DNA of 64,000 bases. It comes from an uncultured Gammaproteobacteria bacterium (GTDB taxonomy: Bacteria; Patescibacteriota; Microgenomatia; UBA10105; UBA927). Below, one piece after another: positions 1-64,000 of the stretch. The notes below the pieces were generated by a model, which was given only the letters and a program-made list of their open reading frames with translations, did no database searches and was not told where the DNA came from. Where the stretch lies: the NCBI GenBank assembly GCA_964349125.1, contig CAYGFH010000001.1:772801-836800 (forward strand). The letters run 5' to 3'. The translations under genes were made by a program, and so were the position numbers. Within the stretch, counting starts at the first letter, position 1. The number at the start of each line of letters is the position of its first letter.

Positions 1-21
1 GAATCACACCCAACATTATCC

Positions 22-1512
22 GTGATAAACCCAAAGGATGATCATAAAGAGGTTGCAGCAGCGATCGTTGTGATGCTAAGACCAATTTTTCAGCAGTACG
101 GGCATATGTCAGAACCCTTATCTCGTAAACTTCTATGTGTGCTCGCGGCTGATATTAGTGCCCATGACGAGCTTACCCATTTTGACGCGATTCTTTCAGA
201 TACGGAAAAAATTTTGGCACCGGGATTGCCAGAAGATGAATTGTATGCCCGGTATAAAAACGGTACCCTTAACAGGGTAAGCATTCTACCACAACAGTGG
301 CTTACGATTGTGGCACTCAAACATCAGGATATGCGCTCAGTATATGAGAAAAAACTGACTGAAAAAAATGCGGTGTATGACACGGCAGAATTTGGTGCAT
401 ACGGACTTGGACAAGAGCTGGAACATCACTTTGCGACACTGCTTGAAAGGATGAAACGCGATGATTCTCCAGGATTTGATCCTAGCTATGAAAGTAAAAA
501 GCACGAAATACACACTACTCTTATCAGATTTGCGTCGATTTTTAACACATCGGACACGTCTGAAATGGTTATACCTGGAAGAGCAGTTTCCTATGCAAGA
601 AAATTGAACGTACCTGTGAATTTCAGTCTGCCGATCGTCAGTAAAAAGGACAGGCGAGAGGCTCTATGGGAGGTGCATCCGAATAATTTTAATGTATCTG
701 CTCATATGAGAACTGTTGCAGAATTCGCATCTTTCGCGCGTATGATTATGGGATCAAAATTTAAGGACACAGATGGGCTTATTGAATTATATAGACATAC
801 TGTTTTATATCATTTCGCACAGTCAGAAAAAACTGTTGCGGCGCTTATACAAGGAGAAGCGGGATTAATCGAGTTTGATAAGTCTACTCTAGAAAGGGCA
901 AAAATTCTGGCGGAAAAGGCATTTAAAAAAAGTAAAAATGGGGCTTTGTATGAACGTTTTGAAGATGATATAGCGCAAGCCTCCACAATTCAGGAGATTA
1001 TAAAAATAGTTGACCATATACCCGAGAATACACTCGGAATATTATATAAAGGACGATTTATTCAACGGCTGGCACATATTTACAAGCAAACACAGCAGAC
1101 AAAAGAGCAGCTTGAGCGTAAAGATGGACCGGATGATCATAAAAAACAGCATGGGGCGAGTGTATATGTGTACGGATCAGAATACGTTAATATGGTAGCA
1201 TCTGATTTTATTTATTTTTGGGATCAGATATGCGCGATATTCGGTATGAGCAAAGAAGAATCAGACATCTGTAGAAACGATATGATATCTGATACTCCAT
1301 TTAGTCAATTACAAAAAAAATACCCAATGCTTCCAATTCCAGGATATGATTCTTTAGGGCATTTATCTGACGCGAAAGTATTAAATAAGAATAATCCCTT
1401 CGTGAACGTATATCATGAGCAACAGCGCTTAAAAGATGACGAGTATATCCAAGACTGGGTAGATAATCACATGCCATTGGAGGAGCGATACAGTCTTCTG
1501 ATTACTCACTAA
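22..1512 (+). CDS. hypothetical protein (496 aa), no recognisable motif
   Basis: Long ORF. Low-complexity-free globular sequence. No motif recognised by eye. Confidence 0.5.
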   Translation: MINPKDDHKEVAAAIVVMLRPIFQQYGHMSEPLSRKLLCVLAADISAHDELTHFDAILSDTEKILAPGLPEDELYARYKNGTLNRVSILPQQWLTIVALKHQDMRSVYEKKLTEKNAVYDTAEFGAYGLGQELEHHFATLLERMKRDDSPGFDPSYESKKHEIHTTLIRFASIFNTSDTSEMVIPGRAVSYARKLNVPVNFSLPIVSKKDRREALWEVHPNNFNVSAHMRTVAEFASFARMIMGSKFKDTDGLIELYRHTVLYHFAQSEKTVAALIQGEAGLIEFDKSTLERAKILAEKAFKKSKNGALYERFEDDIAQASTIQEIIKIVDHIPENTLGILYKGRFIQRLAHIYKQTQQTKEQLERKDGPDDHKKQHGASVYVYGSEYVNMVASDFIYFWDQICAIFGMSKEESDICRNDMISDTPFSQLQKKYPMLPIPGYDSLGHLSDAKVLNKNNPFVNVYHEQQRLKDDEYIQDWVDNHMPLEERYSLLITH

Positions 1513-2071
1513 ACTCTACGGGATTGTATGAGAAAGGGATTTTGAGGTCCGCATACTGAATCATAGGCTCTATGTGTTTCTGATGGTTTTTCTCAACAGT
1601 AATTGACCAGGATAATGTATCGATATCACTTCTGCCTTTTTGGACATCTCGAATCATGCGTCGGGCTACTCTGATTTCCCGTGGAGTATCGATATAAATT
1701 TTAAGATTACCTATTTCCCGAAGCGGAGAGTGGAACGCAAAAATACCTGGAATCACAATAAATTTCTGTTCTGGCTTCATCTGAATAACTTGTGTTCCAA
1801 CCCGATCACTGGTGACCATATCGTATACGGGGATTGTGACAGGATTTCCTGTTTTGAGCTCTGTAACAGCCCTGGCAACATCGGCGATATCAACAGACTC
1901 AGGCGCATCGAAGTCATATGAGCCATCCGGCTGTTTGATCATCTTGTCTTTCCCTATATAAAAATGATCCATTTCCAAAATAAATGCATGGGAAAACATT
2001 TTTGCAAACACAGATTTCCCTGAACAAGATCCACCGCAGATAAGAATGACCGATACAGTTGAATTATCCAT
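1502..2071 (-). CDS. udk: uridine kinase
   Basis: P-loop GGSCSGKS. Colinear blocks resemble E. coli Udk (PVYDMVTSDR, YIDTPREIRVARRMIRDV, QYADLKIP). Confidence 0.85.
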   Translation of the reverse strand: MDNSTVSVILICGGSCSGKSVFAKMFSHAFILEMDHFYIGKDKMIKQPDGSYDFDAPESVDIADVARAVTELKTGNPVTIPVYDMVTSDRVGTQVIQMKPEQKFIVIPGIFAFHSPLREIGNLKIYIDTPREIRVARRMIRDVQKGRSDIDTLSWSITVEKNHQKHIEPMIQYADLKIPFSYNPVEFSE

Positions 2072-2165
2072 ATGTACAAAACTGTAACACGAAATGTGTT
2101 GAAATCAAATAAGTGAGTTCACAAATGGCAAAAATTTTCCTACCTGACATTTTTCGCATTTTTGT

Positions 2166-2194
2166 TTGACAAAGTAAAAACTTTTTAGTAGTAT
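2166..2194 (+). promoter_or_regulatory. sigma70-like promoter TTGACA-17-TAGTAT upstream of pyrH
   Basis: TTGACA at 2166-2171, 17-nt spacer, TAGTAT at 2189-2194. About 50 nt before the pyrH ATG. Confidence 0.4.
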
Positions 2195-2244
2195 ACACAG
2201 AAGTGGCGTTGTGACGGGAAATGTTGTAATAAACATAACATCAT

Positions 2245-2949
2245 ATGACTCTTAAAGGCGACGTTGTAGTACTCTCTCTCGGTGGATCACTTGTTGTTCC
2301 CAATGGTGGTATTGATACAGATTTTCTTATTAAATTTAATACATTTATTCGAAACCAAATCTCCTCAAGAAAGAGGAGATTTTTTATAACGGTGGGTGGT
2401 GGTGGAACCACACGACATTATCAGAAAGCTGCACATACAGTTCGAACAGAACACATAGATGACGTTGATCTGGACTGGTTGGGTCTTCATGCCACCCGTT
2501 TGAACGCACAACTGGTTCGAACTATTTTCCGTGACATAGCTGATGCACGTGTGATTAAACACTATGAAGTTATTCTAAAAATAGACGCACCGGTGGCAAT
2601 CGCGGCAGGATGGAAACCAGGTTGGAGCACAGATTACTGTGCAGTTACACTCTGTCAGGACTACGGTATTACACAGGCAATTAACTTAACAAATATAGAT
2701 CATGTGTACAGCGCTGACCCACGAACGAACCCAAAGGCAAAACCTCTCACAGACCTCACATGGGAAACATACAGATCAATGGTAGGGGATAAATGGGTAC
2801 CGGGAATGAATGCTCCATTTGATCCGATTGCATCGAAATTGGCACAGGATCTCAACGTTACCGTAAAAATATTGAACGGTAAAAATCTGGATAATCTTGC
2901 AAAGGCACTCGACGGCGAAGAATTTGAAGGAACGACAATACGAAATTAA
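2245..2949 (+). CDS. pyrH: UMP kinase (amino-acid kinase family)
   Basis: GGS...GID..FL, VGGGGTTRHY, D.LG..ATRLNA and AAGWKPGWSTD blocks are colinear with bacterial PyrH. Adjacent to udk. Confidence 0.8.
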   Translation: MTLKGDVVVLSLGGSLVVPNGGIDTDFLIKFNTFIRNQISSRKRRFFITVGGGGTTRHYQKAAHTVRTEHIDDVDLDWLGLHATRLNAQLVRTIFRDIADARVIKHYEVILKIDAPVAIAAGWKPGWSTDYCAVTLCQDYGITQAINLTNIDHVYSADPRTNPKAKPLTDLTWETYRSMVGDKWVPGMNAPFDPIASKLAQDLNVTVKILNGKNLDNLAKALDGEEFEGTTIRN

Positions 2950-3018
2950 TACACTAGGCATATTCACTCTCAATTCCCTGTAATAATTTCACACGAATTC
3001 GTATGGTAGAATAGGCCG

Positions 3019-4089
3019 ATGATACTTGAACGCTTGCGTCTTTCTCATTTCCGAAGTTACGAAAAGCGTATATTTGAATTTTCCCGTAATACGACACTTA
3101 TCATAGGAAAAAACACCGCCGGTAAAACAAATATCATTGAGGCAATTTGGCTACTTGCAGTAGGGAAAAGCTTTAGAGCCGAGCACGATAAAGAAACAAT
3201 TGGCTGGGATGGAGAACTTGCTGTTATCCACGGTGATATCTCCGTTGGTGGTGATCAGGTACAGCTTGAATTATTTATCACTAACGGGATTGTACACGGG
3301 CAGCGCGCTCCGACGAAAAAGTACATGGTAAACGGTATTTCAAAACGACAGACTGATTTTGTGGGGACCGTCCGGGTCGTATTGTTTTGGCCTGAGCATC
3401 TGGAGCTCATTACAGATAGTCCCGGTGTGCGAAGAAGATATCTGGATAGTGTGTTGGTACAGGTGGATTATGAGTATCGAAGGAATTTGCTTTCATATGA
3501 AAAGGGATTACGGCAGCGAAACTCTCTACTGGACGCAATTTCTGAAGGAAAAGCAAACAGAAATCAGCTGCTATTCTGGAATCAACTGCTTATAAAAACA
3601 GGGAACTATATCACCCAGAAGCGTATGGAGTTTATTGATTTTGTGAACGCATACACGGTATCAGGAATTGCCAACAGAATTGAGTACGATAAAAGTATTA
3701 TTTCAATTGCCAGGTTAGAGCAGTATAAGCTTGAAGAAGTCGCAGCAGGATCCACGCTCGTCGGTCCCCATCGTGACGACTTTATAGTTCACAAACGGCA
3801 GGCGACCGGGCAGGATGCTGAGAAATATATACAGCTGAGCAAATATGGTAGTCGTGGGGAACAGCGGTTGGGAGTGCTATGGATGAAATTATCAGAGCTC
3901 TCCTACATTCAGGAGAAAACAGGAGTCAGACCAATTTTGCTTCTTGATGACATCTTTTCGGAATTAGACGAGCAGCATAAAGAACTGGTGATTGATGTTA
4001 TAGGAAAGCAGCAGACTATTATGACCAGTGCAGAAGAGGATATACTGGAAATGTTCGGGAAAGATGCCGTTTCGGTACTGCGACTATGA
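3019..4089 (+). CDS. recF: DNA replication/repair protein RecF
   Basis: N-terminal L.L.HFRSY...GKN.AGKTNIIEAIWLL..GKSFR Walker A/RecF signature. C-terminal LLLDDIFSELD signature. Confidence 0.9.
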   Translation: MILERLRLSHFRSYEKRIFEFSRNTTLIIGKNTAGKTNIIEAIWLLAVGKSFRAEHDKETIGWDGELAVIHGDISVGGDQVQLELFITNGIVHGQRAPTKKYMVNGISKRQTDFVGTVRVVLFWPEHLELITDSPGVRRRYLDSVLVQVDYEYRRNLLSYEKGLRQRNSLLDAISEGKANRNQLLFWNQLLIKTGNYITQKRMEFIDFVNAYTVSGIANRIEYDKSIISIARLEQYKLEEVAAGSTLVGPHRDDFIVHKRQATGQDAEKYIQLSKYGSRGEQRLGVLWMKLSELSYIQEKTGVRPILLLDDIFSELDEQHKELVIDVIGKQQTIMTSAEEDILEMFGKDAVSVLRL

Positions 4090-4913
4090 AAAAAATATCC
4101 AAAGAGGACATAGCATCAATTCACACGCCGGTGTCGACAAGTCATAAAGGTCAAAACGGCAGATTATTGCTCATCGGGGGGAGCAAACTATTTCACGCAG
4201 CGAGTCTTTGGTCACTGACTGTAGCCTCTCGACTTGTAGACCTGGTCCATTTCTCAAGCGTAGAAGAGAATAATGAATTGGTAAAATTGGCAAAGCAGGA
4301 ATTTAGAAATGGCATCGTTATCGCAAGATCAGACATCGAATCATATATTGAGGAAGATGACAGCATATTAATCGGTCCTGGAATGACCAGAGACAGTGAA
4401 ACGAGTGAGTTAACCAATAAACTGCTTCGTGCATACCCGAAGAAACAGTGGATAATAGATGCGGGTGCGCTTCAGATGTTGGATATTAACCTCATTCCTC
4501 CCAGAGCGATCCTCACACCGCACAAGGGTGAATTTGATCAGCTATGTGAACGCGCAAATATCACAATAGGAGAATCAGGCGACGAAGATACCGTTGCCAC
4601 ACTGGCGCTGAAATGCCATTGTATTGTCCTTCGTAAAGGACTCGTGGATATAGCGTCTGATGGAAAAGAGATATATATGATTGAGGGAGGGAATGCGGGT
4701 ATGACAAAAGGTGGAACAGGGGATGTCCTTGCAGGCCTTATCGCTGCGCTTTCCTGTACAAACGCTCCTATGCTTTCTGTGACTGCCGGTAGTTATATAA
4801 ATAAATATGCCGGGGACATGTTATTCGAGAGGGTAGGGCCTTTTTTTAATGCGTCCGATCTTGCATCTCAGATACCTATAGCACTGAATACGGTCTTGTT
4901 TGGTCCCAAGTAA
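4086..4913 (+). CDS. nnrD: ADP-dependent NAD(P)H-hydrate dehydratase (YjeF C-terminal domain)
   Basis: HKGQNGRLLLIGGS and GGTGDVLAGLIAAL motifs. ATGA overlap with recF. Confidence 0.8.
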   Translation: MKKISKEDIASIHTPVSTSHKGQNGRLLLIGGSKLFHAASLWSLTVASRLVDLVHFSSVEENNELVKLAKQEFRNGIVIARSDIESYIEEDDSILIGPGMTRDSETSELTNKLLRAYPKKQWIIDAGALQMLDINLIPPRAILTPHKGEFDQLCERANITIGESGDEDTVATLALKCHCIVLRKGLVDIASDGKEIYMIEGGNAGMTKGGTGDVLAGLIAALSCTNAPMLSVTAGSYINKYAGDMLFERVGPFFNASDLASQIPIALNTVLFGPK

Positions 4914-5213
4914 TTATTTTTCGAGGCGTTCAATAAGCTTGGATAAATTTATGGTTACCATAACTGCAATTGCGGTCACGATGACTGCGTAAATAACAAG
5001 CGAGACAAGTCCGCTACCTTGAGAGAGATATGGTTTAATATATGTCGTCACAAGCTCCTGTATGGCACTGTTCCACGCAAGCGCAGCCACCAATCCAAAC
5101 CCGCTGGTGGCGAGTGTGAGTATTTGTTTGAGCACCGCAATTGTTACTTTTTGTTTGACTTGCTTTTTTGTCACCATGCGGTTATTATACGGGTATTGTG
5201 CGGGAAAAGTCAA
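4914..5213 (-). CDS. small two-TM membrane protein, unknown function
   Basis: 99-aa ORF with two hydrophobic helices. The real start is probably at M13. Confidence 0.45.
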   Translation of the reverse strand: MTFPAQYPYNNRMVTKKQVKQKVTIAVLKQILTLATSGFGLVAALAWNSAIQELVTTYIKPYLSQGSGLVSLVIYAVIVTAIAVMVTINLSKLIERLEK

Positions 5214-5306
5214 ATGTTCTGATTAGTAATACCTTCCCTGCGAAGACGTTCAGGGTATAGTTCGGTCTACGAAAATTTCGAAGGTTCAATTTAGCACGAT
5301 CTTATT

Positions 5307-6350
5307 ATGTATCAACCAAACTTCACCATAACAAATAAAATACTCAAATACATCGGTATTATCGAAGCTGCCAAAGAGGTGATAGAAAATGCGCCCCTTG
5401 TTCCTGCATGGGAGGCAAAATTTCGCGAGGATGCTATGGTTCGCACAGTTCATCACGGCACGCATATCGAAGGAAATGAATTGACAATACATGAAGCTGA
5501 GAAGGTGTTGGCCGGAGCGAAAATTGTCGGTAGGGAACGAGATATTCAGGAGGTACTCAATTACCGTAATGTGTTGAAATTCATAGAAGCATACGAAAAA
5601 AAAGATTTAAGTGATGAGATGATGAAACATATCCATGCATTGACGGTACATAGGATACTACCGGATGATGCCGTTGGCATATTCAGAAAGACGCAGGTAG
5701 TGGTTAGGAATAGTCAGACTGGGGAAATCACATTTCGTCCGCCACCGTCAATAGAAGTACCATTTTTGGTCAGCTCATTTCTTGAGTGGCTAAATCAAAC
5801 AAGTTCAGACGAGCTGCATGTTGTACTGAAGTCCGGAATCGCCCATTATGAAACGGTGAGAATTCATCCCTTTTTGGATGGGAACGGTAGAGTGGCACGG
5901 GCAATAGCCACTATGGTATTAACAAAAGCCGGGTATGACATAAAGAGATTTTTTTCTCTGGAGGAACATTACGATAGGGAGCCGGTGGCGTATTATGAAT
6001 CTCTGCAGCAAGTAGGGAAGATGAATGGCAACCTTACTCCGTGGTTGGAATATTTTACTGAAGGACTCGCGATAGAGCTGACTCGGATAAAAGAAAAAGT
6101 TAAATCACTATCCACAGACCTGAAAATGAAGAAATCATTGGGTGGGCAGCAGATGACTCTTACTGAACGGCAAATAAAGATCGTGGAATTTATCCAAGAA
6201 AACGGATTTTTACAGAATAAGGCGTTTTTTGAATTGTTTCCGATGATCTCGGAGGATACCGTACTTCGTGAATTGAAGGACCTGATGAAAAAAGGTATAG
6301 TGAAAAAAGAAGGAACGACAAAGGGTGTACGGTATATACTAAAAAACTAA
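5307..6350 (+). CDS. Fic/Doc family protein with C-terminal winged-helix domain
   Basis: Fic motif HPFLDGNGRVARA. Confidence 0.85.
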   Translation: MYQPNFTITNKILKYIGIIEAAKEVIENAPLVPAWEAKFREDAMVRTVHHGTHIEGNELTIHEAEKVLAGAKIVGRERDIQEVLNYRNVLKFIEAYEKKDLSDEMMKHIHALTVHRILPDDAVGIFRKTQVVVRNSQTGEITFRPPPSIEVPFLVSSFLEWLNQTSSDELHVVLKSGIAHYETVRIHPFLDGNGRVARAIATMVLTKAGYDIKRFFSLEEHYDREPVAYYESLQQVGKMNGNLTPWLEYFTEGLAIELTRIKEKVKSLSTDLKMKKSLGGQQMTLTERQIKIVEFIQENGFLQNKAFFELFPMISEDTVLRELKDLMKKGIVKKEGTTKGVRYILKN

Positions 6351-6448
6351 TTTTCAAGCCAATGACCAAGTGACAAACACACGTATACATGAAGCCGATT
6401 GATTATTTGGGCGTAGTGTTTGGAAGTTGAGATTTACTTGTATCATAT

Positions 6449-6628
6449 ATGGACAGTGCTGGAATAACATATGCTTTCTTAGTCATCCCTTCGTTTTTTG
6501 CGCTTATAGTCGTTATACAGGGTATTGAGAAAATTACTAAACGTGACCCTGAAGGCTATGTTGCTCTTGGATTTGGCATAGTATTTTTTATACTTATCCT
6601 GGCTGCATATTTTCTGTTTATACGATGA
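6449..6628 (+). CDS. small predicted membrane protein (59 aa), below ORF-track cutoff
   Basis: ATG at 6449, TGA at 6626. Two hydrophobic segments (FLVIPSFFALIVVI and ALGFGIVFFILILAAYFLF). Confidence 0.3.
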   Translation: MDSAGITYAFLVIPSFFALIVVIQGIEKITKRDPEGYVALGFGIVFFILILAAYFLFIR

Positions 6629-6743
6629 GTGTAAGAATTACGAGGTCCCTTCTGTTTGGAACCGCGCAATGTCAGATGCATACTCGTATAAATGATATCC
6701 GGTTCGTTGTGTATGATTCGCTCCCCGTACTGAAAAACAGTAT

Positions 6744-8495
6744 ATGAAATTTTCTGAATTGGCCATATACATGCAGCGCATAGAGGAAACACCGTCACGT
6801 AATGAAATGACGGACATTCTATCGCGTCTGTTTGCCGAGGCGAAACCAGATGAAGTAGGGGATATTTGTTATCTATTACAAGGGCGAGTGGCTCCGCAGT
6901 ATGAAGCAACTGAGTTTGGCATCGCAGATAAAATGATGATTCGTGCCATCGCTCAGGCATATGATGTGGATACGGACAAAGTAACAGATGAGTTTAAGCA
7001 AACGGGGGATTTGGGAATAGCAGCTCAGCATATCCTTGCCACAGGTCACCATACGAAACATGCGGACAAGAAATTAGACGTCAGCCATGTCTTTGAACGG
7101 TTACAGATCCTTGCACATACATCTGGAGTAGGATCCCAAGATGAAAAAATATCTGTTGTGTCACAATTGCTTACCAGCAGTGATCCTCTCTCGGTTCGGT
7201 ATTTGGTGCGAATTCCTCTTGATAAGTTACGACTGGGATTTTCAGATATGACAATTCTGGACAGTTTCTCGTGGATGCTTTCAGGAACTAAATCTCATCG
7301 CGCTGAACTCGAGCGTGCCTATAACGTGAGGCCTGATATTGCATTTATAGCCCAGGCGATTAAAAAACATGGGATATCTGGCGTATCTCATGTGCATGCA
7401 AAGGTCGGTGCCCCGATTTTAGCCGCACTGTGTCAGAGAATCCCCACCGCGGATGAAATGATAGAAAAGATGGGAGAGGTTGCTGTGGAGCCAAAATATG
7501 ATGGAGTACGGGTTCAAATACACTATAAAAAATCAGGCTCAACAACGCATGCTATAGAGGTGAAAGCATTTTCCAGAAATCTGGAAAATACCACGGCTAT
7601 GTATCCTGAATTATCAGGATTGCCTGCAGAACTTCATGCAGATGAAGTTATATTGGATGCCGAGGCGATAGGTATTGATCCCAAAAGCGGTAAATTAGCG
7701 TCATTTCAAGAAACTATGACCCGAAAACGAAAGCACGATATTGCTGAAATGTCGACCCGTTTGCCGCTGCGATTTTTTGTTTTTGATATTTTGTACAAGG
7801 ATGGGACAGATTTATTACAGGTACCGCTTTCAGAGAGGAATAACATACTTACAAAGACCGTATTACCTAAAACGTTACTATCAATCTCTCCTCATATTGT
7901 AACCCGTAACCCTCAAGAATTGAGGGAGTATCATGATGCCCAATTAGAGAAAGGCCTGGAGGGCGTGGTGGTAAAAAAATGGGATAGTGGCTATGAACCG
8001 GGCAGAAAAAATTATTCCTGGGTTAAGTTCAAGGAAGAAGAAGGCAAAACTGGTAAGCTCACAGACACAATTGATGCGGTAATAATGGGATACTCACGTG
8101 GAGAGGGGAAACGGTCAGGTTTTGGCATCGGTATGTTTTTGGTTGGGGTACGGTCTGAAGAAGGGTTTCTCACTGTGACAAAAATCGGTACGGGTGTGAC
8201 GGATGAAATGTGGAAATCACTGAACACATCACTTGCGTCCATACAGGTGAAAACGCAGCCAAAAGAGTATCTGTCTGTGAACAAACTCTTTACACCAGAT
8301 GTGTGGGTTGCCCCCAAAGTGGTGGTTGAAATCGCCGGAGATGATTTAACAAAATCTTCAACTCATGGAGCTGGTATTGCTGTACGGTTTCCGAGATTGG
8401 TACGGCTTCGCACCGACAAATCTCCCGATCAAGTAACTACTGTTGAAGAGCTATCCACTATGTTTGCGAATCAAAGTAATCTTCAGGGTAGGTAG
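6744..8495 (+). CDS. lig: ATP-dependent DNA ligase (archaeal/eukaryotic Lig type)
   Basis: Adenylation motif EPKYDGVRVQIH (KxDGxR). Matching N-terminal DNA-binding domain and OB-fold layout. Confidence 0.85.
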   Translation: MKFSELAIYMQRIEETPSRNEMTDILSRLFAEAKPDEVGDICYLLQGRVAPQYEATEFGIADKMMIRAIAQAYDVDTDKVTDEFKQTGDLGIAAQHILATGHHTKHADKKLDVSHVFERLQILAHTSGVGSQDEKISVVSQLLTSSDPLSVRYLVRIPLDKLRLGFSDMTILDSFSWMLSGTKSHRAELERAYNVRPDIAFIAQAIKKHGISGVSHVHAKVGAPILAALCQRIPTADEMIEKMGEVAVEPKYDGVRVQIHYKKSGSTTHAIEVKAFSRNLENTTAMYPELSGLPAELHADEVILDAEAIGIDPKSGKLASFQETMTRKRKHDIAEMSTRLPLRFFVFDILYKDGTDLLQVPLSERNNILTKTVLPKTLLSISPHIVTRNPQELREYHDAQLEKGLEGVVVKKWDSGYEPGRKNYSWVKFKEEEGKTGKLTDTIDAVIMGYSRGEGKRSGFGIGMFLVGVRSEEGFLTVTKIGTGVTDEMWKSLNTSLASIQVKTQPKEYLSVNKLFTPDVWVAPKVVVEIAGDDLTKSSTHGAGIAVRFPRLVRLRTDKSPDQVTTVEELSTMFANQSNLQGR

Positions 8496-8553
8496 TTTTG
8501 AATTATCCTTTCCATATGCGCTATAATTCAAGTAGTCCTGTGAGGATACGTAT

Positions 8554-9732
8554 ATGAATATAGCGATCATTTCCGGAACATTCCTGCCTCAAATAAATGG
8601 CGTATTAAGCTATGTTCTAGATACGGCCACAGAGCTTGCTCATCGTGGTCATTCTGTGACCGTATTTGCCCCGGCACCGGCAAAAAATACCCCGTACAAT
8701 ACATCAGGCTATCCATTTTCTATTGAGCTTCTCCCATCTATTCCTGCAGTTGTGTATCCGGATTTGAGAATCACAAAACCCACGCTCTACCAATTTACAA
8801 AAATATTCAAAGAGAGATCCATAGATATCGTGCATATCAATGAGCCCTATCCGATTGCGATTGAAGCTATGATAGCCGCAAAACTATTAAAAATTCCTGT
8901 CGTATTGACATTTCACACATTTTATCTGGATAAGGATTTTTTGAAGCACTTTAGATTTAACACCATGATAGAATTCCTTAAATCACCGCTGACCAAACTA
9001 AATATTAATTTTCATAATTATGCTGATTTGATAATCTGTCCTTCACTTTCAGGACAAAAAGAACTTGTGTCACATGGGTTAACCTCACCTAGTGTTATTA
9101 TTCATAACGGCATAAATGACGCGCTTGTCAGAAAAGATAGGGCAAAAACACGGGAGAACGTGAGAAGACGTTATGGCATTGATATTTCCTCACCTGTTGG
9201 CATGTTTGTAGGAAGATTATCATTGGAAAAAAGCATTGATGTACTGATACGTTCATGGAGTATTGTTACGCAAAAAAATCCGGCAGCCCGACTTGTGATT
9301 ATTGGGTATGGACCAATGGAACAGTCACTTCGACAATTAACCAAAAAAATGAAACTTACTAGCTCGATAATTTTTGCAGGGAGAGTACTCAGACATGAAT
9401 TACTGACTCAGGGAATATATACGATGGCAGATGTATATGTCTCAGCAAGCAAAATCGAAAATCAATCAATGTCTATGATAGAGGCAATGGCCTATGGATT
9501 ACCCATAGTTGCTACAAACAAACGGGGGGTGTCTGAGCTTGTAGATAATACAAATGGTATTCCTGTGTCTCCCGGGTATCGCCCTCTGGCAAAAGGAATC
9601 CTTGCATTGTTTCAGGATGAGAAACGCAGGGAACAGCTATCACACGCATCTGTGCTGAAATCCAAACGACATCTTACGTCCCACACCATAGGCGTGCTGG
9701 AACATGAGTATCAGCAGCTTATTCACAGGTAA
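8554..9732 (+). CDS. glycosyltransferase family 4 (GT-B)
   Basis: N-terminal IAIISGTF.P..NGV pattern. C-terminal EGFG/E..A.G.P-like GT1/GT4 block (SMIEAMAYGLPIV). Confidence 0.75.
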   Translation: MNIAIISGTFLPQINGVLSYVLDTATELAHRGHSVTVFAPAPAKNTPYNTSGYPFSIELLPSIPAVVYPDLRITKPTLYQFTKIFKERSIDIVHINEPYPIAIEAMIAAKLLKIPVVLTFHTFYLDKDFLKHFRFNTMIEFLKSPLTKLNINFHNYADLIICPSLSGQKELVSHGLTSPSVIIHNGINDALVRKDRAKTRENVRRRYGIDISSPVGMFVGRLSLEKSIDVLIRSWSIVTQKNPAARLVIIGYGPMEQSLRQLTKKMKLTSSIIFAGRVLRHELLTQGIYTMADVYVSASKIENQSMSMIEAMAYGLPIVATNKRGVSELVDNTNGIPVSPGYRPLAKGILALFQDEKRREQLSHASVLKSKRHLTSHTIGVLEHEYQQLIHR

Positions 9733-9747
9733 CGAAAACAAGCACGT

Positions 9748-10512
9748 ATGAAGACAATACTAGATGCTCGTTTCACGAGTCGACAGATTCCTGATGTATC
9801 CATACGGTATCGCAAAGTCGGGGCCGGAAAGAAACTACTGTTTCTTCATGGTACTTGGGTGGATCCATTTATATTCTCCGAATTGTTTACTACCCTCTCC
9901 AAAGAATATGAACTATTGATTCCTGATATTCCTCCGTTCGGGCGTTCCCGATTGGACTCAATGTTGACTTTGGAACAGTACGCTGTGTTGTTTGATGAAA
10001 TGTTGGAGTCACTTGGTTGGGATTCTGTAGTGGTTGTCGGTCATTCATTCGGCGGAGGAATTGCCTTGCATTTGGCGGCAGTAAGCCCCAAAATTCGTCG
10101 AGTTGTCGTATGTAATTCGATTGGCTTGCCGTTCAGGCGGCCGGAAATACTCGGAAAGTATCCCAAAATGGTATACCGGGCGCTCCGTAACCTTTCTAAA
10201 GAACATGACAGCACGATTCTCCGGAGGCTATTAATTGATGTAGGACGCGTGCTGCTGCATAATCCGATACCACCGATAGTGCAAACCATAACACAATGCC
10301 TATGCGAAGAGAAAATAATACTTCAAAAAATTTCTGCGCCAGTTTATATCATTTGGGGAAAACAGGATGAAATATTGCCGTTGTCCTATATAGAAAAAAT
10401 TCAATCACTTGTGCCTCGTGTGCACGTCAACTATATAACCGGGCACCACAATTGGTGCCTTGTCGATCAGAAACGGGCAGGCGATCTCATCAGGGAGTCT
10501 CTTGACAGCTAA
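9748..10512 (+). CDS. alpha/beta hydrolase
   Basis: Nucleophile elbow VVGHSFGGGIAL. HG-like motif LHGTWVD. Confidence 0.7.
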   Translation: MKTILDARFTSRQIPDVSIRYRKVGAGKKLLFLHGTWVDPFIFSELFTTLSKEYELLIPDIPPFGRSRLDSMLTLEQYAVLFDEMLESLGWDSVVVVGHSFGGGIALHLAAVSPKIRRVVVCNSIGLPFRRPEILGKYPKMVYRALRNLSKEHDSTILRRLLIDVGRVLLHNPIPPIVQTITQCLCEEKIILQKISAPVYIIWGKQDEILPLSYIEKIQSLVPRVHVNYITGHHNWCLVDQKRAGDLIRESLDS

Positions 10513-10587
10513 CGCTTTGGCTTCGGGTATTGACTGCATTTTTTCATGCATGATAATGTGAATATAGAATAGGAGGTGAATATATAA

Positions 10588-10917
10588 ATGGCAGAAACCA
10601 AAGGAAATGAAAATTTAATGGCAGCAGCATCCTATCTACTCGGATTTATTACGGGTGTGATATTTTTACTTGTTGAAAAACAAAGTAAATTCGTGCGATT
10701 TCATGCAATGCAATCAACAGTGTTGTTTGGTGGCATTTTTATCATAAATATCGCGCTTGGATTTATCCCAATTTTGGGGTGGCTTGCTGGGCTACTTTTA
10801 TCGCTCACAGCATTTATCTTGTGGATTGTATGTATGTGGAAAGCATTCCAGGGAGAAATGTATAAAGCACCAGTTGTTGGAGATATTGCAGAAAAACAAT
10901 TGGCAAAAATGAAGTAG
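10588..10917 (+). CDS. DUF4870-like small membrane protein
   Basis: AAASYL..FITG...L..K...FVRFHA.QS signature. Strong RBS AGGAGGTG. Confidence 0.6.
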   Translation: MAETKGNENLMAAASYLLGFITGVIFLLVEKQSKFVRFHAMQSTVLFGGIFIINIALGFIPILGWLAGLLLSLTAFILWIVCMWKAFQGEMYKAPVVGDIAEKQLAKMK

Positions 10918-11100
10918 CAAAACACACGTGATAGAACCATGATACGTTCGAGTACTCATCATGCGCCTGTCACGTGTTGTCGTTTATTTCAGATTAACAG
11001 GGTGTTTTTATGGTATATATAGTCGTCTAAAATAGGGACAGTGCGATTTTGTATCTATACTAGGCATATGTGGTACTATTAATCGAAAGGTAGGTGTCAT

Positions 11101-11691
11101 ATGAAAATGATCGTAGGACTCGGAAATCCAGGGGTAGACTATGAAGATACGCGCCATAATATAGGATTTATGGTGATAGATAAATTAGCACGGGAAATAG
11201 GTCGTGATGGCCTAGCTTGGAAGCAGGATGATAAACGAATGGCCTACGTGGCAAAAATAGGTGATGTACTGCTGGTAAAGCCCGTTACCTTTATGAATAA
11301 TTCCGGCGAAGCGGTCAAAAAACTCATGGATTTTTATAAAATCGATTCATCTGATATTTGGGTCATCCACGACGATCTTGATCTGCCAATCGGAAAAATC
11401 CGTATCCGTGAAAGAGGCGGAACGGCAGGTCATAATGGTGTCGAATCGATTATGAATCATGTGGGAACCGATAAATTTTTGCGATTTAGACTAGGAATTG
11501 GGAGAGGCAAGGAAGATATAAAAAAAGGCACAGATCAAAATATGGGTCACAGAAATGTCGTGACGTTCGTGTTGTCACGGTTTACTCAGTCAGAGGCGGG
11601 GGCGCTAAAAAAGTTAATTAAGTATGCCGTTGAAGCAGTACGGATCGCCCTGGTTGAGGGAATAGATAAGACTATGAATAGGTTTAATTAA
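11101..11691 (+). CDS. pth: peptidyl-tRNA hydrolase
   Basis: IVGLGNPG..Y..TRHNIGF N-terminal signature. Confidence 0.9.
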   Translation: MKMIVGLGNPGVDYEDTRHNIGFMVIDKLAREIGRDGLAWKQDDKRMAYVAKIGDVLLVKPVTFMNNSGEAVKKLMDFYKIDSSDIWVIHDDLDLPIGKIRIRERGGTAGHNGVESIMNHVGTDKFLRFRLGIGRGKEDIKKGTDQNMGHRNVVTFVLSRFTQSEAGALKKLIKYAVEAVRIALVEGIDKTMNRFN

Positions 11692-11830
11692 CAATCGGAT
11701 TGTCATCCCGACTTGATCGGGGGCCAATTTTCTCATGGGTCCTTTTACATTAGATTCTCGCCTTGGTTCGATAAGCTCACCATCCTGGTGTATCGAAGGA
11801 TCTCGGGACTGTCAGGAATAGCTAAATAGT

Positions 11831-12112
11831 ATGCAAAAAAAATCATCTGATATACAAAGCATTGGTCAAATATTGCTGAAATTCAATCCGGTTGAAGACA
11901 AATACATATCTAGGGAATTTCAGTCATACGGTATTTATCTCTCGGAACAACTGGGGGATTATAAACATAAATCGCTCTATATACGGCTTGCGAAAACCGT
12001 CCCCAGAGCCGTTCTGGAAAAAGCGATGTCATTCGTGAAAGATGCCAATGCCAACAGCAAACCGAAGTTGTTTATGTGGAAAATGAAAAAATTGAAAAAT
12101 GGAGAAGAGTGA
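11831..12112 (+). CDS. hypothetical protein
   Basis: ORF only. Lys-rich. Confidence 0.4.
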   Translation: MQKKSSDIQSIGQILLKFNPVEDKYISREFQSYGIYLSEQLGDYKHKSLYIRLAKTVPRAVLEKAMSFVKDANANSKPKLFMWKMKKLKNGEE

Positions 12113-12632
12113 TGTATCACGGATAATTTTACAATATTCAATTTACAAATTACAATTGATACACATGACTATAGAAAAGATACGGGAAATTATCAGGCGA
12201 AAACCAACGTTCTTCATTATTGCTTCATTGATTTACCTCCTTGCTGTCGCAGTACTGAAATGGACTATTCAGCCGACTATCGATACGATTCTGTTTATAG
12301 TAGGTGGTCTGATAGGTGTATTCTTTCTGGATATTGCTGAAGTATTCTTTAATTTAAATCCATCTCCATTCCGAGGAATAGTCTTTTTTGCGGCATTCGT
12401 CGTTGTCTGCTTCTTTATTGTGACGTCGTCAGGAAGTGCGCTTGCTGGTGGGCTGGTATTGTCTTTATATCTCACGATCGTGTTATGGCAAATAGGGCAA
12501 TGGAGGTTGTCGGGTGATCTCTCAAGTTGGTATTCGATGATTGCTGTCCCTGTCGATTTGCTCACGCAAAAACGTATCCTGATTATCACTGTCGCTGTAT
12601 TTTTCTTTTTAACATTTTTATTTGTCAGATAA
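12099..12632 (+). CDS. hypothetical polytopic membrane protein
   Basis: Four or five hydrophobic helices. Confidence 0.5.
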   Translation: MEKSDVSRIILQYSIYKLQLIHMTIEKIREIIRRKPTFFIIASLIYLLAVAVLKWTIQPTIDTILFIVGGLIGVFFLDIAEVFFNLNPSPFRGIVFFAAFVVVCFFIVTSSGSALAGGLVLSLYLTIVLWQIGQWRLSGDLSSWYSMIAVPVDLLTQKRILIITVAVFFFLTFLFVR

Positions 12633-12644
12633 CACGGTTCATAC

Positions 12645-13142
12645 ATGAAAATATTACCCGGATCACCGTTGTGGAACTATCTCTCTGAACCAAAGCGAGT
12701 ATTGGCAGGGGATGGGAGTTTTCTTATTCAGGATAGCATGAACCACATCGATCAGGAGCCAACAGATTACTCGTATCTTGTCTTCCCATTTGCAAAATTA
12801 TATGAGGGATTCTTAAAAGATTTATTCCTGGATTTAGATATCATAGAGCGCAGAGACTATGAGAGCGATCATTACCGGATAGGAAAAGCATTGAGCCCAA
12901 ACTTAGCACGAAAACTGGGACGACGTAGCGCCTACTTGCAGATTGAGAATCGGTTCGGAAAAGACTTAGCCACCAGACTTTGGCACACATGGAAAAATGG
13001 ACGTAACTTGGTATTCCACTATTTCCCTCATAATTACAGGGCGCTAACGTTGGAGCAGGCGAAGCGGCTTGTGGAGCAACTTGTAGAGACAATGGATCAG
13101 GCGGTGAGAGACACGCAGGTTATTCGTGGAAATAGAGATTGA
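12645..13142 (+). CDS. hypothetical protein
   Basis: ORF of typical composition. No motif recognised. Confidence 0.5.
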   Translation: MKILPGSPLWNYLSEPKRVLAGDGSFLIQDSMNHIDQEPTDYSYLVFPFAKLYEGFLKDLFLDLDIIERRDYESDHYRIGKALSPNLARKLGRRSAYLQIENRFGKDLATRLWHTWKNGRNLVFHYFPHNYRALTLEQAKRLVEQLVETMDQAVRDTQVIRGNRD

Positions 13143-13182
13143 CACTACTTGCCATTGGCAGAGAAACCTATTATTGTAGTAA

Positions 13183-13860
13183 TTGATGGCAAAACAATCG
13201 AAAACAGTCCCACCGGAAGTACTCCCACTCGTTTCAGTGTATAGGACCTGGGCATGGGTTCTCTTAATTTGGAGCTTGTATCGATATTTTTTACGTCTAC
13301 CTGAATGGTTCGACGAATTTGTCGCAAAACCGCTCGTGTTTATCGGCCCTGTGCTTTGGTATTTGAAAAATAAAGAGCATCGCACTCTTGAGTCCGTAGG
13401 ACTCACCACAAAAAATATATTTAACAGTATCTATGTAGGTCTTGCATTTGGAATGATTTTTGCCATAGAGGGGATAGCCGCTCACGCGATGAAATATGGA
13501 AAGCTTGATGTGACTCCTATCGCAGCATTTAAAGAGTATGGATTTTTTCTGATTGTTGTGTCTCTTGCAACTGCCATCTCTGAAGAGATACTCAGCAGAG
13601 GCTTTGTGTTTAGTCGTATATATGAAAAAACAAAAAACTTGCCGTACAGCGCGTTCATGGGATCTATCCTTTTCATCCTGCTTCATGTCCCTATCCTGGT
13701 AACATCAAATCATTTGACCGGGACGACGCTTATCCTGTTTTTTGTCACTGATTTTGTATTGGCATTTGCAAACAGTATGTTATTTGCCTCTACGGGTTCT
13801 CTCATTGCTCCGATTTTGGTTCACGTGTTCTGGAATATGACCGTTGCTCTCTACCTGTAA
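13183..13860 (+). CDS. CPBP family intramembrane metalloprotease (CAAX protease-like)
   Basis: Motifs EEILSRGF, FILLHV and HVFWN (EExxxR / FxxxH / HxxxN). Confidence 0.75.
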   Translation: MMAKQSKTVPPEVLPLVSVYRTWAWVLLIWSLYRYFLRLPEWFDEFVAKPLVFIGPVLWYLKNKEHRTLESVGLTTKNIFNSIYVGLAFGMIFAIEGIAAHAMKYGKLDVTPIAAFKEYGFFLIVVSLATAISEEILSRGFVFSRIYEKTKNLPYSAFMGSILFILLHVPILVTSNHLTGTTLILFFVTDFVLAFANSMLFASTGSLIAPILVHVFWNMTVALYL

Positions 13861-13880
13861 CGTGCGTCACGCACGAGAAA

Positions 13881-13906
13881 CCCCGTCACGCGGACGGGGT
13901 TTTCTT
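13881..13906. terminator. bidirectional rho-independent terminator between convergent genes
   Basis: CCCCGTC-acgcg-GACGGGG stem followed by TTTTCTT. Confidence 0.7.
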
Positions 13907-13926
13907 CATCAAACATTCGCGAATGC

Positions 13927-14268
13927 TTAATATTCTTCTGACATACCCATCATTCCGACTCCTTTGCCGGATATAACAGAGCCACCTTCCATCATCATTT
14001 TGCCTTTATCCATGAGTTCCTTATCGTTATACTTCTTGCCTCTCTCTTCCATGATTCTTCCGGCGTCTTCCATCATCATTCCCTTTTCTTTCATCATAAC
14101 GGATGCTTCTTTGAGAGAAACCATCTGTGGTGATGCGGCACCTTTACCAATGTAATATCCTACCAGTCCGCCAAAAATTGCCATTACCAGAAGTACGGTG
14201 ACACTCATCGTATCAAATGGGGTTTTTTCTTTTGGCGCTATTCGTTTAACAGCTTTGCTTTTTGCCAT
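13927..14268 (-). CDS. membrane-anchored Met-rich protein
   Basis: N-terminal TM. Repeated Met clusters (MMKEKGMMMED, KGKMMMEGG, GVGMMGM). Confidence 0.5.
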   Translation of the reverse strand: MAKSKAVKRIAPKEKTPFDTMSVTVLLVMAIFGGLVGYYIGKGAASPQMVSLKEASVMMKEKGMMMEDAGRIMEERGKKYNDKELMDKGKMMMEGGSVISGKGVGMMGMSEEY

Positions 14269-14359
14269 GTTCGTGTCACCTCCTTCCTAAGAGCAGTAGT
14301 ATATAGATCATGATAGACTGTAAGAATAGTGATGCGCAAGTAGGATACAGGGATGCGGT

Positions 14360-14569
14360 ATGTGTATAAATATTCCACAAACTGTGGTACATATAGAAGA
14401 TAAGAAAGCAACAATGTCGGACGGACGAATAGTTCGGATATCCTTGGTGCCTGACGTTCAGGTAGGGGATTGTTTGGAAGTGTATGGTGACATTGCACTT
14501 GCTAAATTAGATAATGTACATCACACGCATACAGGTGTACCCAAGTATAAAAAAAGGAGAACAACATGA
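14360..14569 (+). CDS. hypC: hydrogenase maturation factor HypC/HupF family
   Basis: Starts MCINIP (MC[LI].[IV]P). VGD..LVH-like block VGDCLEVYGDIA. Confidence 0.7.
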   Translation: MCINIPQTVVHIEDKKATMSDGRIVRISLVPDVQVGDCLEVYGDIALAKLDNVHHTHTGVPKYKKRRTT

Positions 14570-15453
14570 AAAAAGGAATTCAATTGGCCATATTAACAGC
14601 GGGGATTTCAGGCGTATCCATATTTGCAAATGGCATATTCGTTAGTCGCACGGATCCACTCGTGTTTGCGTTTGTCCGCAACGTTGTCGTACTTGTATTC
14701 TTAAGTATTTGGATGGGTATCAGCTCACAGGTCTCACATGTACGGGCATTAACCGCGAAACAGTGGGGGATGTTGGTTCTGATAGGCGTAGTTGGAGGCG
14801 GAATTCCCTTTGCACTTTTTTTCAGGGGATTAGCTGAAATTGGTGCAGTGAATGGGAATATTATACAAAAAACACTGTTTATATGGGTCGCACTTATGGC
14901 GGTACCGTTACTGGGCGAGAGAATACATCGGATGCAAAGCATAGGATATGCGTTGCTACTCGCCGGTATGTTTTATTTTGGCGGCGGAATCGCTGTAGTT
15001 CCTAAAACGGGAACCTGGCTTGTCCTTGGCGCAACAGTGTTATGGGCAGTTGAACAGATTATCGCTAAGCGTACCCTGACCCATGTTCCTCCTGTCATCG
15101 TTGCCTGGGGAAGAATGTTGTTTGGTGTCCCTATGCTTTTCGCCGCAATTGGTGTTCTTGGGAAAATTGGTCTATTGAGTCAACAGCCTACGTACGCAGT
15201 TGTACCACTCACGGTGAGTGCTGTACTTCTCACTCTGTATATGACCACGTGGTATAGCGCTCTAAAAACAGCTCCTGCAGTGCTTGTTTCATCGGTTTTG
15301 GTATCAGCGCCTGTGGTTACAGCGCTGTTAACACGATTTGTGCTTCAAAAACCCTTTAAGGAGGGTCAAATGGTATCTCTCACATTGCTCGTGGTTGGCG
15401 TGCTCTTCATCCTTGGTGAGTACATAAAACGATCAAAAACAAAACAGGCATGA
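14566..15453 (+). CDS. EamA/DMT family transporter
   Basis: Ten TM helices with a duplicated EamA-like architecture. Confidence 0.65.
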   Translation: MKKGIQLAILTAGISGVSIFANGIFVSRTDPLVFAFVRNVVVLVFLSIWMGISSQVSHVRALTAKQWGMLVLIGVVGGGIPFALFFRGLAEIGAVNGNIIQKTLFIWVALMAVPLLGERIHRMQSIGYALLLAGMFYFGGGIAVVPKTGTWLVLGATVLWAVEQIIAKRTLTHVPPVIVAWGRMLFGVPMLFAAIGVLGKIGLLSQQPTYAVVPLTVSAVLLTLYMTTWYSALKTAPAVLVSSVLVSAPVVTALLTRFVLQKPFKEGQMVSLTLLVVGVLFILGEYIKRSKTKQA

Positions 15454-16190
15454 ATGCTGACGCTGGCATTGTCATGTGCAGCAAGTACGCGTTTGCTCCG
15501 AATATATATCATTACTGTGGTCCCGAAAAACAGTCTGATTTACTCGGATATGTACAGGAAGGACACTCCGATAAGGGACTTGTCGAGATACTTTCACAGT
15601 TTGAGACACTGTATAACTACCTCGTGCTCATCGCATCAGAAAATCATATACCCAATCCATTTGACGCACGTGTGGTAGAGGCGTATTGGTTGGGAAATCA
15701 GTTAACCACGAAAGTAAAAACATCCTCACTGCTACGGATGGTGGACGAAGAATTACTGATTCTGAAAAAGCTACCCATAGGTGCATTTCCACATATTGCA
15801 CAGTCGCTTGTGAGTCACGGACTACCTACCCATACTGACCACGTAGTATCTGTTTTTATCCGCACCGGGCACCATGCCATTGCCCATACAATATCTACGA
15901 TGGATCAATGCCGTATTAGCTGGGGAAAAGTGGTACAAAAAACAGAAGAACAATCAATGACCCACGATCAATGGATAGTAAAAATGCGACATCTGGAATA
16001 TAAGGGAGAAAAACTGTCTCTTGGTGTCCCCATTGAAACAATTGTAACTGGTACTGGTATATCGCTCCAACCTGGGGATTGGGTAAGTACTCATTGGGGA
16101 TATATATGTGACAAACTAACACCCTCCCAAGTACGAAATGTAGCTGTGTACACACGGCGAGCGCTCATGTATGCTGCAAATCAGATATGA
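15450..16190 (+). CDS. hypothetical protein, possibly hydrogenase-associated
   Basis: Lies between hypC/eamA and the endopeptidase gene. No motif recognised. Confidence 0.45.
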   Translation: MNADAGIVMCSKYAFAPNIYHYCGPEKQSDLLGYVQEGHSDKGLVEILSQFETLYNYLVLIASENHIPNPFDARVVEAYWLGNQLTTKVKTSSLLRMVDEELLILKKLPIGAFPHIAQSLVSHGLPTHTDHVVSVFIRTGHHAIAHTISTMDQCRISWGKVVQKTEEQSMTHDQWIVKMRHLEYKGEKLSLGVPIETIVTGTGISLQPGDWVSTHWGYICDKLTPSQVRNVAVYTRRALMYAANQI

Positions 16191-16576
16191 GTATCTATTG
16201 TTTTGGAAACACAATTGATTCCGGTGATTATATCCCTGTGCAGCTGATTCCTATACTCCGAAAAGAATTTCCTGCGGTATCGGTCATACATTTGGATCCA
16301 TCAGAGAATTTTATACCCGAACATGCAAGCGTGCTCATCGATTCTGTAGAGGGTGCTTCTACTGTACAGATGTTTTCGGATATAGATGCATTTGTCATTA
16401 CCAAAAGTGTGTCCGTACATGATTACGATCTGGGTCTCCATCTTCAACTCTTAAAAAAACTTCATAAACTGCCGAAAATACGTATTATCGCAGTACCCAG
16501 ATATTCCTCAATTATGCAGGTGAGGAATGAAGTGATAGCCCTGCTACGCAGCATTCTACATGAGGAAGGTAAATAG
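16187..16576 (+). CDS. hydrogenase maturation endopeptidase (HyaD/HycI family)
   Basis: Blocks CFGN..D.GDYIP, IDSVEG, DIDAFVI and SVHDYDLGLHLQLL are colinear with HybD/HycI. Confidence 0.6.
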   Translation: MSIYCFGNTIDSGDYIPVQLIPILRKEFPAVSVIHLDPSENFIPEHASVLIDSVEGASTVQMFSDIDAFVITKSVSVHDYDLGLHLQLLKKLHKLPKIRIIAVPRYSSIMQVRNEVIALLRSILHEEGK

Positions 16577-17812
16577 CAAAGTCAGAAGCGACGCGATAGA
16601 TATACAGACTGTTCCCAGTATGGCAATATTTTTTTGAAATGGCTTGTTTGCATGTTCGCCCATGATATCTTTACTGTTGGTCAGACGGATAAGGTAATAG
16701 AAGATAAACGGCAACATCATAGCATTAAACCCCTGTGAGAACACCGCTAAGCTTAATAACGATACTGAGGGGATAAGCACAATCACGCCTGCAATAATGA
16801 GTTGTACAACAAAGATGGTATAGAAGGCGCGACCGCGATTAAACGAGGCATCCAAGCTTCCTGTGAGGCCGAAGAATTCCGCAAACGCATACGCTGTGGA
16901 AAGCGTCACTGTAATAATACCCATAAATCCGGCATTTAATACGCCAATTGCAAATAATATCATTGCTATATCTCCTGCAAACGGCTTGATGGCAAGGGCG
17001 GCCTGCTCGCTGGATACCATAGGTATATTATGTGTGAACAGTGTGGCGGCAGTGGCCACGATCATAAAAAATGAAAAAAAGTTCGTGATAAACGCTCCAA
17101 TATATGTTTCAATCTGGGAGTATTTCAATCTGTTCGTTTCTATTTTCTTGTCAAACGCGAAACTGCTGATAAAAAACTGTCCCCAGGGCGTAATTGTGGT
17201 TCCCAATACACCGAGCCCGATCATGATGTAGTTACGCAGATAGTCTGCGGTTATCGGAACGCCGTGGGGGACGATGAGGTTCGAAATTGCAGTTCCCCAA
17301 TCAGGTTTTGCTTTGAAAGCAGATATGATATATGCGATGTAAAATACGCTCACAACGAGCATAATGTTTTGGTTCACTTTATAATTCCCTTTTATAACAA
17401 CGATAAACGCTATACAAATAAGTGTAATAATGCTGACAAAAACCGGAATGTGAAATAATGTGCTCAGAATCTTTACCGCAGCCACATTGACTACAATTGT
17501 TCCCAAATTTGCCAAAAAAAGGCACGCAAAAATAAATATTGATACTTTAATGCCGTAATGTTCCCGTATGAGATCTCCAAGGCCTTTTCTCGTCACTATA
17601 GCAAGGCGAATACCCATTTCTTGGGTAATACCCAAAAGAAATGTAATGATGAATAGTACAAAGAGAATAGGGTACCCGAGTGTTGCACCGGCAGCTTGGT
17701 ATGTGGCCACGCCAGCCGCATCATTGTCAGCCATTGCTGTGATTGTCGCGGGGCCAAACACCGCGAGAAATAATAAAAATCGACGTTTGAAGAGTTTAAT
17801 AACTGGGTTCAT
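16556..17812 (-). CDS. mntH: Nramp family divalent metal transporter (MntH-like)
   Basis: GPATITAMADNDAAGVATYQAAGA matches the Nramp DPGN-region signature. About 11 TM helices. Confidence 0.75.
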   Translation of the reverse strand: MNPVIKLFKRRFLLFLAVFGPATITAMADNDAAGVATYQAAGATLGYPILFVLFIITFLLGITQEMGIRLAIVTRKGLGDLIREHYGIKVSIFIFACLFLANLGTIVVNVAAVKILSTLFHIPVFVSIITLICIAFIVVIKGNYKVNQNIMLVVSVFYIAYIISAFKAKPDWGTAISNLIVPHGVPITADYLRNYIMIGLGVLGTTITPWGQFFISSFAFDKKIETNRLKYSQIETYIGAFITNFFSFFMIVATAATLFTHNIPMVSSEQAALAIKPFAGDIAMILFAIGVLNAGFMGIITVTLSTAYAFAEFFGLTGSLDASFNRGRAFYTIFVVQLIIAGVIVLIPSVSLLSLAVFSQGFNAMMLPFIFYYLIRLTNSKDIMGEHANKPFQKNIAILGTVCISIASLLTLLFTFLM

Positions 17813-19020
17813 TGTATTTTTTTAAGGACAATTTCTGATACGTCATCTATCGTAATAATTCCCAATACTTTTTTTTCTCTATTTATCACAGGGATTGCAG
17901 ATATATTATATTTCAATAATTTATAGATGATCACTTCGACAGGGGTAGTAAGCAGGGCAACAATCGGCTCAGGCAACATAAATTTATACACAATGGCATC
18001 AGAATCCTGCATAAGCAGTTCGTGAGGGCTGAACACTCCGACTAATTGGTCATCCCTGTTCAAGACATATATAGCGCTAAATGAGGAGAAATCGTGAGTT
18101 TGTTTCTTTATTTCGCGAATGACTTCTTTTGCGGTGAAATTGCTTGGGACAGCAAAAAATTCACTGGTCATAAGCTTTCCGACCGGTGTTCTTGAGAATG
18201 TCATGAGTTGGTGAAGCTCCTGTTGTTTCTCTGTGGGTAGACGTTTCATGATTTTATCCCGTTTATTGCGGTCTAGCGCCAACAGGATATCAACAGCCTC
18301 ATCAGGATCAATGCAGTCTATTAGCTCAGCTCCTTTGGCGTGATCAAATCGTTGAAATACTTCTACCTGGTAATTCACTGTGAGACTTTCCAATACTTCC
18401 GCTGCTTTTTTAAGGTCCAGCGTGCTCACAAACTTATGGACATTATGAGCGTTTGTCATTTCAAGATAATCAGCCAGATCTTCTTCATGAATTTTTGCCA
18501 GCTTTTCGTCACGCTGTTTGATTTTGATCTGCCCGTGTTCTAGTTCGAGATTGAGCACATCACCCCACGATAACAACTGCATGGGCATGGGTGAATTCAA
18601 CAGTATTGCGAGACGTTGGATAACCCTCTCAATGCCTAATCGTCGCAGTATGCCCAGTATGCCAATGTCGATTCCTGAAATGGTAAGAAGCGGTTGATCC
18701 TGGATAACCACATCATTCACACGGACAACTTTATTTCCAACAAGATCGATTATTTGTTGATCAAGCAGAGTTTTTACAGCTGAAAGCTCATTGGTGGTTG
18801 TTTGCTGATGAAGAACGGGTTTTGTAATAGCTATGTGGTGATTCACGCGCCGTAAACTTGCTATACCGATGGTGTGTCTCGAATTATTTGCGTGAGTGAC
18901 GACTATTTTTGTAATCCGTGGAGTCTCCTCGTTTAGAAAAATGATATCTGACAAACGGCCATGTGGATGGTTGTTTTCTGAATGCACCGCTTTGCCAATA
19001 AGTTCTGAAAGAAATAACAT
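17809..19020 (-). CDS. cytosolic PRC-barrel + MgtE N-terminal + CBS-pair protein, no TM domain
   Basis: PRC-like N-terminus, MgtE_N helical domain and a tandem CBS pair (IYVLNRDDQLVGVFS, IPVINREKKVLGIITIDDV). Stop TGA overlaps the mntH ATG. Confidence 0.7.
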   Translation of the reverse strand: MLFLSELIGKAVHSENNHPHGRLSDIIFLNEETPRITKIVVTHANNSRHTIGIASLRRVNHHIAITKPVLHQQTTTNELSAVKTLLDQQIIDLVGNKVVRVNDVVIQDQPLLTISGIDIGILGILRRLGIERVIQRLAILLNSPMPMQLLSWGDVLNLELEHGQIKIKQRDEKLAKIHEEDLADYLEMTNAHNVHKFVSTLDLKKAAEVLESLTVNYQVEVFQRFDHAKGAELIDCIDPDEAVDILLALDRNKRDKIMKRLPTEKQQELHQLMTFSRTPVGKLMTSEFFAVPSNFTAKEVIREIKKQTHDFSSFSAIYVLNRDDQLVGVFSPHELLMQDSDAIVYKFMLPEPIVALLTTPVEVIIYKLLKYNISAIPVINREKKVLGIITIDDVSEIVLKKIQ

Positions 19021-19130
19021 GGCTCAAATCTCCCATACAGTTTACCCACATTCATTGTAGTTCTTCTTTTTTAGAAAGGGCAAGGGGGGAATAGAATGAA
19101 GTGTGCATCTCAGGTGCACAAATCACAACT

Positions 19131-20423
19131 TTAATTGTGAATTTTCAGTTTTAGGAAGTGTGTGGCACAGGACATGCACGGGTCATATGCACGGATAATT
19201 TTTTGAATCTCCAGCTCCAACTCTTCTTTGGTGAGACCCGTATTCTTTGACACCCAATCGGCAATAGCGATCTCAATGCCAATTTGATTTTGTCCCGTTG
19301 GAACGATAACTTTTGAATTTTTCACTTTCCCATCCACAGTCATTTCCACACGGTGAAAGAGCGTGCCACGGGGAGCTTCTATGATACCGATGCCGGTTGC
19401 TTCTTTTGGTGTATATGCCACCGGTGTCTCAGGCGTGCCAGTATATTGATGAATAAGCTCAATACTCGCATCTATGCTGTGAAGCATCTCTATAGCTTGA
19501 GCGAGATTATTGTGATAGATGTTTGTAGACGGAAACAGTGAGAGTGCAGAAGCCGCATCACGTTTTGTGTGATCATGGAGTGCATTTTTATTTAAGTTTA
19601 TCCGAGCAAGCGCTCCCACAAAATGAACATGGCCATCAAATAGATATCCGGTTGCATGAGAATAGGGGATATCCTGAGGATTCAAATGGGATTGGAATGC
19701 TTCAGGTGGAATCTTCACACCATCACTTGAAACAACTGTGCCATCTAAAAATGAAAAATCATCATTTATGGATGCGAGAAATTTGAGCTCCTGGTGGAGC
19801 GTAAACGTACAACGCTCAAATACTGAAATAAGGCGGAGTATCCTGGAGCGAATGTCCTCTAATTCAGGAAGAAGTGCCATGAGGCTTTCTTTTTTCGGGA
19901 TTTCATTGAACCCACCGACAGCGAGTAGTGGCGCATGGACTGCCCGTCCACCGGAAAGAACGCTGAGCTTATTCCCGACCTCTTTAACGGCAAAACAGTC
20001 ATGCACAAGCGCGTGCTCTTCTTCGTTTGTCTCATCGAAAGCAAGTATGGATTCCCGATTGTATAAGTCAGGAAGGACAAATACGTACAGATGGAGTCCA
20101 TGGTCCCTGATCATGAGTCCATAGTTGAGTAATTTCCGAAGTAAAGACGTCTGTGCGGAAGGAAGAATGGATAGACCATGTTCAACCGATGCGATACTTG
20201 CAAGTAAATGTGCATTGCTGCATGTGCCACAAATACGTGCCAGAAGGTGGGGAAGATTGGTCGCCGTTTTTCCTCTCACCGCCTCTTCAAAGAATCTCTG
20301 CATTTCCACAATTCCAAAGTGGCATTCTTCCAACACCCCGTTACGTATTTTTATATCCACTGAGGCTGTACCTTCTATTTTGGTTATTTCTTCAATTGTG
20401 AGATCTAGATTTTGATTGTGCAT
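19131..20423 (-). CDS. [NiFe]-hydrogenase large subunit, probably cytoplasmic group 3-like
   Basis: N-terminal RICGTCSNAH and C-terminal DPCMSCATH nickel-binding motifs. Start taken at MHNQ, 4 nt after the small-subunit stop; the ORF track extends it to 20537. Confidence 0.85.
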   Translation of the reverse strand: MHNQNLDLTIEEITKIEGTASVDIKIRNGVLEECHFGIVEMQRFFEEAVRGKTATNLPHLLARICGTCSNAHLLASIASVEHGLSILPSAQTSLLRKLLNYGLMIRDHGLHLYVFVLPDLYNRESILAFDETNEEEHALVHDCFAVKEVGNKLSVLSGGRAVHAPLLAVGGFNEIPKKESLMALLPELEDIRSRILRLISVFERCTFTLHQELKFLASINDDFSFLDGTVVSSDGVKIPPEAFQSHLNPQDIPYSHATGYLFDGHVHFVGALARINLNKNALHDHTKRDAASALSLFPSTNIYHNNLAQAIEMLHSIDASIELIHQYTGTPETPVAYTPKEATGIGIIEAPRGTLFHRVEMTVDGKVKNSKVIVPTGQNQIGIEIAIADWVSKNTGLTKEELELEIQKIIRAYDPCMSCATHFLKLKIHN

Positions 20424-20427
20424 AGAT

Positions 20428-20955
20428 TTAGGGAGCAGGGCGTAGGGGAGAGGGGGTAGCTGTTCCTGATCCCTCTTTGGATACGATACCAAACTCAACA
20501 AGGTATTTGTCCAACAGATCCAGAAATGGTTTCTCATTCATAGGGCACCCATTTACCTCGTCGTCAACAGTGACAACTTGACGAAGAAATTTTACCCGTT
20601 CAGCCTGTTTGAACCGAAGTAGTAGCGATGCTATTTCCTCTTTGGTGGGTGCATCAAATCTGTTTCTCTGACCACTCGGGAGGGCGCTACATGCGCACGA
20701 GCCAATGGCAACAAGCTTTGTCGCGAGGCTTCGAATCTTTTTTAATTTTTCTTCATGCTCGGCTGACATAATCGCGCCTTCAACAAACGCCACATCCATG
20801 GGTTCCCATTTGTTTGTATTTTGAAGTACTTTGGCGTGAATAAAATCTATATTCCGTTTCCATGACTCCCACCTTGTGTTCATGAGTTCTGTAAATACAA
20901 TTGTAGAGTCTTCACAGCAGGTAAACGTGAACCATCCGACACGAAGTTTTTTCAT
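20428..20955 (-). CDS. [NiFe]-hydrogenase small subunit (short, no Tat signal)
   Basis: FTFTCCEDS and GSCACS Fe-S cluster Cys motifs. 175 aa. No RRxF twin-arginine motif. Confidence 0.8.
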   Translation of the reverse strand: MKKLRVGWFTFTCCEDSTIVFTELMNTRWESWKRNIDFIHAKVLQNTNKWEPMDVAFVEGAIMSAEHEEKLKKIRSLATKLVAIGSCACSALPSGQRNRFDAPTKEEIASLLLRFKQAERVKFLRQVVTVDDEVNGCPMNEKPFLDLLDKYLVEFGIVSKEGSGTATPSPLRPAP

Positions 20956-21037
20956 AGGTACATATTGTTATTCTCGCGAACGCGGTATTCTATTTATAAT
21001 TCTGATCCCAGTCTGGTCAGGGATTTAGAAAAATGCA

Positions 21038-21664
21038 TTATTTCGCATTTGCCACAGCTGCATCAACCTCTCGAGTTAGATCATCAAAGCTTGAAAGGTT
21101 GAGTTTTTTCCCATTTAAAAAGAATGTGGGTGTCGAATTAACACCAAATCGCGTGCCATCCGCCTGATCATTTGCGACGCGGTTTGTTAGGGCACTCGAT
21201 TTCATATCTGCCTCAAATTTTGCGGCATCAAGGGAGAGCTGTTTTGCGAGATCAGTAAATATGGTATCAGAAAATTTTTCCTGACTTGCGAATAATTGCT
21301 CATACATTTCCCAAAATTTCCCTTGTGCTCCTGCAGATTCTGCCGCTTGAGCAGCTTTCCTTGCGAACGGATGTTGGTCAAGAGGGAAGTGACGATACAC
21401 AAATAACATACTGTCTTTATGTTTTGCCAGAATTGCATCGACGGTTGGTTTTACTGCCAGACAGGCGGGGCACTGAAAGTCCGAAAACTCCACAAGTACT
21501 ACGTTCGCAGAAGGGTTGCCCTTTACGTACGAGTCTTTTGACATTACTTCTTCTGATGTGAACGTCGGTGCCGGTTTTGTAAGTACAACAGATGCTATGC
21601 CAATAATAACGACACTGATGGCAATGATCCCAAAAAAAAGTTTGGATTCGTTAGTTAGTTTCAT
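21038..21664 (-). CDS. DsbA-like thiol:disulfide oxidoreductase, membrane-anchored
   Basis: N-terminal TM. CPAC active site (FSDFQCPACL). Confidence 0.75.
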   Translation of the reverse strand: MKLTNESKLFFGIIAISVVIIGIASVVLTKPAPTFTSEEVMSKDSYVKGNPSANVVLVEFSDFQCPACLAVKPTVDAILAKHKDSMLFVYRHFPLDQHPFARKAAQAAESAGAQGKFWEMYEQLFASQEKFSDTIFTDLAKQLSLDAAKFEADMKSSALTNRVANDQADGTRFGVNSTPTFFLNGKKLNLSSFDDLTREVDAAVANAK

Positions 21665-21696
21665 AGGAATACAAAGAGTGATTTATACTTCACTCA

Positions 21697-22173
21697 CTAT
21701 ACGGTATATGGCTTTCTCTGTAAATAACTTTTTACAATCAGACTCCAAATAATACACATATTTAATGCTGAGATAGTGCACCATGTACATATACCGTTGA
21801 TAACGAAAATTTCTGTATAGGTAAACCAGGCAACAAACAAAACGCCAAATGAGGACATGCTCACCATAACGGTAGATACCAATCTTGATGCTTTTTTTGA
21901 AAGACTGATAGTGTTAAGAAAACTACAAACTGCCAACACTGTGTACCCAATTAATCCAACAGCGGGTACCGGGAAGAAACCAAATACGTAGCTTTCCGGA
22001 GCCTTTCGTACAGCTTCGCATCCGCCGGAATTTATACAGTAGATACCTGTCTCTCGTATGAAGCTTTGCGTGACATATACTGCTATGGCAATACCAACAA
22101 GTGACAGGATAAATATTATACGATTGTTGTTTGCAGAGCCTGCTGCCTTCATTAATTCATATCGTACGCTCAT
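21697..22173 (-). CDS. vitamin K epoxide reductase (VKOR) family protein
   Basis: Four-TM protein with GGCEAV loop cysteines and a TWCTIS CxxC-type motif. Paired with the DsbA-like gene. Confidence 0.65.
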   Translation of the reverse strand: MSVRYELMKAAGSANNNRIIFILSLVGIAIAVYVTQSFIRETGIYCINSGGCEAVRKAPESYVFGFFPVPAVGLIGYTVLAVCSFLNTISLSKKASRLVSTVMVSMSSFGVLFVAWFTYTEIFVINGICTWCTISALNMCIIWSLIVKSYLQRKPYTV

Positions 22174-22217
22174 CGAGTTTCAAAAACAGTACGTTGCGAT
22201 ACAACCAAGAAGAAATA

Positions 22218-23234
22218 TTACTGACAACTCTGAGCTGCTGATGACACTGCACTACAATACGAGGCTGTTGTCGGTAGACTACAGCTTGGGTAAGGTCCTC
22301 CCACTGCTGAACAGGAAGTCCCTCTCGTAAGTGTTGTTGAACATGTACATCCAACTGCTCCGCACGCCGCTGATGAAGCAAGGTATCCTGTTACTGTGTT
22401 TGCCGCACAGGTTGTTCCTGAGCAATAATCATTGGTAAGTTGAGTTGAAGAGCAGGAGTAGTCTCTGATCGTTCCACAGGTTGTGTTAGAGCTTGAGCAG
22501 TTATAATCATAGCTTCCATCTCCACGATGAGATGCACTACAGTAGGCGGAAGATGGATATGCATTTGCGTTACTGTCATAACAATCAGTGTACGGGAGCG
22601 AACTTGCCTGACACGTTCCAGTATGTCCTGCTGCAAGACTGAAATATGCATCACCATCAGAGTTAGTACCACAAATTCCGCTCAAACACGTGTTATCTGC
22701 TGAGCAAGCTCCACCGTTTGCTGTTAAACAAGTATTTGTTGCGGAATGTGCACCGGAGTCACAATCAGTAGCAGTGAATGATTTCATCAATGAAAATCTC
22801 CTCTTACCACTTGCTGTAGATGCTGTGGCGGTAAGGGAATCTGCCCAACCATCTGCATCTGAGTCTGTTGCATACAGGGGGCCATTGGGTTTCGTCGCGC
22901 CGCCGGTGTCTATATAAATAAAGCCTCCGGTAAGATTTATCGAACCTGCTGCAAGCGTCCCTCCTGAGTTTACTGTAATATTTGCACCAGGGCCGACTGT
23001 CAGCACTGCAGTGTTTGTCGTCGAAATTTCTAAGTTATTTGCCTGATCAGCTCCGTTTGCTGTATTTTCTGCGATAGTCAGATCGCAATTTGATATTGAC
23101 GCATCTCCAATTGCCGGTATCCCTGTGCATGCCACTGCATACACCGTGCGAGGAGACGATAACACGATACAACCTATGAGCAAAACCACCAGTTGAATCA
23201 TTACTCGTGAAATTCTGACAGACGATTGTTCCAT
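22218..23234 (-). CDS. secreted Cys-rich, Ser/Thr-rich protein (beta-helix-like N-terminus)
   Basis: Signal peptide. About 30 Cys in Gly/Ser/Thr-rich repeats. Confidence 0.55.
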   Translation of the reverse strand: MEQSSVRISRVMIQLVVLLIGCIVLSSPRTVYAVACTGIPAIGDASISNCDLTIAENTANGADQANNLEISTTNTAVLTVGPGANITVNSGGTLAAGSINLTGGFIYIDTGGATKPNGPLYATDSDADGWADSLTATASTASGKRRFSLMKSFTATDCDSGAHSATNTCLTANGGACSADNTCLSGICGTNSDGDAYFSLAAGHTGTCQASSLPYTDCYDSNANAYPSSAYCSASHRGDGSYDYNCSSSNTTCGTIRDYSCSSTQLTNDYCSGTTCAANTVTGYLASSAACGAVGCTCSTTLTRGTSCSAVGGPYPSCSLPTTASYCSAVSSAAQSCQ

Positions 23235-23242
23235 ACTATGGA

Positions 23243-23836
23243 TCAGGATCTAGGCGACACGCGTACAACCGTGTTGCCTTTGGAATTTGTTGCCGAAACA
23301 GTAAGGGTATAGCGATATAAGACAGAGTCTGTTAGTGTGAGCTCGGTGGACCATATTTGAGAATTCCTTTCCATACCATCTTTGGTGAATGTTAACTCTA
23401 TCTGCTTCGAATCAGCGTCCAATGCTCCAACCACTTTTGCATCACCAACGGTATCCATGATCACCGCTGAAAACTTTACTTTTTGGCCTTTTTTTGCATC
23501 AAGGGGATCAAATATCACTCGTTGAATAACCGGACCTGCACTTTTTGGATGCGAAACGGTATAGTCACCTTTTCCGGCATGTAATGGAATAGGTGTGGGT
23601 GAGGGTTGTGCAACCGTGGGTTTCGGCATTTCTGTAATCTCATTTTTCGGTTGTATATTTTTGGAGTTGGGAAATTGCGTCAAATAATATCTGTACCCTA
23701 ACACTCCGATAACCATTGAAAATATGCACATCACTATTGTAAACACGGGTGATGCGGTTGCGGCTACTTGTGTTTGCGTTTCTGCGGATATTGGAGCTTT
23801 TGTTGGTGTTGACTCGACAGGTGTTCTCATAGGCAA
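23243..23836 (-). CDS. membrane-anchored hypothetical protein
   Basis: N-terminal Pro/Thr-rich segment, one TM, then a beta-rich C-terminal domain. Confidence 0.5.
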   Translation of the reverse strand: MPMRTPVESTPTKAPISAETQTQVAATASPVFTIVMCIFSMVIGVLGYRYYLTQFPNSKNIQPKNEITEMPKPTVAQPSPTPIPLHAGKGDYTVSHPKSAGPVIQRVIFDPLDAKKGQKVKFSAVIMDTVGDAKVVGALDADSKQIELTFTKDGMERNSQIWSTELTLTDSVLYRYTLTVSATNSKGNTVVRVSPRS

Positions 23837-24044
23837 TTTATACGGAATTAAAAATTAATACATCACATATACATGCCTCTTTATAATAGAGTACATGTAT
23901 ACTCACTACTAACTATATATATACCTGAGATTGTATTGCAAGCACCTATTTATATAGGATGTTTTGCATATCGCCCGTGTATTTTTATACACGTGTTAGA
24001 TATATTACATAAAAAGAGTAAAAATTGTGTATACTTCACTGTAG

Positions 24045-24695
24045 ATGAACACACAATTGACAATCGATGCGCAACTAGAGAGCTTTTTTGATCGGTTTAC
24101 AAAGCTGCAATATAAAAAAGGGGAAATAATTATTCGAGCTGGTGACCCACCTTCAGGGGCACTGTACCTGAAATCAGGTCTTGTTCGTATGAGTTTCGCG
24201 ACAGACTCGGGGGATATGCTCGTGCTTCATGTGTTCAAAAAAGGAGCAATTTTTCCATTGCCATGGATTATCAATGATGAACCAAATCGATATTATTTCG
24301 AAGCATTGACTCCCACCGAAATTTGGAGGGCTTCACGTGAAGAAGTTCAACAGCTATTCCATGATTCTCCAGCAGTTGAACACGATATGTTGATAAAAAT
24401 GCTAAGAGGGTTGAGTGGGCTCATGAAAAGAATGGAATTTCTAGTGTTTGACAGCGCGTACAAAAAAACTATTTTGTTACTGCTTTACTATATAAAGAAT
24501 TTCAGTGATGAAAATATAAAAGGCAAATTACTTATCCCGCTTACACATCGTGAAATTGCGGCATGGATTGGTACGACGAGGGAAACTGCTAGTCTACAAA
24601 TAGAAACACTCAAAAAAAAGAAATTGATTGAATACCATAGGAGATATATTCTTATACCTGACAGTGCCCTGTTGGAAAAGGAAATGACGCAGTAA
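24045..24695 (+). CDS. Crp/Fnr family transcriptional regulator
   Basis: cNMP-binding-like beta-roll. C-terminal HTH REIAAWIGTTRETASLQIETLKK. Confidence 0.8.
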   Translation: MNTQLTIDAQLESFFDRFTKLQYKKGEIIIRAGDPPSGALYLKSGLVRMSFATDSGDMLVLHVFKKGAIFPLPWIINDEPNRYYFEALTPTEIWRASREEVQQLFHDSPAVEHDMLIKMLRGLSGLMKRMEFLVFDSAYKKTILLLLYYIKNFSDENIKGKLLIPLTHREIAAWIGTTRETASLQIETLKKKKLIEYHRRYILIPDSALLEKEMTQ

Positions 24696-24705
24696 TCTCG
24701 TCAGA

Positions 24706-25083
24706 TTAAGCTGGAAATGTATACAGTTTCTGCGTAAAATGTACAATTTTGTTTGACCGTACGTGTATTCCTTCGAGTTTCAGTAACGATATTTTATGTT
24801 TTATATGAATGCCATGAGTATCCCCAATAAATCCACCTATTGAGCCGTCGGATGCAACAACACGGTGACACGGTATTCTCAAATTTTGATCTGTGCATGT
24901 CATAAATGAACGAGGATTATGTCTCATAAACTGACCAACAGCCCTGTATGCGTTTGTTCCGGCTGCTTTGGCGAGCTCTTTGTACGTTGTGACCATACCT
25001 TCAGGTACACGCTGAAGTAGTGTATATATTTTCAGTTGTAATGGTGTCATTGTCTGGGTAGTCATGCCATTACGGGATGACAT
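24706..25083 (-). CDS. ogt: methylated-DNA-protein-cysteine methyltransferase (DNA-binding domain)
   Basis: Active-site motif IPCHRVV. Confidence 0.75.
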   Translation of the reverse strand: MSSRNGMTTQTMTPLQLKIYTLLQRVPEGMVTTYKELAKAAGTNAYRAVGQFMRHNPRSFMTCTDQNLRIPCHRVVASDGSIGGFIGDTHGIHIKHKISLLKLEGIHVRSNKIVHFTQKLYTFPA

Positions 25084-25187
25084 GAGCGTATCTATGACAG
25101 TATTCTACACCAATATAACAGTGTAACGCACTTTACAAATTGAAGTTACTCTGATACGGTAAATGGTACCTTAAAGGAGGTGTATGT

Positions 25188-25619
25188 ATGAAAAATATGA
25201 TGGTTATTCTTCTGGTAATCGCCGTGCTCGGTGGAGGATATTATGCGCTCAGTGGCAAAAAATCTGACTCAATGGCTCCTGCTACTGATTCTATGATGGA
25301 AAAAGCTCCTGAATCGACCGGTGCGGTGATGCAGGTCGGTGAAGTGAAGGAGTTTGCCGTTGATAGTTTTGAAATGGGCTTTTCACTCAAGACTTTAACC
25401 GTAAAAAAAGGTGATACGGTGAAAATTACGCTAACAAATTCCGGTAAATATACGCATGATTGGGTAGTGGATGAATTCAGTGCCAGAACCAAAGTCATAA
25501 AAAATGGAGAAACCGACAGCATAACATTTGTAGCTGACAAAACCGGCTCATTTGAATACTATTGCAGTGTCATGACGCACCGACAGCAGGGGATGGTTGG
25601 CAAGTTGATAGTCGAATAA
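25188..25619 (+). CDS. cupredoxin-like (type-1 copper) domain protein, membrane-anchored
   Basis: N-terminal TM. His...Cys-x-x-x-x-His...Met ligand pattern (YTHDW, YYCSVMTHRQQGM). Confidence 0.6.
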   Translation: MKNMMVILLVIAVLGGGYYALSGKKSDSMAPATDSMMEKAPESTGAVMQVGEVKEFAVDSFEMGFSLKTLTVKKGDTVKITLTNSGKYTHDWVVDEFSARTKVIKNGETDSITFVADKTGSFEYYCSVMTHRQQGMVGKLIVE

Positions 25620-25658
25620 TACGACTTAGCCAAAACGAACATACAGAAAAACAATAAA

Positions 25659-25687
25659 ACGCTCTCGAAAGAGGGCGTTTTTTTTGC
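25659..25687 (+). terminator. rho-independent terminator after cupredoxin gene
   Basis: CGCTCTC-gaaa-GAGGGCG stem followed by a 9-T tract. Confidence 0.75.
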
Positions 25688-25791
25688 CGTGTGTAGACTA
25701 AATTCTGTCGGGAGAATGCCGGTGTGAAGCATACCGAAGGCAGACCCATTCTCACACATACAATAGTGTTGATGGGTGTAGGAACGGAGTA

Positions 25792-25947
25792 TTAAACAAA
25801 ACGGCGGACAGCCGTATTGGGATCTGCAGAATCAGCTGATGCTGTCGTATCGTTTGCTTCGTCGGTATCCAATGAGATTTCTTCCACGATAAATTTTCGT
25901 TGTTCTGCATCGTAATACATAATGCGTGCTCCATTTGTACGGTTCAT
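25792..25947 (-). CDS. small acidic protein (51 aa) with strong RBS, below ORF-track cutoff
   Basis: AAAGGAGGTG lies 7 nt upstream of the ATG at 25947. TAA at 25792-25794. Confidence 0.35.
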   Translation of the reverse strand: MNRTNGARIMYYDAEQRKFIVEEISLDTDEANDTTASADSADPNTAVRRFV

Positions 25948-25968
25948 ATATTCACCTCCTTTCTGCCC

Positions 25969-25994
25969 AAAAAAAACTCCCTGTTTTGAGGGAG
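25969..25994 (-). terminator. intrinsic terminator-like hairpin plus U8 in the 5' leader of the small ORF (minus strand)
   Basis: CTCCCT-caaaac-AGGGAG then TTTTTTTT on the minus strand, directly 5' of the RBS. Confidence 0.55.
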
Positions 25995-26113
25995 TGTTCG
26001 ATTCGCTCGCGTAGTTTGTTGTTTACGCCGTCGAACAATCCCTCATTCGAAGGGATGTCTGTTTGACGATTGTAATGCAAAAAAATGCGCGCGAATTCAT
26101 AGCTTCTAAAAAG

Positions 26114-26142
26114 AGTATAGTCCGCACTATCGTGTTAGTCAA
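26114..26142 (-). promoter_or_regulatory. minus-strand promoter TTGACT-17-TATACT (divergent from csoR)
   Basis: Reverse-strand TTGACT (26137-26142) and TATACT (26114-26119). Confidence 0.45.
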
Positions 26143-26165
26143 GTGTAATGAACAGAACACACCAC

Positions 26166-26195
26166 TTGACATCTTACCTATACCCATGGTATAGG
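26166..26195 (+). promoter_or_regulatory. csoR promoter (TTGACA, extended -10 TGgTATAGG)
   Basis: TTGACA at 26166-26171, 18-nt spacer, TATAGG at 26190-26195. The ATG lies 8 nt further on, so the transcript is near-leaderless. Confidence 0.5.
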
Positions 26196-26197
26196 TA
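26175..26197 (+). promoter_or_regulatory. putative CsoR operator: perfect 10-bp inverted repeat TACCTATACC-cat-GGTATAGGTA
   Basis: Perfect palindrome overlapping the -10 region. Its TACC...GGTA ends resemble known CsoR boxes. Confidence 0.6.
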
Positions 26198-26202
26198 TAC
26201 GT

Positions 26203-26490
26203 ATGGCAATAAAACAAAATGCATCTCATAAACAATCAACAATAATTAGCTTCAAAAAAGCACGGTCACTGCTGGATACCATTATATCTATGGTGGAGCA
26301 AGACGAATATTGTGTCGGCATTATGCAACAGAATCTTGCGGCCATTGGACTACTTAAATCAGCGCATGAACAGGTGATGAAAGATCATTTGGAAACATGC
26401 TTTGTTGAGGGTGTACAAAAGGGTGGGGCAAAAAAACAAAAAGAACTTATCGAAGAGCTGCAGACATTAATGAAACTATACAATAAATAA
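26203..26490 (+). CDS. csoR: CsoR/RcnR family metal-sensing transcriptional repressor
   Basis: DUF156 fold. Ligand residues Cys (DEYC), His (KDH) and Cys (ETC) are in the expected positions. Confidence 0.8.
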   Translation: MAIKQNASHKQSTIISFKKARSLLDTIISMVEQDEYCVGIMQQNLAAIGLLKSAHEQVMKDHLETCFVEGVQKGGAKKQKELIEELQTLMKLYNK

Positions 26491-26510
26491 ATGGTTACTA
26501 AAGGAGGAAT

Positions 26511-27077
26511 ATGAAACAACATGTCCACATAGTATATGTAGCAGTAGCACTGATAGTTGGGATTGCAATAGGGTTTAGTGTGACGCCGGAGTATGCACAG
26601 ATGAAATCTGAGAAGCAAAGTCCCATGATGAGTATCGGCAGAGCTGATAAATATGTCGATCTCCGGTTTATTGACGGGATGATTGCACATCACCAGGCGG
26701 CTATCTATCTAGCGCAACAGGCGAAAGAACATTCAAAACGATCTGATATTCAGGCGCTTGCAAGTACCATTATCGCCGTTGACACGGAAGGAATTGAAAA
26801 ACTATATACCCTAAAGAAAACATGGTTTGGCAATACAAAAAAAATCTCCCAATTTACGAAAGTTCAGCTGGGATCGGCGGATGACCAGTTTGATCTGCGT
26901 TTTATAAACGCACTGGAAGCGCATCATGAGGAGGCGATAGACGTTGCAAAAGAGATGCAAACGAAGTCAACCAGAAGCGAGGTGCTCACCCTTGCGGGTG
27001 ATGTTATCGCAGGGCTGTCGGCTGGCATTAAAACATTGACGGAGTGGAGAGGAGACTGGTATGGAATCAACAAATAA
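26511..27077 (+). CDS. DUF305 domain protein (CopM-like periplasmic copper-binding)
   Basis: Duplicated DLRFI..MI.HH..AI motifs. N-terminal TM. Confidence 0.75.
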   Translation: MKQHVHIVYVAVALIVGIAIGFSVTPEYAQMKSEKQSPMMSIGRADKYVDLRFIDGMIAHHQAAIYLAQQAKEHSKRSDIQALASTIIAVDTEGIEKLYTLKKTWFGNTKKISQFTKVQLGSADDQFDLRFINALEAHHEEAIDVAKEMQTKSTRSEVLTLAGDVIAGLSAGIKTLTEWRGDWYGINK

Positions 27078-29358
27078 GCAAAGAGTGTTACCTGTTCGCG
27101 GCATGCACTGTGCAAGCTGTGCAAACATCATTACCAAGCGCCTGAAAAAAGTCCAAGGGGTTTCAGATGTGTCAGTAAATTTTGCAACAGAAAAGGCGTC
27201 TGTAACATATGATTCCGAGCACGCATCAGTCGCGTCTTTGAATGAATCTATTGCTCCCCTCGGCTATTCACTGGTAGATGAGACAGTGAAGGAAACGGCT
27301 TCCAAAGGTTCCGGAAATACTACGGTAGACCATGCGCATCACGCACAAACAGACGAAGATATGGATCGTGCATACAATGAAATGCAGCAGACATTACCAT
27401 TCTCTTTACTTGTATTTGCGGCAATGTTATGGGAAATCTCATCGTCAGTATTTCCCGGGGTTCCTCCTGTGCCTGTTCCCATGACGTTTTTTACGTTGAT
27501 ACTGGCAGTTATCTCCTCGGGAATTTTGTTTGGTCCGGGATTTCAATTTATTTCAGCTATCGGCAAGTTTCTTACCTATAAAGTTGCAAACATGGATACG
27601 CTGATCGGAATTGGAACGCTTGTTGCCTACGTGTACTCTATGATTCGTATTGTGTTTCCTCAAACGCTCACCTCGTTGAGATTTGATGAAACGGTGTATT
27701 TTGATGTCGTTGTGGTTGTCATCGGGTTTATTAAATTGGGCAAATATCTGGAAATTCGTTCAAAACGAAGAACCGGTGAAGCACTGAAAAAACTAATGCA
27801 GCTTCAGGCAAAGACCGCCGTTGTAAAGCGGGGCTCCGTTGAGCTGGAGCTTCCCATTGAGCAGGTGAACGTTGGCGATATTGTGTTGGTGAAGCCGGGA
27901 AGCTCAATTCCTCTTGATGGTGATGTAGTGTCCGGGGAATCATCCGTTGACGAATCCATGGTGACAGGAGAGTCGCTTCCAGTGGATGTTTCGAAAGGAT
28001 CGCATGTCATAGGATCGACTATGAATATGCAGGGCGCACTCACTGTCCGAGTCACGCGGGCTGTTGCTGATACCGTGCTTTCCCGTATTATGACTATGGT
28101 ATCCGAGGCGCAGGGGTCTAAAGCTGCCATAGAAAAGATCGTCGACAAGGTATCCGGAGTATTTGTTCCGACAGTGCTAATTGTTGCTGCGTTTTCTGCA
28201 CTCGTATGGATTGTTATCGGTTCGGTGTATATAACGCTATCCCAATCTATTGTATTTGCAATTACCTCTGTAGTGGGGATTCTGGTGATAGCCTGTCCGT
28301 GTGCGTTAGGATTGGCAACACCGACGGCAATTATCGTTGCGGTGGGCCGTGCGGCTGGTTTGGGAATTCTTATAAAAGACGCTGATAGTCTGGAGAAGCT
28401 GCACAGTGTAACTGCTGTTGTGATGGATAAAACGGGCACCATAACGCACGGGAAGCCGGCAATCACAGATATCGTGCCAAACGGGAAAACAGGCGCTCAA
28501 TCGCTCATGCGGATACTCGCGTCACTTGAAGCACTCTCAGAGCATCCGCTTGCCAATGCAATAACAGCATATGCGAAGGAACATATAATTACTATTGCTC
28601 CGGTGAAGTCATTTAAAGCCGTAGGTGGACGGGGTGTGCATGGTGACATTGATGGAATTCGGTATATTGCAGGGAATGCCGCGTATATGAGCGAATCAGG
28701 TGTGATTGGTGCATCCGTCGACAGCAGTGCCTATACCAATCAGGGTAAGACACCACTCTTTGTCGCCAAAGGCAAAACGTTTTTGGGTGTTGTGTATGTC
28801 GCAGACAGCGTGAAGCCCGATGCTGCTTTGTCTGTTTCAACACTCAAAAAGCTTGGTATTGAAGTGATAATGGCAACAGGAGATGAAAAGCGTACCGCAG
28901 AGTATATTGCACAACAGGTCGGCATTTCCAGAGTCGAAGCACATGTGGATCCCCAGAAAAAATTTGATATTGTCAAAGCTCTTCAAAAAGAAGGACATAT
29001 TGTTGCGATGGTTGGGGATGGAATAAATGATGCGCCGGCGATTGCAGCTGCTGACATAGGTATTGCCATGAGTACCGGCACTGACGTGGCGATCAGCACG
29101 GCGAATATTACTCTCTTGCATGGCGACATAGCAAAATTGACCCATGCTATCGCATTGTCGAAAAAAACAATGCAAATTATAAAAGAAAATCTCTTTTGGG
29201 CGTTTATTTACAATATCGTTGGAATTCCGCTTGCAGCAGGTGTGCTCTATCCGTTCACCGGAGTCTTTTTAAGCCCGGCGTTTGCGGGGCTTGCTATGGC
29301 GGGAAGCAGCGTGTCGGTTGTAACAAATTCTCTGAGACTAAAGAAAATTAGGATATAA
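27061..29358 (+). CDS. copA: copper-translocating P1B-type ATPase
   Basis: N-terminal HMA GMHCASC. CPC motif, DKTGT, GDGINDAP. Confidence 0.9.
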   Translation: MESTNKQRVLPVRGMHCASCANIITKRLKKVQGVSDVSVNFATEKASVTYDSEHASVASLNESIAPLGYSLVDETVKETASKGSGNTTVDHAHHAQTDEDMDRAYNEMQQTLPFSLLVFAAMLWEISSSVFPGVPPVPVPMTFFTLILAVISSGILFGPGFQFISAIGKFLTYKVANMDTLIGIGTLVAYVYSMIRIVFPQTLTSLRFDETVYFDVVVVVIGFIKLGKYLEIRSKRRTGEALKKLMQLQAKTAVVKRGSVELELPIEQVNVGDIVLVKPGSSIPLDGDVVSGESSVDESMVTGESLPVDVSKGSHVIGSTMNMQGALTVRVTRAVADTVLSRIMTMVSEAQGSKAAIEKIVDKVSGVFVPTVLIVAAFSALVWIVIGSVYITLSQSIVFAITSVVGILVIACPCALGLATPTAIIVAVGRAAGLGILIKDADSLEKLHSVTAVVMDKTGTITHGKPAITDIVPNGKTGAQSLMRILASLEALSEHPLANAITAYAKEHIITIAPVKSFKAVGGRGVHGDIDGIRYIAGNAAYMSESGVIGASVDSSAYTNQGKTPLFVAKGKTFLGVVYVADSVKPDAALSVSTLKKLGIEVIMATGDEKRTAEYIAQQVGISRVEAHVDPQKKFDIVKALQKEGHIVAMVGDGINDAPAIAAADIGIAMSTGTDVAISTANITLLHGDIAKLTHAIALSKKTMQIIKENLFWAFIYNIVGIPLAAGVLYPFTGVFLSPAFAGLAMAGSSVSVVTNSLRLKKIRI

Positions 29359-29365
29359 TAGATAT

Positions 29366-30397
29366 ATGAACACTATTTGGCTTGCGTTTTTAGCTGGATT
29401 GACAACCGGAGGTATTTCTTGCCTTGCTGTGCAAGGGGGGCTACTGACATCGTCATTGGCCGCTCAGGGTGAAGCATCTGCAGAAGTGTCAGCATCCACC
29501 CGTTTTTCCCGTTTTCAATTTGTTTCAATGTTTTTGCTCGCAAAGTTATTTGCCTACTCTGTGCTTGGGTTTGTGCTTGGATCTATCGGGTCAACCCTGA
29601 CATTATCGCCAAAATTGCTTGGCAGCGTGCAGATAGTTGTCGGCCTGTTTATGCTGGCAACTGCAGCGAGACTGCTCGATATTCATCCAATTTTCCGGTA
29701 TGCCGTTATCCAACCGCCTAAATGGGTGTATCGACTGCTCAAGCGTCAAAGCGTCAATGCGTCAGTGATTACGCCAGCTCTACTTGGGGTGTTAACCGTA
29801 TTAATGCCCTGTGGCGTTACTCAGGCGACCATGGCTGTGGCAGTGGCCAGTGGTGACGCGGTGTTGGGGGCTGCAATTATGGGTGCGTTTGTCCTGGGTA
29901 CCAGCCCTCTATTTTTCGCATTGGGTGCCTCTATTGTAGAGCTCTTACAGAGGCGCTCATTCGTATTTGTCGCCGCGAGTATCGTTGCACTATTTGGTGT
30001 CGTTTCAATAAATGGTGGATTAGGGCTTCGTGGTTCTATATTTACACTGCAGAATTTCTATAAAGCAGCAACCACAGATGTCAGCGTACGCTCAAACAGT
30101 GGAACAATGCCTGTTATGACCCCCGACGGATTTCAGGATGTAAAAATTACAGTCGCAGATTTCGGATACACTGCCTCGTCAAACACATTGAAGGTTGGTA
30201 TTCCTGTGCGGGTAACGCTTGCAACAAAAAGAACTCAAGGGTGTGCCAGGGCGTTTACAGTGCCGGACTATGGAATTTCCAGAATACTTCCTGAAACCGG
30301 GGAGGAAGTCGTTGAATTTACGCCTAAAAAAACGGGGAGACTCGCGTATAGCTGTAGTATGGGCATGTATACGGGGGAGTTTACGGTGATTAATTAG
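29366..30397 (+). CDS. DsbD_2/CcdA-like transmembrane domain fused to C-terminal cupredoxin-like domain
   Basis: AFLAGLTTGGISC and LMPCG TM cysteines. C-terminal Y.CSMGMY ligand-like pattern. Confidence 0.55.
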   Translation: MNTIWLAFLAGLTTGGISCLAVQGGLLTSSLAAQGEASAEVSASTRFSRFQFVSMFLLAKLFAYSVLGFVLGSIGSTLTLSPKLLGSVQIVVGLFMLATAARLLDIHPIFRYAVIQPPKWVYRLLKRQSVNASVITPALLGVLTVLMPCGVTQATMAVAVASGDAVLGAAIMGAFVLGTSPLFFALGASIVELLQRRSFVFVAASIVALFGVVSINGGLGLRGSIFTLQNFYKAATTDVSVRSNSGTMPVMTPDGFQDVKITVADFGYTASSNTLKVGIPVRVTLATKRTQGCARAFTVPDYGISRILPETGEEVVEFTPKKTGRLAYSCSMGMYTGEFTVIN

Positions 30398-30431
30398 GGA
30401 GTAAGATGTAGAAAGTAGGGGGTAGATCAAT

Positions 30432-30635
30432 ATGAAAAAGAAAACATACACGGTCGAAGGCATGCATTGCACGAGTTGTGCAATGGTAATTGAATCAGAT
30501 CTTGAAGATGGCGGTGTGAAGGCTGTGTGCAGCTACGCCAAACAGCGCTTAGATGTAGAGTATGATGAGCTTGCAGTGTCAGACGATCAGATTCGCGAGA
30601 TTGTAAAAAAAAGCGGCTATTCTCTCAGTGAATAG
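30432..30635 (+). CDS. copZ: copper chaperone CopZ (HMA domain)
   Basis: GMHCTSC motif. 67 aa. Confidence 0.8.
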   Translation: MKKKTYTVEGMHCTSCAMVIESDLEDGGVKAVCSYAKQRLDVEYDELAVSDDQIREIVKKSGYSLSE

Positions 30636-30718
30636 GGGATGAGCCTGAAAGAAATATTGCTTGTAATTCGTATAAACCAGTGCTACAGTAGAAAATCCTT
30701 GAAGGGGGAAATATACAT

Positions 30719-31042
30719 ATGACAGACATAAACATAACCGATGCAAATTTTGAGAGTGACGTGCTCAAATCCGATAAACCGGTATTAGTGGATTTTTGGG
30801 CAGTGTGGTGCGGACCGTGCCAGGTACAAGGCCCGATTGTTGATGAGATTGCAAAAGAGTTTGCAGGAAAAGCTGTTGTGGGGAAAATGAATGTGGATGA
30901 AAATCCATCTGTCCCACAACAATTTGGCATTATGAGTATTCCTACCCTTATGATTTTCAAAGGCGGAAAAGTGGCGAAGCAATTTGTCGGCGTGCAATCA
31001 AAGGCAACACTGGTCGCGGAGCTTACTAAACTGGTAAGTTAA
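30719..31042 (+). CDS. trxA: thioredoxin
   Basis: WCGPC active site. Confidence 0.9.
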   Translation: MTDINITDANFESDVLKSDKPVLVDFWAVWCGPCQVQGPIVDEIAKEFAGKAVVGKMNVDENPSVPQQFGIMSIPTLMIFKGGKVAKQFVGVQSKATLVAELTKLVS

Positions 31043-31127
31043 GGGATTGTTGTCATTGCGAGCGAAGCGTGGCAATCTATCCGAGATTGCTTCATCGAAG
31101 ACTTCTGGCAATGACATGGAGATATGT

Positions 31128-32048
31128 ATGAATGACGTAATAATCATAGGTTCAGGTCCGGCAGGCTATACAGCTGCGCTGTATACCTCTCGCGCGTTTC
31201 TAAAGACACTGATGCTGACCGGTGTGCAACAAGGCGGGCAGTTGACCACGACCACAGAAATAGAAAATTTCCCCGGCTTTCCCAAAGGCATACTCGGTCC
31301 ACAGCTCATGGTGGATATGAAGGCTCAGGTGGAGCGTTTTGGAACGGAAATTGAAACGGCTACGGTGACCGGTGTAGTCAAAGATGAAGCGCGAGGTGTT
31401 TTTATTGTCACTGCTGATGGAAAAACATACGATGGAAAAACCGTAATAGTCGCCACGGGTGCATCTGCTATGTACTTAGGTCTTCCTTCCGAGGAAAAGC
31501 TGAAAGGAAAAGGGGTTTCCGCCTGTGCTACGTGCGACGGATTTTTCTTCAGAGGAAAAGAAGTGGTCGTACTTGGAGGAGGAGATACCGCAATGGAGGA
31601 AGCCAATTTTCTGACCACATTTGCCACAAAAGTAACCCTTATTCACAGGCGTGATGAATTTCGCGCAAGTCCCATCATGGTTGATCGGGTAAAAAAGAAT
31701 CCAAAAATCTCACTACTTCTGAATAAAACAGTAGAAGAAATGGTAGGGGAACAGTCTGTCACCGGGATTCGACTGAAGGATGTGAAAACCGGAGAATCCA
31801 TGGTGTATCCGACCCAGGGTATTTTTCTGGCTATTGGCCACAAACCAAGTACTGAATTTTTGAAAGGTGTTGTTGATCTCGATGAAAAAGGATACGTCAC
31901 CATCAAAAGCCATACGGAGACATCTATCCCAGGGATATTTGCAGCAGGGGACTGCGTGGATCACCGGTACCGCCAGGCAATTGTTGCAGCGGGTCAGGGT
32001 TGTATGGCCGCGCTAGATGCACAAAAATACTTGGAAGAGCTTACATAA
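31128..32048 (+). CDS. trxB: thioredoxin-disulfide reductase
   Basis: GSGPAGYTAA FAD-binding site. CATC redox-active site. Start moved to MNDVIIIGSG; the track ORF begins 27 codons earlier. Confidence 0.85.
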   Translation: MNDVIIIGSGPAGYTAALYTSRAFLKTLMLTGVQQGGQLTTTTEIENFPGFPKGILGPQLMVDMKAQVERFGTEIETATVTGVVKDEARGVFIVTADGKTYDGKTVIVATGASAMYLGLPSEEKLKGKGVSACATCDGFFFRGKEVVVLGGGDTAMEEANFLTTFATKVTLIHRRDEFRASPIMVDRVKKNPKISLLLNKTVEEMVGEQSVTGIRLKDVKTGESMVYPTQGIFLAIGHKPSTEFLKGVVDLDEKGYVTIKSHTETSIPGIFAAGDCVDHRYRQAIVAAGQGCMAALDAQKYLEELT

Positions 32049-32051
32049 TGT

Positions 32052-32762
32052 ATGGATAGGCCAAAACCGCAAAAATATCACGCTGTTATAGAGAAAAAAG
32101 AGCAACTGACGGAGTTTGTCTATCTTGTGACGTTCAAGCTCATATCTCCGACAGAGATTACGTTTCTCGCCGGACAAACATTTATGCTCAATGTTGCCCC
32201 GGGTATCAACAGAACAATGTCTATATCCTCGGCTCCTTCCGACAAACAAACCATTTTGATGTGTCATGATGTCTCTCCCGGCGGCCCCGGGAGCAAATGG
32301 ACACGTGCCCATGGCGTAGGGGACACCGCGACGTTTATGGCTCCTCTTGGGATGTTTATCTTGGATACGGAAAGTCATCGTAGAAAAGTACTTGTGGCTA
32401 CAGGTACTGGTATAGCGCCGTATCGGTCTATGCTATTGGATTATTTGTCTCATGACGGTACAGATGACATCACCTTGTATTGGGGAATGCGGCATGAAGA
32501 AGACTTGTATTGGATGAGTGAATTTCAGGAATTGTCGATCAAATACCCAAATTTTCGATTTGTCGTCTGCTTATCTCAGCCATCCTCGTCATGGCAGGGA
32601 GCAAAAGGGAGAGTGACAGAGCATGTGGTACAAGAGGAATTGAATATTGAGCGAAGTGATGTCTATCTCTGCGGAAATCAACATATGATTAAGGATATGG
32701 AGGGTCAGCTCAAAGAAAAGCAGGTTCCGATACATCAAATCTTCAGAGAGTTATACTTCTAG
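32052..32762 (+). CDS. ferredoxin-NADP reductase-like FAD/NAD(P)-binding oxidoreductase
   Basis: RxYS-like RTMSISS FAD motif. GTGIAP NAD(P)-binding motif. Confidence 0.7.
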   Translation: MDRPKPQKYHAVIEKKEQLTEFVYLVTFKLISPTEITFLAGQTFMLNVAPGINRTMSISSAPSDKQTILMCHDVSPGGPGSKWTRAHGVGDTATFMAPLGMFILDTESHRRKVLVATGTGIAPYRSMLLDYLSHDGTDDITLYWGMRHEEDLYWMSEFQELSIKYPNFRFVVCLSQPSSSWQGAKGRVTEHVVQEELNIERSDVYLCGNQHMIKDMEGQLKEKQVPIHQIFRELYF

Positions 32763-32878
32763 GCACATGGTTTTGGTTCACGCTTCCGACTACTACTATT
32801 GTCAACGCTTTGTCATGACAAGTATATGCAAAAGGCGTATGCTCTATATTTGTTAGCCGTATAAAGGAGAATCACACT

Positions 32879-34153
32879 ATGCAACACACCAACCCGTTTG
32901 AGAACGCAATCGCACAGCTCTCAAAAGCTGCAGCATTTTTAACTGACCCAAAAACAAAAGAAGTTGTTGAGACACTCAGAATTCCGCAGCGGATCCTCAA
33001 TGTATCAATTCCTGTGCGTATGGATGATGGAAGCCAGTGTCTATTTCAAGGGTATCGAGTACAGCATAACAATGCCCGGGGGCCGTACAAAGGCGGCATA
33101 CGCTTTCACCCCGATGTGAGTATGGATGAGGTAAAGGCATTGGCGCTCTGGATGGCTATGAAATGTGCGGTAGCTGATTTGCCGTTGGGTGGCGGGAAAG
33201 GTGGCGTGATTATTGACCCTAAAACACTCTCGGCAGGAGAGCTTGAGAGGTTAAGTCGTGGCTACTCGGCCGCAATTGCTGACTGTATAGGACCAGACAA
33301 AGATGTGCCAGCACCCGATGTGAATACCACGGGGCAAATCATGGGATGGATGGTGGATGAGTTTATTAATGCGTCAGAGCGTCAGGGCGTCATGGCCACA
33401 AATGAAGAAAAGATGAAACTACGTGGAACATTTACCGGAAAACGCATTGAAGATGGGGGAAGCGAAGGACGCGAAGAGGCTACAGGGTTAGGAGGGTTAT
33501 ACGTGTTGCAGGCGATATTGGAAGAAATGCGTCAGAGCGGCAAGGCGACTGAGCATCAAAAACTGACCGCAGCGGTGCAGGGGTTTGGAAATGTAGGCTA
33601 TAACGTGGCTAAATTCCTTGTCGAAGCAGGGATAACGGTGGTTGCCGTGTCTGACAGTAAGGGGGGAGTATATGTGGAAAGTGGCCTTGACCCTGTCAAA
33701 ACGCTTGAACAAAAGAAGCAAACAGGCACACTTGGTGGTGGAAAGACAATCTCGAATGCTGAGCTTTTGGAGCTTCCTGTTGATATCCTTGTCCCTTCGG
33801 CGCTGGAAAGCGTGATTACAAAAGAAAATGCATCCAATATCAAGGCGAAAGTAATTCTGGAAATGGCTAATGGGCCAACTACACCGGAAGCTGATGAAAT
33901 TCTCTATAAAAAAGGTGCTGTGGTCATTCCTGATATTTTGGCAAATTCGGGCGGTGTCACCGTTTCTTGCTTCGAATGGATGCAGAACCTGAAAAATGAG
34001 AAGTGGACGAAGGCGGATGTAAATGCAAAGCTCAAAACACAGATGGGCCTGTCAGCCAAAGACGTGTGGGATGCGGGAAAGAAATATTCCACCGACCTTC
34101 GCGTGGCTGCATTCATCGTCGCCCTTGAACGGATTGTGAAGGCAACGAAATAA
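32879..34153 (+). CDS. gdhA: Glu/Leu/Phe/Val dehydrogenase (glutamate dehydrogenase)
   Basis: Catalytic GGGKGG. Rossmann-fold GFGNVG. Confidence 0.9.
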   Translation: MQHTNPFENAIAQLSKAAAFLTDPKTKEVVETLRIPQRILNVSIPVRMDDGSQCLFQGYRVQHNNARGPYKGGIRFHPDVSMDEVKALALWMAMKCAVADLPLGGGKGGVIIDPKTLSAGELERLSRGYSAAIADCIGPDKDVPAPDVNTTGQIMGWMVDEFINASERQGVMATNEEKMKLRGTFTGKRIEDGGSEGREEATGLGGLYVLQAILEEMRQSGKATEHQKLTAAVQGFGNVGYNVAKFLVEAGITVVAVSDSKGGVYVESGLDPVKTLEQKKQTGTLGGGKTISNAELLELPVDILVPSALESVITKENASNIKAKVILEMANGPTTPEADEILYKKGAVVIPDILANSGGVTVSCFEWMQNLKNEKWTKADVNAKLKTQMGLSAKDVWDAGKKYSTDLRVAAFIVALERIVKATK

Positions 34154-34239
34154 GCAGTGCATGTGCATGTGAGTGTGTCACGCTATAGTAGCAGTTTAAC
34201 TGCAAGGCAGTGTTCCTATATTTTATAACCCATAGTTTA

Positions 34240-34268
34240 TTGACTCAATACTTCTTTTCACGTATAAT
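34240..34268 (+). promoter_or_regulatory. consensus promoter TTGACT-17-TATAAT followed by ~175-nt structured leader
   Basis: TTGACT at 34240-34245 and TATAAT at 34263-34268. Downstream hairpins GCAAAT-c-ATTTGC and GAGGGTAGC...GCTGCCCTC. Confidence 0.55.
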
Positions 34269-34443
34269 CTCGTAGCTTATTTACTTTGGAGCAAATCATT
34301 TGCGACTTGCTTTTGTACAAAGAAATTAGCAATCGCTCATTTACATCTTGCAGATACACTTATTTGAGGGTAGCAATATGCTCGCATTATGCGGACAGAT
34401 GGCTGCCCTCAAGACAGTCAAATAACCTCGATAGGAGTGAAGA

Positions 34444-35232
34444 ATGGAATATAGTTATCTTTTGCCCGTGCTAGGCTCAATCGGCTTGATTCTGCTTAGC
34501 CTCAGTTTGCACGGACCCGTGCAGACAGAATCGGAGGTCATTATGGATGAAGGCGGGACATCCGTAATGTACTACCTAGTTCAAACTACCAAGTATGCAA
34601 ACACGGCGGTCTCGTTTGTGTTGATGGCGCTGATGACGCTATTGGTAGTTGATGTATATGTTCCTGGCATGCGTGCAATGGCAGATGCTTTTATCGGTCC
34701 GTATATATGGTGGATGGTATGGATTCCGGCGTTTAACGTCGCATCATCCGTTATTGTATGGGCGATATTTTTCGGCTATAGCGTGCGTCGATTTGGAACT
34801 CTCCGCCCTAATTATGAACATTGGGATGAGTTTCAGGAGCGTTCCCGGAGGACTACCAACACGACCTGGATCAACATTAATGGTCAAAATTGGAATCCGT
34901 TCCAACGCACACAGAAAGCATCGCTTTCGACGCGAGCATCAACCCGCACTTCTTCCAAAGCTAAAGGGAGTTCAAGATCAAGCAGTACCTTGTTTGTTCC
35001 CATGGCGTTGCCAAGCTCGAGGAGCACGACCTCACTTAAGCGGAGCTCCCGTTCCAGCTCATCATCCGGTGATAGCGACTGGGTGAAAATTCTGGCACAG
35101 TTGGGAATTTTCCTTCTGGCGATTCTCGTATTCATTGCCTACGGATTCCTTGCGTGGAAATTCAACGATGGAATCATGGATTTCTGGGACGAAGTGTTCG
35201 TGGAGGATGAATTCGCCATCGCGTCAGAATAA
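34444..35232 (+). CDS. membrane protein with Ser/Arg-rich low-complexity loop
   Basis: About five TM helices. RSSRSSSS low-complexity stretch. Confidence 0.5.
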   Translation: MEYSYLLPVLGSIGLILLSLSLHGPVQTESEVIMDEGGTSVMYYLVQTTKYANTAVSFVLMALMTLLVVDVYVPGMRAMADAFIGPYIWWMVWIPAFNVASSVIVWAIFFGYSVRRFGTLRPNYEHWDEFQERSRRTTNTTWININGQNWNPFQRTQKASLSTRASTRTSSKAKGSSRSSSTLFVPMALPSSRSTTSLKRSSRSSSSSGDSDWVKILAQLGIFLLAILVFIAYGFLAWKFNDGIMDFWDEVFVEDEFAIASE

Positions 35233-35435
35233 TGTACGAAAAAACGGTATCTGCAAGTTTTCCGCCAAATCCAGATGGCGTAGTTGTTTACTCATCATAA
35301 ATCACTGCGCTATCTGGTCCGTTTTAATACCTCATAGTATTGACTATATACTTACTTATTTGATATACTCTTGCAGTTTCTCATTTTAGTAAAAAAAGGT
35401 TTTTTGCAACCTATAATTTTCTTTGATTGGAAACA

Positions 35436-35459
35436 ATGCACATTTACAGTACAAGAGTA
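35436..35459 (+). repeat. partial copy (3' 24 nt, 2 mismatches) of the 316-bp repeat, upstream of gene A
   Basis: ATGCACATTTACAGTACAAGAGTA versus the repeat end ATGCACATTAACAGTTCAAGAGTA. Confidence 0.6.
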
Positions 35460-35642
35460 GTTTAAGTATCCATATACGTGGGACGCACTAGAGGTAGGAG
35501 AGCTTTTTCTCTTACGTTTGTGCGTCTCAATAATTCCATCTTTTTTACACCAGGAGGTGAACCGTTCCAAAAAGTAAGTTTGTATGTAGTACGTTCGTAT
35601 GCACCAAAAATTGATTCAACTAATAGAAAAGGAAAAAATCGT

Positions 35643-36326
35643 ATGGATACCGTAATTGCAAAAACACGTTTGATCGGTTTGGGCGTCATCAATGATGCAT
35701 TTGACTGGGCGATTGACTCCATCTTTGATCTGACGGTGCTTCGTCAGAAGGGGCGTGACCTGGACAAGGTCATCAAGCGCGTCAATCTCATTCAGGACGG
35801 CGTGAACGCCCGCGTTAACGATCTGAATAAGTGGCTCAAGAGTGCCCGCAGGCACGCCAAAGAATTGGATCGCGATATTACCACCATCCTCAAAGACGGG
35901 GATGAATCAAATGATAGCGATGCCGTCCTCCTGCAGGCTGAACTGACGCCTCTTTTGGAGGAAATCGAAAAGCGCGATGGCAAACTCCAGGAAGCAATTA
36001 AGTCGCGAGACGAAAATCAGGAAATGCTCGACTTCCTGGCTCTGCGCCTCAAGCAAGTGACCGATAAGGTCCGCGAACTGACCGAGACCAAGCAAGAGAC
36101 CAAAACGCTCGAAGAAGCGGCAACTGCTGTCGAAAGCACTGAAGATGTTCTTAAGGAAACCGACGGCTTCCAGAATATCGGAGCCCGCATTCTAGAGAAG
36201 AACGGTCGCGCACGCCAGCGTTATGAACGGGTCACTGCCTCTGTCCAGGAATTGAGTGGCAAGGATTCCACACTGGCTGCCGCTCGCGCTAAGATCGCCG
36301 CTCGCAAGGAAGGTCTCACGAAATAG
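35643..36326 (+). CDS. coiled-coil protein, tentatively PspA/IM30-like
   Basis: Almost entirely helical heptad-like sequence. RBS AAAAGGAAAAAA upstream of the internal ATG at 35643. C-terminal block loosely PspA-like. Confidence 0.45.
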   Translation: MDTVIAKTRLIGLGVINDAFDWAIDSIFDLTVLRQKGRDLDKVIKRVNLIQDGVNARVNDLNKWLKSARRHAKELDRDITTILKDGDESNDSDAVLLQAELTPLLEEIEKRDGKLQEAIKSRDENQEMLDFLALRLKQVTDKVRELTETKQETKTLEEAATAVESTEDVLKETDGFQNIGARILEKNGRARQRYERVTASVQELSGKDSTLAAARAKIAARKEGLTK

Positions 36327-36343
36327 TTTTGCATTTCCATTGT

Positions 36344-36659
36344 TTGGAACTACTCTTGAACGAAATGGATAGTTCGAGGATGCAAGCAATGTCCTCCGGA
36401 GGACATTGACGTCGTGAGACAGTCAGTGTTGGTGCCATTAAGGTACCTTGGGATACAGATGATTTGTGATGTGTCGAATTTTATCGACGCCCCATAGACC
36501 ATCCGTATTCCACCCTCTGCAAACTACGGATGTGTATCCGTACTGATGAGTCCAAAAGGACGAATTTGCAGAAAGAAAAGAATCAAGAAATTATGACACC
36601 ACTCCATAGTCGGGGAGTGCGGTCGTAATCGACTGATGCACATTAACAGTTCAAGAGTA
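36344..36659 (+). repeat. 316-bp structured intergenic repeat, copy 1
   Basis: Identical to 38116-38431. 11-bp terminal inverted repeat TACTCTTGAAC/GTTCAAGAGTA. Internal hairpins include CAATGTCCTCC|GGAGGACATTG and competing ATCCGTA/TACGGAT/ATCCGTA. Confidence 0.9.
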
Positions 36660-36802
36660 GTAATAGTAAAACTGGATATGGGTCGATACAAGAATATACT
36701 TCAATGTATGTCTTTGTATCGTCCCATTTTCAGTTGAAGATACGGATGAATATTCGACTTGTTCGAAGCACCGCTGGAATTATCAAAAAAACTACCCAGG
36801 AG

Positions 36803-38104
36803 ATGACCCCCATGAAAGATATCCGTGCTCGATTGTTGACGCTTTTTTTGCTATGTATCTTAGCAGCGTCTGTCGTCCCCACGAATGCCCGCGCGCAATC
36901 CGCGTGTGATAATGGCATTATCGTGGATGAGACCAATTCCCTCAATGTGCAGAAAGTCTGCGAGGCAATGAAGTTGCTGGCACAGAGAGGCGTGGTAGTC
37001 GGTCTGTTTATATCGGATGAACGGTTCGGTTCGGATGATGAGTGGTATGTGCGCGTTGATGATGTGCAGGTAGAGACTCAGGCACGGTTTCCCCAAGTCA
37101 TTGATAGTGTTGAGCGAATCGAACTGCATCAAAGCGGCTACTTTCTCTCAATAGGAGTTGTTGAGGGAGAAATGACTGCAACGCTTGACATCGGTGGAAC
37201 CTTCGGTTCAGATACACCGATTCATACCGCTGATAAGAACGTAAAACAACAGGTGCTTACGGCAATGACAAGTAATGATCCAACGGAAGGTATTGTTGGA
37301 GCGTTCACCGAGGCATACAACGTCGCATATCCTCCCGATCAACCGTTCTCCATGCCGACGTCACAGCCTACTGCAACGCCCCGTCCTCCCGTGGACATGA
37401 AACCCGTTCGAAACTTTTTTGCCGGGTTTGCGGTGTTGGTGATTTTTGCGGTCGCAGGTTGGCTGTTTATCCGCTTTGGCGTTCCTGTGCTTTCGGAACT
37501 CAACTACCTCAAGGTGCTCATAGACCGTACCGGTGAAATCGTTCGTCAGGCAAATCTAGTGCTCGCGGGCGACGAACCTGAAGGAACCCTCCTTTATAGC
37601 CGCATGGAGGCTAACGGTCTTCATGAATATGCAGATATCGAAACGGCGGCTGTCGAGGCAATCCGCAGGACAATGCGCAAAATCGAGCTTGTCATGAGCA
37701 ATCGCAAGATGCTTTTGGACAACGATAAAGAAGGTGTTCGCACTTTATCCTATCGGGAACGTGTTGAGCAGTTGGAGCTTATCTATCTTAAGCTCATAGG
37801 CACGAGCAATACCGTGCTTGAGATGACGGAGGCAGAAATCGCTGAGCTCCTCCACCCCATGATGGGATTCACTCAGGCGGAAGCTGAGACAGATCCGGAC
37901 GTCCGTGCACTCCAATCTCAATCTCGCTTGCTCGAAGGAAAACCCCTGACAGTGAAAATGCGATACACGGAAATTCGTAATGTCACTGAGGCAGGAATCC
38001 TCATCGATATTAAAAACCTGAAGGCACAGCTTGCTGAATTGCGCGACGCGAAAATAGAAGATCGTCCAGCGGTGAACGTCTTTACAAAACGCACGCGTAA
38101 ATAA
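36803..38104 (+). CDS. TPM-domain membrane protein (YgcG-like)
   Basis: Signal peptide, TPM-like block (IVDETNSL...VVVGLFISDE...RIELHQSGYFLSIGVVEG), one TM, then a cytoplasmic helical domain. Start moved to ATG 36803 after RBS CCAGGAG. Confidence 0.55.
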   Translation: MTPMKDIRARLLTLFLLCILAASVVPTNARAQSACDNGIIVDETNSLNVQKVCEAMKLLAQRGVVVGLFISDERFGSDDEWYVRVDDVQVETQARFPQVIDSVERIELHQSGYFLSIGVVEGEMTATLDIGGTFGSDTPIHTADKNVKQQVLTAMTSNDPTEGIVGAFTEAYNVAYPPDQPFSMPTSQPTATPRPPVDMKPVRNFFAGFAVLVIFAVAGWLFIRFGVPVLSELNYLKVLIDRTGEIVRQANLVLAGDEPEGTLLYSRMEANGLHEYADIETAAVEAIRRTMRKIELVMSNRKMLLDNDKEGVRTLSYRERVEQLELIYLKLIGTSNTVLEMTEAEIAELLHPMMGFTQAEAETDPDVRALQSQSRLLEGKPLTVKMRYTEIRNVTEAGILIDIKNLKAQLAELRDAKIEDRPAVNVFTKRTRK

Positions 38105-38115
38105 CAGCACTGCGC

Positions 38116-38431
38116 TTGGAACTACTCTTGAACGAAATGGATAGTTCGAGGATGCAAGCAATGTCCTCCGGAGGACATTGACGTCGTGAGACAGTCAGTG
38201 TTGGTGCCATTAAGGTACCTTGGGATACAGATGATTTGTGATGTGTCGAATTTTATCGACGCCCCATAGACCATCCGTATTCCACCCTCTGCAAACTACG
38301 GATGTGTATCCGTACTGATGAGTCCAAAAGGACGAATTTGCAGAAAGAAAAGAATCAAGAAATTATGACACCACTCCATAGTCGGGGAGTGCGGTCGTAA
38401 TCGACTGATGCACATTAACAGTTCAAGAGTA
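38116..38431 (+). repeat. 316-bp structured intergenic repeat, copy 2
   Basis: Identical to copy 1 as read by eye. Confidence 0.9.
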
Positions 38432-38642
38432 TACATGTTGGTGATTGGACTACAAAATAGGAACAGAAAGTTTCATTTTTTTCTGGGCCTGTTAGTAGTC
38501 CAATATCAAATCCATTCTATTTCCAAGACAAGGAGCATGATCACGACCAATAATCAAAGGGGCGGTTCGCACTTAATTAAGTAAGCCTGGTCAGCTGAAC
38601 AATGGTGATATTTGAAACAAAAAAATCAATGTGGAGCAGAAA

Positions 38643-39815
38643 ATGAATATCAGAAATATCAAAATCGTTCTAGGACTGGTAATTGCGCTTTTGCTGGTTG
38701 CTGCATGCGGTCCCACCCCGCCAATCGTAGGGTATGGTCAGATCGTTGCAAAGCGCAACTTGAATTATGACCAGTTCAAGCAGCCGACAAGCGAAAAATA
38801 CACCAATTATTTCTATGTCGGTAGTAACTTTTCTTCCATCCAAAGCGATAACTTGAAGGTGGATCTTACGGCGGCAGTTGTGTCAGATGCTCAAGTGGGT
38901 ATCTATACCACCGGCTTTGACGAAAATCAGGTGCCCATCGTTCAGTATCTGCCGAAGGGCGTTTACGACAAAATCCCGGACGAGTTCGTTCGAGTAGTCG
39001 GCGCCGCGATTGTTGACGGTCAACATATGGGCGTGTACTGCAACTATACGGAAGGGCAAGAGTCTTTCCTCATTTTGCCTCCCGGCGAACATCCATACCC
39101 AGATTATATGGTGACGCACTGGCCCGTGGGAGACCGGATGTACCGCACTGTGAGCGATGGCGCGTTCAATGCGTACAAAGGCGGAGACACAGGGCCCACA
39201 GGACCTGGTGGCGGAGCTGATTTGGTTGAGACCAAGATCGACAAAGCGGATCTCAAGGACACCGATTTGGACCTGACATACACTGTGGACGTCGTGTTCG
39301 CCTACGATATCATCCAGAAAAACGCAAAGGTGCTCTGCGACCTCGGAAGTCCCGAGAAGGCAATCCAGCAAATGGTTGCGACACCGATGCGCGGAAAAGG
39401 TCGCACCATCACAGGACAGTTCGGCATCGATGTGGACACTCCACAAAATATCGAGCTTCTGCAAGCCGCTCTCCGCGATATGCTCATTGCTGAGAATGTT
39501 GGACTTCCTGGTAATTTCAAACACGTATCGCTTCGAAGTTTGGAAATTGGAACCGCTGAATATCAAGCCGCCATTCAACAGAATGCGACTGACCTGGCGA
39601 CTGCTCAAGCGCGTGGCTTGCTTCTCGCTCAACTGCAAAGAAACGCAGAAGATGAGAACACGCTTAAGGAAACCATTGCGGAAGGTTGGGCAACGCAGAT
39701 GGAAGCGCTCGGTTGCACTGACTCATGGCAATGCCTTTGGGTTGTTCTGAATGCAACCGAAAATACGCCGTATTTCAATGGAAATGACCTTCAGCAGCCG
39801 CCTCAGGTTCCATAG
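38643..39815 (+). CDS. lipoprotein with C-terminal SPFH/band-7-like domain
   Basis: Lipobox LLVAAC. C-terminal V.V.FAYDI...LR...G...VSLRSLEI...A...A.A..A pattern typical of SPFH. RBS GGAG 6 nt before ATG 38643; the track uses GTG 38631. Confidence 0.5.
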   Translation: MNIRNIKIVLGLVIALLLVAACGPTPPIVGYGQIVAKRNLNYDQFKQPTSEKYTNYFYVGSNFSSIQSDNLKVDLTAAVVSDAQVGIYTTGFDENQVPIVQYLPKGVYDKIPDEFVRVVGAAIVDGQHMGVYCNYTEGQESFLILPPGEHPYPDYMVTHWPVGDRMYRTVSDGAFNAYKGGDTGPTGPGGGADLVETKIDKADLKDTDLDLTYTVDVVFAYDIIQKNAKVLCDLGSPEKAIQQMVATPMRGKGRTITGQFGIDVDTPQNIELLQAALRDMLIAENVGLPGNFKHVSLRSLEIGTAEYQAAIQQNATDLATAQARGLLLAQLQRNAEDENTLKETIAEGWATQMEALGCTDSWQCLWVVLNATENTPYFNGNDLQQPPQVP

Positions 39816-39820
39816 CCTGA

Positions 39821-39832
39821 ACACTCTTGAAC
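39821..39832 (+). repeat. isolated copy of repeat terminal motif ACACTCTTGAAC downstream of gene C
   Basis: Matches the 5' inverted-repeat end of the 316-bp element. Confidence 0.45.
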
Positions 39833-40058
39833 TTTAACAATTGAATAATAGGGAATTGGGGACTCTCGAAAAGAGTGTCGTTCAATTTGATGCTGCCGCA
39901 TCTGAGATCTAGAGATTAATTAGTTAGGTGCCTTTGTGCGCCCTGCCAAATTTCTTTAGATCTTCCCTTGTTCGTTTGAGTTTCGATTATATAAATCGAG
40001 ACTGAAATGAGCAGGGGATGGTAATTATGCGTAAGGCAAATATGTTGATTTTACTGTG

Positions 40059-40088
40059 TTGACAAGATAGTGGGATTGCCAGTACAAT
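40059..40088 (+). promoter_or_regulatory. consensus promoter TTGACA-18-TACAAT
   Basis: TTGACA at 40059-40064 and TACAAT at 40083-40088. Confidence 0.6.
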
Positions 40089-40239
40089 ACATCTTTGCCC
40101 TAGATGCAAGGTGCAAATGTCAATCAAGTTTCCAAGATTGACTATATTTTTCATGAGAAGCAATAAACTATATACATATAATCACTTAAAGGAGATTGTT
40201 GTGTAGCCGTTTTTCTTCTCGTCGAAAGACGAATTGTAA

Positions 40240-40261
40240 CCCCGCATCTGGCGGGGTTTTT
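40240..40261 (+). terminator. rho-independent terminator-like hairpin
   Basis: CCCCGC-atctg-GCGGGG followed by TTTTT. Confidence 0.65.
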
Positions 40262-40266
40262 AGTAG

Positions 40267-40326
40267 GTCGCTGCTTTTTCTGATTCAGAGAAGAAAAGCA
40301 AGCGAATCACTATCCCCGAAGGGGAT
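40267..40326 (+). repeat. two-hairpin module upstream of the rRNA operon (direct repeat of 44472-44527)
   Basis: GTCGCTGCTTTTTCTGATTCAGAGAAGAAAAG...ATCCCCGAAGGGGAT closely resembles the downstream copy. Confidence 0.6.
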
Positions 40327-40365
40327 TTCAACAGAAATCATTCGCACATTACATTGATCTGAAAT

Positions 40366-40441
40366 TGGGCCCGAAGTTTACCTGGTTGAACGCTTCATTT
40401 GCAATGAAGAGGTAGTCGGTTCGAGTCCGATCGGGTCCACC
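40366..40441 (+). tRNA. tRNA-Ala (anticodon UGC), CCA encoded
   Basis: Full cloverleaf folded by hand. Acceptor GGGCCCG/CGGGTCC with G3:U70, D-arm GTTT/GAAC, anticodon loop TTTGCAA, T-loop TTCGAGT, A73, CCA. Confidence 0.9.
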
Positions 40442-40689
40442 ACGTAACGTCCGAAAGAGCGGACCATGTGGCAAGCCGCAGACAAGAAAGTTCTCGTTTC
40501 GAGACCAGTTACTTCTCTAAGTAACTGATCTCGCGACAAGAGCGCGTTTTGCTCATTAACATTTTGTAAATGACCTTTATATACATGCAGGTGAAATTCC
40601 TGGTATATGAAGTATTGTTATGTAATTAATAAGTAGTTGCATCGTAAGGGATAATCGATTTGATTCTCTTACATGTAAACCCCGATTTA

Positions 40690-40706
40690 ATCGGGGGAAA
40701 ATTTCG
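40690..40706 (+). other. hairpin CCCCGATTTAATCGGGG in the tRNA-23S spacer (partner-like hairpin at 44110-44126)
   Basis: Near-identical hairpins CCCCGATT(T/A)ATATCGGGG flank the 23S 5' and 3' ends, suggesting processing sites. Confidence 0.5.
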
Positions 40707-40764
40707 TAAAATGAACAATGGCCATCCCGCCGCCGAGGCGAGGATGGATCTTTTGTTCTCTGCA

Positions 40765-44095
<3,331 letters not shown>

Positions 44096-44325
44096 AACAA
44101 AGGTTTGATCCCCGATTATATCGGGGTGAAACTCTGTTCAGATACGAATTTTCTGTGTAGGAGCCATTTTGGTTATCCCTTACGGAGCAATTACTTGAGT
44201 GTGTGATGTCATTTACAAAATTTATATGAAGATCTCTGAAGGTATCCCGTTTCACGGGATAGTTCACAGTATGCTTTTTCTCTAGGAATCGAAAAAGCAA
44301 CTGTTCACTAACCGCTTTAGAGTCT

Positions 44326-44443
44326 TCCAGTCTTTTGAGCGACGTGGTACCACCCGATCCCTTTCCGAACTCGGAAGTGAAACGCGTTAGCGCCGACAAT
44401 ACTTGATTCGCGAGAATCTGGGAATATAGGTCAAGGCTGGGGG
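44326..44443 (+). rRNA. 5S ribosomal RNA
   Basis: CCGAACTCGGAAGTGAAACGCGTTAGCGCCGA loop C/helix III consensus. Helix I CCAGTCTT/AAGGCTGG. Confidence 0.8.
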
Positions 44444-44471
44444 ACTGTAAAGCGGTTTTTTTGTGGATTCG

Positions 44472-44527
44472 TCGCTCTTTTGATTCCGAGAAAAAGAGCG
44501 TACGAGACACGATCCCCGCAGGGGATA
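44472..44527 (+). repeat. two-hairpin module downstream of 5S (direct repeat of 40267-40326)
   Basis: GTCGCTCTTTTGATTCCGAGAAAAAGAGCG...ATCCCCGCAGGGGAT. Confidence 0.6.
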
Positions 44528-44809
44528 CTTTGGTGTATAGCAAATTCCGATTTGTGAATTTAATTGCCGATCAATCCCGCGCGGGCGCTCTTTGCGACGT
44601 GTACGAATAGTACTGAAAAGTCGCAAAAGAAGATGCATTGGAGTGTTTTGAATATCGAAATTCTTTCCTATACACGATTAATAAAACTCGTACACAAATT
44701 TTCTTACTTGTAAGTGTCAAAGAAATACTAGTAGATAATCGTTAATTGCTTAATGCGGTAATAATTGATATAATTACGTCTATTCTCAATGAAAGGTTGG
44801 TTCATATAA

Positions 44810-45997
44810 ATGGCACATAAAAAGAAAACAGTTCAACAAACAGCAGAAAGCTTAGAGGTCGTCCAAACAGCAAAAACAGCTGAAAAGGCAGTAAAAAAAT
44901 CTTCAAAATCAGATACAGTCCTCACAACGATGGATGAGCTTATTGCTCAGGTTGGATATACCCTGAAAGGTATCCGAAAAGGAGATGTTGTAGAGGGAAA
45001 AATTACCCGCGTAACTCCTAAGGAAATTACCATCGATATTGGTGGAAAAACCGAAGGTGTTGTCATTGACCGTGAACTTGAAAACTATAGAGACATGCTT
45101 ATGGCTCTCAACGTTGGGGACACTGTCGTATGTCAGGTGATCGTAGCTGAAAACGACCGAGGACAGTCAGTACTTTCACTCCGACGGAGTATTTTTGAAA
45201 AGCGCTGGGAAACACTCGCCACGATTCAAAAAGCAGGCGATCCAGTGGAAGTTATCTTCAAAGAGCCGGTCCGTGGAGGTATTTTGGTCGACTATGGTGG
45301 CCTTCGCGGCTATATTCCACAGTCGCAGCTTGATAGTTCGCTCAGTAAACAGCTGGACAAGATTTCAGGCCGACGCGTGATGGTAAAAGTTGTTGAAGTG
45401 GATAAAGAGACAAACAGACTCGTATTCTCACAAAGATCAGTCACAGAAGGCGCATCGCTTGCAAAACAGAAAGAACTCTTGAGTTCTCTTACCGTAGGGG
45501 AATCCATACAGGCGGTGATTACCGGTGTCGTACCATTTGGTGCGTTTGCCAAGCTGACTGTTGAGAAAGATGGACAAAGCCATGAAATCGAAGGCTTAGT
45601 GCACATTTCCGAAATCGCGTGGGAAAAAGTCGAAGATCCTGGTCAATATCTGAAGACAGGTGATTCTGTAAAAGTGAAGATTATCGGTGTTGATGAAGCG
45701 ACAGGAAAACTGACATTGTCACTCAAGCAACTGCTTCCGGATCCATGGGAGCATGTTTTGGACATGTTCGAAAAAGATACAACTGTAAAGGGTGTGGTAT
45801 CCAGAGTATCTCCCTACGGGATATTTGTGACACTCTCACCGGGCGTAGAGGGGCTTATCCATATAAGCAAAGTAACACCGGGAAGTGAACCAAAACCGAA
45901 AGAAGAAATCAGTTGTCTGATAGAAGATATACAACCGGATAAACGAAAAATTAGTCTTTCTATGTCATTGACTGAAAAGCCAATGGGATACAGATAA
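44810..45997 (+). CDS. rpsA: 30S ribosomal protein S1 (four S1 domains)
   Basis: Repeated S1 motifs (G..V.G.V..V...G.FV.L..G..GL.HISE). Confidence 0.85.
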   Translation: MAHKKKTVQQTAESLEVVQTAKTAEKAVKKSSKSDTVLTTMDELIAQVGYTLKGIRKGDVVEGKITRVTPKEITIDIGGKTEGVVIDRELENYRDMLMALNVGDTVVCQVIVAENDRGQSVLSLRRSIFEKRWETLATIQKAGDPVEVIFKEPVRGGILVDYGGLRGYIPQSQLDSSLSKQLDKISGRRVMVKVVEVDKETNRLVFSQRSVTEGASLAKQKELLSSLTVGESIQAVITGVVPFGAFAKLTVEKDGQSHEIEGLVHISEIAWEKVEDPGQYLKTGDSVKVKIIGVDEATGKLTLSLKQLLPDPWEHVLDMFEKDTTVKGVVSRVSPYGIFVTLSPGVEGLIHISKVTPGSEPKPKEEISCLIEDIQPDKRKISLSMSLTEKPMGYR

Positions 45998-46002
45998 TCT
46001 GT

Positions 46003-46398
46003 ATGTACTGCTTGCCCTATGCAGTTGGTGTTTCTCCAGCGCTTGGTATTCGGGGAATGATTGCAGTGTCCCGCATCAGAAAAGGCTCTGTTATAGAACG
46101 ATGCCCGGTTATTCTAGTCCCTAAAAAAGAACAAATTCACCTGTTTAAAACAAAGGTGCGCAACTACTATTTCGATTGGACAAATAAGGATTGTGCAGTG
46201 GTCTTGGGGTACGGCAGCCTGGTAAATCACTCGTTTACACCGAATGCGTATTACCGTTGGGATTACAAAGCAAAACATCTTACCTACGTAGCCCTCAAAG
46301 ATATACAGGAAGGCGAGGAAGTTACCATTAATTATAATGGTGATCCTGCTGACATGACACCGCTAGATTCTGGTCTAGTGAGTTCGAAAAGCTATTAA
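46003..46398 (+). CDS. SET-domain protein (putative lysine methyltransferase)
   Basis: GYGSLVNHSFTPNA (NHSC.PN-like) and EEVTINY (ELT..Y-like) motifs. Confidence 0.65.
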   Translation: MYCLPYAVGVSPALGIRGMIAVSRIRKGSVIERCPVILVPKKEQIHLFKTKVRNYYFDWTNKDCAVVLGYGSLVNHSFTPNAYYRWDYKAKHLTYVALKDIQEGEEVTINYNGDPADMTPLDSGLVSSKSY

Positions 46399-46432
46399 TT
46401 TGCTTTCAAGAGAAATGGTGTAGAATAGCCTC

Positions 46433-47740
46433 ATGAAGTTACGTTCCTCGTTTGTCTGTCAACAGTGTGGTTTTGAGACGCCGCAATGGTACGGAAAGTG
46501 CCCGTCGTGTGATGCGTGGAACAGTCTGATCGAGACGGTAAAAGCTTCAGAAAACAAAGGTGTCAATACGACAAAGCATCAGGGGATAACCGGAGCTGCA
46601 CCGCAAAAACTTTCCGAAGTAAAGCATATAGAAAAAAACAGAGTGAAAAGCGGATACGAAGAATTTGATCGGGTGATGGGAGGAGGCATTGTTCCCGGGA
46701 GTGTAACACTGTTGGCAGGGGACCCCGGTATAGGGAAATCCACATTGCTGCTTCATGTCATAGGTGAGGTTGGAGGGTTATATGTATCGGGAGAAGAATC
46801 TGCAGAACAGATAAAACTGAGGGCAAAACGTCTCGGAATTACCGGTGACAATATTATTGTCTTGCCTGAAACAAATGTCTCCTCGATTACGGCAGCCATC
46901 TCGGCTGGTGCTTCTCTCCCTCTTGTAATTATTGATTCAATTCAGACGCTTGTATCATCTGATTTGGATGGAATGGCAGGATCTGTGGGACAAATACGAC
47001 ACTGTGCTGAGGTATTGGTATCAGCCGCAAAATCACAGGGAATTCCCATCATTATCATAGGTCACGTGACGAAAGAAGGTACCATCGCCGGTCCTAAAGT
47101 GTTAGAGCACATGGTTGACACGGTGTTGTACTTCGAGGGAGAGCGGTTTGCCAATGCCCGGATCCTTCGGACTTTGAAAAATCGGTTTGGTGCGGTGGAA
47201 GAGATAGGAATATTTGAGATGATCGAAAATGGACTAAAAGAAATAGACAATCCATCAGCCCTATTTCTTCAAGATAGAGTAATAAATGTACCTGGTAGTA
47301 TTGTTACCGTGATTATGGAGGGAACACGCCCAATGCTTGTTGAAATCCAAGCTCTGGTTGTTTCTACACAGTTACCTATACCGCGGAGAGTAGGGAATGG
47401 TGTGAATTATAATAGATTGCAACTGCTTGTTGCGATACTACAGAAGCGCTTAAACCTTCCATTGGGAACGTGTGATATTTTTGTCAATGTCAGCGGTGGT
47501 ATGAAGATAGATGAACCTGCAGCCGATCTTGCAATATGTATGGCAGTTGTATCCTCATTCAAAAATAAAGCGATGGATTCAAAAACAGCGGTGTTTGGAG
47601 AAGTCGGCTTACTAGGTGAAGTCAGGTCAGTCGGATCATTGGATAGGCGAGAAAAGGAAGCCAAGCGCTTAGGATTTGGCACAGTGTTGAATCCTAAGAT
47701 TGTGAAAAATATAAAACAGGCATACGAATCAATTCGCTAA
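46433..47740 (+). CDS. radA: DNA repair protein RadA/Sms
   Basis: N-terminal C4 zinc finger (CQQCGF...CPSC). Walker A GDPGIGKST. KNRFG motif. Lon-like C-terminus. Confidence 0.9.
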   Translation: MKLRSSFVCQQCGFETPQWYGKCPSCDAWNSLIETVKASENKGVNTTKHQGITGAAPQKLSEVKHIEKNRVKSGYEEFDRVMGGGIVPGSVTLLAGDPGIGKSTLLLHVIGEVGGLYVSGEESAEQIKLRAKRLGITGDNIIVLPETNVSSITAAISAGASLPLVIIDSIQTLVSSDLDGMAGSVGQIRHCAEVLVSAAKSQGIPIIIIGHVTKEGTIAGPKVLEHMVDTVLYFEGERFANARILRTLKNRFGAVEEIGIFEMIENGLKEIDNPSALFLQDRVINVPGSIVTVIMEGTRPMLVEIQALVVSTQLPIPRRVGNGVNYNRLQLLVAILQKRLNLPLGTCDIFVNVSGGMKIDEPAADLAICMAVVSSFKNKAMDSKTAVFGEVGLLGEVRSVGSLDRREKEAKRLGFGTVLNPKIVKNIKQAYESIR

Positions 47741-47778
47741 TTTCAGCAATTTCCCTGCGGATATATGCTACAATTGCT

Positions 47779-48657
47779 GTGATGAAAAAGCAGGGAAAAG
47801 ACACAGAAAAAAATAGCAAAGTAGCGGTTCCAACTGCATCAAAGGAAACTCAGACTGATGTGGCTCAAAAAGCCGCAACAGCCGTTATTGCAGACATTGC
47901 CAAACCGTCATCGGGTTTTACGAAAGCACTGGCTGCAGAGATTGTCAAAGGGCTCACATCCTTCCGATTTTCACCATTTCGCTTCAGACATGAAGCTGAC
48001 CCAAGCACAGTTCCAGAAAAAGTGCCTGATTTGGGTGAACATCCGATACTGGTGGATACCAGTGTCCTTATCGATGGCAGAATTTTACCTATTGTAAACA
48101 GCGGATTTTTGACAGGTACGCTCCTAATCCCTCAATTTGTACTCGGCGAAGTACAACATATCGCCGATAGCAGTGACTCTCTGAGGCGTTCCAAGGGGCG
48201 ACGAGGTCTTGAGGTAGTCAGCAAGCTCAAGTGGCAAAAGGTAAACAAGCTGGTAAAGGTAAAAGTGATAGATGATGATCTCTCCGTTGTAAAAGAAGTG
48301 GATCATAAACTTGTCGCGTTGGCGAAAAAATGGAAATCGGTTCCGGGTGGGGAGAGTATCCGCTTGTTGACAGTAGATTTTAACCTCGCGCAGATCGCAC
48401 GTGCACAAAATGTAGCCATATTAAACGTATTTGATCTGGCACAGGCATTGAAACTAACATTAATGCCAGGAGAAGAGCTCACAATCAAAATCACCCATGA
48501 GGGGAAAGAACGGGAGCAGGGGGTTGGGTATCTGGGTGATGGAACTATGGTTGTGGTGGATGACGCAAAAAGTAAAATAGGATCGGAACTTTCCGTTGTT
48601 GTGACAAAGATTCATCAAACTCCTGCAGGTCAGCTGTTTTTCGCTCGCCTTCGTTAA
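47779..48657 (+). CDS. PIN + TRAM domain protein (YacL-like)
   Basis: PIN block ILVDTSVLIDGRI...LLIPQFVLGE. C-terminal TRAM-like beta domain. Conserved radA neighbourhood. Confidence 0.7.
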   Translation: MMKKQGKDTEKNSKVAVPTASKETQTDVAQKAATAVIADIAKPSSGFTKALAAEIVKGLTSFRFSPFRFRHEADPSTVPEKVPDLGEHPILVDTSVLIDGRILPIVNSGFLTGTLLIPQFVLGEVQHIADSSDSLRRSKGRRGLEVVSKLKWQKVNKLVKVKVIDDDLSVVKEVDHKLVALAKKWKSVPGGESIRLLTVDFNLAQIARAQNVAILNVFDLAQALKLTLMPGEELTIKITHEGKEREQGVGYLGDGTMVVVDDAKSKIGSELSVVVTKIHQTPAGQLFFARLR

Positions 48658-48754
48658 CTCATCTGCGGTGTAAAGCCACGTAACTATTCTGCAATTCCCC
48701 GTACGGATTTCGCTCTGAACATTTCATACACAGCCCTTTTGCCCGTATACATAG

Positions 48755-48774
48755 TTATCCAAAAGTTATCCACA
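48755..48774 (+). promoter_or_regulatory. two tandem DnaA-box-like 9-mers (TTATCCAAA, TTATCCACA) before an AT-rich tract
   Basis: TTATCCACA is a perfect DnaA box consensus. Only two boxes were found. Confidence 0.3.
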
Positions 48775-48837
48775 ATTATTTTTAATATTTATTTGGGTTG
48801 TTGTATCGGTCTATTTAACAATTAAAAAACTATAAGC

Positions 48838-49110
48838 TTGCCGTTTTTACAAAGGAAAAATCCTATGGGACTTGACATGAAGTTTTTCACGTGTTTGAAT
48901 GAATGTATGGTTTATCAACCGCAAGCACACAAGGGTTCTGAAGGCTTCCTAGAAGCGTTCAGTCGTGGTTTAGCGTCCCTCTTGGGTAGAGGGAGAGTAA
49001 TACGGCAGTCACCACTGGCCAAGGAGCGCATACGCTTCGAAAAAGAGGTGCACGAACAGTTCGTGAAGTTGAAAGAAAAGGGCATCAGTATTCCGGTATT
49101 TACGCTGTAA
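48838..49110 (+). CDS. hypothetical small protein
   Basis: RBS AAAGGAAAAA. No recognisable motif. Confidence 0.35.
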   Translation: MPFLQRKNPMGLDMKFFTCLNECMVYQPQAHKGSEGFLEAFSRGLASLLGRGRVIRQSPLAKERIRFEKEVHEQFVKLKEKGISIPVFTL

Positions 49111-49572
49111 GCATCGTTGTCATTCTTGCGAAGGCGAGAATCGGGATACGAACAAGTGTGGGTTTCTTGGGCAGGAATCCAGATTAGTGTTTAACATTCA
49201 GGTTGCATTCAGCAACCTGGATGTAGCATCTGTTTGATTGTAGAAAAAATAATTCAGATCCTCGGGCATGACCCGAGGATGACATGTTTTTGACACCAAT
49301 AAAAAAGCATCATTACCGCTAGCAATTGGGTTTGGGTTTAGCTACGAGTAATAATGCCTTTTATAATTTGGAGATGCTCTAATTGGGCAAAAAGAACATT
49401 TCCTATCTGTTGAATGTATCAGCCCTCTTTTTGCGTGTCAAATTAATATCTGAAGCTAATTTTCTGCGTTTGGATTGTCGCAGAAGCAAAAAAACATCTT
49501 CTCTTTCTTCTGTTCTCGGTTTGTTTTTTTTCCATAATTTTCTCTGACAATATCTTCCTCGGTTTTCGCGTG

Positions 49573-49601
49573 TTGACAACTGTATATATTGGGATTACAA
49601 T
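49573..49601 (+). promoter_or_regulatory. consensus promoter TTGACA-17-TACAAT inside a long noncoding region
   Basis: TTGACA at 49573-49578 and TACAAT at 49596-49601. The 8-bp inverted repeat TTGGGATT/AATCCCAA overlaps the -10. Confidence 0.55.
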
Positions 49602-49952
49602 CCCAACACAGTAATCTAAATACAATGTATTGAGTATGTTATTTGAACGAATGAATGTATTTAGATTGTCATGCATGATATACTTTGTGTGGCACTTGAA
49701 ATATTAGCGTATTGATTTCGAGTGTAAATGGATAGTATGTTGGTCACGTAAAAATCGCGAAGCGAATCACGGGATAAAGCATGCTTGAAACGCTAACGCA
49801 CCGAGTGTCAAGTTTTGTATGGGGGATAGTTTGTTGGGCAGGCGAGCTATCTCCCATAGAGGATTTGACCCGGTGCGTTTTACATTTCGAGCTTGTCTCC
49901 CAAAGAGAGTGCGTTTTTTGTGGCGAAAGTGCCTGTATCAATTGGCACATGA

Positions 49953-51713
49953 CTACTGATGCGTGCGTCCTTCACAGAGGGATTTGAACGAGAAAATAGC
50001 ATACTGTTTATTAGCTGACGTATACGATGGGGTATAGTTTCTCAGAAAATACGCCAACTCTATATCCGGAAGGTTTGTGTCGTTGCGCACATCCTCAACT
50101 GTTACATAGGAGATAGAATACTTTTTCATCAGATCACAGCGTTGTTTTTCATCCCGAGTCTCATACATGATATCCATGATAGGCATGCGATTTTCTTTAT
50201 ATCCTGCGCTCCATGCAAAGTATGGCCATCCCAAAAAGACCGGCCGACCGGCTAGAGAAGCAGGGTGATACAGATAATTGCTGTTTAAAAATACATCACC
50301 CGGACTGGTATGTGTCGCTATCCACGTAGCCGTTGGATGCACATCGGACAGTGTTCCTTTTGCGTCGTTGTATATCACAAAAAAATCAATAATTCCTGTG
50401 AGAGTCAATACTATAATCATGCACCCAGAAGCGAATACTCCCACTGATTGCATAATCACACTTCTCTTTTTTAGGATGGCACTCATGATTGATACAATAA
50501 CATGGGCGCTCAACATATTTCCAAAAATAAGGAAGAAGTTGAAGAATTTATGATTTGCAGATGCCTCTATAGAGAATTTAACAAGATTTGGCAGGATAAA
50601 TAGCGGGATCATCGGTAGCACGAATAGCCGTGATCGTTTTGGAATCAGGAAAAATCCAACAGGAATAAGTATGAGGTGCAGCCCTATATTTTGCCACCAG
50701 TACGAGATCATATGCAGTGTTTTTTGAATGATCGTTGCCTGTTTTTGCAGTTCATTGTGAATGGTATATCCCGGATACCACTCAAGAGGGCTCCCACTGC
50801 CTCTAACCGCGAGAAGCTGTGGGATGATGAGCTCGAGAGCGAGCACACCGGTAAAAAACAGAAATATGCGAAGTGTAGGGAAACAAAAGAAGTATATGCT
50901 CATAAAAACAGCGCAAATTAACAAGGCTGGTTGATGGAAAAAAGGAAACATGCCAAGCGTTATTCCCCAGAATATCGCCCAGGGAATTTGTTTCTTCCAG
51001 TGGATATCGATGAGACGCAGTGTGGTGATGATAAACAGTAACACTATCGCGAAAGCAGCCGCCAGATGGCGCTGATTGGTGTAAATATTTAGGTTCCAAA
51101 ATGCAGTGATCTCACCGGGACCCCACGGGGCGAATGCCGGAAAATCTTTGGCATGCACAATGTCGGTCACGGTATCTATGGTGATCGGGTGCAATGTAAA
51201 AAAGCGGATGAATCCAAATGACCCATTAAACAGGAAAAACACCAGTGCGAGCACAGCGGTAAATTTAGAGTGAGTAAACCTCCATGTTAAGTAATAAATA
51301 CTTAACAAAAGAAGTACAAAACCTGCGATACTGGGTAAATTAAGTGCCCAATCAATTCGCATGCCCAGACGTTCAAAAATGCCTACTATCATATAGAAGA
51401 GAAAGTGATATCTGATAGGCTCTCCGGGGAAAATCGGATACTGCACGTTCAGGTTGAAAAATCGATCCAAATTGTCGCCCATAGAAAATGAGCGTATGAG
51501 CGGGATATGGGCGCCAAAATCGCTCCAGAGCTTGTATGCGATGCGGATATCGTGGGTCTTTGCATCGTACGAAAACGTATGAAACATGAGCCATGATGCA
51601 AAGGTAATGCAAAGGACGATGATGAAGATATCAAAGAAGGGGAGTGTGAGTTTTTTCGATGCCCATATGCGTTTCATGATCTCTATTGTTTCATTGTGTG
51701 CTGTCTGATGCAA
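49953..51713 (-). CDS. polytopic membrane protein, putative GT-C-type glycosyltransferase
   Basis: More than 12 TM helices with a large C-terminal extracytoplasmic domain. Clustered with PMT-like and YYY proteins. Confidence 0.55.
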   Translation of the reverse strand: MHQTAHNETIEIMKRIWASKKLTLPFFDIFIIVLCITFASWLMFHTFSYDAKTHDIRIAYKLWSDFGAHIPLIRSFSMGDNLDRFFNLNVQYPIFPGEPIRYHFLFYMIVGIFERLGMRIDWALNLPSIAGFVLLLLSIYYLTWRFTHSKFTAVLALVFFLFNGSFGFIRFFTLHPITIDTVTDIVHAKDFPAFAPWGPGEITAFWNLNIYTNQRHLAAAFAIVLLFIITTLRLIDIHWKKQIPWAIFWGITLGMFPFFHQPALLICAVFMSIYFFCFPTLRIFLFFTGVLALELIIPQLLAVRGSGSPLEWYPGYTIHNELQKQATIIQKTLHMISYWWQNIGLHLILIPVGFFLIPKRSRLFVLPMIPLFILPNLVKFSIEASANHKFFNFFLIFGNMLSAHVIVSIMSAILKKRSVIMQSVGVFASGCMIIVLTLTGIIDFFVIYNDAKGTLSDVHPTATWIATHTSPGDVFLNSNYLYHPASLAGRPVFLGWPYFAWSAGYKENRMPIMDIMYETRDEKQRCDLMKKYSISYVTVEDVRNDTNLPDIELAYFLRNYTPSYTSANKQYAIFSFKSLCEGRTHQ

Positions 51714-52932
51714 GAATTGCTCCAGCAGCTTTTATTCCTAGCTCAACTGCATAATTCGTGCCTCTATCCCAAGGGACAATACTATCCATATTTGCAAGAA
51801 ACACATTGGGGATAGGTGATTCTAGTGACGGAGCTTTTTTGGAGTAATTAACCTGATGAACAGGTTGAGCATAGGGAGCGGTGAATAGATATGATTTCGT
51901 AAATCGTAAATCGTAAATCGTTAATCGCGATAATTTGGATATATAGGGCATGAACTCTTTTAACAGTTGTTGTTTTGTCATTGTCAAATACCGGTGTCCG
52001 TTCGGCAGATAATTGCCAATATAGGTAATATGGTTGCCTCCATAATGTTTTTTATCCATAAAATTTGTATGGGCGACGATTGCCAGAAATGGAAATGTGC
52101 GGTCGAGAACTGAGAGCCAATATACAGAATCAAGAATCGGTTTTTTCGTTTCCAGAATAAGCACCTGCGCATGAAGATGGGGGATAGTGAGCGATGCTGG
52201 TTTTGCGATACCTGGGAATATTTTTTCAGCAATAGGCGTGGGCGTGGTTACGAGTGTTCTGTCGAATCTTGTATCGATTGACGTTACTGTGGTACCAGTT
52301 TTAATTATTCCACCCCGTTTTTTAATTTCCGAGACAATCGCATCAACGAATGTCTGGAATCCACCATCAAAATACACAAGTGAGGGCGTCCGTTTGTGAA
52401 TACGTGCCCAGAGCCAAGACGCAGCGATTGCGTTATCTAAATCGCCGAACTTACCAGCCATCAGTGGCTCCCAAATTGTCTCCCATGCCCTTAGTCCACC
52501 CCAGCGGATAAAAAATTCTTTTGCAGTAATCCCTTCAAGTGTTTGCCAAAATGGATATAGTTTGCAAAACGCCACGATTAAGCCAGTACGAAGTTTATCA
52601 GAAATAGAAAGGCCATTGAATTTTAATAAGTGCATGGGACTATCAAATTGATGAAACTCGCCACGCCAGTAATTTGATGTGTTTGGACGTTTTGTTATAA
52701 GTTTGTCGCCGATGCCCAATTCATGAGCCAGTGAGAGGATCGCCACATCATTGGTAAACATATGATGATATGCGCCTTCCAAGTGCCACTGCCAATCCTT
52801 CTGCCTGAATCCGTATGCAAGTCCTCCGAGATACGATTCTCGTTCAAACACGGTCACTGTATGTCCGGATTTGGTCAGGGTGTACGCAGCGGTTAGCCCT
52901 GTAATGCCCCCGCCAATGATTGCGATTTTCAT
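51691..52932 (-). CDS. FAD-dependent oxidoreductase (amine-oxidase/PPOX-like, Glf-like not excluded)
   Basis: N-terminal IAIIGGGITGLTAA...VTVFERESYLGG dinucleotide fold. C-terminal GTNYAVELGIKAAG motif. Confidence 0.65.
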   Translation of the reverse strand: MKIAIIGGGITGLTAAYTLTKSGHTVTVFERESYLGGLAYGFRQKDWQWHLEGAYHHMFTNDVAILSLAHELGIGDKLITKRPNTSNYWRGEFHQFDSPMHLLKFNGLSISDKLRTGLIVAFCKLYPFWQTLEGITAKEFFIRWGGLRAWETIWEPLMAGKFGDLDNAIAASWLWARIHKRTPSLVYFDGGFQTFVDAIVSEIKKRGGIIKTGTTVTSIDTRFDRTLVTTPTPIAEKIFPGIAKPASLTIPHLHAQVLILETKKPILDSVYWLSVLDRTFPFLAIVAHTNFMDKKHYGGNHITYIGNYLPNGHRYLTMTKQQLLKEFMPYISKLSRLTIYDLRFTKSYLFTAPYAQPVHQVNYSKKAPSLESPIPNVFLANMDSIVPWDRGTNYAVELGIKAAGAILASDSTQ

Positions 52933-54644
52933 TGGGTTATTATAGCATCGTCTGGTAATGAACTGTTTTCATAAAAAAATCCTAACGTTTCACCAGTCTC
53001 GTTATCAAAATATTCGTATGTAAATGTTGGAAGTGCCTCTCTAATGGTTACAATTTCTTCTTTGCTGGGGTTTATTAGTAAAAAGGGCTGACCTTGATAC
53101 TTATCAAATAGTTGTGATTTTTCGATAGTAGTAAATATGTATTGATTATTTGTGCGAAAGAATAGCTCTTTTCCTAAATGAAAAATTGGATACGCTCCTA
53201 TAAGCACTTCAGTATGTTTGGGTATGACTTCTTGAATTCGATTGGCTAGCTTTGTGCTATAGGGATAGTCTTGAAGATCGTTTAATATCATTTTATTAAG
53301 ATGATAGTTGTTATTAATTATGAATACCATAAATCCAATACCAATGACTAATCGTTTTATCCATATTCGATTAAATGATAGAGCTTTGGAGAGCGCAAAA
53401 AGCCCGAGCGTAATTGTGAAAGCTAGGAGAGGAAACATGACAGCTAACCGATGGAATGCGGGGGGTTGAACAGTTAAAGAATATCCTATTATGACAGCGC
53501 TTATGGTAAACAAAATGTATACAAAGGGTACCTTTTTTTTACAATATTTAACTAATATCCAAAACCCTAACATAAAGAGAATAAAAGTATAAGGTTCCAT
53601 CAAGGCTTGTTTTCCAAAATAATATCCATCTGTTCCGCCAATGCCTGGGAGGAACAACGCAAGTAATGATTGTGATATTTGTACACCAAGAGCTGTACTA
53701 GGTGAGAGGATATTCTCTGCCCCTTGTTGGTATATGCCTTGACTGCTTGTAAATGTGCTTACAGTGCTGATTCGATCATAAAAATATGGAAACACAAATA
53801 TATTGTGAATAATAAATGGAAGTAAAATAATCGCAAACACCGTGTATAAGATTTTAAGTGAATATATGTGGATTTGTGATTTGTTAATTACATACTGGTA
53901 AAAAATGAACAAAATGCTTAGCGGAAGCGTGATATAGGAAGCGGTATAAAAGAGGAAAGATAATCCTAAATAGACGCCAGCTAGAATTGCATGCGCATGG
54001 TGTGCATTGTTCCTGTGGATAAAATGATACAAAAACGCAATGACACAGAGTGCACTGCTGGCAACATGCATATTTAATGTTGACATGTAAAAATTGCTTG
54101 AGGAAAAAATAAAAATAAGTGATGCGATAGCTGCAAAATTTGAGGATATGAGCCGTTTAGAAAGTATATAAAGATAGAATACTATGGCGATATTATACCA
54201 AGCAGTTGAAAATCGAACGGATAACAGTGACGTAGATAATAGTGATAATATCTGTTTTTGAATAAGAAAATATGGGATAGGATATGCTGCTATAGAGCTT
54301 GTTGGGTAGCCATTAAACCAATCAATGTGTTGCATCGCTGGTAGTGTGACAGAGGCATGTGCAAGAACAAATTCATCTCGGTGATAATGGTCAGGTAATG
54401 AATTTACAAACAATGGGATCATGATGATAAGTCCCGAAAACATAAGTACAATTCCCACATCTCTTTTATCTAACGGAAAAAGTGGCTCGATTGATTTTTG
54501 GTTCCAAAAATATGAAATGGTGAGACTTAGTGCGATGAGCCAGGAGAATAGCCCAAACAAATTTACCGATCTTGTGAGTATTTGGGCAATCGTAATTGAC
54601 AGGAGAACAAAGATAAGAAATAGATACACTAGATTCTTTCGCAT
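52929..54644 (-). CDS. GT-C fold membrane glycosyltransferase (PMT/ArnT family 39/83-like)
   Basis: About 14 TM helices. First-loop acidic motif HYHRDEF. ATGA overlap with the upstream gene. Confidence 0.55.
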   Translation of the reverse strand: MRKNLVYLFLIFVLLSITIAQILTRSVNLFGLFSWLIALSLTISYFWNQKSIEPLFPLDKRDVGIVLMFSGLIIMIPLFVNSLPDHYHRDEFVLAHASVTLPAMQHIDWFNGYPTSSIAAYPIPYFLIQKQILSLLSTSLLSVRFSTAWYNIAIVFYLYILSKRLISSNFAAIASLIFIFSSSNFYMSTLNMHVASSALCVIAFLYHFIHRNNAHHAHAILAGVYLGLSFLFYTASYITLPLSILFIFYQYVINKSQIHIYSLKILYTVFAIILLPFIIHNIFVFPYFYDRISTVSTFTSSQGIYQQGAENILSPSTALGVQISQSLLALFLPGIGGTDGYYFGKQALMEPYTFILFMLGFWILVKYCKKKVPFVYILFTISAVIIGYSLTVQPPAFHRLAVMFPLLAFTITLGLFALSKALSFNRIWIKRLVIGIGFMVFIINNNYHLNKMILNDLQDYPYSTKLANRIQEVIPKHTEVLIGAYPIFHLGKELFFRTNNQYIFTTIEKSQLFDKYQGQPFLLINPSKEEIVTIREALPTFTYEYFDNETGETLGFFYENSSLPDDAIITQ

Positions 54645-54672
54645 ATGAAATACTAATTATTCTACTGGATAA

Positions 54673-56982
54673 TTGATCAGCGTTCGGTATAATCATTTCA
54701 TGGGAACTGATTTTTGGATAGTTGTCAAATGGTGGGTGGCTTTATTTCTCATTGGTTCAGTGTCCTTTCCGCTCACAAAAAAACTGTTTTCCTCATGGTA
54801 TGACCGCGGATATATGTTTACCAAGGCCGTTGGTATGGCTTTTGTCACATATATTGTGTACATCGCAGCAATGGCGCGAGTATTGCCGTTCACCTTCGAA
54901 TCAATAGTATTGGCGATGATTACTGTATTTTTCTTTGGATTACTCGTGCATGTGTTTACAAGTAGGGAAGTGGAGGGGAGAAGGGATACGCGGATGGGTA
55001 CATTGTTGAAATATCCAAAAGCATTCATGCACCATGCTCCCCAAAAAATGCGCTTGGTGATGATTCTGATACTTGAAGAACTCTTTTTTTTCGGGCTGCT
55101 ACTTTTTTGGTCGTGGGTAAAAGGGCATGAGCCCTCGATCCATGGACTGGAAAAATTTATGGATTTTGGATTCATGCAAACAATTCTCAACAGCAGATAT
55201 TTCCCGGCGCCGGATATGTGGTATGCAGGATATCCGATAAATTACTATTACTTCGGTCATACGGTTGTTGCGGTATTGACAAAATTTTCCAATATTTCAC
55301 TCATCTACACGTTTAATCTTATGCTCGCTACACTGTTTGCGCTATGCGTCACACAGAGCTTTAGTATCGGTGTACATATTCTGCAGTGGGGGATGCCAAA
55401 GCTTCGCATTGGCATGGTGATTGCTGGCGCTATCCTCATAGCATTCCTCGTATCTCTCGGGGGAAACATGCAAACCATTTATGCGTTTACCAAAGGGTAT
55501 ACAGGTGAAAACGTACAACCATTTTGGCATTTGCTGTGGACTCCCGGAGAATTTATAGGAAAATTGCCGGAGGGATTGGAGCGGTACTGGTATGCGAATG
55601 CCACGAGATTCATACCCTATACAATTCATGAATTTCCAAGCTACTCGTTTGTTGTATCCGATGTGCATGGGCATGTCATGAGCATACCATTCGTGCTTCT
55701 TGCAATCGCGTTGCTTTTGGCACTATTTTTATCTGATGGAAAATCACTCAACACGCAGAGATCTGATGCACAGAGCCTCCGGTATGTGTTGTATGGGCTG
55801 CTCGTATCTATCCTTCTGATGACAAATGCTCTCGATGGGCCGATTTATTTAGGGTTATTCCTCGTTCTGTATAGCGTATTCCACTGGAAATATATACGCG
55901 CATTTGGCAAACACTGGAAGTATATTGTGTTGACTGCAGGATCTGTATGTATTGCGGCAGTGCTGGGAAGTATTCCCTTTATGAGTAAATTTTCTTCGTT
56001 TGTCTCAGGTATTGCGCTCAATTGTCCGCCCGCGTTTTTGGCGAATCAAAAAATAGGCCCCCTCCTTTTTGAAGAAATTGAAAAGTGTCAGCGATCTCCT
56101 GTCTGGATGATGTGGTTACTGTGGGGATTTTTCATCTATTCAGGCATATTCTTATTTGCATGGTATGCCAAGCATCATATGCAAAAGAAAGCAGAGGAAA
56201 AACCTCACACATTGGTACTGGTATTTGCAGTGTTTTTCGTTATTTCCATTGCCCTTATCATTTTTCCTGAGATTTTTTACTTCAAGGATATTTATCCCCA
56301 ACACTTCAGAAGTAACACCATGTTTAAGCTGGGGTATCAGGCATTTATCATGTTTTCAATTATTTCAGGATACTCGATCATGTATGCGGTGAACGCGATA
56401 CGAGAGAAACTCACACGTAAGAATAGATATGTCCTATGGGTATTCTTATTACTGTTACTCCCTCAATTATTTCTTGTGTCTATTTACCCGATATTCAGCG
56501 TTCGTTCATACTTTAACAGTTTGCTGACCTATAAAGGCCTCGATGGAATTCAGTGGATTGCGGAGCAGTATCCTGATGATTATGCAGGGATTTTATGGCT
56601 TAAAGGTCAATTGAGTATGGAGATTCCCACCGCAGATTCACTCCCAGTTATTGTAGAGGCAGATGGGGATAGCTACACCGATCATGCACGGTATAGTGCA
56701 TTTACAGGCGTACCGACTGTGATCGGTTGGCCTGTACATGAATGGTTGTGGCGTGGTTCTTACGATGTCGTTGCTCCTCGGCGGGAGGAAGTGCGTGTTA
56801 TTTACGAGTCTGATAGTTATGAGGAAACACGGGAAATTCTTCAGAAGTATGGGGTTAAATACATAGTGGTCGGAGGGATGGAACGTGAAAAATTTACTCA
56901 ACTCAATATCACAAAGCTTGAAGATATGGGCAGACCTGCGTTCACAATCGGTGAGTTAACGATCTATGAGATCACTGACTGA
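54673..56982 (+). CDS. DUF2298 (Chlor_Arch_YYY) family membrane protein
   Basis: Diagnostic GYPINYYYFGH motif. About 20 TM helices. Large C-terminal soluble domain. Confidence 0.7.
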   Translation: MISVRYNHFMGTDFWIVVKWWVALFLIGSVSFPLTKKLFSSWYDRGYMFTKAVGMAFVTYIVYIAAMARVLPFTFESIVLAMITVFFFGLLVHVFTSREVEGRRDTRMGTLLKYPKAFMHHAPQKMRLVMILILEELFFFGLLLFWSWVKGHEPSIHGLEKFMDFGFMQTILNSRYFPAPDMWYAGYPINYYYFGHTVVAVLTKFSNISLIYTFNLMLATLFALCVTQSFSIGVHILQWGMPKLRIGMVIAGAILIAFLVSLGGNMQTIYAFTKGYTGENVQPFWHLLWTPGEFIGKLPEGLERYWYANATRFIPYTIHEFPSYSFVVSDVHGHVMSIPFVLLAIALLLALFLSDGKSLNTQRSDAQSLRYVLYGLLVSILLMTNALDGPIYLGLFLVLYSVFHWKYIRAFGKHWKYIVLTAGSVCIAAVLGSIPFMSKFSSFVSGIALNCPPAFLANQKIGPLLFEEIEKCQRSPVWMMWLLWGFFIYSGIFLFAWYAKHHMQKKAEEKPHTLVLVFAVFFVISIALIIFPEIFYFKDIYPQHFRSNTMFKLGYQAFIMFSIISGYSIMYAVNAIREKLTRKNRYVLWVFLLLLLPQLFLVSIYPIFSVRSYFNSLLTYKGLDGIQWIAEQYPDDYAGILWLKGQLSMEIPTADSLPVIVEADGDSYTDHARYSAFTGVPTVIGWPVHEWLWRGSYDVVAPRREEVRVIYESDSYEETREILQKYGVKYIVVGGMEREKFTQLNITKLEDMGRPAFTIGELTIYEITD

Positions 56983-57065
56983 TGCTCCCTTTGTCCTTGA
57001 CAAGTGTGCATAAATACCATTAACTAGAAGATATACAGCACTTATCATACAGGGCTTATTTTTTT

Positions 57066-58157
57066 ATGAAGCGAGACTCATACCGATTTTTAGCGTACAT
57101 ACTCATTATTGCTGTATGTTCTTTGAGTATGTTTCCGTTTTCTTCGATTGTTCAAGCAGGCACATTGACTCCAGCGAAGGTAACTATTTCGGATTCACGG
57201 GCAGGGAATGCCTCCACGACCTATGATTTTGCATTCACTACGTCAGTAACTACATCCATAAAACAACTGAATGTTGTGTTTTGTACCACGGCATCAGGAG
57301 CATGTTCGACACCGACCGGGATAGATACGACAGGAGCAACAAGAGCGAGTGATAACGTTGCAGGAACAGGGAGAACTGATGATTTCACAGGAAACGGAAC
57401 ACTATCAACGGTGATCACGACTCCCGCATCACAAGCCACACAGGCCGTAACTGTATCCTACACAGGGATAACCAATCCGACGACCACCAACACTACATTT
57501 TTTGCACGCATAACCACATACTCTGACACCGGGTCAACGGTGATTGATACGGCTTCCGTCGCGTTTGCTATTCTCACAAGTACGTCAATCGCTGTAAGTG
57601 CCTCTGTTGATTCCACATTTACGTTTTCGGTTGCGGCAGCCAATTCAGGAAGCGTGAATGGTGCATCGATTGATATAACAACTTCTACTGCAAACACCAT
57701 TCCATTCGGCACGCTCTCGTCAGGAGTGCCGAAAGTAGCAGCTCATGATCTCTCTGTGGTATCAAACGCATTAGGGGGATACACTATTACCGTAAAAGCG
57801 TTAGCAGATCCACCGCTTGTTGATGCCTCTAATAATATTGATAAGTTTAGCGGTACTAATGACACTCCAACGACCTGGTCGTCACCGGCCGGATCATCGG
57901 CGAATGTAAACACAGGGTTTTTCGGATACACGACGAACGATGCATCACTTGGGACCGGAACAGCAACCCGATTTACGGGCTCCGGAGGCAATAAATGGGC
58001 CGGGACAACAACGTCACCGCTTGAAGTGGCATATAGTGCCGTAGGGGTATCGTCTGCGGAAGTAACTCGTGTCGGATGGCAAGCTGAAGTAAACGGACTC
58101 CAGCCAGCCGGTGCATATACAGGCACTGTCGTGTTGGTGGCAACACCAACGTATTGA
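57066..58157 (+). CDS. secreted Thr/Ser-rich surface protein, WxL-like C-terminal domain (paralog 1)
   Basis: Signal/TM, T/S-rich region, C-terminal GYTTND...RFT...GW.AEV...AGAYTGTVVLVATPTY block shared by three paralogs. Resemblance to WxL is tentative. Confidence 0.5.
   Translation: MKRDSYRFLAYILIIAVCSLSMFPFSSIVQAGTLTPAKVTISDSRAGNASTTYDFAFTTSVTTSIKQLNVVFCTTASGACSTPTGIDTTGATRASDNVAGTGRTDDFTGNGTLSTVITTPASQATQAVTVSYTGITNPTTTNTTFFARITTYSDTGSTVIDTASVAFAILTSTSIAVSASVDSTFTFSVAAANSGSVNGASIDITTSTANTIPFGTLSSGVPKVAAHDLSVVSNALGGYTITVKALADPPLVDASNNIDKFSGTNDTPTTWSSPAGSSANVNTGFFGYTTNDASLGTGTATRFTGSGGNKWAGTTTSPLEVAYSAVGVSSAEVTRVGWQAEVNGLQPAGAYTGTVVLVATPTY
57150..57460 (+). repeat. 311-bp segment identical between paralog 1 and paralog 2 (other copy 59213-59523)
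   Basis: Nucleotide identity as read by eye across the N-terminal coding halves. Antisense ORFs 57221-57439 and 59284-59502 have identical translations. Confidence 0.85.
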
Positions 58158-59083
58158 TCTTTATGAAACACTTTGTGTATACGTATCGTAATCTCCTGAC
58201 TTTTTTACTGTTGCTGGTGTCCGGAGGATTTTTCGTTGTCCGTTTGGGGATCGCACAGAATGCGGCAAGTTCGCAAACATTGGAAATTTCCCCTCCCAGC
58301 CAGGAAATAAAAGTTGATCCCGGTCAAACAGTAAAGATAAAGGCAAAGATCCGCAATCGTAGCGGAGAATCGCTCTCTATACTCGCACGAATAGAGGATT
58401 TTACTGCGTCAGGGGAGGGCGGACAGGTAGCACTTATAGAAAAAGGGCCGTATGCAATTTCTTCCTGGACTATCATTGATCAGCCGGCATTTACATTAAA
58501 GTCTGGAGAAACAAAAGAGATTGTGGCAACTGCATCTGTTCCTGTCGGTCTTGCCGGCGGGCGATATGGATCATTTGTTTTTTCTGCCGGAGGAGGGCAG
58601 GCAGGGGCTGGCACTGCTGCTGTATCGCAGGAAGTCGCCTCATTGTTTTTACTTCGTATTTCCGGACCAGTTTCAGAGGTGTTAACCGCTGATGCGTTTA
58701 CTATGCCATCGTTTGTCGAATTTGGCCCGGTGCCTATGACCGTAAAGTTCTCCAATACTGGAAACGTACATGTCAGGCCAAACGGACTAATTAATGTCCG
58801 AAATATGTTCGGAAAAACTGCTGCGGACGTGCTGTTTAAAGGGGAAAATGTATTTCCAGGAGCATCCCGCTCTCAAACAGTTACTCTCGATAAAACATGG
58901 CTATTCGGGCCGTATACAGCTCAGGCAGTGTTAACATATGGAAGTAAAAATGAATCTCTGACGATTACCTCTACCTTTTTTGCATTCCCACTGCGGATTG
59001 CAGTGGTATTGGGTATCGTTCTTGGTGTATTGTATATGATGAGACGCCGGTTGAAAAAAGCACTCAAGGCACTCGTGGGATAA
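58154..59083 (+). CDS. DUF916/DUF3324-like cell-surface protein with C-terminal membrane anchor (CscA-like)
   Basis: LEISPPSQEIKVDPGQTVKIKAKIRNRSGESL...IEDF block resembles DUF916. C-terminal TM followed by MMRRRLKKALK. Confidence 0.5.
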   Translation: MIFMKHFVYTYRNLLTFLLLLVSGGFFVVRLGIAQNAASSQTLEISPPSQEIKVDPGQTVKIKAKIRNRSGESLSILARIEDFTASGEGGQVALIEKGPYAISSWTIIDQPAFTLKSGETKEIVATASVPVGLAGGRYGSFVFSAGGGQAGAGTAAVSQEVASLFLLRISGPVSEVLTADAFTMPSFVEFGPVPMTVKFSNTGNVHVRPNGLINVRNMFGKTAADVLFKGENVFPGASRSQTVTLDKTWLFGPYTAQAVLTYGSKNESLTITSTFFAFPLRIAVVLGIVLGVLYMMRRRLKKALKALVG

Positions 59084-59092
59084 TCAATCAGT

Positions 59093-60220
59093 ATGAAGTA
59101 TTCTGCCAAAACTATTCATAAAAAAATCCACCATACTAAGAAAGTAAGCGCTATTGGTGTGCTTATTGTGTTGCTTGTGAGCGTACCCTTATTCGCTCAG
59201 CTATCCACGAAAGTTCAAGCAGGCACATTGACTCCAGCGAAGGTAACTATTTCGGATTCACGGGCAGGGAATGCCTCCACGACCTATGATTTTGCATTCA
59301 CTACGTCAGTAACTACATCCATAAAACAACTGAATGTTGTGTTTTGTACCACGGCATCAGGAGCATGTTCGACACCGACCGGGATAGATACGACAGGAGC
59401 AACAAGAGCGAGTGATAACGTTGCAGGAACAGGGAGAACTGATGATTTCACAGGAAACGGAACACTATCAACGGTGATCACGACTCCCGCATCACAAGCC
59501 ACACAGGCCGTAACTGTATCCTATACAGGTATTACAAATCCTACGACGACAGATTCTACCTTTTTTGCCCGCGTGACAACATATTCTGACACCGGGTCAA
59601 CGGTGATTGATTCAGCGTCTGTCGCATTTGCCATTTTAACCACAACATCTATAGCCGTTACCGCATCGGTAGCATCAACGTTTACGTTTTCTGTTGCTGC
59701 GGTGACAACAGGATTGGTCAACGGGGCGACAATCGACGTGACAAGTACCACCGCAAACACTATTCCATTTGGAACACTGTCATCTGCAACACCTAAAATA
59801 GCTTCTCATGATCTTACAGTCACGACAAATGCAGCGAATGGATACACTGTCACGGTCAAAGCGGCTGCAGATCCGCCACTTGTTGACAGTACGAATAATA
59901 TAGATAAATTCAGTGGTACGAACGCAACACCCACAACTTGGTCGTCACCAGCGGGTTCTAGTGCGAGCGTAAACACTGGATTTTTTGGATACACGACAAA
60001 CGATGCAACGCTTGGTACCGGGACAGCCGATCGGTTTACGAGTTCAGGAGGTAATAAATGGTCAGGTACAACCACATCGCCGCTTGAAGTGGCGTATAGT
60101 GCGACAGGTATCGGCTCTTCTGAAGTTACGCGGATAGGATGGCAAGCCGAGGTGAATGGATTGCAGCCGGCAGGAGCCTACACTGGCACAGTCGTTTTAG
60201 TCGCGACGCCGACTTATTAA
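59093..60220 (+). CDS. secreted Thr/Ser-rich surface protein, WxL-like (paralog 2)
   Basis: Same architecture and C-terminal block as 57066-58157. First 311 bp of the mature region are identical. Confidence 0.5.
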   Translation: MKYSAKTIHKKIHHTKKVSAIGVLIVLLVSVPLFAQLSTKVQAGTLTPAKVTISDSRAGNASTTYDFAFTTSVTTSIKQLNVVFCTTASGACSTPTGIDTTGATRASDNVAGTGRTDDFTGNGTLSTVITTPASQATQAVTVSYTGITNPTTTDSTFFARVTTYSDTGSTVIDSASVAFAILTTTSIAVTASVASTFTFSVAAVTTGLVNGATIDVTSTTANTIPFGTLSSATPKIASHDLTVTTNAANGYTVTVKAAADPPLVDSTNNIDKFSGTNATPTTWSSPAGSSASVNTGFFGYTTNDATLGTGTADRFTSSGGNKWSGTTTSPLEVAYSATGIGSSEVTRIGWQAEVNGLQPAGAYTGTVVLVATPTY

Positions 60221-60238
60221 TATATCTTCGTTTTCAGT

Positions 60239-60661
60239 ATGAATATGCCGCAACGTGCGCTCTATATACTCTTTGGCATCGCAATCGGATATGTGTTTCA
60301 TGATTTGGCTTATGACAGCAGTCAAAGCATTCTCAAAAGAATACATTTTATATCCAATAAATCCACGTCACAAACGGTACTCGGTGATGTGTCTGCCGAT
60401 CAGTTCATCACGTCTGTTGTGTACACCGGTAATCGATTTGAGCCTAGGACTGTACGAGTGCGGAAAGGAAACTATGTGGTTATTACTAACAGGAGTAACA
60501 CATCGCTCATGTGGTTGGTATCAGACATGCCTGGCGTTATGACGACACGCGGATATGCCGAAGGTGAACAATTCCAGTTCACATCCGGGCAGGTAGGGTC
60601 GTTCACTGTGTCTAATAAGCTGCTTCCTCAGTCAACACTTCGCATTACCGTGGATGAGTAA
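60239..60661 (+). CDS. membrane-anchored beta-rich hypothetical protein
   Basis: N-terminal TM. No recognised motif. Confidence 0.45.
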   Translation: MNMPQRALYILFGIAIGYVFHDLAYDSSQSILKRIHFISNKSTSQTVLGDVSADQFITSVVYTGNRFEPRTVRVRKGNYVVITNRSNTSLMWLVSDMPGVMTTRGYAEGEQFQFTSGQVGSFTVSNKLLPQSTLRITVDE

Positions 60662-60822
60662 TATGCCACTTTACGCTTGAATTCACAGCTGTCTTTGCGG
60701 GAATAATTTCTCGAGACAAACTGAGTAACAACACAATTTTTGGTTAAAATAATAAGCACTCATATTAGAATTCTGATATGTGTAAAAAAAATCTAACACA
60801 TATACCGCACATTATGTGCAGC

Positions 60823-60855
60823 AGTTAGTGTATAGATTATATCTATACACTAACT
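60823..60855. promoter_or_regulatory. 33-bp perfect palindrome (15-bp arms AGTTAGTGTATAGAT / ATCTATACACTAACT)
   Basis: Lies in a convergent intergenic region, next to a 13-nt palindrome GCACATTATGTGC at 60807-60819. Confidence 0.45.
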
Positions 60856-60890
60856 CGCAGGGAAGGTAGTCAGAAACTTTTGCAACAATG

Positions 60891-62246
60891 CTATGCGTCT
60901 TTATTATATTTATGAATGATCCGAAGTATTGTTCTATCTGAGACAGAAAGCTGTAACTGTTCTTTTATTTGCTTTGTCGTTAGATTCTTTTTTGAATAGA
61001 GCATACGTATGTGTCGAATGGTCTCCATGGATACAGATGACGTTCTGGTGTGGTGTGGGCGGGTTGATTTACGTGTTAGTGTTGCGTATTCAGGTAAAGA
61101 TACTGCCCTGTCTCTCCATCTATAAATTGTGGATCGATGTATGCCCAATAGAGTGGCCGTCTTTATCACCGAGCCATTCTGAGATTTCAACGTATCTATA
61201 ATCTGTTGGGGGGTCACACGAGACAAACCCTCAACAGATGACACCGCTCGGTTCTCTGGTGCTATTTGCACTGCACTCAAATCTTCAACAGGGGCGCTGT
61301 TGGATATACGTTCTTCTATAGAAGAATTTGATGATATTAATAGCTTGAATGCCTTGTATATATTTCGGCGTTTACGGATTATCCAAAGTGCCATACCTAT
61401 GAATAGAAGAGAGGAAATAAATATTCTATATGGGAAGATAACGAGGAGTGTAGTTTTAGTAATAGTTTCGCCATTTTCTATTCGAGATTTTATTGTTGCC
61501 TTATAAATGCCCCATTTGCTGTTTTGTATTGTAAATACGGTCTTCCAGGATCTGGATTTACCAGGTAATATTGTTTTCTCATCCAGTTCTGCTGCATCTG
61601 ATTGTCCCCACAACGGAGTTATTGTGAGCGTTGGTTTCGTTGAAAAATAATGAAGTGAATTATTCGTTATTCGCACAGTGCTAGTAATAGGCCCATGTTC
61701 GTATATCAGTTTTTCAAATTGAAACTGGGATATTACAGCCTTGTTCTTCTGAGATTCCTGTATGCCTATGTTTGCAAGCGTGACGACTCCTATTTTTGAC
61801 CCTATTGTTCCGTTGGGGTAGAGAGGCGTAAAGTATATGATCGCATAATACCCTCCTATAGGGACAGTGGAGGGAATAGCAATTTTGACGAAGAATTCGT
61901 GTGATTGACGGGCTGGAATAATGACATCAGGCTCCTCAATGGTAATCCATCGGGCAAGCGGCGAAATCTCAATAGTCGGATCAGGTGTGAACCCGGATAT
62001 CTCATCGGATGAGTCAAATCCCTCTATTGTTGCGCGTAACGGCATAGGTGCGTCTGTAAGGTTCTCAATAGAGATAGGGTAGAGATGCTTTGCACCAGGT
62101 TGCAGTTGTATTTTTAATATGACGGGTGACACGCGAAGTGATGAGGAAATAAAATTAAGCCCGGAAGCCTGCACAAGAGAGATCGGCCTGAGAAGTAGGC
62201 TCGCCAGCAACATGATAAAAAATGATGTATTTAGTATTATTTTCAT
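60891..62246 (-). CDS. DUF916-like extracellular domain + TM + cytoplasmic tandem HTH tail
   Basis: Signal peptide. LRVSPVILKIQLQPGAKHLYPISIENL (DUF916-like). TM FISSLLFIGMALWIIRKRR. C-terminal HTHs IHRSTIYRW and SDRTILRIIHKY. Confidence 0.55.
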   Translation of the reverse strand: MKIILNTSFFIMLLASLLLRPISLVQASGLNFISSSLRVSPVILKIQLQPGAKHLYPISIENLTDAPMPLRATIEGFDSSDEISGFTPDPTIEISPLARWITIEEPDVIIPARQSHEFFVKIAIPSTVPIGGYYAIIYFTPLYPNGTIGSKIGVVTLANIGIQESQKNKAVISQFQFEKLIYEHGPITSTVRITNNSLHYFSTKPTLTITPLWGQSDAAELDEKTILPGKSRSWKTVFTIQNSKWGIYKATIKSRIENGETITKTTLLVIFPYRIFISSLLFIGMALWIIRKRRNIYKAFKLLISSNSSIEERISNSAPVEDLSAVQIAPENRAVSSVEGLSRVTPQQIIDTLKSQNGSVIKTATLLGIHRSTIYRWRDRAVSLPEYATLTRKSTRPHHTRTSSVSMETIRHIRMLYSKKNLTTKQIKEQLQLSVSDRTILRIIHKYNKDA

Positions 62247-62260
62247 ATAGTTTTCACTAT

Positions 62261-63337
62261 TTAATATATGGGAACAACAACGTAGATAACGGTGTTGGTG
62301 TATGCTCCTGCCGGTGTGGTGGCGTCTCCTGTGACGCGATATGAAATATTGAATTGTTCGTTGACAACCGGATTGTTTTCTACAATATCTGTGTGATCCG
62401 CGACGGGGTCACCGGGAGTTGCTGTTGAAAACCCAGCATACTTCGGTCCGCCAAGCGTAAACCTATCGGCTGCGCCCCCGGCGAGTGACGTATCGTTGGT
62501 GGTGTATCCGAACCCAGTACCAGTCCATGCTGTGGGTGATCCGTTTGTCCCTGCGTAATCGACGATAGTATTGGATTCAAACGTGAGTGGGCCAGTTTCG
62601 CGGCCATACACTGTATACCCGTTGTATGCATTTGTGGAAGTTGTAAGTGTCGTAGTTTTACTGCTGTCGGTATAAGAATTTGAAGAGTCCAATGTGTTAA
62701 ATGTGAGTGTTTCGGAGGAGATACCAAACGTTAATGAAGGGACAGATGTTGTGGCGCTTGATGTCGGTCCAAATCGAGATTCAGTAAAGTTGCCCCATTT
62801 ACTCTTGACCTTTATTTTATATGTTGTATTTTGTTTTAATCCTCTGACAAACTCACCTGTCGCGCCGCCCCAGTTGCCATATGTTTGCCAATCTTCCTGT
62901 CCAAGAGTTATGTCTATCGTGTTGTCGTCCTGAACAAACCGTGTCGTTGTAAAGTCGTCATCTGAAATAGCGATAGCGTACAGTGCATCTGCAGGTCCGG
63001 CACCATTTGTGATAATAAATTTTAATCTATCGTAATTTATTGCCGGGTTAGTGAATATGGGAGCTGGAGGGGTATTTGCCTGTAACGTTTCTATAAGTCC
63101 GCCGTTTACTGAATAATTTGTTGATGCAGGATTTCCAAATTCCAATCCTCCTACATAACCAAACAGAGAGAAATTGTCCGAGCTGCCTGAGTCAATACCT
63201 CCTGAACCGAAGTCATACTGAGTCAGTTCAAAGTTCGTGCTTGTTGGTCCGGCAATGACTTTCGTTGAAGTAATCAAAAAAAACGATACGAACAGACTGC
63301 ACGTAATTGAGAATCCAAAAATATTTTTCATACGCAT
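62261..63337 (-). CDS. secreted surface protein, WxL-like C-terminal block (paralog 3)
   Basis: TAWTGTGFGYTTNDTSLAGGAADRFT and AGAYTNTVIYVVVPIY align with the other two paralogs. Confidence 0.5.
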   Translation of the reverse strand: MRMKNIFGFSITCSLFVSFFLITSTKVIAGPTSTNFELTQYDFGSGGIDSGSSDNFSLFGYVGGLEFGNPASTNYSVNGGLIETLQANTPPAPIFTNPAINYDRLKFIITNGAGPADALYAIAISDDDFTTTRFVQDDNTIDITLGQEDWQTYGNWGGATGEFVRGLKQNTTYKIKVKSKWGNFTESRFGPTSSATTSVPSLTFGISSETLTFNTLDSSNSYTDSSKTTTLTTSTNAYNGYTVYGRETGPLTFESNTIVDYAGTNGSPTAWTGTGFGYTTNDTSLAGGAADRFTLGGPKYAGFSTATPGDPVADHTDIVENNPVVNEQFNISYRVTGDATTPAGAYTNTVIYVVVPIY

Positions 63338-63463
63338 GTGTATTCATCACAGTATCATATACATTTGCGACATTCAATACTATAAATTACTGCGATGTGG
63401 CAAATGTATATGTCATACCCAATTCGGAAGAAATGAACACACATGGGTGAAGTCTGAGAGGTA

Positions 63464-63883
63464 TTAGTATGGGAGTGTGAACGCTCTGGTGCCGAAGAGG
63501 AAGGGGAAGTATTCGAACGTACAGATTATGGGAGTTTGAGATCTGTCACAGACTATGTTTGTTATGGCCTGTTCAAGTGTTAAATGTGCACTTGTGGTCG
63601 TTATAACAAGCTTTGCTGCTGACTTCATGAGCGGTTCATCAACATACATGATATCTATAGTGCTTGTGAAGATAGTTTGAAGGAACTCACGGGCGATGGA
63701 ATGGCTCATGTGCGTCGCGATACGTTCATAGGTAGACATGATTGTGGAAGGTGACGTGTAGAGATGGTATCCTTCCTGCGCAAAAAATCGAAAATATGCC
63801 CCGGCCATCTGGTGTTTGCTATCTGAACGGTCTATGAACGCGTACATTGCCGATTGTGTAATATATACTTTCTTGCTACCCAT
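63464..63883 (-). CDS. hypothetical protein
   Basis: ORF only. Confidence 0.4.
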   Translation of the reverse strand: MGSKKVYITQSAMYAFIDRSDSKHQMAGAYFRFFAQEGYHLYTSPSTIMSTYERIATHMSHSIAREFLQTIFTSTIDIMYVDEPLMKSAAKLVITTTSAHLTLEQAITNIVCDRSQTPIICTFEYFPFLFGTRAFTLPY

Positions 63884-64000
63884 AGGATTACCTAGTTGGA
63901 ATACTGATACTCATTCCCACACCTTCCAGCTTCCAGAATGGATCACTCAGCGAAAATTGGTGCTCATCTTCTTTGTGTGTGTGCGTTTGGCGCTTTGACT

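Follow-up and report, generated by a model that had tools for sequence, protein, structure and literature searches.

To our knowledge, every characterised GT-C enzyme works on the outer side of the membrane, where it transfers a sugar carried on polyprenyl phosphate to an acceptor beyond the cytoplasm. In mycobacteria the flavoenzyme pair DprE1/DprE2 supplies the GT-C enzymes EmbA/B/C and AftA-D with decaprenyl-phospho-arabinose. Actinobacterial and fungal Pmt (GT39) acts on Ser/Thr/Pro-rich secreted proteins, TMTC and TMEM260 being comparable as well. For Pmt, TMTC and TMEM260, our comparison also refers to two articles (PMC11727336, PMC10214176). A pilus system of CPR bacteria, Pam, is reported to have Microgenomatia among its main host classes (Troman et al. 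2026, bioRxiv 10.64898/2026.03.03.709456). In that preprint a serine modification of unidentified nature (Ser356) is reported for PamA, and the operon neighbourhood comprises ATP synthase, CorB, MFS and MazE, with no glycosyltransferase mentioned.

The window analysed here, a stretch of 64,000 nucleotides from an uncultured Gottesmanbacteria-type CPR bacterium, holds a four-gene module whose products could plausibly attach sugars to surface proteins, a role that is still unproven. All four open reading frames lie exactly where the earlier note had placed them, on the minus strand for g1 (49953-51713, 586 aa), g2 (51691-52932, 413 aa) and g3 (52929-54644, 571 aa) and on the plus strand for g4 (54673-56982, 769 aa). 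Public gene calls start g4 at an ATG at 54700 (760 aa) and g1 at an ATG at 51677 (574 aa), and these are probably the true starts. Genes g3, g2 and g1 form a single operon in that order; the stop of g3 overlaps the start of g2 by 4 nt, suggesting translational coupling, and 13 nt separate g2 from g1. Gene g4 is divergent, beyond a 55-nt spacer (54645-54699) with a promoter-like TGGATA-16-TATAAT element that ends 6 nt before the g4 ATG and whose consensus-scan score alone is not significant. The membrane proteins had been called giant, a description we drop: 571-769 aa is normal for GT-C enzymes.

Both g1 and g3 are polytopic, with about 10-11 hydrophobic segments and a C-terminal alpha/beta domain, as had been proposed for g1, and neither matches any PDB chain at the sequence level. 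Family scans of g1 returned no Pfam or NCBIfam model, and its more than 1490 homologues, from Gottesmanbacteria/CPR sources, include none with a named product. Its AlphaFold (AF2) model (pLDDT 92.8) nevertheless finds only GT-C enzymes among its best 20 Foldseek matches in the PDB (STT3 at 1e-7, DPY19, AglB, AftA at TM 0.54, PglB, ArnT), and hhalign aligns the g1 family with diverse DUF2298 proteins over 482 columns (98.75%, E 1.5e-16). Judged on this model and alignment, g1 is a short, remote DUF2298 paralogue with a predicted GT-C fold, and an S-D-F motif in the first loop is invariant in its family. For g3 (AF2 pLDDT 93.1), the best 40 matches are all GT-C (AglB at 6e-9, PglB, ArnT at TM 0.58/0.60, ALG12). 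Its HYHRDEF motif, quoted correctly in the earlier note, occupies residues 86-92, and D90 is invariant across 69 sequences. The accompanying label "PMT/ArnT-type" holds only loosely: 49 of these 69 family members match PMT_2 (best 4e-14), but g3 itself stays under the PMT_2 cutoff (22.5 against 26.1 bits) and the family scan found neither a PMT (PF02366) nor a MIR domain in it. It belongs to a divergent PMT_2-like subfamily and fills the variable slot of the cluster. Emb, AftD and ALG9/12 also occur among the g1 and g3 fold matches, alongside protein-modifying enzymes.

The assignment of g4 to DUF2298 is confirmed by PF10060 (4.8e-91) and by TIGR03662 Chlor_Arch_YYY (7.4e-138; 461 bits, cutoff 300). 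The expected NYYYFGH motif is present at residues 190-196, and all seven of its residues are invariant in 21 diverse members. We found no characterised member and no solved structure for the DUF2298/TIGR03662 family; g4 is classed as a putative GT-C enzyme because it is homologous to the g1 family, whose GT-C fold is structural, and this placement is supported.

The flavoprotein g2 had been described as amine-oxidase-like, which agrees with its full-length match to Amino_oxidase (PF01593, 4e-27) and with NCBIfam NF005560 PRK07233 (1.8e-111, 373 bits against a cutoff of 252), the latter matched by all 19 of the 19 g2 orthologues. It has no hydrophobic segment, and among solved structures the uncharacterised PF1083 (3nrn, 3e-15) comes closest to it. 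On sequence grounds, then, g2 is a predicted cytoplasmic, FAD-dependent oxidoreductase of the PRK07233 type, within the amine-oxidase / phytoene-desaturase / protoporphyrinogen-oxidase superfamily. Its closest named relatives are HpnE, phytoene desaturases and protoporphyrinogen oxidase, with isoprenoid or tetrapyrrole substrates.

Ser/Thr-rich secreted proteins do lie directly downstream on the plus strand, as the earlier note had it. The genes at 57066-58157 and 59093-60220 encode proteins with signal-peptide-like N-termini and 31% and 32% Ser+Thr, respectively, against 11-16% in neighbouring proteins, the highest Ser/Thr content in the window. They match NF058581 CPR_Pam_pilin_C at 8.9e-8 (whole domain, 32 bits against a cutoff of 55) and 1.8e-8, respectively. 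These profile matches mark both as distantly homologous to the Pam pilins, which are specific to CPR; both are candidate glycosylation substrates. The two are 84% identical to each other, and over 300 nt their genes reach 98% identity. Their Ser and Thr residues are spread through predicted beta-rich domains and not gathered in a disordered linker. A Ser/Thr-rich composition is common in unglycosylated adhesins.

Between the two pilin genes lies 58154-59083 (plus strand), with hydrophobic segments at its N- and C-terminus that read as a signal peptide and a membrane anchor; we only infer a PamC/PamD-like pilus chaperone here, since family scans gave no significant match. A 140-aa protein follows (60239-60661, plus strand), conserved and syntenic with the pilin operon in loci L007 and L019 and with only a weak nitrosocyanin-like match (0.0055). 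The convergent second part of the pilus locus (60891-63337, minus strand), also syntenic in these two loci, is weakly similar to the chaperone and pilin genes. It includes a 451-aa protein whose N-terminal part is chaperone-like and whose residues 348-446 match HTH_23 and related domains. A third pilin-like gene, at 62261-63337, completes it and matches NF058579 PamT (4.4e-8) and NF058581 (3.8e-7), both under cutoff. The first pilin gene begins 84 nt past g4, and L007 and L019 have the same arrangement. Within the intervening spacer (56983-57065) a -35-like TTGACA (56997-57002) is invariant in the alignment of the window with both loci, and a scan between g4 and the pilin gene revealed no terminator-like hairpin. 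The pilin operon is probably driven from its own promoter, separate from g4.

Conservation was counted over 21 species-level loci. In 20 of them the flavoprotein gene is no more than 10 kb from g4, and 14 contain g1. The third GT-C slot is labile: non-orthologous PMT_2 or PMT genes replace g3 in L019, L005 and L148, and further PMT/PMT_2 genes are gained or lost. Three to five GT-C genes stand in one cluster. Pilins adjoin the module in only two of the 21 species loci, those of the window's two closest relatives, in its own narrow clade; elsewhere the neighbours are conserved housekeeping genes (RadA, PIN/TRAM, Rho), with no adjoining surface-protein gene. In a second CPR lineage, whose g4 is about 42% identical, a gene for an fn3/Big_13 surface protein with a Pro/Thr-rich stalk and an LPxTG-like anchor stands directly upstream of g2 in six loci, overlapping it by 4 nt in L074, and adjoins g4 or a g3-like gene in two more. 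In this analysis the pairing of DUF2298 with the PRK07233 flavoprotein appeared only in low-GC CPR-type loci (0 of 12 high-GC DUF2298 loci). Genes g4 and g2, often with g1, are conserved as a unit, and two separate lineages place this unit physically beside genes for surface proteins rich in Ser/Thr(/Pro).

Our preferred, still tentative, explanation is an envelope glycosylation module whose acceptors would be Ser/Thr residues of secreted surface proteins, here the adjacent Pam-type pilins. By analogy with all characterised GT-C enzymes, g1, g3 and g4 would use sugars linked to polyprenyl phosphate, on the outer side of the membrane, and pass them to an extracytoplasmic acceptor. A part in catalysis would fall to the acidic residues of the first loop, namely D90/E91 of g3 and the aspartate of S-D-F in g1. 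One enzyme may prime, with the others extending or diversifying the glycan. In the weakest step, g2 would most likely act from the cytoplasmic side to tailor a lipophilic intermediate, be it the polyprenyl carrier or a lipid-linked sugar donor. Protein O-glycosylation, which the earlier note had proposed, is favoured by two points, the Pro/Thr-rich LPxTG-like protein directly upstream of g2 in the second lineage and the modified serine of PamA. It is weakened, as regards the pilins, by an adjacency restricted to the window's clade and by the apparent promoter element of their operon. Also against it count the three to five GT-C genes per cluster, the spread of Ser and Thr through the pilins' predicted beta-rich domains, the silence of the Pam preprint on glycosyltransferases, and the result for the 64-kb window, in which no gene for a polyprenyl-phosphate sugar synthase (GT2) or a flippase was found.

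A wall glycopolymer is a serious rival as acceptor, and we regard it as a real possibility: the module would build or decorate a lipoglycan, wall polysaccharide or teichoic-acid-like polymer, its GT-C enzymes adding sugars sequentially outside the membrane and the flavoprotein preparing a lipid-linked donor, as with DprE1 and Emb/Aft, or ArnT and YfhO, while pilin adjacency would be a lineage-specific accident. By analogy, three to five GT-C genes per cluster, in variable complement, look more like polymer assembly (Emb/Aft, the ALG series) than like single-enzyme Pmt, and the fold matches to AftA, Emb, AftD, ArnT and ALG9/12, the housekeeping context in most species and the pilin operon's own promoter-like element all fit. 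Such a polymer, however, hardly explains why, in the other lineage, g2 repeatedly lies close against, and even overlaps, a gene for a Pro/Thr-rich surface protein of the sortase type. Neither the cluster nor the window showed genes for polymer export, a ligase or nucleotide sugars. The top fold ranks go to the peptide-modifying STT3, AglB, PglB and DPY19, but the acceptor cannot be read from such a ranking.

It is unlikely, though in keeping with a conserved module that seldom adjoins pilins and with their separate promoter-like element, that the enzymes glycosylate surface proteins generally, such as S-layer or sortase-anchored proteins encoded elsewhere, and lie next to the pilins by coincidence. 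The linked protein of the other lineage is indeed a stalked wall protein and not a pilin; yet PamA bears a Ser-linked modification of unidentified origin, and no protein in the window is richer in Ser/Thr than the pilins. We consider it very improbable that g2 is a UDP-galactopyranose mutase-like enzyme supplying a furanose donor, a role that the earlier note had kept in play: the two share a broad flavoprotein fold class, but the weak match to 1i8t and 4dsg (4e-5) covers only residues 5-108 and 2-54, the Rossmann/N-terminal FAD-binding part. Family scans of g2 gave no GLF domain, whereas its matches to Amino_oxidase and PRK07233 span the full length, and GT-C donors are lipid-linked, not UDP-linked. 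That the membrane proteins are transporters or scaffolds without glycosyltransferase activity, as the unannotated g1 and weak LeuT/MFS matches far down the fold list might suggest, is effectively refuted, because significant PDB matches of the g1 and g3 models are exclusively GT-C (probability 1.00, against E of at least 0.05, TM about 0.1 and probability below 0.15 for transporters) and g4 is homologous to g1, and invariant first-loop acidic residues are typical of GT-C catalysis; the GT-C class proposed for all three is supported.

Set against described families, g4 is a full-length DUF2298/TIGR03662 member, above both curated cutoffs and with the YYY motif. Protein g1 has in common with that family the first-loop region, a P-I-x-Y-x-F motif and the C-terminal extracytoplasmic domain, but it is shorter by about 200 residues and escapes the Pfam and NCBIfam models. 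With Pmt the module shares the GT-C fold, the acidic D-E pair that g3 carries in its first extracytoplasmic loop (D90/E91), a presumed polyprenyl-phosphate sugar donor and a place in the genome beside genes for exported proteins rich in Ser/Thr(/Pro). Unlike in Pmt, g3 is without PMT and MIR domains, Pmt fold matches rank 30th or lower, and at least three GT-C enzymes plus a flavoprotein stand where the Pmt system has one enzyme.

The combination of a flavin oxidoreductase with several GT-C enzymes recalls the mycobacterial arabinan machinery, whose AftA, Emb and AftD came up as significant fold matches; DprE1, however, has a VAO-type fold whereas g2 is of the amine-oxidase/phytoene-desaturase type, the arabinan acceptor is a polysaccharide, and DprE2, the ribosyl-phosphate transferase and other pathway genes are absent here. 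STT3, AglB, PglB and DPY19 are the best-ranked structural neighbours of g1 and g3 (E from 1e-7 to 6e-9, probability 1.00) and share their layout of transmembrane core and C-terminal extracytoplasmic domain, but at 10-13% sequence identity and TM-scores of 0.4-0.5, and family scans gave no STT3 match or WWDYG-type motif in g1 or g3. As for the Pam system, the preprint organism is a member of Saccharimonadia whereas the window's host is Gottesmanbacteria-type, and scores reach 30-35 bits against NCBIfam cutoffs of 55 or 240; yet the pilin C-terminal domain model aligns over its whole length with the Ser/Thr-rich neighbours (E about 1e-8), PamT is matched by one of them as well, and a protein with signal peptide and C-terminal anchor sits between the pilins, as published for PamC/D.

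The four genes that the earlier note had placed in this cluster are all present at exactly the coordinates it gave, and both motifs it quoted are found on translation: NYYYFGH in the 769-aa DUF2298 protein g4 (54673-56982, plus strand) and HYHRDEF in the 571-aa PMT_2-like protein g3 (52929-54644, minus strand). With the 413-aa flavoprotein g2 (51691-52932) and the GT-C-fold protein g1 (49953-51713, 586 aa), g3 makes up a single minus-strand operon in the order g3, g2, g1. The g3 stop and the g2 start overlap by 4 nt and, in public gene calls that begin g1 at an ATG, g1 starts 13 nt past g2; the overlap suggests that the flavoprotein is translationally coupled to the GT-C genes. Divergent from this operon, across a 55 nt spacer, lies g4. 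A promoter-like TGGATA-16-TATAAT element (54666-54699) stops 6 nt short of the probable g4 ATG at 54700, so that a transcript made from it would be leaderless or nearly so; it is a consensus match only and lacks statistical support, and our promoter/terminator scan performed no better than on shuffled sequence. At the other end of the cluster, the 1.3 kb between the PIN/TRAM gene and g1 (48658-49952) contain no ORF longer than 90 aa. Three consecutive hairpin/terminator-like sites lie there on the plus strand (49159-49280), and an Rfam search of this gap returned nothing credible (best match E 0.43).

The source of the window is a CPR bacterium of Gottesmanbacteria type, an assignment that follows from the g1 homologues carrying names, all of them Gottesmanbacteria or Patescibacteria, and from the group I intron (43453-43722) that splits the 23S rRNA gene at 40759-44096. 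Group I introns in the 23S rRNA gene are typical of CPR. The rRNA region also holds a 5S rRNA gene (44326-44442) and tRNA-Ala (40367-44042), with no 16S gene directly upstream of the latter inside the window, and an ORF at 43707-44543 (minus strand) that overlaps the rRNA and 5S genes is probably spurious. Elsewhere, the window encodes NiFe-hydrogenase large and small subunit-like genes, a DsbA-like thioredoxin beside VKOR and a copper cluster composed of a cupredoxin, DUF305, a Cu-type P-type ATPase with HMA and a DsbD_2-cupredoxin fusion (19131-20955 and 21038-22173, minus strand; 25188-30397, plus strand), a notable gene content for a genome of ~0.84 Mb. ORFs of 262, 282, 466, 394, 338 and 197 aa within 34444-39815 (plus strand) and 22218-23836 (minus strand) have no Pfam match; that of 338 aa (22218-23234) has 27% Ser+Thr and a signal-like N-terminus, making it a candidate surface protein.

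The reading of the membrane proteins as GT-C enzymes proved right. PDB sequence searches with g1, g3, g4 and their family profiles gave nothing useful, and the classification came solely from structure prediction and Foldseek. For the g1 AlphaFold model (pLDDT 92.8), the best 20 PDB matches were all GT-C (STT3, DPY19, AglB, AftA, PglB, ArnT and AftD), as were the best 40 for the g3 model (pLDDT 93.1), among them AglB at 6e-9, PglB, ArnT with TM 0.58/0.60, ALG12, STT3, AftA and Emb. The TM-scores are moderate (0.4-0.6), as expected for 10-13% identity, and the match lists are uniformly GT-C. The possibility that these proteins are transporters, which by the earlier note's own test would have overturned its reading, can be discarded, transporter folds having given only non-significant scores against the g1 model.

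No Pfam or NCBIfam model matches g1, which nevertheless has more than 1490 homologues, whereas g4 scores 306.6 bits against PF10060 (DUF2298; 4.8e-91, cutoff 27.8) and 461.3 bits against TIGR03662 (Chlor_Arch_YYY; cutoff 300.25). By these matches g4 is assigned to DUF2298/TIGR03662, with NYYYFGH as its version of the YYYxG motif; at the same position g1 carries R-Y-H-F-L-F-Y, not YYY. Aligned by hhalign, the g1 family and 21 diverse DUF2298 proteins are related at 98.75% probability (E 1.5e-16, 482 aligned columns), pairing S-D-F-G of the first loop with M-D-F-G and P-I-R-Y-H-F with P-I-N-Y-Y-Y, and a C-terminal extracytoplasmic domain common to g1 and g4 is detected even by plain BLASTP (3e-6). 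Judged from this profile-level kinship, g1 belongs to an unannotated sister family of DUF2298 rather than to DUF2298 itself. PDB sequence searches returned no solved structure for either family; because g1 has a GT-C fold in its predicted model and is homologous to g4, a GT-C fold can be assigned by homology to DUF2298 as well. The S-D-F aspartate of g1 is invariant in 57 sequences and sits in a helix (48-55) after the transmembrane segment 14-34; in the corresponding E-K-F-M-D-F-G segment of g4, E151 and K152 are invariant and the aspartate not strictly so. Literature searches for the function of DUF2298, PF10060 or TIGR03662 found nothing. Two high-GC metagenome loci (L100:3570-10939 and L128:382-7751) contain two adjoining DUF2298-type ORFs, one of ~1580 aa, which probably represent the double-YYY class of the TIGR03662 family description.

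The earlier note had called g3 a PMT/ArnT-type enzyme, a description that fits it only loosely. Its PMT_2 (PF13231) score is 22.5 bits (E 1.4e-4), below the gathering cutoff of 26.1 bits, and a Pfam scan found neither PF02366 (PMT) nor MIR domains in g1, g3 or g4, so that g3 is not a GT39 Pmt proper (PMT, MIR and C-terminal 4TM). The word-indexed protein search performed poorly for this family (5 matches with the single sequence, 7 with a profile), and an exhaustive HMMER search returned 3104 matches, 144 of them below 1e-30, which establishes g3 as a member of a genuine family. PMT_2 is matched at E<=1e-3 by 49 of 69 family members, the best at 4e-14, which places g3 in what appears to be a divergent, borderline PMT_2 subfamily. 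HYHRDEF lies between helices 60-80 and 89-99; its aspartate (D90) does not vary among the 69 sequences, and neither does E91 among the 6 nearest to g3.

The fourth gene product, g2, is a soluble cytoplasmic PRK07233 flavoprotein. It matches Amino_oxidase (PF01593) end to end, in agreement with its first description as an amine-oxidase-like FAD oxidoreductase, and PRK07233 (NF005560, 'hypothetical protein') over residues 1-409 at 1.8e-111 (373 bits, cutoff 252); both models are matched by 19/19 collected orthologues. Its N-terminal FAD motif (GxGxxG) reads IIGGGITG at residues 5-12, and the closest protein of solved structure, 3nrn from Pyrococcus, is itself uncharacterised. After PRK07233, the named families that come nearest to g2 are HpnE, phytoene desaturases and protoporphyrinogen oxidase. 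A role as UDP-galactopyranose mutase, which the earlier note had left open, is rejected: mutase chains match g2 only within the FAD-binding Rossmann segment (residues 5-108 and 2-54, 4e-5) and a Pfam scan of g2 gave no GLF match.

From a genome collection searched by way of g4 we obtained 21 species-level loci, to which loci found through g1 homologues were added, and annotated them with our own profiles. The scan patterns were N-terminal peptides specific to close relatives, and the 21 loci are accordingly all of Gottesmanbacteria type. Within 10 kb of g4, g2 is found in 20/21 loci, mostly divergent and adjoining, and g1 is present in 14/21; g4 and g2, often joined by g1, are thus conserved as a unit. 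What occupies the g3 position varies, and a g3 orthologue by family profile is present in only 5/21 loci. At that position L019, one of the two closest relatives, has a non-orthologous 500-aa PMT_2-like gene, another locus (L005) places a PMT_2 gene after g1, and the RBG_13_45_10 genome (L148) presents in a row a DUF2298 gene, a true PMT (PF02366) gene, the flavoprotein gene, g1 and a PMT_2 gene. One more relative among the Gottesmanbacteria has a gene for a 96-aa GIY-YIG nuclease (L149:9727-10017) between the flavoprotein gene and g1, overlapping the g1 start. A degenerate-motif scan of metagenomes added 116 DUF2298 loci with short flanks and without taxonomic labels; both flanks reach 3 kb or more in only 9/116, so missing neighbours there are weak evidence. 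None of the 12 high-GC, non-CPR-like DUF2298 loci showed g2.

Downstream of g4, the Ser/Thr-rich surface proteins reported next to the cluster are real, and they point to a Pam-type pilus locus. Those encoded at 57066-58157 and 59093-60220 have 31-32% Ser+Thr and match NCBIfam CPR_Pam_pilin_C (NF058581) full length at E ~1e-8, below its curated cutoff; counting a third pilin-like gene (62261-63337, minus strand), which also has a weak PamT (NF058579) match, the three paralogues score 30-35 bits (cutoff 55; E 1e-7 to 1e-8), with all 148 positions of the model covered. The 309-aa protein encoded between the first two begins with a signal peptide and ends in a membrane anchor, the architecture described for the PamC/D chaperones of the Pam system (Troman et al. 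2026, bioRxiv 10.64898/2026.03.03.709456). Pam pili were described only in 2026, in that preprint on Ca. Mycosynbacter amalyticus, a CPR parasite, from which the CPR_Pam_pilin_C model derives; two pilus filaments were solved and the PamA/PamB pilins defined (bioRxiv 10.64898/2026.03.03.709456). In that other CPR organism PamA carries an unidentified modification at Ser356, for which the preprint names no enzyme and mentions neither glycosylation nor transferases (bioRxiv 10.64898/2026.03.03.709456).

Several further features of the pilus locus can be described. The first two pilin genes have in common a 300 nt stretch of 98% identity (57134-57433 and 59197-59496), so that protein residues ~30-150 are identical in both, probably by gene conversion, and in public data the short-read contigs of this organism (L001-L003) break off at this repeat. 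The chaperone candidate between them (58154-59083, plus strand) has a faint match to WxLIP_PGBD (E 0.036), a domain of the WxL-interacting proteins encoded in surface-protein clusters of Firmicutes, a hint that Pam chaperones and WxL-cluster proteins may be remotely related. Adjoining the third pilin-like gene, a 451-aa protein (60891-62246, minus strand), syntenic in the two closest relatives L007 and L019, shows weak similarity to the pilus chaperone in its N-terminal part (44-47 bits) and matches HTH_23, HTH_29 and IS481/IS630-type transposase N-terminal domains at residues 348-446; we see in it either an unusual fusion of a chaperone with a regulator or a piece of a transposase that has been domesticated.

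Pilins adjoin the module in 2/21 loci, those of L007 and L019, whose g4 is 66-69% identical to ours. A TTGACA invariant in the g4-pilin spacer of the three genomes that have pilins (the window, L007 and L019) suggests that the pilin operon has its own promoter. In other loci the module sits between the conserved housekeeping genes RadA, PIN/TRAM and Rho with no adjoining surface protein. Taken by themselves, these observations make the proximity of pilins one event in evolution, and only weak evidence that pilins and module are functionally connected.

Better evidence for a protein acceptor comes from an independent linkage in a lower-GC, CPR-like metagenome lineage in which g4 is ~42% identical to that of the window and the genes are co-directional. 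There, members of one ~450-aa family are encoded directly upstream of g2 in 6/6 loci with upstream sequence available, overlapping it by 4 nt in L074, and they also adjoin g4 in L058 and a g3-like gene in L098, for 8 loci in total (L074:605-1975, L060:11860-12978, L051:5289-6176, L043:3-872, L084:3-674, L120:3-725 and L058:3866-5239 among them). After a signal/anchor segment these proteins present fn3, CarboxypepD_reg and Big_13 domains, a long Pro/Thr/Ser-rich stalk, an LPxTG-like L[AP]PTG motif (LAPTG or LPPTG), a hydrophobic segment and a basic tail, and look like sortase-type wall-anchored proteins. Pro/Thr/Ser-rich stalks are a classic target of Pmt-type O-mannosylation in Actinobacteria. 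The linkage persists across 30-45% sequence divergence of the surface protein. Linkage to Ser/Thr(/Pro)-rich exported proteins is thus found in two lineages, most Gottesmanbacteria loci being without a surface-protein neighbour.

The reading that we tentatively favour, while granting it somewhat less than an even chance, is that the module O-glycosylates surface proteins, with the Pam-type pilins as local substrates. Characterised GT-C enzymes uniformly use polyprenyl-phosphate-linked sugar donors and act on the external side of the membrane, and we infer that g1, g3 and g4 would use such donors outside the membrane too. Between them, the paralogues g4 and g1 and the PMT_2 enzyme g3, the exchangeable member, would prime a glycan and then extend or diversify it. 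The weakest step is the guess that g2 may tailor the polyprenyl carrier or a lipid-linked sugar, made because its relatives act on isoprenoids and tetrapyrroles; it would then be like DprE1 in function, though different in fold. Our literature search found no flavin polyprenol reductase of the g2 type. Among the 39 other window ORFs, in a window covering ~8% of the genome, no donor-synthesis genes (polyprenyl-phosphate GT2, flippase or sugar-nucleotide) were found, the scan returning only a cytoplasmic GT4 at 8554-9732.

A quite possible alternative, to which we give a slightly smaller chance, is that the module assembles a non-protein envelope polymer: in its favour speak the count of GT-C genes in each cluster, their turnover and, in most species, the housekeeping gene context, while the linkage to Pro/Thr-stalk proteins argues for a protein acceptor. 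That proteins are glycosylated with the pilins not among the substrates seems improbable. A bolder version of pilin and surface-protein O-glycosylation, which we consider unlikely as a whole, would have g4/g1, perhaps as a heteromer (as in Pmt1-Pmt2 or EmbA-EmbB), and the dedicated PRK07233 flavoprotein constitute a previously unrecognised CPR system acting on Pam pilins and sortase-anchored Pro/Thr-stalk proteins, also the source of the Ser-linked density of PamA, with the flavoprotein producing either a lipid-linked donor peculiar to CPR or a modified polyprenyl carrier.

Ultrasmall and for the most part uncultured, CPR bacteria live as epibionts and attach to their hosts via surface structures, and our literature search found no report of protein glycosylation in them. 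The module sits beside a pilus system with an unexplained serine modification, and the ~7 kb of a ~0.84-Mb genome spent on three GT-C enzymes and a flavoprotein suggest that extracytoplasmic glycosylation matters to this bacterium. DUF2298, a domain of unknown function, gains a fold-level assignment by homology, and two further things come to light: a large sister family that lacks annotation, and a flavoprotein conserved as partner of these enzymes. A testable hypothesis is also obtained, that the cluster enzymes glycosylate CPR surface proteins; should the acceptor be a wall polymer, the cluster would still be a first handle on envelope glycopolymer synthesis in the group. What is new is the enzyme set and the flavoprotein partner for GT-C envelope glycosylation, in a poorly known phylum. 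In its presumed working the module may be likened to Pmt/TMTC-type protein O-glycosylation on the one hand and to the DprE1 and Emb/Aft polymer machinery on the other.

Follow-up and report, generated by a model that had tools for sequence, protein, structure and literature searches.

A 6.3 kb segment of a CPR genome (Microgenomatia) holds three ligands and two partner proteins, and raises the question of which kind of surface structure these proteins build. The segment lies within the window, i.e. the whole stretch of 64,000 nucleotides that was analysed. Named homologues of the locus proteins, as returned by homologue searches, all belonged to CPR Microgenomates. An earlier note on this DNA had proposed a non-covalently assembled surface complex; as argued below, this is better stated as a Pam-type pilus, presumably built up through donor-strand exchange, with the C-terminal domain (CTD) of the ligands as the Pam pilin domain.

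Layout of the locus and its conservation

The genes and their parts, in window coordinates, are as follows.

57066-58157, + strand: A1, 363 aa, secreted, two-domain, major-pilin-like; N-terminal beta-sandwich, conserved linker and Pam-type CTD
57576-57614, + strand: linker of A1, TSTSIAVSASVDS, putative donor strand, homologous to the A2 linker
58154-59083, + strand: B1, 309 aa, membrane-anchored, chaperone-like, two Ig-like domains
58394-58468, + strand: hairpin of B1, EDFTASGEGGQVALIEKGPYAISSW, candidate complementing strand
58988-59041, + strand: C-terminal TM helix of B1, aa 279-296
59093-60220, + strand: A2, 375 aa, secreted, two-domain, major-pilin-like paralog of A1; N-terminal domain (NTD) aa 43-182, linker aa 183-195 (59639-59677), CTD aa 196-375
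60239-60661, + strand: C, small protein; N-terminal TM helix (60257-60313), weak cupredoxin-like beta-sandwich
60891-62246, - strand: B2, 451 aa, second chaperone-like protein, two Ig-like domains
61377-61424, - strand: TM helix of B2, aa 275-290
aa ~345-448 of B2, - strand: cytoplasmic HTH tail (HTH_23, HTH_29 and IS481-like HTH matches; Pfam, NCBIfam)
62261-63337, - strand: A3, 358 aa, PamT-like, putative tip or adhesin subunit; signal peptide, PamT-like N-terminal segment, inserted FN3 domain and Pam-type CTD
63464-63883, - strand: ORF of 139 aa that travels with the module

The five ORFs A1, B1, A2, B2 and A3 had been placed at these coordinates before, and all were present there. The true start of B1 is probably at 58163, because its homologues have 306 aa. 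The gene pairs A-B1-C and A3-B2 were kept in five related CPR loci (L001, L002, L071, L072 and L073). L071 is the closest relative of the window locus, and the fusion of an HTH tail to the B2-type protein was found there as well. In all five loci the B1-type gene is followed by one of 136-140 aa. C is conserved as the module's last gene; it has a weak Cupredoxin_1 match (E 0.15, Pfam) and may serve as anchor or terminator. The 139-aa ORF had no match in Pfam or NCBIfam. Genes of 139-141 aa adjoin the module in L001, L002 and L071, each with an HTH_17 gene after or before it. The giant neighbour genes in L072 and L073 were without the CTD in the family HMM scan.

The GT-C glycosyltransferase cluster that had been proposed next to the module was borne out for one ORF, 54673-56982, which encodes a DUF2298 protein (E 5e-91). 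The other two were without clear support, since 52929-54644 gave a PMT_2 match below threshold only and 49953-51713 had no Pfam match. We rejected a glycosylation link as a conserved feature, as GT-C adjoins the module only in the window and L071, and not in L001, L002, L072 or L073. Glycosylation of the surface complex is thus a conjecture. It should be added that PamA shows extra density at Ser356, into which galactose was docked (bioRxiv 10.64898/2026.03.03.709456).

Ligands and their C-terminal domain

A1, A2 and A3 had been described as three Thr/Ser-rich paralogs with a common C-terminal block. The block, of about 160 residues, was recovered. The three are unequally related: A1 and A2 are close (85% identity over 353 aa), and distant A3 resembles them in the C-terminal part only, where 136 aa align at 38-40% identity (E 5e-15 to 5e-17). 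Thr and Ser together make up 31% of A1, 32% of A2 and 24% of A3. The pattern FGYTTND..L..G.ADRFT..G.K[WY]AG ... AG.Y..T....V..P.Y was seen in an alignment of 35 CTDs from both subfamilies. A profile of the block returned 1831 cluster representatives at E<=1e-3, and for 146 of the 149 best ones its match ended three residues or fewer from the C-terminus; judged from sequence, the similarity of the block is far beyond chance. The CTD HMM matched A1 with E 2e-55, and more than 560 CPR homologues were found for A2. The family ranges from small proteins that consist of the CTD only, through pilins with two domains, to giant proteins. In every case the CTD stands at the C-terminus, a layout that fits tips, shafts and adhesins with one common docking domain.

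The AF2 model of A2 has an overall pLDDT of 80.6. Its NTD, with strands at residues 49-182, is a confident beta-sandwich (pLDDT ~85-96), while the CTD (196-375) is beta-rich and of moderate confidence only (pLDDT blocks 48-89). The linker between them falls below 50. Although disordered in the monomer model, it shows higher conservation than the NTD, with L182 and A191 invariant in the family and S186 and V189 kept in at least 90%. A3 is without such a conserved donor linker; the segment before its CTD is poorly conserved (entropy 1.34 vs a mean of 1.14), and fn3 matches were obtained in 29 of 51 members of its family. Foldseek with the A2 model found nothing beyond Ig-like domains of a generic kind and adhesins with two domains (YcnI, cohesins, MSCRAMMs, PapG, CfaE). 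Sequence searches of the PDB (phmmer with A2 and B1; ligand profiles) gave nothing relevant and found no Pam pilin.

Probable membership in the Pam family

The Pam pilus of Candidatus Mycosynbacter amalyticus (Saccharimonadia), described in 2026, is made up of the pilins PamA, PamB and PamE, the tip PamT, the chaperones PamC and PamD, and the anchor PamR, an RbmA-like 2xFnIII protein with a C-terminal TM helix and an N-terminal strand; Pam members form filaments by cryo-EM, and homologues in Microgenomatia were reported (bioRxiv 10.64898/2026.03.03.709456). The NCBIfam model NF058581 (C-terminal domain of the 'Pam pilus system pilin subunit') matched A1-A3 over its positions 2-148 of 148, namely at residues 209-363 of A1 (E 8.9e-8), in A2 (E 1.8e-8 with the full-length sequence, 5.9e-10 with its CTD only) and at aa 208-358 of A3 (E 3.8e-7). 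Every one of 35 CTDs was matched too (E down to 3.9e-13), as were 51/51 A3-family members. Scores were 30-39 bits, those of the window proteins 30-35, against an NCBI naming cut-off of 55. The PamT model NF058579 matched A3 at aa 12-82 (E 4.4e-8; 33 bits vs an equivalog cut-off of 240) and 50 of the 51 members of its family (best E 4.7e-15); positions 90-241 of this model can match a CTD by themselves, as in 4/35 CTDs (A2-type CTD, E 9.6e-4). With scores below the cut-offs, the window proteins would not be named Pam proteins by NCBI, and the locus is best taken as a divergent Microgenomatia subfamily of Pam. Homology of the A1-A3 CTD to Pam pilins is supported by these profile matches, although the curated threshold is not reached.

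There are further likenesses. A2 has the layout described for PamA and PamB (NTD beta-sandwich, linker, open Ig-like CTD), a PamT-like subunit is present in A3, two membrane-anchored two-domain chaperones, B1 and B2, each have a C-terminal TM helix as do the PapD/FimC-like PamC and PamD, an usher is absent, and the distribution is CPR-only. On the other hand, the locus differs from the described system in the FN3 domain inserted into the PamT frame of A3, in the conserved small TM cupredoxin-like gene C and in the cytoplasmic HTH tail of B2. Mature A1 and A2 have one Cys pair each and A3 none, vs two or three in PamA/PamB, and the ATP-synthase neighbourhood reported for pamA is absent from the examined part of the locus. 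A PamR-like terminator gene was not recognised in the window by Pfam, NCBIfam and family HMM scans, none of which is a PamR model; B2 or C might fill this role. No report of filaments on Microgenomatia cells was found. Taking these data together, we consider it probable that the locus is the Microgenomatia version of the CPR Pam pilus, a donor-strand-exchange fibre without an outer-membrane usher.

Chaperone-like proteins B1 and B2

B1 and B2 are paralogous, 281 aa aligning at 24% identity (E 5.6e-13), and the B-family HMM covers aa 10-304 of B2 (E 5.5e-21). In both, the N-terminus resembles a signal peptide, and there are two beta-sandwich domains and a TM helix, as judged for B1 from the structure model. 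B1 is related to PapD, WxLIP and PamC/D. The claim that the anchors are DUF916/DUF3324-like held for the first of these domains only. DUF916 (PF06030, WxLIP_PGBD) matched 50 of 54 B1-family members (best E 9.3e-9), with B1 of the window itself reaching only E 0.036 and B2 giving no PF06030 match in Pfam; hhalign of the B family against WxLIP returned 96.9% probability (E 1.8e-10) over the first domain. DUF3324 (PF11797, WxLIP_HBD) was not detectable by sequence as the second domain of the B family, and profile-profile comparison was not significant.

The hairpin of B1 is modelled with low pLDDT (59-68) and is conserved above average (entropy 1.04 vs 1.26 for the ectodomain). It aligns to the hairpin region of WxLIP, which is predicted to insert into WxL (Hassan et al. 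2023). PDB entry 9i1y was not reached by sequence with the B profile, and the Pam chaperone models in NCBIfam matched no B-family member. We rejected an identity of the B family as 'choice-of-anchor T' or 'PACE-CTERM' proteins, since these NCBIfam matches cover the N-terminal 50 residues only and reflect similarity of the signal-peptide region.

Relation to WxL/Csc clusters

In the WxL/Csc clusters found in Lactobacillales and Bacillales, WxL proteins of small and large size occur together with WxLIP, of the architecture DUF916-DUF3324-TM (Siezen 2006, PMC1534035; Hassan and Williamson, PMC9772566, PMC10599100; PDB 9i1y, 9i25). WxL proteins are regarded as a peptidoglycan-binding platform and not as polymerising subunits. 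The locus could accordingly be read as a complex of this type, in which non-polymerising ligands are bound non-covalently to a membrane- or wall-associated DUF916-type partner and display their N-terminal domains. The cluster logic is alike (two or more ligands with a partner), and so is the partner, which is homologous in the first domain and has the same topology of signal peptide, two Ig-like domains and TM helix in WxLIP and B1. Moreover, a hairpin strand donated by the WxL partner is predicted to complete the beta-sandwich of the ligand, and with no PamR-like terminator found, a capped chaperone-subunit complex is conceivable.

The ligands themselves argue against this assignment. PF13731 (WxL) matched 0 of 102 ligand-family members at E<=1, the three window proteins included, in a scan that recognised 41 of 44 Firmicute WxL-type C-terminal sequences as positive control; conversely, the Pam pilin model matched 0/44 of the same sequences (41 of them Pfam-confirmed) at E<=10. 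Both Trp-x-Leu motifs are missing: GY.V and V.LV stand at the WxL positions in the A1/A2 subfamily, where a Trp in GWQAEV is unrelated, and GY..Y, SYRV and V.YVV are found in the A3 subfamily. Sequence comparison of the two kinds of domain gave a weak but collinear signal, above all controls, in hhalign of the Pam CTD against WxL (probability 1-4%, P 0.01-0.04), and no alignment in global mode. In the first block FG...V.V.D.RG..GW.L.VK of WxL corresponds to FG...L.V.TNA.NGY.V.VK of the locus, and in the second PG....Y..TLTW.L...P to PAG.Y.GTV.LV..P.Y. The idea that the C-terminal strand looks like a WxL motif in which the Trp has given way to another residue is a fair lead, given this weak, collinear similarity of the profiles. 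The description of the ligands as WxL-like fails as a family assignment and is probably right as a deep relationship.

Other features also speak against a WxL/Csc-type complex. The conserved inter-domain linker of A1 and A2 resembles the PamA/PamB donor strand, Pam is the closer curated family and forms filaments, the host is CPR and not a Firmicute, and the LPXTG (CscD-like) partner is missing, the motif LP.[TSA]G occurring in no locus protein. We therefore regard a WxL/Csc-type complex as unlikely. Less probable still is that A1-A3 are stand-alone adhesins of the MSCRAMM/PapG type or an S-layer-like coat, with B1 and B2 as unrelated Ig-like membrane proteins such as RbmA-like matrix scaffolds: the best Foldseek matches of A2 are indeed tandem-Ig adhesins (FnBPA, ClfA, SdrG) and integrin legs, and the B family weakly matches the 'choice-of-anchor T' and 'putative S-layer protein' models of NCBIfam, but TM-scores of 0.14-0.28 indicate generic Ig-fold similarity, the NCBIfam matches are confined to the N-terminal region noted above, and the strict pilin-chaperone pairing and the specific Pam and WxLIP homology would be left unexplained.

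Proposed assembly of the Pam-type pilus

For the Pam-type pilus, polymerisation by donor-strand exchange is suggested by homology together with linker conservation, and the role of the A1 linker as donor strand by analogy with the Pam preprint (bioRxiv 10.64898/2026.03.03.709456). A1, A2 and A3 would be exported by Sec, each with a CTD that forms an incomplete Ig-like domain whose groove is left open. B1 and B2, located at the outer face of the membrane, would act as membrane-anchored chaperones of the PapD/WxLIP type, their conserved hairpin strand capping the pilin groove in donor-strand complementation. A3 carries an FN3 domain and an N-terminal module; being PamT-like, with a predicted groove and no conserved linker strand, it would start the fibre as tip or adhesin. 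The linker of A1 or A2 would then enter the preceding subunit's groove in place of the chaperone, so that the fibre grows from its base. The base is probably held by a membrane-anchored component, be it one of the chaperones or protein C with its TM helix. A function in host contact may be supposed for such a fibre.

This logic of donor-strand complementation and exchange is that of the chaperone-usher pili (Pap, Fim, Saf, CFA/I, Csu), which also have pilins with an incomplete Ig-like domain and whose two-domain adhesins PapG and CfaE were among the Foldseek matches of A2. The differences are nevertheless considerable. The locus has no outer membrane to cross and no usher gene, usher (PF00577) matching 0/11 ORFs from 49953 to 63883 in Pfam. 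Its chaperones are TM-tethered instead of soluble and periplasmic, its candidate donor strand is an internal linker instead of an N-terminal extension, its pilins have an extra N-terminal domain, and sequence similarity is undetectable.

A possible common origin of Pam and WxL systems and its significance

The locus alone is one more Pam operon, from a class in which the 2026 preprint had already inferred homologues; it reveals what the Microgenomatia version contains, namely two pilin-chaperone pairs, a PamT-like subunit with FN3 and a small TM protein. Of greater use is the connection with Firmicutes, since the Pam-type chaperone family can be shown to be related to WxLIP/DUF916. We give even credence to the view that CPR Pam pili and Firmicute WxL/Csc clusters are two branches of one ancient usher-less strand-complementation system of single-membrane bacteria. 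WxLIP would then be a chaperone of the pilus type, anchored in the membrane, and the WxL domain an acceptor domain of Pam type that has diverged; WxL complexes would be short polymers joined by donor strands, or else pairs of chaperone and subunit in which the cap is permanent. For the chaperones this common origin is essentially shown; for the ligands it is indicated by weak but specific profile similarity, by matching architecture and by gene pairing.

This link has not been made in the searchable literature. WxL and DUF916 are unmentioned in the Pam preprint (bioRxiv 10.64898/2026.03.03.709456), no paper found there brings together WxL and CPR, or DUF916 and Patescibacteria, and a search combining WxL with chaperone-usher, PapD or strand complementation had 'WxL' in none of the matches listed. 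If the common origin is true, the WxL domain would be recast from a peptidoglycan-binding module to a strand-acceptor docking domain. Furthermore, if the ligand domains are homologous, the cryo-EM filament structures would suggest a testable assembly mechanism for the virulence and adhesion clusters with WxL proteins, and tractable enterococci, listeriae and lactobacilli would become models for an organelle of uncultivable CPR bacteria.

Gene content of the locus

ORF calling between 57066 and 63337 returned the five ORFs that the earlier note had placed there and a smaller sixth one, C:

57066-58157, plus strand: A1, secreted Thr/Ser-rich ligand
58154-59083, plus strand: B1, membrane-anchored chaperone-like protein
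59093-60220, plus strand: A2, secreted Thr/Ser-rich ligand
60239-60661, plus strand (as A1, B1 and A2): C, small transmembrane protein of 140 aa
60891-62246, minus strand: B2, membrane-anchored chaperone-like protein
62261-63337, minus strand (as B2): A3, secreted Thr/Ser-rich ligand

A1 and A2 were 85% identical, and the part that A3 had in common with them was limited to the last ~136 residues (38-40% identity, E 5e-15 to 5e-17), which lie in the C-terminal domain (CTD). B1 and B2 were 24% identical over 281 residues (E 5.6e-13). Thr and Ser together accounted for 24-32% of the A proteins, whose N-termini, as read by eye, were signal-peptide-like and ended in VQA-G or VIA-G. The C-terminal block was obvious across 35 aligned CTDs; together with the ORF coordinates and identities, this bears out what the earlier note had observed of the ORFs, their Thr/Ser-rich ligands and the shared block. 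HMM scanning of the whole window placed the CTD in A1, A2 and A3 only, and the B family in B1 and B2 only. It should be added that ~300 bp of A1 (57150-57450) were 100% identical in DNA to the matching part of A2; as the remainder of the two genes was 60-83% identical, this suggests that the N-terminal domain has recently undergone gene conversion.

Assignment of the ligands

The earlier note had likened the C-terminal block to WxL, the ligand domain of Firmicutes. As a family assignment this failed: the Pfam scan of A1, A2 and A3 gave zero matches, and across both ligand families (102 members) the WxL model PF13731 had no match at E ≤ 1. The NCBIfam model NF058581 ("Pam pilus system pilin subunit") instead matched all three ligands over its entire 148 positions (E 4e-7 to 2e-8), 35/35 CTDs tested and 51/51 relatives of A3, with a best E of 3.9e-13. 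The N-terminus of A3 matched NF058579 ("CPR-type pilus protein PamT"), as did 50 of the 51 A3 relatives (best E 4.7e-15). Given these E-values and the full model coverage, homology of the CTD to Pam pilins is established at the level of profiles; because the scores of the ligands lie under the NCBI naming cut-offs for both models, they are classed as a divergent Pam pilin subfamily.

The preprint behind these models describes cryo-EM of thin filaments from the CPR parasite Ca. Mycosynbacter amalyticus, in which PamA and PamB consist of a beta-sandwich at the N-terminus, one linker strand and a truncated Ig-like CTD that is open, and are joined by donor-strand exchange, the linker of one subunit occupying the groove of the next (bioRxiv 10.64898/2026.03.03.709456). 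The pam operon also encodes the one-domain tip PamT, the PapD/FimC-like chaperones PamC and PamD with a C-terminal membrane helix, and the anchor PamR; homologues are reported mainly from Saccharimonadia and Microgenomatia (bioRxiv 10.64898/2026.03.03.709456). In M. amalyticus the operon lies on NZ_CP045921.1, with the protein records WP_260763277, WP_260763280, WP_260763282, WP_260763284, WP_260763285, WP_260763287 and WP_260763289.

The AlphaFold2 model of A2 (mean pLDDT 80.6) fits the PamA/PamB layout, with a predicted confident beta-sandwich (residues 43-182), a linker with pLDDT below 50 (183-195) and a beta-rich CTD. The linker, TTTSIAVTASVAS, is more conserved than the N-terminal domain (L182 and A191 invariant, S186 and V189 at ≥90%), although the monomer model leaves it disordered, a pattern that would be expected of a strand placed only in the neighbouring subunit. 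Unlike A2 with its linker, A3 has no conserved segment ahead of the CTD; this, its PamT-like start and the FN3 domain present in 29/51 of its relatives suggest that A3 is a tip or adhesin subunit.

In 146 of the best 149 CTD representatives the match stopped no more than 3 residues short of the C-terminus; 38 of the 149 exceeded 1000 aa and 25 were CTD-only, below 270 aa. Giant proteins of 2000-3800 aa with a terminal Pam-type CTD were also seen (P0383, P0389, P0395, P0400, P0401, P0420, P0433, P0438 and others), and the CTD seems to serve as a docking domain by which very large adhesins are mounted on the same system.

Anchors and their relation to WxLIP

For the anchors, the relatives proposed by the earlier note held, in contrast to those of the ligands. 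PF06030 (WxLIP_PGBD, formerly DUF916) matched 50/54 members of the B1 family, with a best E of 9.3e-9; B1 of the window itself reached only E 0.036. Firmicute loci (68) were gathered by the WxLIP motif NQIDKxxxYFDLK, and one WxLIP protein from them matched PDB 9i1y (E 6e-43). When the B family was aligned with 32 WxLIPs from these loci, hhalign gave 96.9% probability (E 1.8e-10, 134 columns) across domain 1, hairpin included; domain 2 (DUF3324) was undetectable by sequence in the B family. The hairpin of B1 (aa 81-105) combines low model confidence with above-average conservation, and the equivalent hairpin of WxLIP has been predicted to become a strand completing the WxL beta-sandwich (Hassan et al., PMC10599100). 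PamC and PamD are proposed to complement the pilin CTD by a strand (bioRxiv 10.64898/2026.03.03.709456), which is the same act as that predicted for WxLIP on WxL. A link between Pam chaperones and WxLIP was found neither in that preprint nor elsewhere in the searchable literature.

The C-terminal third of B2 (60891-61346) comprises, after the TM helix, a cytoplasmic tail of ~150 aa that bears an HTH of the transposase type (HTH_23, HTH_29, IS481/IS630 N-terminal region). This fusion is kept in L071, the most closely related Microgenomatia locus, as a protein of 440 aa, and missing from four others, L001, L002, L072 and L073 (homologue of 293-312 aa). The tail could serve as a membrane-tethered regulator that senses the load of pilins, or be an IS fragment that has become domesticated.

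Is the CTD related to WxL?

Curated models gave no match between the Pam CTD and WxL in either direction. For profile comparison, a WxL alignment was built from the Firmicute loci (41/44 sequences confirmed as PF13731). With hhalign, P was 0.01-0.04 and the probability 1-4%; blocks paired in the expected order, namely 'FG...LTVTTNA.NGYTVTVK' with 'FG...VQVTD.RGT..GW.L.VK' and 'PAGAYTGTV.LV..P.Y' with 'PG....Y.TTLTW.L.D.P'. Against the CTD profile, three WxL alignments scored 23.3, 21.2 and 19.3, compared with 9.5-16.2 for ten controls (WxL alignments reversed, plus seven alignments of other beta-sandwich domains in these proteins) and at most 16.8 for sixty column shuffles. The Pam CTD HMM, run against 449 Firmicute ORFs, placed WxL-type proteins at 20 of the top 30 ranks (6.7 expected), and the WxL HMM, run against 758 CPR proteins, placed pilin CTD-family proteins at 42 of the top 50 (26 expected), counts that overstate independence, as members of one set are related to each other. 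Some of the latter alignments spanned the first to the last motif. Since profile similarity, a homologous partner, conserved gene pairing and the always C-terminal position point the same way, common ancestry of the Pam CTD and WxL is judged likely, though unproven, and we put its chances at about even. A solved WxL-WxLIP complex exists (PDB 9i25).

The first WxL motif (VQVTD.RGT..GW.L.V) has a further look-alike in A2, at residues 49-70 (~59237-59302; KVTISDSRAGNASTTYDFAF), where the mature N-terminal domain begins; the likeness was noted for protein P0083 too. N-terminal domains also drew weak secondary hits from the CTD HMM. The resemblance may reflect an old internal duplication or merely a common strand-turn-strand pattern.

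Synteny and neighbourhood

L071 shares the gene order of the window's module, neighbouring genes included; the more distant L001, L002, L072 and L073 retain both units, A3-type with B2-type and A-type with B1-type and C, and some have additional pilin genes. Judged by gene order, the pilin-chaperone module is conserved. Pfam scan and motif search found no usher or LPXTG protein in the locus. In L072 and L073 the module is expanded: an extra gene of 311-312 aa, hit by neither of the HMMs (B family, CTD), stands at its front beside a giant gene (1545 or 2645 aa), and within a few genes there is a prepilin peptidase (Peptidase_A24). The minus-strand ORF at 63464-63883 (139 aa), which has no family match, accompanies the module; in L001, L002 and L071 it sits next to a small gene with HTH_17, which in the window would fall past the window end.

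Upstream of the module lie a DUF2298 gene (E 5e-91), a weak PMT_2-like gene, a flavin amine oxidase and a membrane protein without family assignment. The earlier note had taken this GT-C neighbourhood as a hint of O-glycosylation; it is not good evidence, as the upstream genes are common to L071 only, L002 having GT4 genes nearby instead. O-glycosylation of the Thr/Ser-rich pilins is nevertheless plausible by analogy, because PamA carries extra density on Ser356 (bioRxiv 10.64898/2026.03.03.709456).

Source lineage and other features of the window

A1, A2, C, B2 and A3 had exact matches on a single NCBI contig of 840,518 bp. For each of A2, B1 and A3, 311-569 homologues were found, and their source names were all CPR (Gottesmanbacteria, Levybacteria, Roizmanbacteria, Microgenomates or "Patescibacteria group"); the organism is a member of Microgenomatia, and the earlier description of the genome as non-Firmicute was correct. 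The rRNA region (40367-44442) contains tRNA-Ala(TGC), a 23S gene (40759-44096) with a group I intron inside it (43453-43722), and 5S; no 16S gene was found upstream of the 23S (33000-40800), relaxed thresholds included. Group I introns in the 23S rRNA gene are common in the Microgenomatia/CPR group.

A perfect 300-nt direct repeat (36344-36643 and 38116-38415) flanks a 466-aa ORF without Pfam match (36704-38104), and an ORF without assignment (38631-39815) follows the second copy. Both copies contain a match resembling a type III hammerhead (RF00008; 36517-36571 and 38289-38343; E 9e-7), which scores 42.3 bits where the gathering score is 48.5. A 343-aa ORF (29366-30397, plus strand), well away from the pilus genes, has LPETG at residue 308 and may be a sortase substrate; it follows a 765-aa ORF (27061-29358).

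Proposed assembly and significance

Homology, architecture and gene pairing were observed directly in this analysis. The Mycosynbacter work is our ground for inferring that strands are exchanged, how the subunits are ordered and anchored, and that the fibre has a part in host contact. Subunits would be exported by Sec and each captured, through strand complementation, by the membrane-tethered B chaperones; A3 would nucleate the fibre as its tip, A1 and A2 would extend it, each inserting its linker into the groove of the subunit before it, and a chaperone or protein C would hold the base at the membrane. For now the locus is best labelled a Pam-type pilus locus of the kind described in 2026, and what it adds is a demonstrable link of Pam-type chaperones to WxLIP/DUF916.

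Follow-up and report, generated by a model that had tools for sequence, protein, structure and literature searches.

A Pilus-Chaperone-Like Membrane Protein with a Transposase-Type Double Helix-Turn-Helix Tail: A Putative Autoregulator at a Pam-Like Pilus Locus in a CPR Bacterium

Results

A Chaperone-HTH Fusion Gene Next to Putative Pam-Type Pilin Genes

The stretch of DNA analysed here (64 kb, hereafter the window) carries on its minus strand a gene whose open reading frame the first-pass annotation had drawn exactly (60891-62246, 451 aa) and whose product is 100% identical to P0001 (Table 1). The protein has just two hydrophobic segments, residues 1-27 and about 265-292, the second followed by RKRR, so that the signal peptide and the transmembrane (TM) helix with basic stop-transfer residues proposed in the first reading both stand; equivalent N-termini are present in every member of the fusion family, and the signal peptide is likely cleaved. 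In the AF2 model the helix spanning the TM region covers residues 273-304, while the linker that follows has pLDDT values below 50 at residues 311-337 and measures 15-38 residues across the family. About 160 residues lie past the anchor, on what is predicted to be the cytoplasmic side: three to six lysines or arginines are found within 16 residues past the TM helix, versus one to two before it, in 14/14 homologues, and the tail is strongly basic (pI 10.3-11; net charge +9 to +21). By such sequence rules the earlier placement of the tail in the cytoplasm is borne out, the positive-inside rule holding in 14/14 family members, and together with the signal peptide it points to a type-I membrane protein.

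Directly upstream lies a partner pilin gene with which the fusion gene is probably co-transcribed; this pilin-fusion pair is found at every fusion locus, and the synteny of these loci is kept down to 42% identity. The partner pilin matches the NCBIfam models PamT (residues 12-82) and Pam_pilin_C (residues 208-358), both below cut-off. Two flanking pilin-like genes match NF058581 (32.4 and 30.3 bits; cut-off 55), one of them also NF058579 (32.8 bits; cut-off 240), and a third pilin-like gene (59093-60220) is a paralogue of both of these NCBIfam-scanned ones; a PDB sequence search with two pilins returned no match. Homologues from Microgenomatia have been reported at about 21% identity (bioRxiv 10.64898/2026.03.03.709456). 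The convergent pilin operon encodes a short paralogue of the fusion, which aligns with fusion residues 34-305 at 23% identity (BLASTP, E 4e-12) and stops directly past its anchor. No WxL domain was found by Pfam in the neighbouring proteins, and on these matches the locus of this CPR bacterium is best described as a pilus locus of Pam-like type, not a WxL/Csc one.

Table 1. Features of the fusion gene, its product and the surrounding locus (positions are those of the window)
Feature	Coordinates	Strand	Remarks
Chaperone-HTH fusion gene	60891..62246	(-)	451 aa + stop codon, ATG start; from ORF list
Signal peptide, residues 1-27 (MKIILNTSFFIMLLASLLLRPISLVQA)	62166..62246	(-)	Kyte-Doolittle peak; AXA-like end, VQA followed by S
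Beta-sandwich domain 1, predicted extracytoplasmic, residues 34-160	61767..62147	(-)	AF2 strands, pLDDT mostly >80
Beta-sandwich domain 2, predicted extracytoplasmic, residues 165-270	61437..61754	(-)	AF2 model
Single TM helix, residues about 268-290	61377..61445	(-)	Hydropathy peaks at residue 267 (2.02)
RKRR stop-transfer cluster, residues 291-294	61365..61376	(-)	Directly after TM helix
Predicted cytoplasmic linker, residues 306-342	61221..61331	(-)	Disordered, fast-evolving
HTH module 1, residues 343-383	61098..61220	(-)	Recognition helix HRSTIYRW; Pfam HTH_23, HTH_8, HTH_28
Inter-HTH motif RKSTRP, residues 392-397	61056..61073	(-)	Invariant in 14/14 fusions
HTH module 2, residues 407-451 (LSVSDRTILRII)	60894..61028	(-)	Pfam HTH_32 and HTH_Tnp_Tc3_2_like matches
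Partner pilin gene, 358 aa	62261..63337	(-)	Directly upstream, 14 nt from fusion start
Promoter-like TTGAAT-17-TACTGT	63349..63377	(-)	Read from sequence; upstream of pilin-fusion operon
Candidate operator, proximal arm ATGTCGCAAATGTATATG (read on - strand)	63356..63373		Within promoter spacer
Candidate operator, distal arm CATATACATTTGCCACAT (read on - strand)	63395..63412		18-bp inverted repeat
Short paralogue, 309 aa	58154..59083	(+)	Ectodomain + TM anchor without tail; convergent pilin operon
33-bp perfect palindrome	60823..60855		Heads a stack of three hairpins, 3' of the two convergent genes

An Ectodomain with Chaperone-Type Geometry

The fusion has two perpendicular Ig-like domains followed by a TM helix, as in WxLIP, and the top structural match of its ectodomain is a solved WxLIP; domain 1 has fold matches to both WxLIP and PapD-like chaperones. 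Both domains superpose on the chaperone-usher chaperones CupB2, SafB, YadV, EcpB, CsuC and PapD (3.6-4.6 Å), with ~170-180 residues across the two domains aligned at about 4 Å. At the sequence level, the fusion protein has no Pfam match to PF06030 or PF11797, the short paralogue matches PF06030 (WxLIP_PGBD) weakly (E 0.036; 14.5 bits, with the cut-off at 27.3), and the family profile has no significant match to EfmWxLIP1 (E 0.38). Judging by the AF2 model, the ectodomain geometry is that of a PapD/FimC-type two-domain chaperone, with WxLIP likeness at the level of the fold only. It fits the TM-anchored PamC/PamD chaperones (bioRxiv 10.64898/2026.03.03.709456), a likeness drawn from fold, layout and published description. 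Of the first-pass description of a WxL-like DUF916 ectodomain, the alignment with the paralogue and the likeness of fold survive, but the missing WxL partners, the lack of a significant WxLIP match and the probable Pam-type neighbours speak against the WxL assignment. A reading as an RbmA/PamR-like anchor was set aside, RbmA aligning over one domain only.

The Tail Is a Transposase-Type Bipartite DNA-Binding Domain

The tail holds two HTH segments, as first proposed: Pfam HTH_23 matches residues 357-380 at 30.8 bits, above its gathering score of 24.6, alongside matches to HTH_8, HTH_28, HTH_29, HTH_32 (residues 373-443) and HTH_Tnp_Tc3_2_like (residues 424-446), and AlphaFold builds two confident three-helix bundles at residues 346-383 and 407-450 (pLDDT 83-97). 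Residues G358, L367, H370, R371, T373, R376 and W377 of module 1 are invariant in the family alignment. The label Fis/resolvase-like, attached to the tail at first, gives way to an IS481/Tc3-type bipartite DNA-binding domain on the Pfam/NCBIfam evidence as well as on sequence and fold matches. Over residues 349-448 the tail can be aligned with positions 5-106 of the transposase models for IS481 and IS630 (IS481: NF033577, 36.7 bits against a cut-off of 224), and the best solved match, by both sequence and fold, is the DNA-bound bipartite domain of Tc3 (1u78), with residues 57-103 of which module 2 aligns. Beyond the fusions themselves, it is IS481-like rve transposases, with matches starting at residue 2, that come nearest; the closest of them (P0042-P0049, P0087) are 33-38% identical to the tail and have the motifs LGIHRSTVYRW and RKST(K/R)P in common. 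No match to the rve (DDE) core was found in the fusion, which ends at module 2, no rve-like ORF lies downstream of its gene, and the intergenic regions 3' of the fusion genes (41-245 bp) hold no rve remnant. What the tail retains of an IS481-like transposase is its DNA-binding domain, of the Tc3/paired-like fold, the catalytic domain having been lost. An alignment of seven IS481-like transposases was too divergent for back-translation, and a search of viral contigs for the GIHRSTVY motif yielded nothing but an unrelated phage HTH.

The Fusion Forms One Conserved Family

Besides P0001 there are 13 full-length homologues with the same in-frame architecture, from different assemblies and down to 42% identity, so that orthologues of the fusion, 14 proteins in conserved synteny, do exist; because these are distinct in-frame proteins from different assemblies, an assembly or gene-calling artefact is ruled out. 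The architecture is rare, with 14 clusters at 90% identity and 4 at 50% among 1.84 billion representatives, and a scan of genome contigs with narrow back-translated patterns from the family alignment gave 2 loci. Mean pairwise identity is 66% in domain 1, 59% in domain 2, 46-54% in the HTH modules and 11% in the linker; the far greater conservation of the HTH modules than of the linker indicates that the tail is under selection. In the tree the fusions form one clade (bootstrap 63/100), and on this reading the fusion arose once.

A Candidate Operator Upstream of the Pilin-Fusion Operon

Ahead of the pilin-fusion operon lies the inverted repeat ACATTTGCNAC...GTNGCAAATGT, with its candidate half-sites 1.1 kb upstream of the fusion start codon; the 18-bp arms carry one mismatch, a degree of symmetry reached by 0/300 shuffles. 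The hexamers of the predicted promoter are weak matches, and their layout (-35, 17-18 nt, -10) is repeated in L004, L014, L001 and L013. Half-sites are found 5' of the pilin gene in 5/6 fusion lineages (the window, L004, L014, L001 and L003), and in L013, the sixth and most divergent, another inverted repeat takes their place. The proximal arm falls into the promoter spacer in four motif-bearing lineages, and the variant repeat of L013 is placed likewise. It is the sequence of the arms that is conserved rather than their complementarity, and the distance between them ranges from 19 to 46 bp, a pattern more in keeping with a binding site for a protein than with an RNA hairpin. The half-sites are missing from all three tail-less loci, in which no intergenic region precedes the pilin gene. 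The co-occurrence of repeat and tail is phylogenetically confounded, since all fusion loci belong to one clade. On metagenome contigs the inverted half-site pattern occurs at at least 120 loci, with 2 weak tail-like matches among the matches listed; the pattern is too common among unrelated hairpins for a motif-to-protein test on such contigs.

An HTH_17 protein is encoded two genes upstream. TTGTATAYTA repeats track its gene and are present in tail-less loci as well, unlike the inverted repeat. Since TGTATAT, the outer part of the half-site, is similar to these repeats upstream of HTH_17, the HTH_17 protein could bind the inverted repeat instead.

The target originally suggested for the tail, the 33-bp palindrome, was rejected as an operator: it lies 3' of both genes in a stack of hairpins (RNA fold z-score -5.95), is absent from the homologous loci L001, L003 and L004, and no further copy of its half-site occurs in the window. 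It is probably a transcript-end hairpin, and judged from sequence the upstream inverted repeat is the better candidate target. A TTCCCGCAAAGAC element was also seen at 60690-60705.

Half-Sites Recur at the Ends of an IS481-Like Element

The half-sites were also found in L016, a 969-bp IS481-like element encoding P0087, the N-terminus of which is 38% identical to the tail (E 3e-11). The left end of the element has two exact half-sites directly before the transposase ATG, and its right end a symmetrically placed copy with one mismatch; at a half-site background rate of 0.0115 per kb, the Poisson probability of the L016 occurrence is about 6e-5. The proximal operator arm is common to the L016 left end, and ATTTGCNAC, the inner portion of the half-site, matches the L016 ends. 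This terminal-repeat link is drawn from one IS element, L016 being the sole one with clearly readable ends; in a second, L137 (P0071), the exact half-site was not found, and its contig may exclude the element ends. The window contains no IS481-like gene or full terminal-repeat-like sequence, and no terminal inverted repeats flank the fusion gene, the inner half-sites alone surviving.

Discussion

We propose that the fusion protein is a membrane-tethered autoregulator in which a chaperone ectodomain is joined to a tail that binds the candidate operator of its own pilin-chaperone operon, a reading to which we give somewhat better than even chances. The PamC/PamD-like ectodomain would pair with the pilin from the gene immediately upstream, while the tail would bind the inverted half-sites (ACATTTGCNAC / GTNGCAAATGT) ahead of the operon. 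As the proximal half-site fills the -35/-10 spacer, a tail bound there would occlude RNA polymerase, leading to negative autoregulation from the membrane; and as two half-sites call for two tails, ectodomain clustering or pilin loading could set operator occupancy, which would in turn couple the state of pilus assembly to the expression of pilin and chaperone. The model thus predicts DNA binding at the candidate site, a negative sign of regulation and a coupling of surface signal to DNA, for which the state of the ectodomain would have to cross a single TM helix and a disordered linker. Of the first-pass proposal, the one-component membrane regulator remains the best reading, given the TM helix, the HTH fold, the positive-inside rule and the orthologues, but its WxL surface-complex setting does not hold. 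More tentatively, the transposase DNA-binding domain and its cognate end may have been domesticated together, yielding a one-protein trans-membrane feedback loop in which a pilus chaperone is itself the transcription factor and pilin loading or clustering sets the occupancy of a transposon-end-derived operator; this further step we consider possible, if doubtful.

DNA binding by the tail might instead serve chiefly to keep the pilus locus membrane-associated, with transertion and co-translational secretion of pilin near the chaperone. VtrA/VtrC and VtrB, themselves membrane-bound regulators, do capture the loci they target at the membrane and also localise the assembly of a secretion machine (PMC9977878), all products of the pilus locus are secreted or membrane proteins, and the candidate binding site lies in the same operon; a half-site in the -35/-10 spacer, however, occupies the classic position of a repressor, and in tiny CPR cells the advantage of tethering may be small. 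Such locus capture, which is compatible with regulation, we judge unlikely to be the main role of the tail. It is in our estimate unlikely as well that the inverted repeat is the operator of another regulator, such as the HTH_17 protein, and that the tail, a real DNA-binding domain, has its targets elsewhere, for instance at IS481 ends as a transposition repressor. Truncated N-terminal domains of transposases act as transposition inhibitors, and the TGTATAT of each arm resembles the TTGTATAYTA repeats, but the tail-less loci L012 and L010 carry HTH_17 without the inverted repeat, ATTTGCNAC matches the ends of an IS element that encodes a related DNA-binding domain, and the 64-kb window offers neither an IS481-like gene nor a terminal repeat.

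Regulated proteolysis governs other membrane-bound regulators, among them TcpP and anti-sigma factors, and the fusion could likewise be a precursor, its tail being freed by intramembrane or juxtamembrane cleavage, as a soluble transcription factor, in response to misfolding or an unloaded state of the ectodomain. Its disordered, fast-evolving linker of 15-38 residues would be protease-accessible; with no conserved cleavage motif in that linker, and no site-2 protease or other protease gene conserved at the fusion loci, we find this improbable. That the fusion is a surface-complex anchor of WxL/Csc type (DUF916/DUF3324) and signals the condition of a cell-wall complex is very improbable: the solved WxLIP at the top of the structural matches and the weak PF06030 match of the paralogue are set against a locus without a WxL-domain protein, insignificant WxLIP sequence matches (E 0.036 and 0.38), neighbours that are probably Pam-type pilins, and a CPR organism, WxL clusters being almost all from Lactobacillales/Bacillales (PMC10599100). 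The clear transposase origin of the tail, and the label 'transposase-like protein' given to P0014 by one source, might finally suggest that an IS insertion left the tail behind without a function, or that the tail stems from faulty annotation or assembly. This is scarcely credible in view of the 14 homologues that independent assemblies yield in frame, with identities down to 42%, stable synteny and 41-245 bp of downstream DNA without an rve remnant, and it is effectively refuted by a conservation pattern in which the HTH modules nearly match the ectodomain while the linker drifts.

To our knowledge, nothing is known of the regulation of Pam pili, and the autoregulator proposed here provides a concrete, testable handle on them in the form of one polypeptide, a candidate operator and a partner pilin; if the proposal is true, it would be the first regulatory component of CPR Pam pili. 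Since the circuit can be rebuilt in E. coli, it would be unusually accessible, CPR bacteria being mostly uncultured; its reach is limited to a small clade (4 clusters at 50% identity), with a function that we infer. Pam pili were described in 2026, in a preprint that does not mention HTH, DNA binding or transcription (bioRxiv 10.64898/2026.03.03.709456). Like PamC and PamD (Troman et al., bioRxiv 10.64898/2026.03.03.709456), the fusion has a signal peptide, a PapD/FimC-like two-domain fold and a C-terminal TM anchor, and is encoded beside putative Pam-type pilin genes in a CPR genome with two such proteins per locus; unlike them, it adds about 160 predicted cytoplasmic residues with a bipartite HTH. 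From WxLIP (DUF916-DUF3324-TM, Firmicutes; PMC10599100; PDB 9i1y, 9i25) it differs in having no significant sequence relation and in coming from another phylum; WxLIP, moreover, ends past its anchor, whereas the fusion continues, and the fusion locus is without WxL partners.

Transmembrane regulators are a broad known class, in which examples with a C-terminal DNA-binding domain exist (PMC10269533). With the TTRs ToxR, TcpP, CadC and VtrA (PMC10269533) the fusion shares a single-pass layout with one domain outside the cytoplasm and a DNA-binding domain inside it, and it probably also acts on DNA while membrane-bound. Its polarity is opposite, with the DNA-binding domain C-terminal in a type-I protein with a signal peptide, so that the topology was correctly noted from the outset as the reverse of ToxR/CadC; in place of an OmpR-type winged helix it has a double HTH of transposase type, and its putative sensor is a pilus chaperone. 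No match to Trans_reg_C was found in the fusion, and its domain order is not that of ToxR/CadC. If our reading is true, the class would be extended to a type-I, chaperone-sensor design. The state of a chaperone sets the transcription of machine genes for the type III chaperones in IpgC-MxiE and SicA-InvF and in Cpx sensing of unchaperoned Pap subunits; the proposed logic is alike, but those systems are separate cytoplasmic proteins or a two-component relay, without homology to the fusion, whereas here chaperone and DNA-binding domain would be one membrane-spanning polypeptide. Pilus assembly outside the cell may thus directly control pilus gene expression inside it.

The tail resembles the N-terminal domain of IS481/IS630/Tc1-mariner transposases (Tc3, PDB 1u78) in its two three-helix HTHs and its basic linker (RKSTRP in the fusion), and the fusion differs from IS481-type transposases in having no rve/DDE core or flanking repeats and in being membrane-fused, vertically inherited and fixed in synteny. 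SETMAR (PMC9062482) likewise joins a transposase DNA-binding domain to a host protein and keeps a transposon-end-like binding site, the counterpart of which is a candidate here; SETMAR is eukaryotic, whereas here the transposase-type domain is attached to a membrane chaperone of a bacterium, and the candidate site falls within the promoter that serves the fusion gene itself. If true, this would be a rare and clear bacterial case of a transposase DNA-binding domain and a terminal repeat co-opted together. A precedent for the regulatory use of the double HTH is found in P0102, which combines it with a response-regulator receiver domain.

Architecture and Predicted Structure of the Fusion Protein

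The fusion protein contains only two hydrophobic segments, a signal-peptide-like stretch at residues 1-27 terminating in VQA/S and a second at about residues 265-292 that is directly followed by RKRR. The part C-terminal to this membrane segment is strongly basic (pI 10.3-11), and the positive-inside rule is satisfied in 14 of 14 members of the fusion family. A short paralogue (309 aa, window 58154-59083) aligns to residues 34-305 (E 4e-12) and ends right past the anchor. Pfam yields no match for residues 1-340 but a cluster of helix-turn-helix (HTH) families at residues 345-448 (HTH_23, HTH_8, HTH_28, HTH_29, HTH_32 and HTH_Tnp_Tc3_2_like), with HTH_23 exceeding the gathering score. In its hydrophobic segments, RKRR motif, paralogue alignment and HTH matches, the protein is thus accurately described by the first-pass annotation, which saw a surface domain joined through a transmembrane helix to a cytoplasmic double-HTH tail.

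An AlphaFold2 model built with 40 homologues (mean pLDDT 80.6) resolves two beta-sandwich domains, a long helix, a disordered stretch and two three-helix bundles, and a separate model of the tail alone (pLDDT 83.9) is consistent with it. The closest solved fold to the tail is the DNA-bound bipartite DNA-binding domain of Tc3 transposase (1u78, E 4e-4, 26% identity), in an alignment spanning both HTH modules, followed by Mos1, the Pax6 paired domain, IstA, CENP-B and Mu transposase; 1u78 is again the top match in a sequence profile search of the PDB. The HTH fold on which the earlier annotation depended is therefore found, in the form of the two bundles and the 1u78 match.

Coordinates of features of the fusion protein, its locus and homologous loci
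Feature	Position	Strand	Basis or remark
Fusion gene	window 60891..62246	-	ORF, 451 aa
Beta-sandwich domains of fusion protein	residues 37-159 and 170-270		AlphaFold2 model
Long helix of fusion protein	residues 273-304		AlphaFold2 model
Disordered stretch of fusion protein	residues 311-337		pLDDT below 50 (AlphaFold2)
Three-helix bundles of tail	residues 346-383 and 407-450		pLDDT 83-97 (AlphaFold2)
18-bp arms of inverted repeat	window 63395-63412 (distal) and 63356-63373 (proximal)		0/300 shuffles attain arm length
TTGTATAYTA repeats	L007 3514-3543; L012 4630-4669; L010 14778-14807		window equivalent just past coordinate 64000
tRNA	window 40367-40439		
5S rRNA	window 44326-44442		

A Pam-Like Pilus Locus

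The ectodomain had been likened to the DUF916-type anchors of WxL/Csc loci, a reading that did not hold up. A WxLIP relationship lacks significant support at the sequence level, as the matches of the short paralogue to PF06030 (E 0.036) and of the family profile to EfmWxLIP1 (E 0.38) are both non-significant; no WxL domain was found in the products of neighboring genes, and the flanking genes 57066-58157 and 62261-63337 instead match two models of NCBIfam, 'Pam pilus system pilin subunit' and 'CPR-type pilus protein PamT', both below cut-off. In the window, moreover, the 23S rRNA (40759-44096) is interrupted by a group I intron (RF00028, 65.8 bits; 43453-43722), an arrangement typical of CPR/Patescibacteria. 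Pam pili of CPR bacteria have been described in a 2026 preprint, where PamC and PamD are proposed as PapD/FimC-like chaperones with an unusual C-terminal transmembrane anchor, and PamR is proposed to be an anchor resembling RbmA (10.64898/2026.03.03.709456). In light of these Pam-model matches, the CPR signs, the preprint and the missing WxL relationship and neighbors, the most fitting reading of the ectodomain is a membrane-anchored pilus chaperone of the PamC/PamD type within a divergent Pam-like locus, and not a WxL/Csc component.

Two of the compared contigs (L005, CAYSEV010000024.1; L006, CAYHHA010000018.1) share the Pam-like, CPR-type gene set of the window under records titled 'uncultured Gammaproteobacteria', labels that may be wrong for these MAGs. 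Within the window, the pilin paralogues at 57066-58157 and 59093-60220 match at 100% identity over 311 bp (57150-57460 = 59213-59523) and are 64-88% identical further along, which looks like recent gene conversion between tandem pilin genes.

Origin of the Tail

One HTH segment of the tail had been called Fis/resolvase-like; the evidence points elsewhere, to a Tc3-type bipartite fold for the tail. NCBIfam places residues 349-448 on positions 5-106 in the IS481 as well as the IS630 transposase model. Outside the fusions, the tail profile best matches IS481-like rve transposases and N-terminal fragments thereof, aligned from residue 2, and the closest of these share with the tail the motifs LGIHRSTVYRW and RKST(K/R)PH. 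Identity to the transposase N-termini reaches 38% for P0087 (E 3e-11) and 33% for P0071. The more divergent fusions end in ...NLTRKYK or ...KLVRPYK, at the expected onset of the catalytic domain, and neither an rve domain, a free-standing tail copy nor an IS481 element was found in the window or the homologous loci. The same IS481-type double HTH (HTH_28/HTH_32/LZ_Tnp_IS481) is fused to a response-regulator receiver domain in P0102 (261 aa), an independent recruitment, so that the module serves as a regulatory output elsewhere.

Distribution and Conservation of the Fusion

When 5.8 billion protein clusters were searched, 14 proteins of 422-455 aa were found to share the fusion architecture (42-100% identity), along with about 25 tail-less orthologues of around 300 aa. 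In an exhaustive HMMER search of 1.84 billion representatives with the tail profile, the tail stands at the C-terminus of a ~450-aa protein in only four 50%-identity clusters. The orthologues that the first-pass annotation had proposed to look for thus exist, and with conserved gene order: HTH_17 (92 aa), PIN-like (139 aa), pilin (about 356 aa) and fusion, kept down to 42% identity, facing a convergent operon of a 140-aa protein, pilin, short chaperone, pilin and DUF2298. On the ectodomain tree all 14 fusions form one clade nested within the tail-less orthologues (bootstrap 63/100), which indicates that the tail was gained once.

Across the family, mean pairwise identity goes from 59-66% for the ectodomain to 54% for HTH1, 48% for the stretch joining the two HTH modules and 46% for HTH2, as opposed to only 11% in the linker, which ranges from 15 to 38 residues; invariant are H370, R371, T373, R376 and W377 of the HTH1 recognition helix, RKSTRP (392-397), and S436, R438, T439 and R442 of HTH2. 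This conservation pattern, together with the kept synteny, effectively excludes that the tail is a decaying IS remnant or functionless relic, and 14 homologues of the same architecture with synteny down to 42% identity exclude an assembly artefact: the fusion is genuine and rare, forms a single clade and is under selection.

Tail-less loci contain an extra gene after the short chaperone (L012 7433-8692; L011 7951-9276), a place where fusion loci have nothing. Its 419-441-aa products show weak, non-significant membrane-protein matches only, with no significant Pfam match and no tail-like HTH in either locus. The 140-aa protein (window 60239-60661), whose cupredoxin/nitrosocyanin-like resemblance is weak (E 0.15 and 0.0055), terminates the convergent pilin operon in all fusion loci with a readable flank except L004.

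A Candidate Operator and Its Half-Sites in an IS Element

Upstream of the pilin-fusion gene pair lies an inverted repeat, ACATTTGCNAC ... GTNGCAAATGT, which recurs in five of the six fusion lineages; the sixth and most divergent (L013) has a different 12-15-bp inverted repeat at the equivalent position. It is absent from all three tail-less loci, where no separate intergenic region precedes the pilin gene, and as the fusion loci all belong to one clade, this co-occurrence of repeat and tail is phylogenetically non-independent. Four lineages have the proximal arm, GTCGCAAATGTATATGR, filling the 17-18-nt spacer between -35-like (TTGAAT, TTGCAT, TTGTGT, TTACAT) and -10-like (TACTGT, TACGTT, TACTTT, TATGTT) hexamers, and the L013 variant is likewise placed in such a spacer. 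Because the arms are kept in sequence and not in complementarity, at spacings of 19 to 46 bp, the pattern points to a candidate protein-binding site rather than an RNA hairpin.

The operator-type half-site also occurs in L016, a 969-bp contig with the IS481-like element encoding P0087. From its left end, GGTAACACG-ACATTTGCTAC-ACTA-GTAGCAAATGT-ATG(start), and its right end on the complementary strand, GGTAACACT-ACTTATGCGAC, the half-site is located within the terminal inverted repeats, the expected binding place of a transposase N-terminal domain, and it is duplicated in inverted orientation ahead of the transposase gene. Unselected DNA totalling 173.5 kb contains only two exact half-sites outside the pilin-upstream repeat (0.0115 per kb), which gives a Poisson probability of about 6e-5 for two exact copies in the 0.97 kb of L016. 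The half-site in the ends of an element encoding a tail-related transposase suggests, on this one element, that DNA-binding domain and cognate sequence were recruited together. No exact half-site was found in a second element, L137 (encoding P0071), and a motif-first scan of the metagenome collection for the domain-site link was uninformative, unrelated hairpins having swamped the matches.

Proposed Mechanism and Relation to Known Systems

We judge the chances slightly better than even that the fusion protein is a membrane-tethered autoregulator, the reading with the most support, its DNA binding being predicted. The chaperone ectodomain would act outside the membrane on the adjacent pilin, and the flexibly tethered tail would bind the two half-sites in the operon promoter and so occlude RNA polymerase. 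As two tails would be required for two half-sites, occupancy of the latter could conceivably be modulated by clustering of the ectodomains or by their loading with pilin. Alternatively, the tail may hold the pilus locus to the membrane, a mode of capture demonstrated for VtrA/VtrB (PMC9977878), or be released by proteolysis; or the HTH_17 protein may be the one that uses the inverted repeat, in which case the tail would act elsewhere.

A membrane-tethered autoregulator would not found a new class, since transmembrane transcription regulators are widespread, with >100 DNA-binding domain types (PMC10269533). New in comparison are a pilus chaperone as sensor, the type I polarity with a C-terminal DNA-binding domain, and the use of a double HTH from a transposase, paired with a transposon-end site that appears to have been co-opted. 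From PamC and PamD the protein differs in its double-HTH tail, no such tail being mentioned in the Pam preprint (10.64898/2026.03.03.709456).

Other Intergenic Elements

A 33-bp perfect palindrome (60823-60855), put forward as a possible target of the tail, proved a poor candidate: it lies 3' of both convergent genes, none of the homologous loci compared has it, and its half-site turns up nowhere else in the window. It sits among three consecutive hairpins (60775-60855; RNA fold z-score -5.95) that probably constitute a bidirectional transcript-end region and lack conservation in related loci.

Comparison of intergenic regions between loci revealed three 10-bp-phased TTGTATAYTA direct repeats upstream of the HTH_17/PIN-like gene pair (PIN-like gene, window 63464-63883). 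Present in fusion loci and also in the tail-less loci having HTH_17 (L012, L010), they track the HTH_17 gene and are probably the autoregulatory operator of this toxin-antitoxin-like pair. An 18-mer, ATACTATATTAATTAACG (L007 3451-3468), is identical in L001, L003, L004, L006, L008 and L009 and has one mismatch in L013; it adjoins the start codon of a divergent large surface-protein gene (SH3_3-containing) whose products are merely 42-55% identical. Finally, the element TGTCTTTGCGGGAATA (TTCCCGCANAGAC on the opposite strand; window 60690-60705), located between the convergent genes, is absent from tail-less loci and present in all fusion loci with a readable convergent intergenic region, and has a CGCAAA core in common with the candidate operator half-site.
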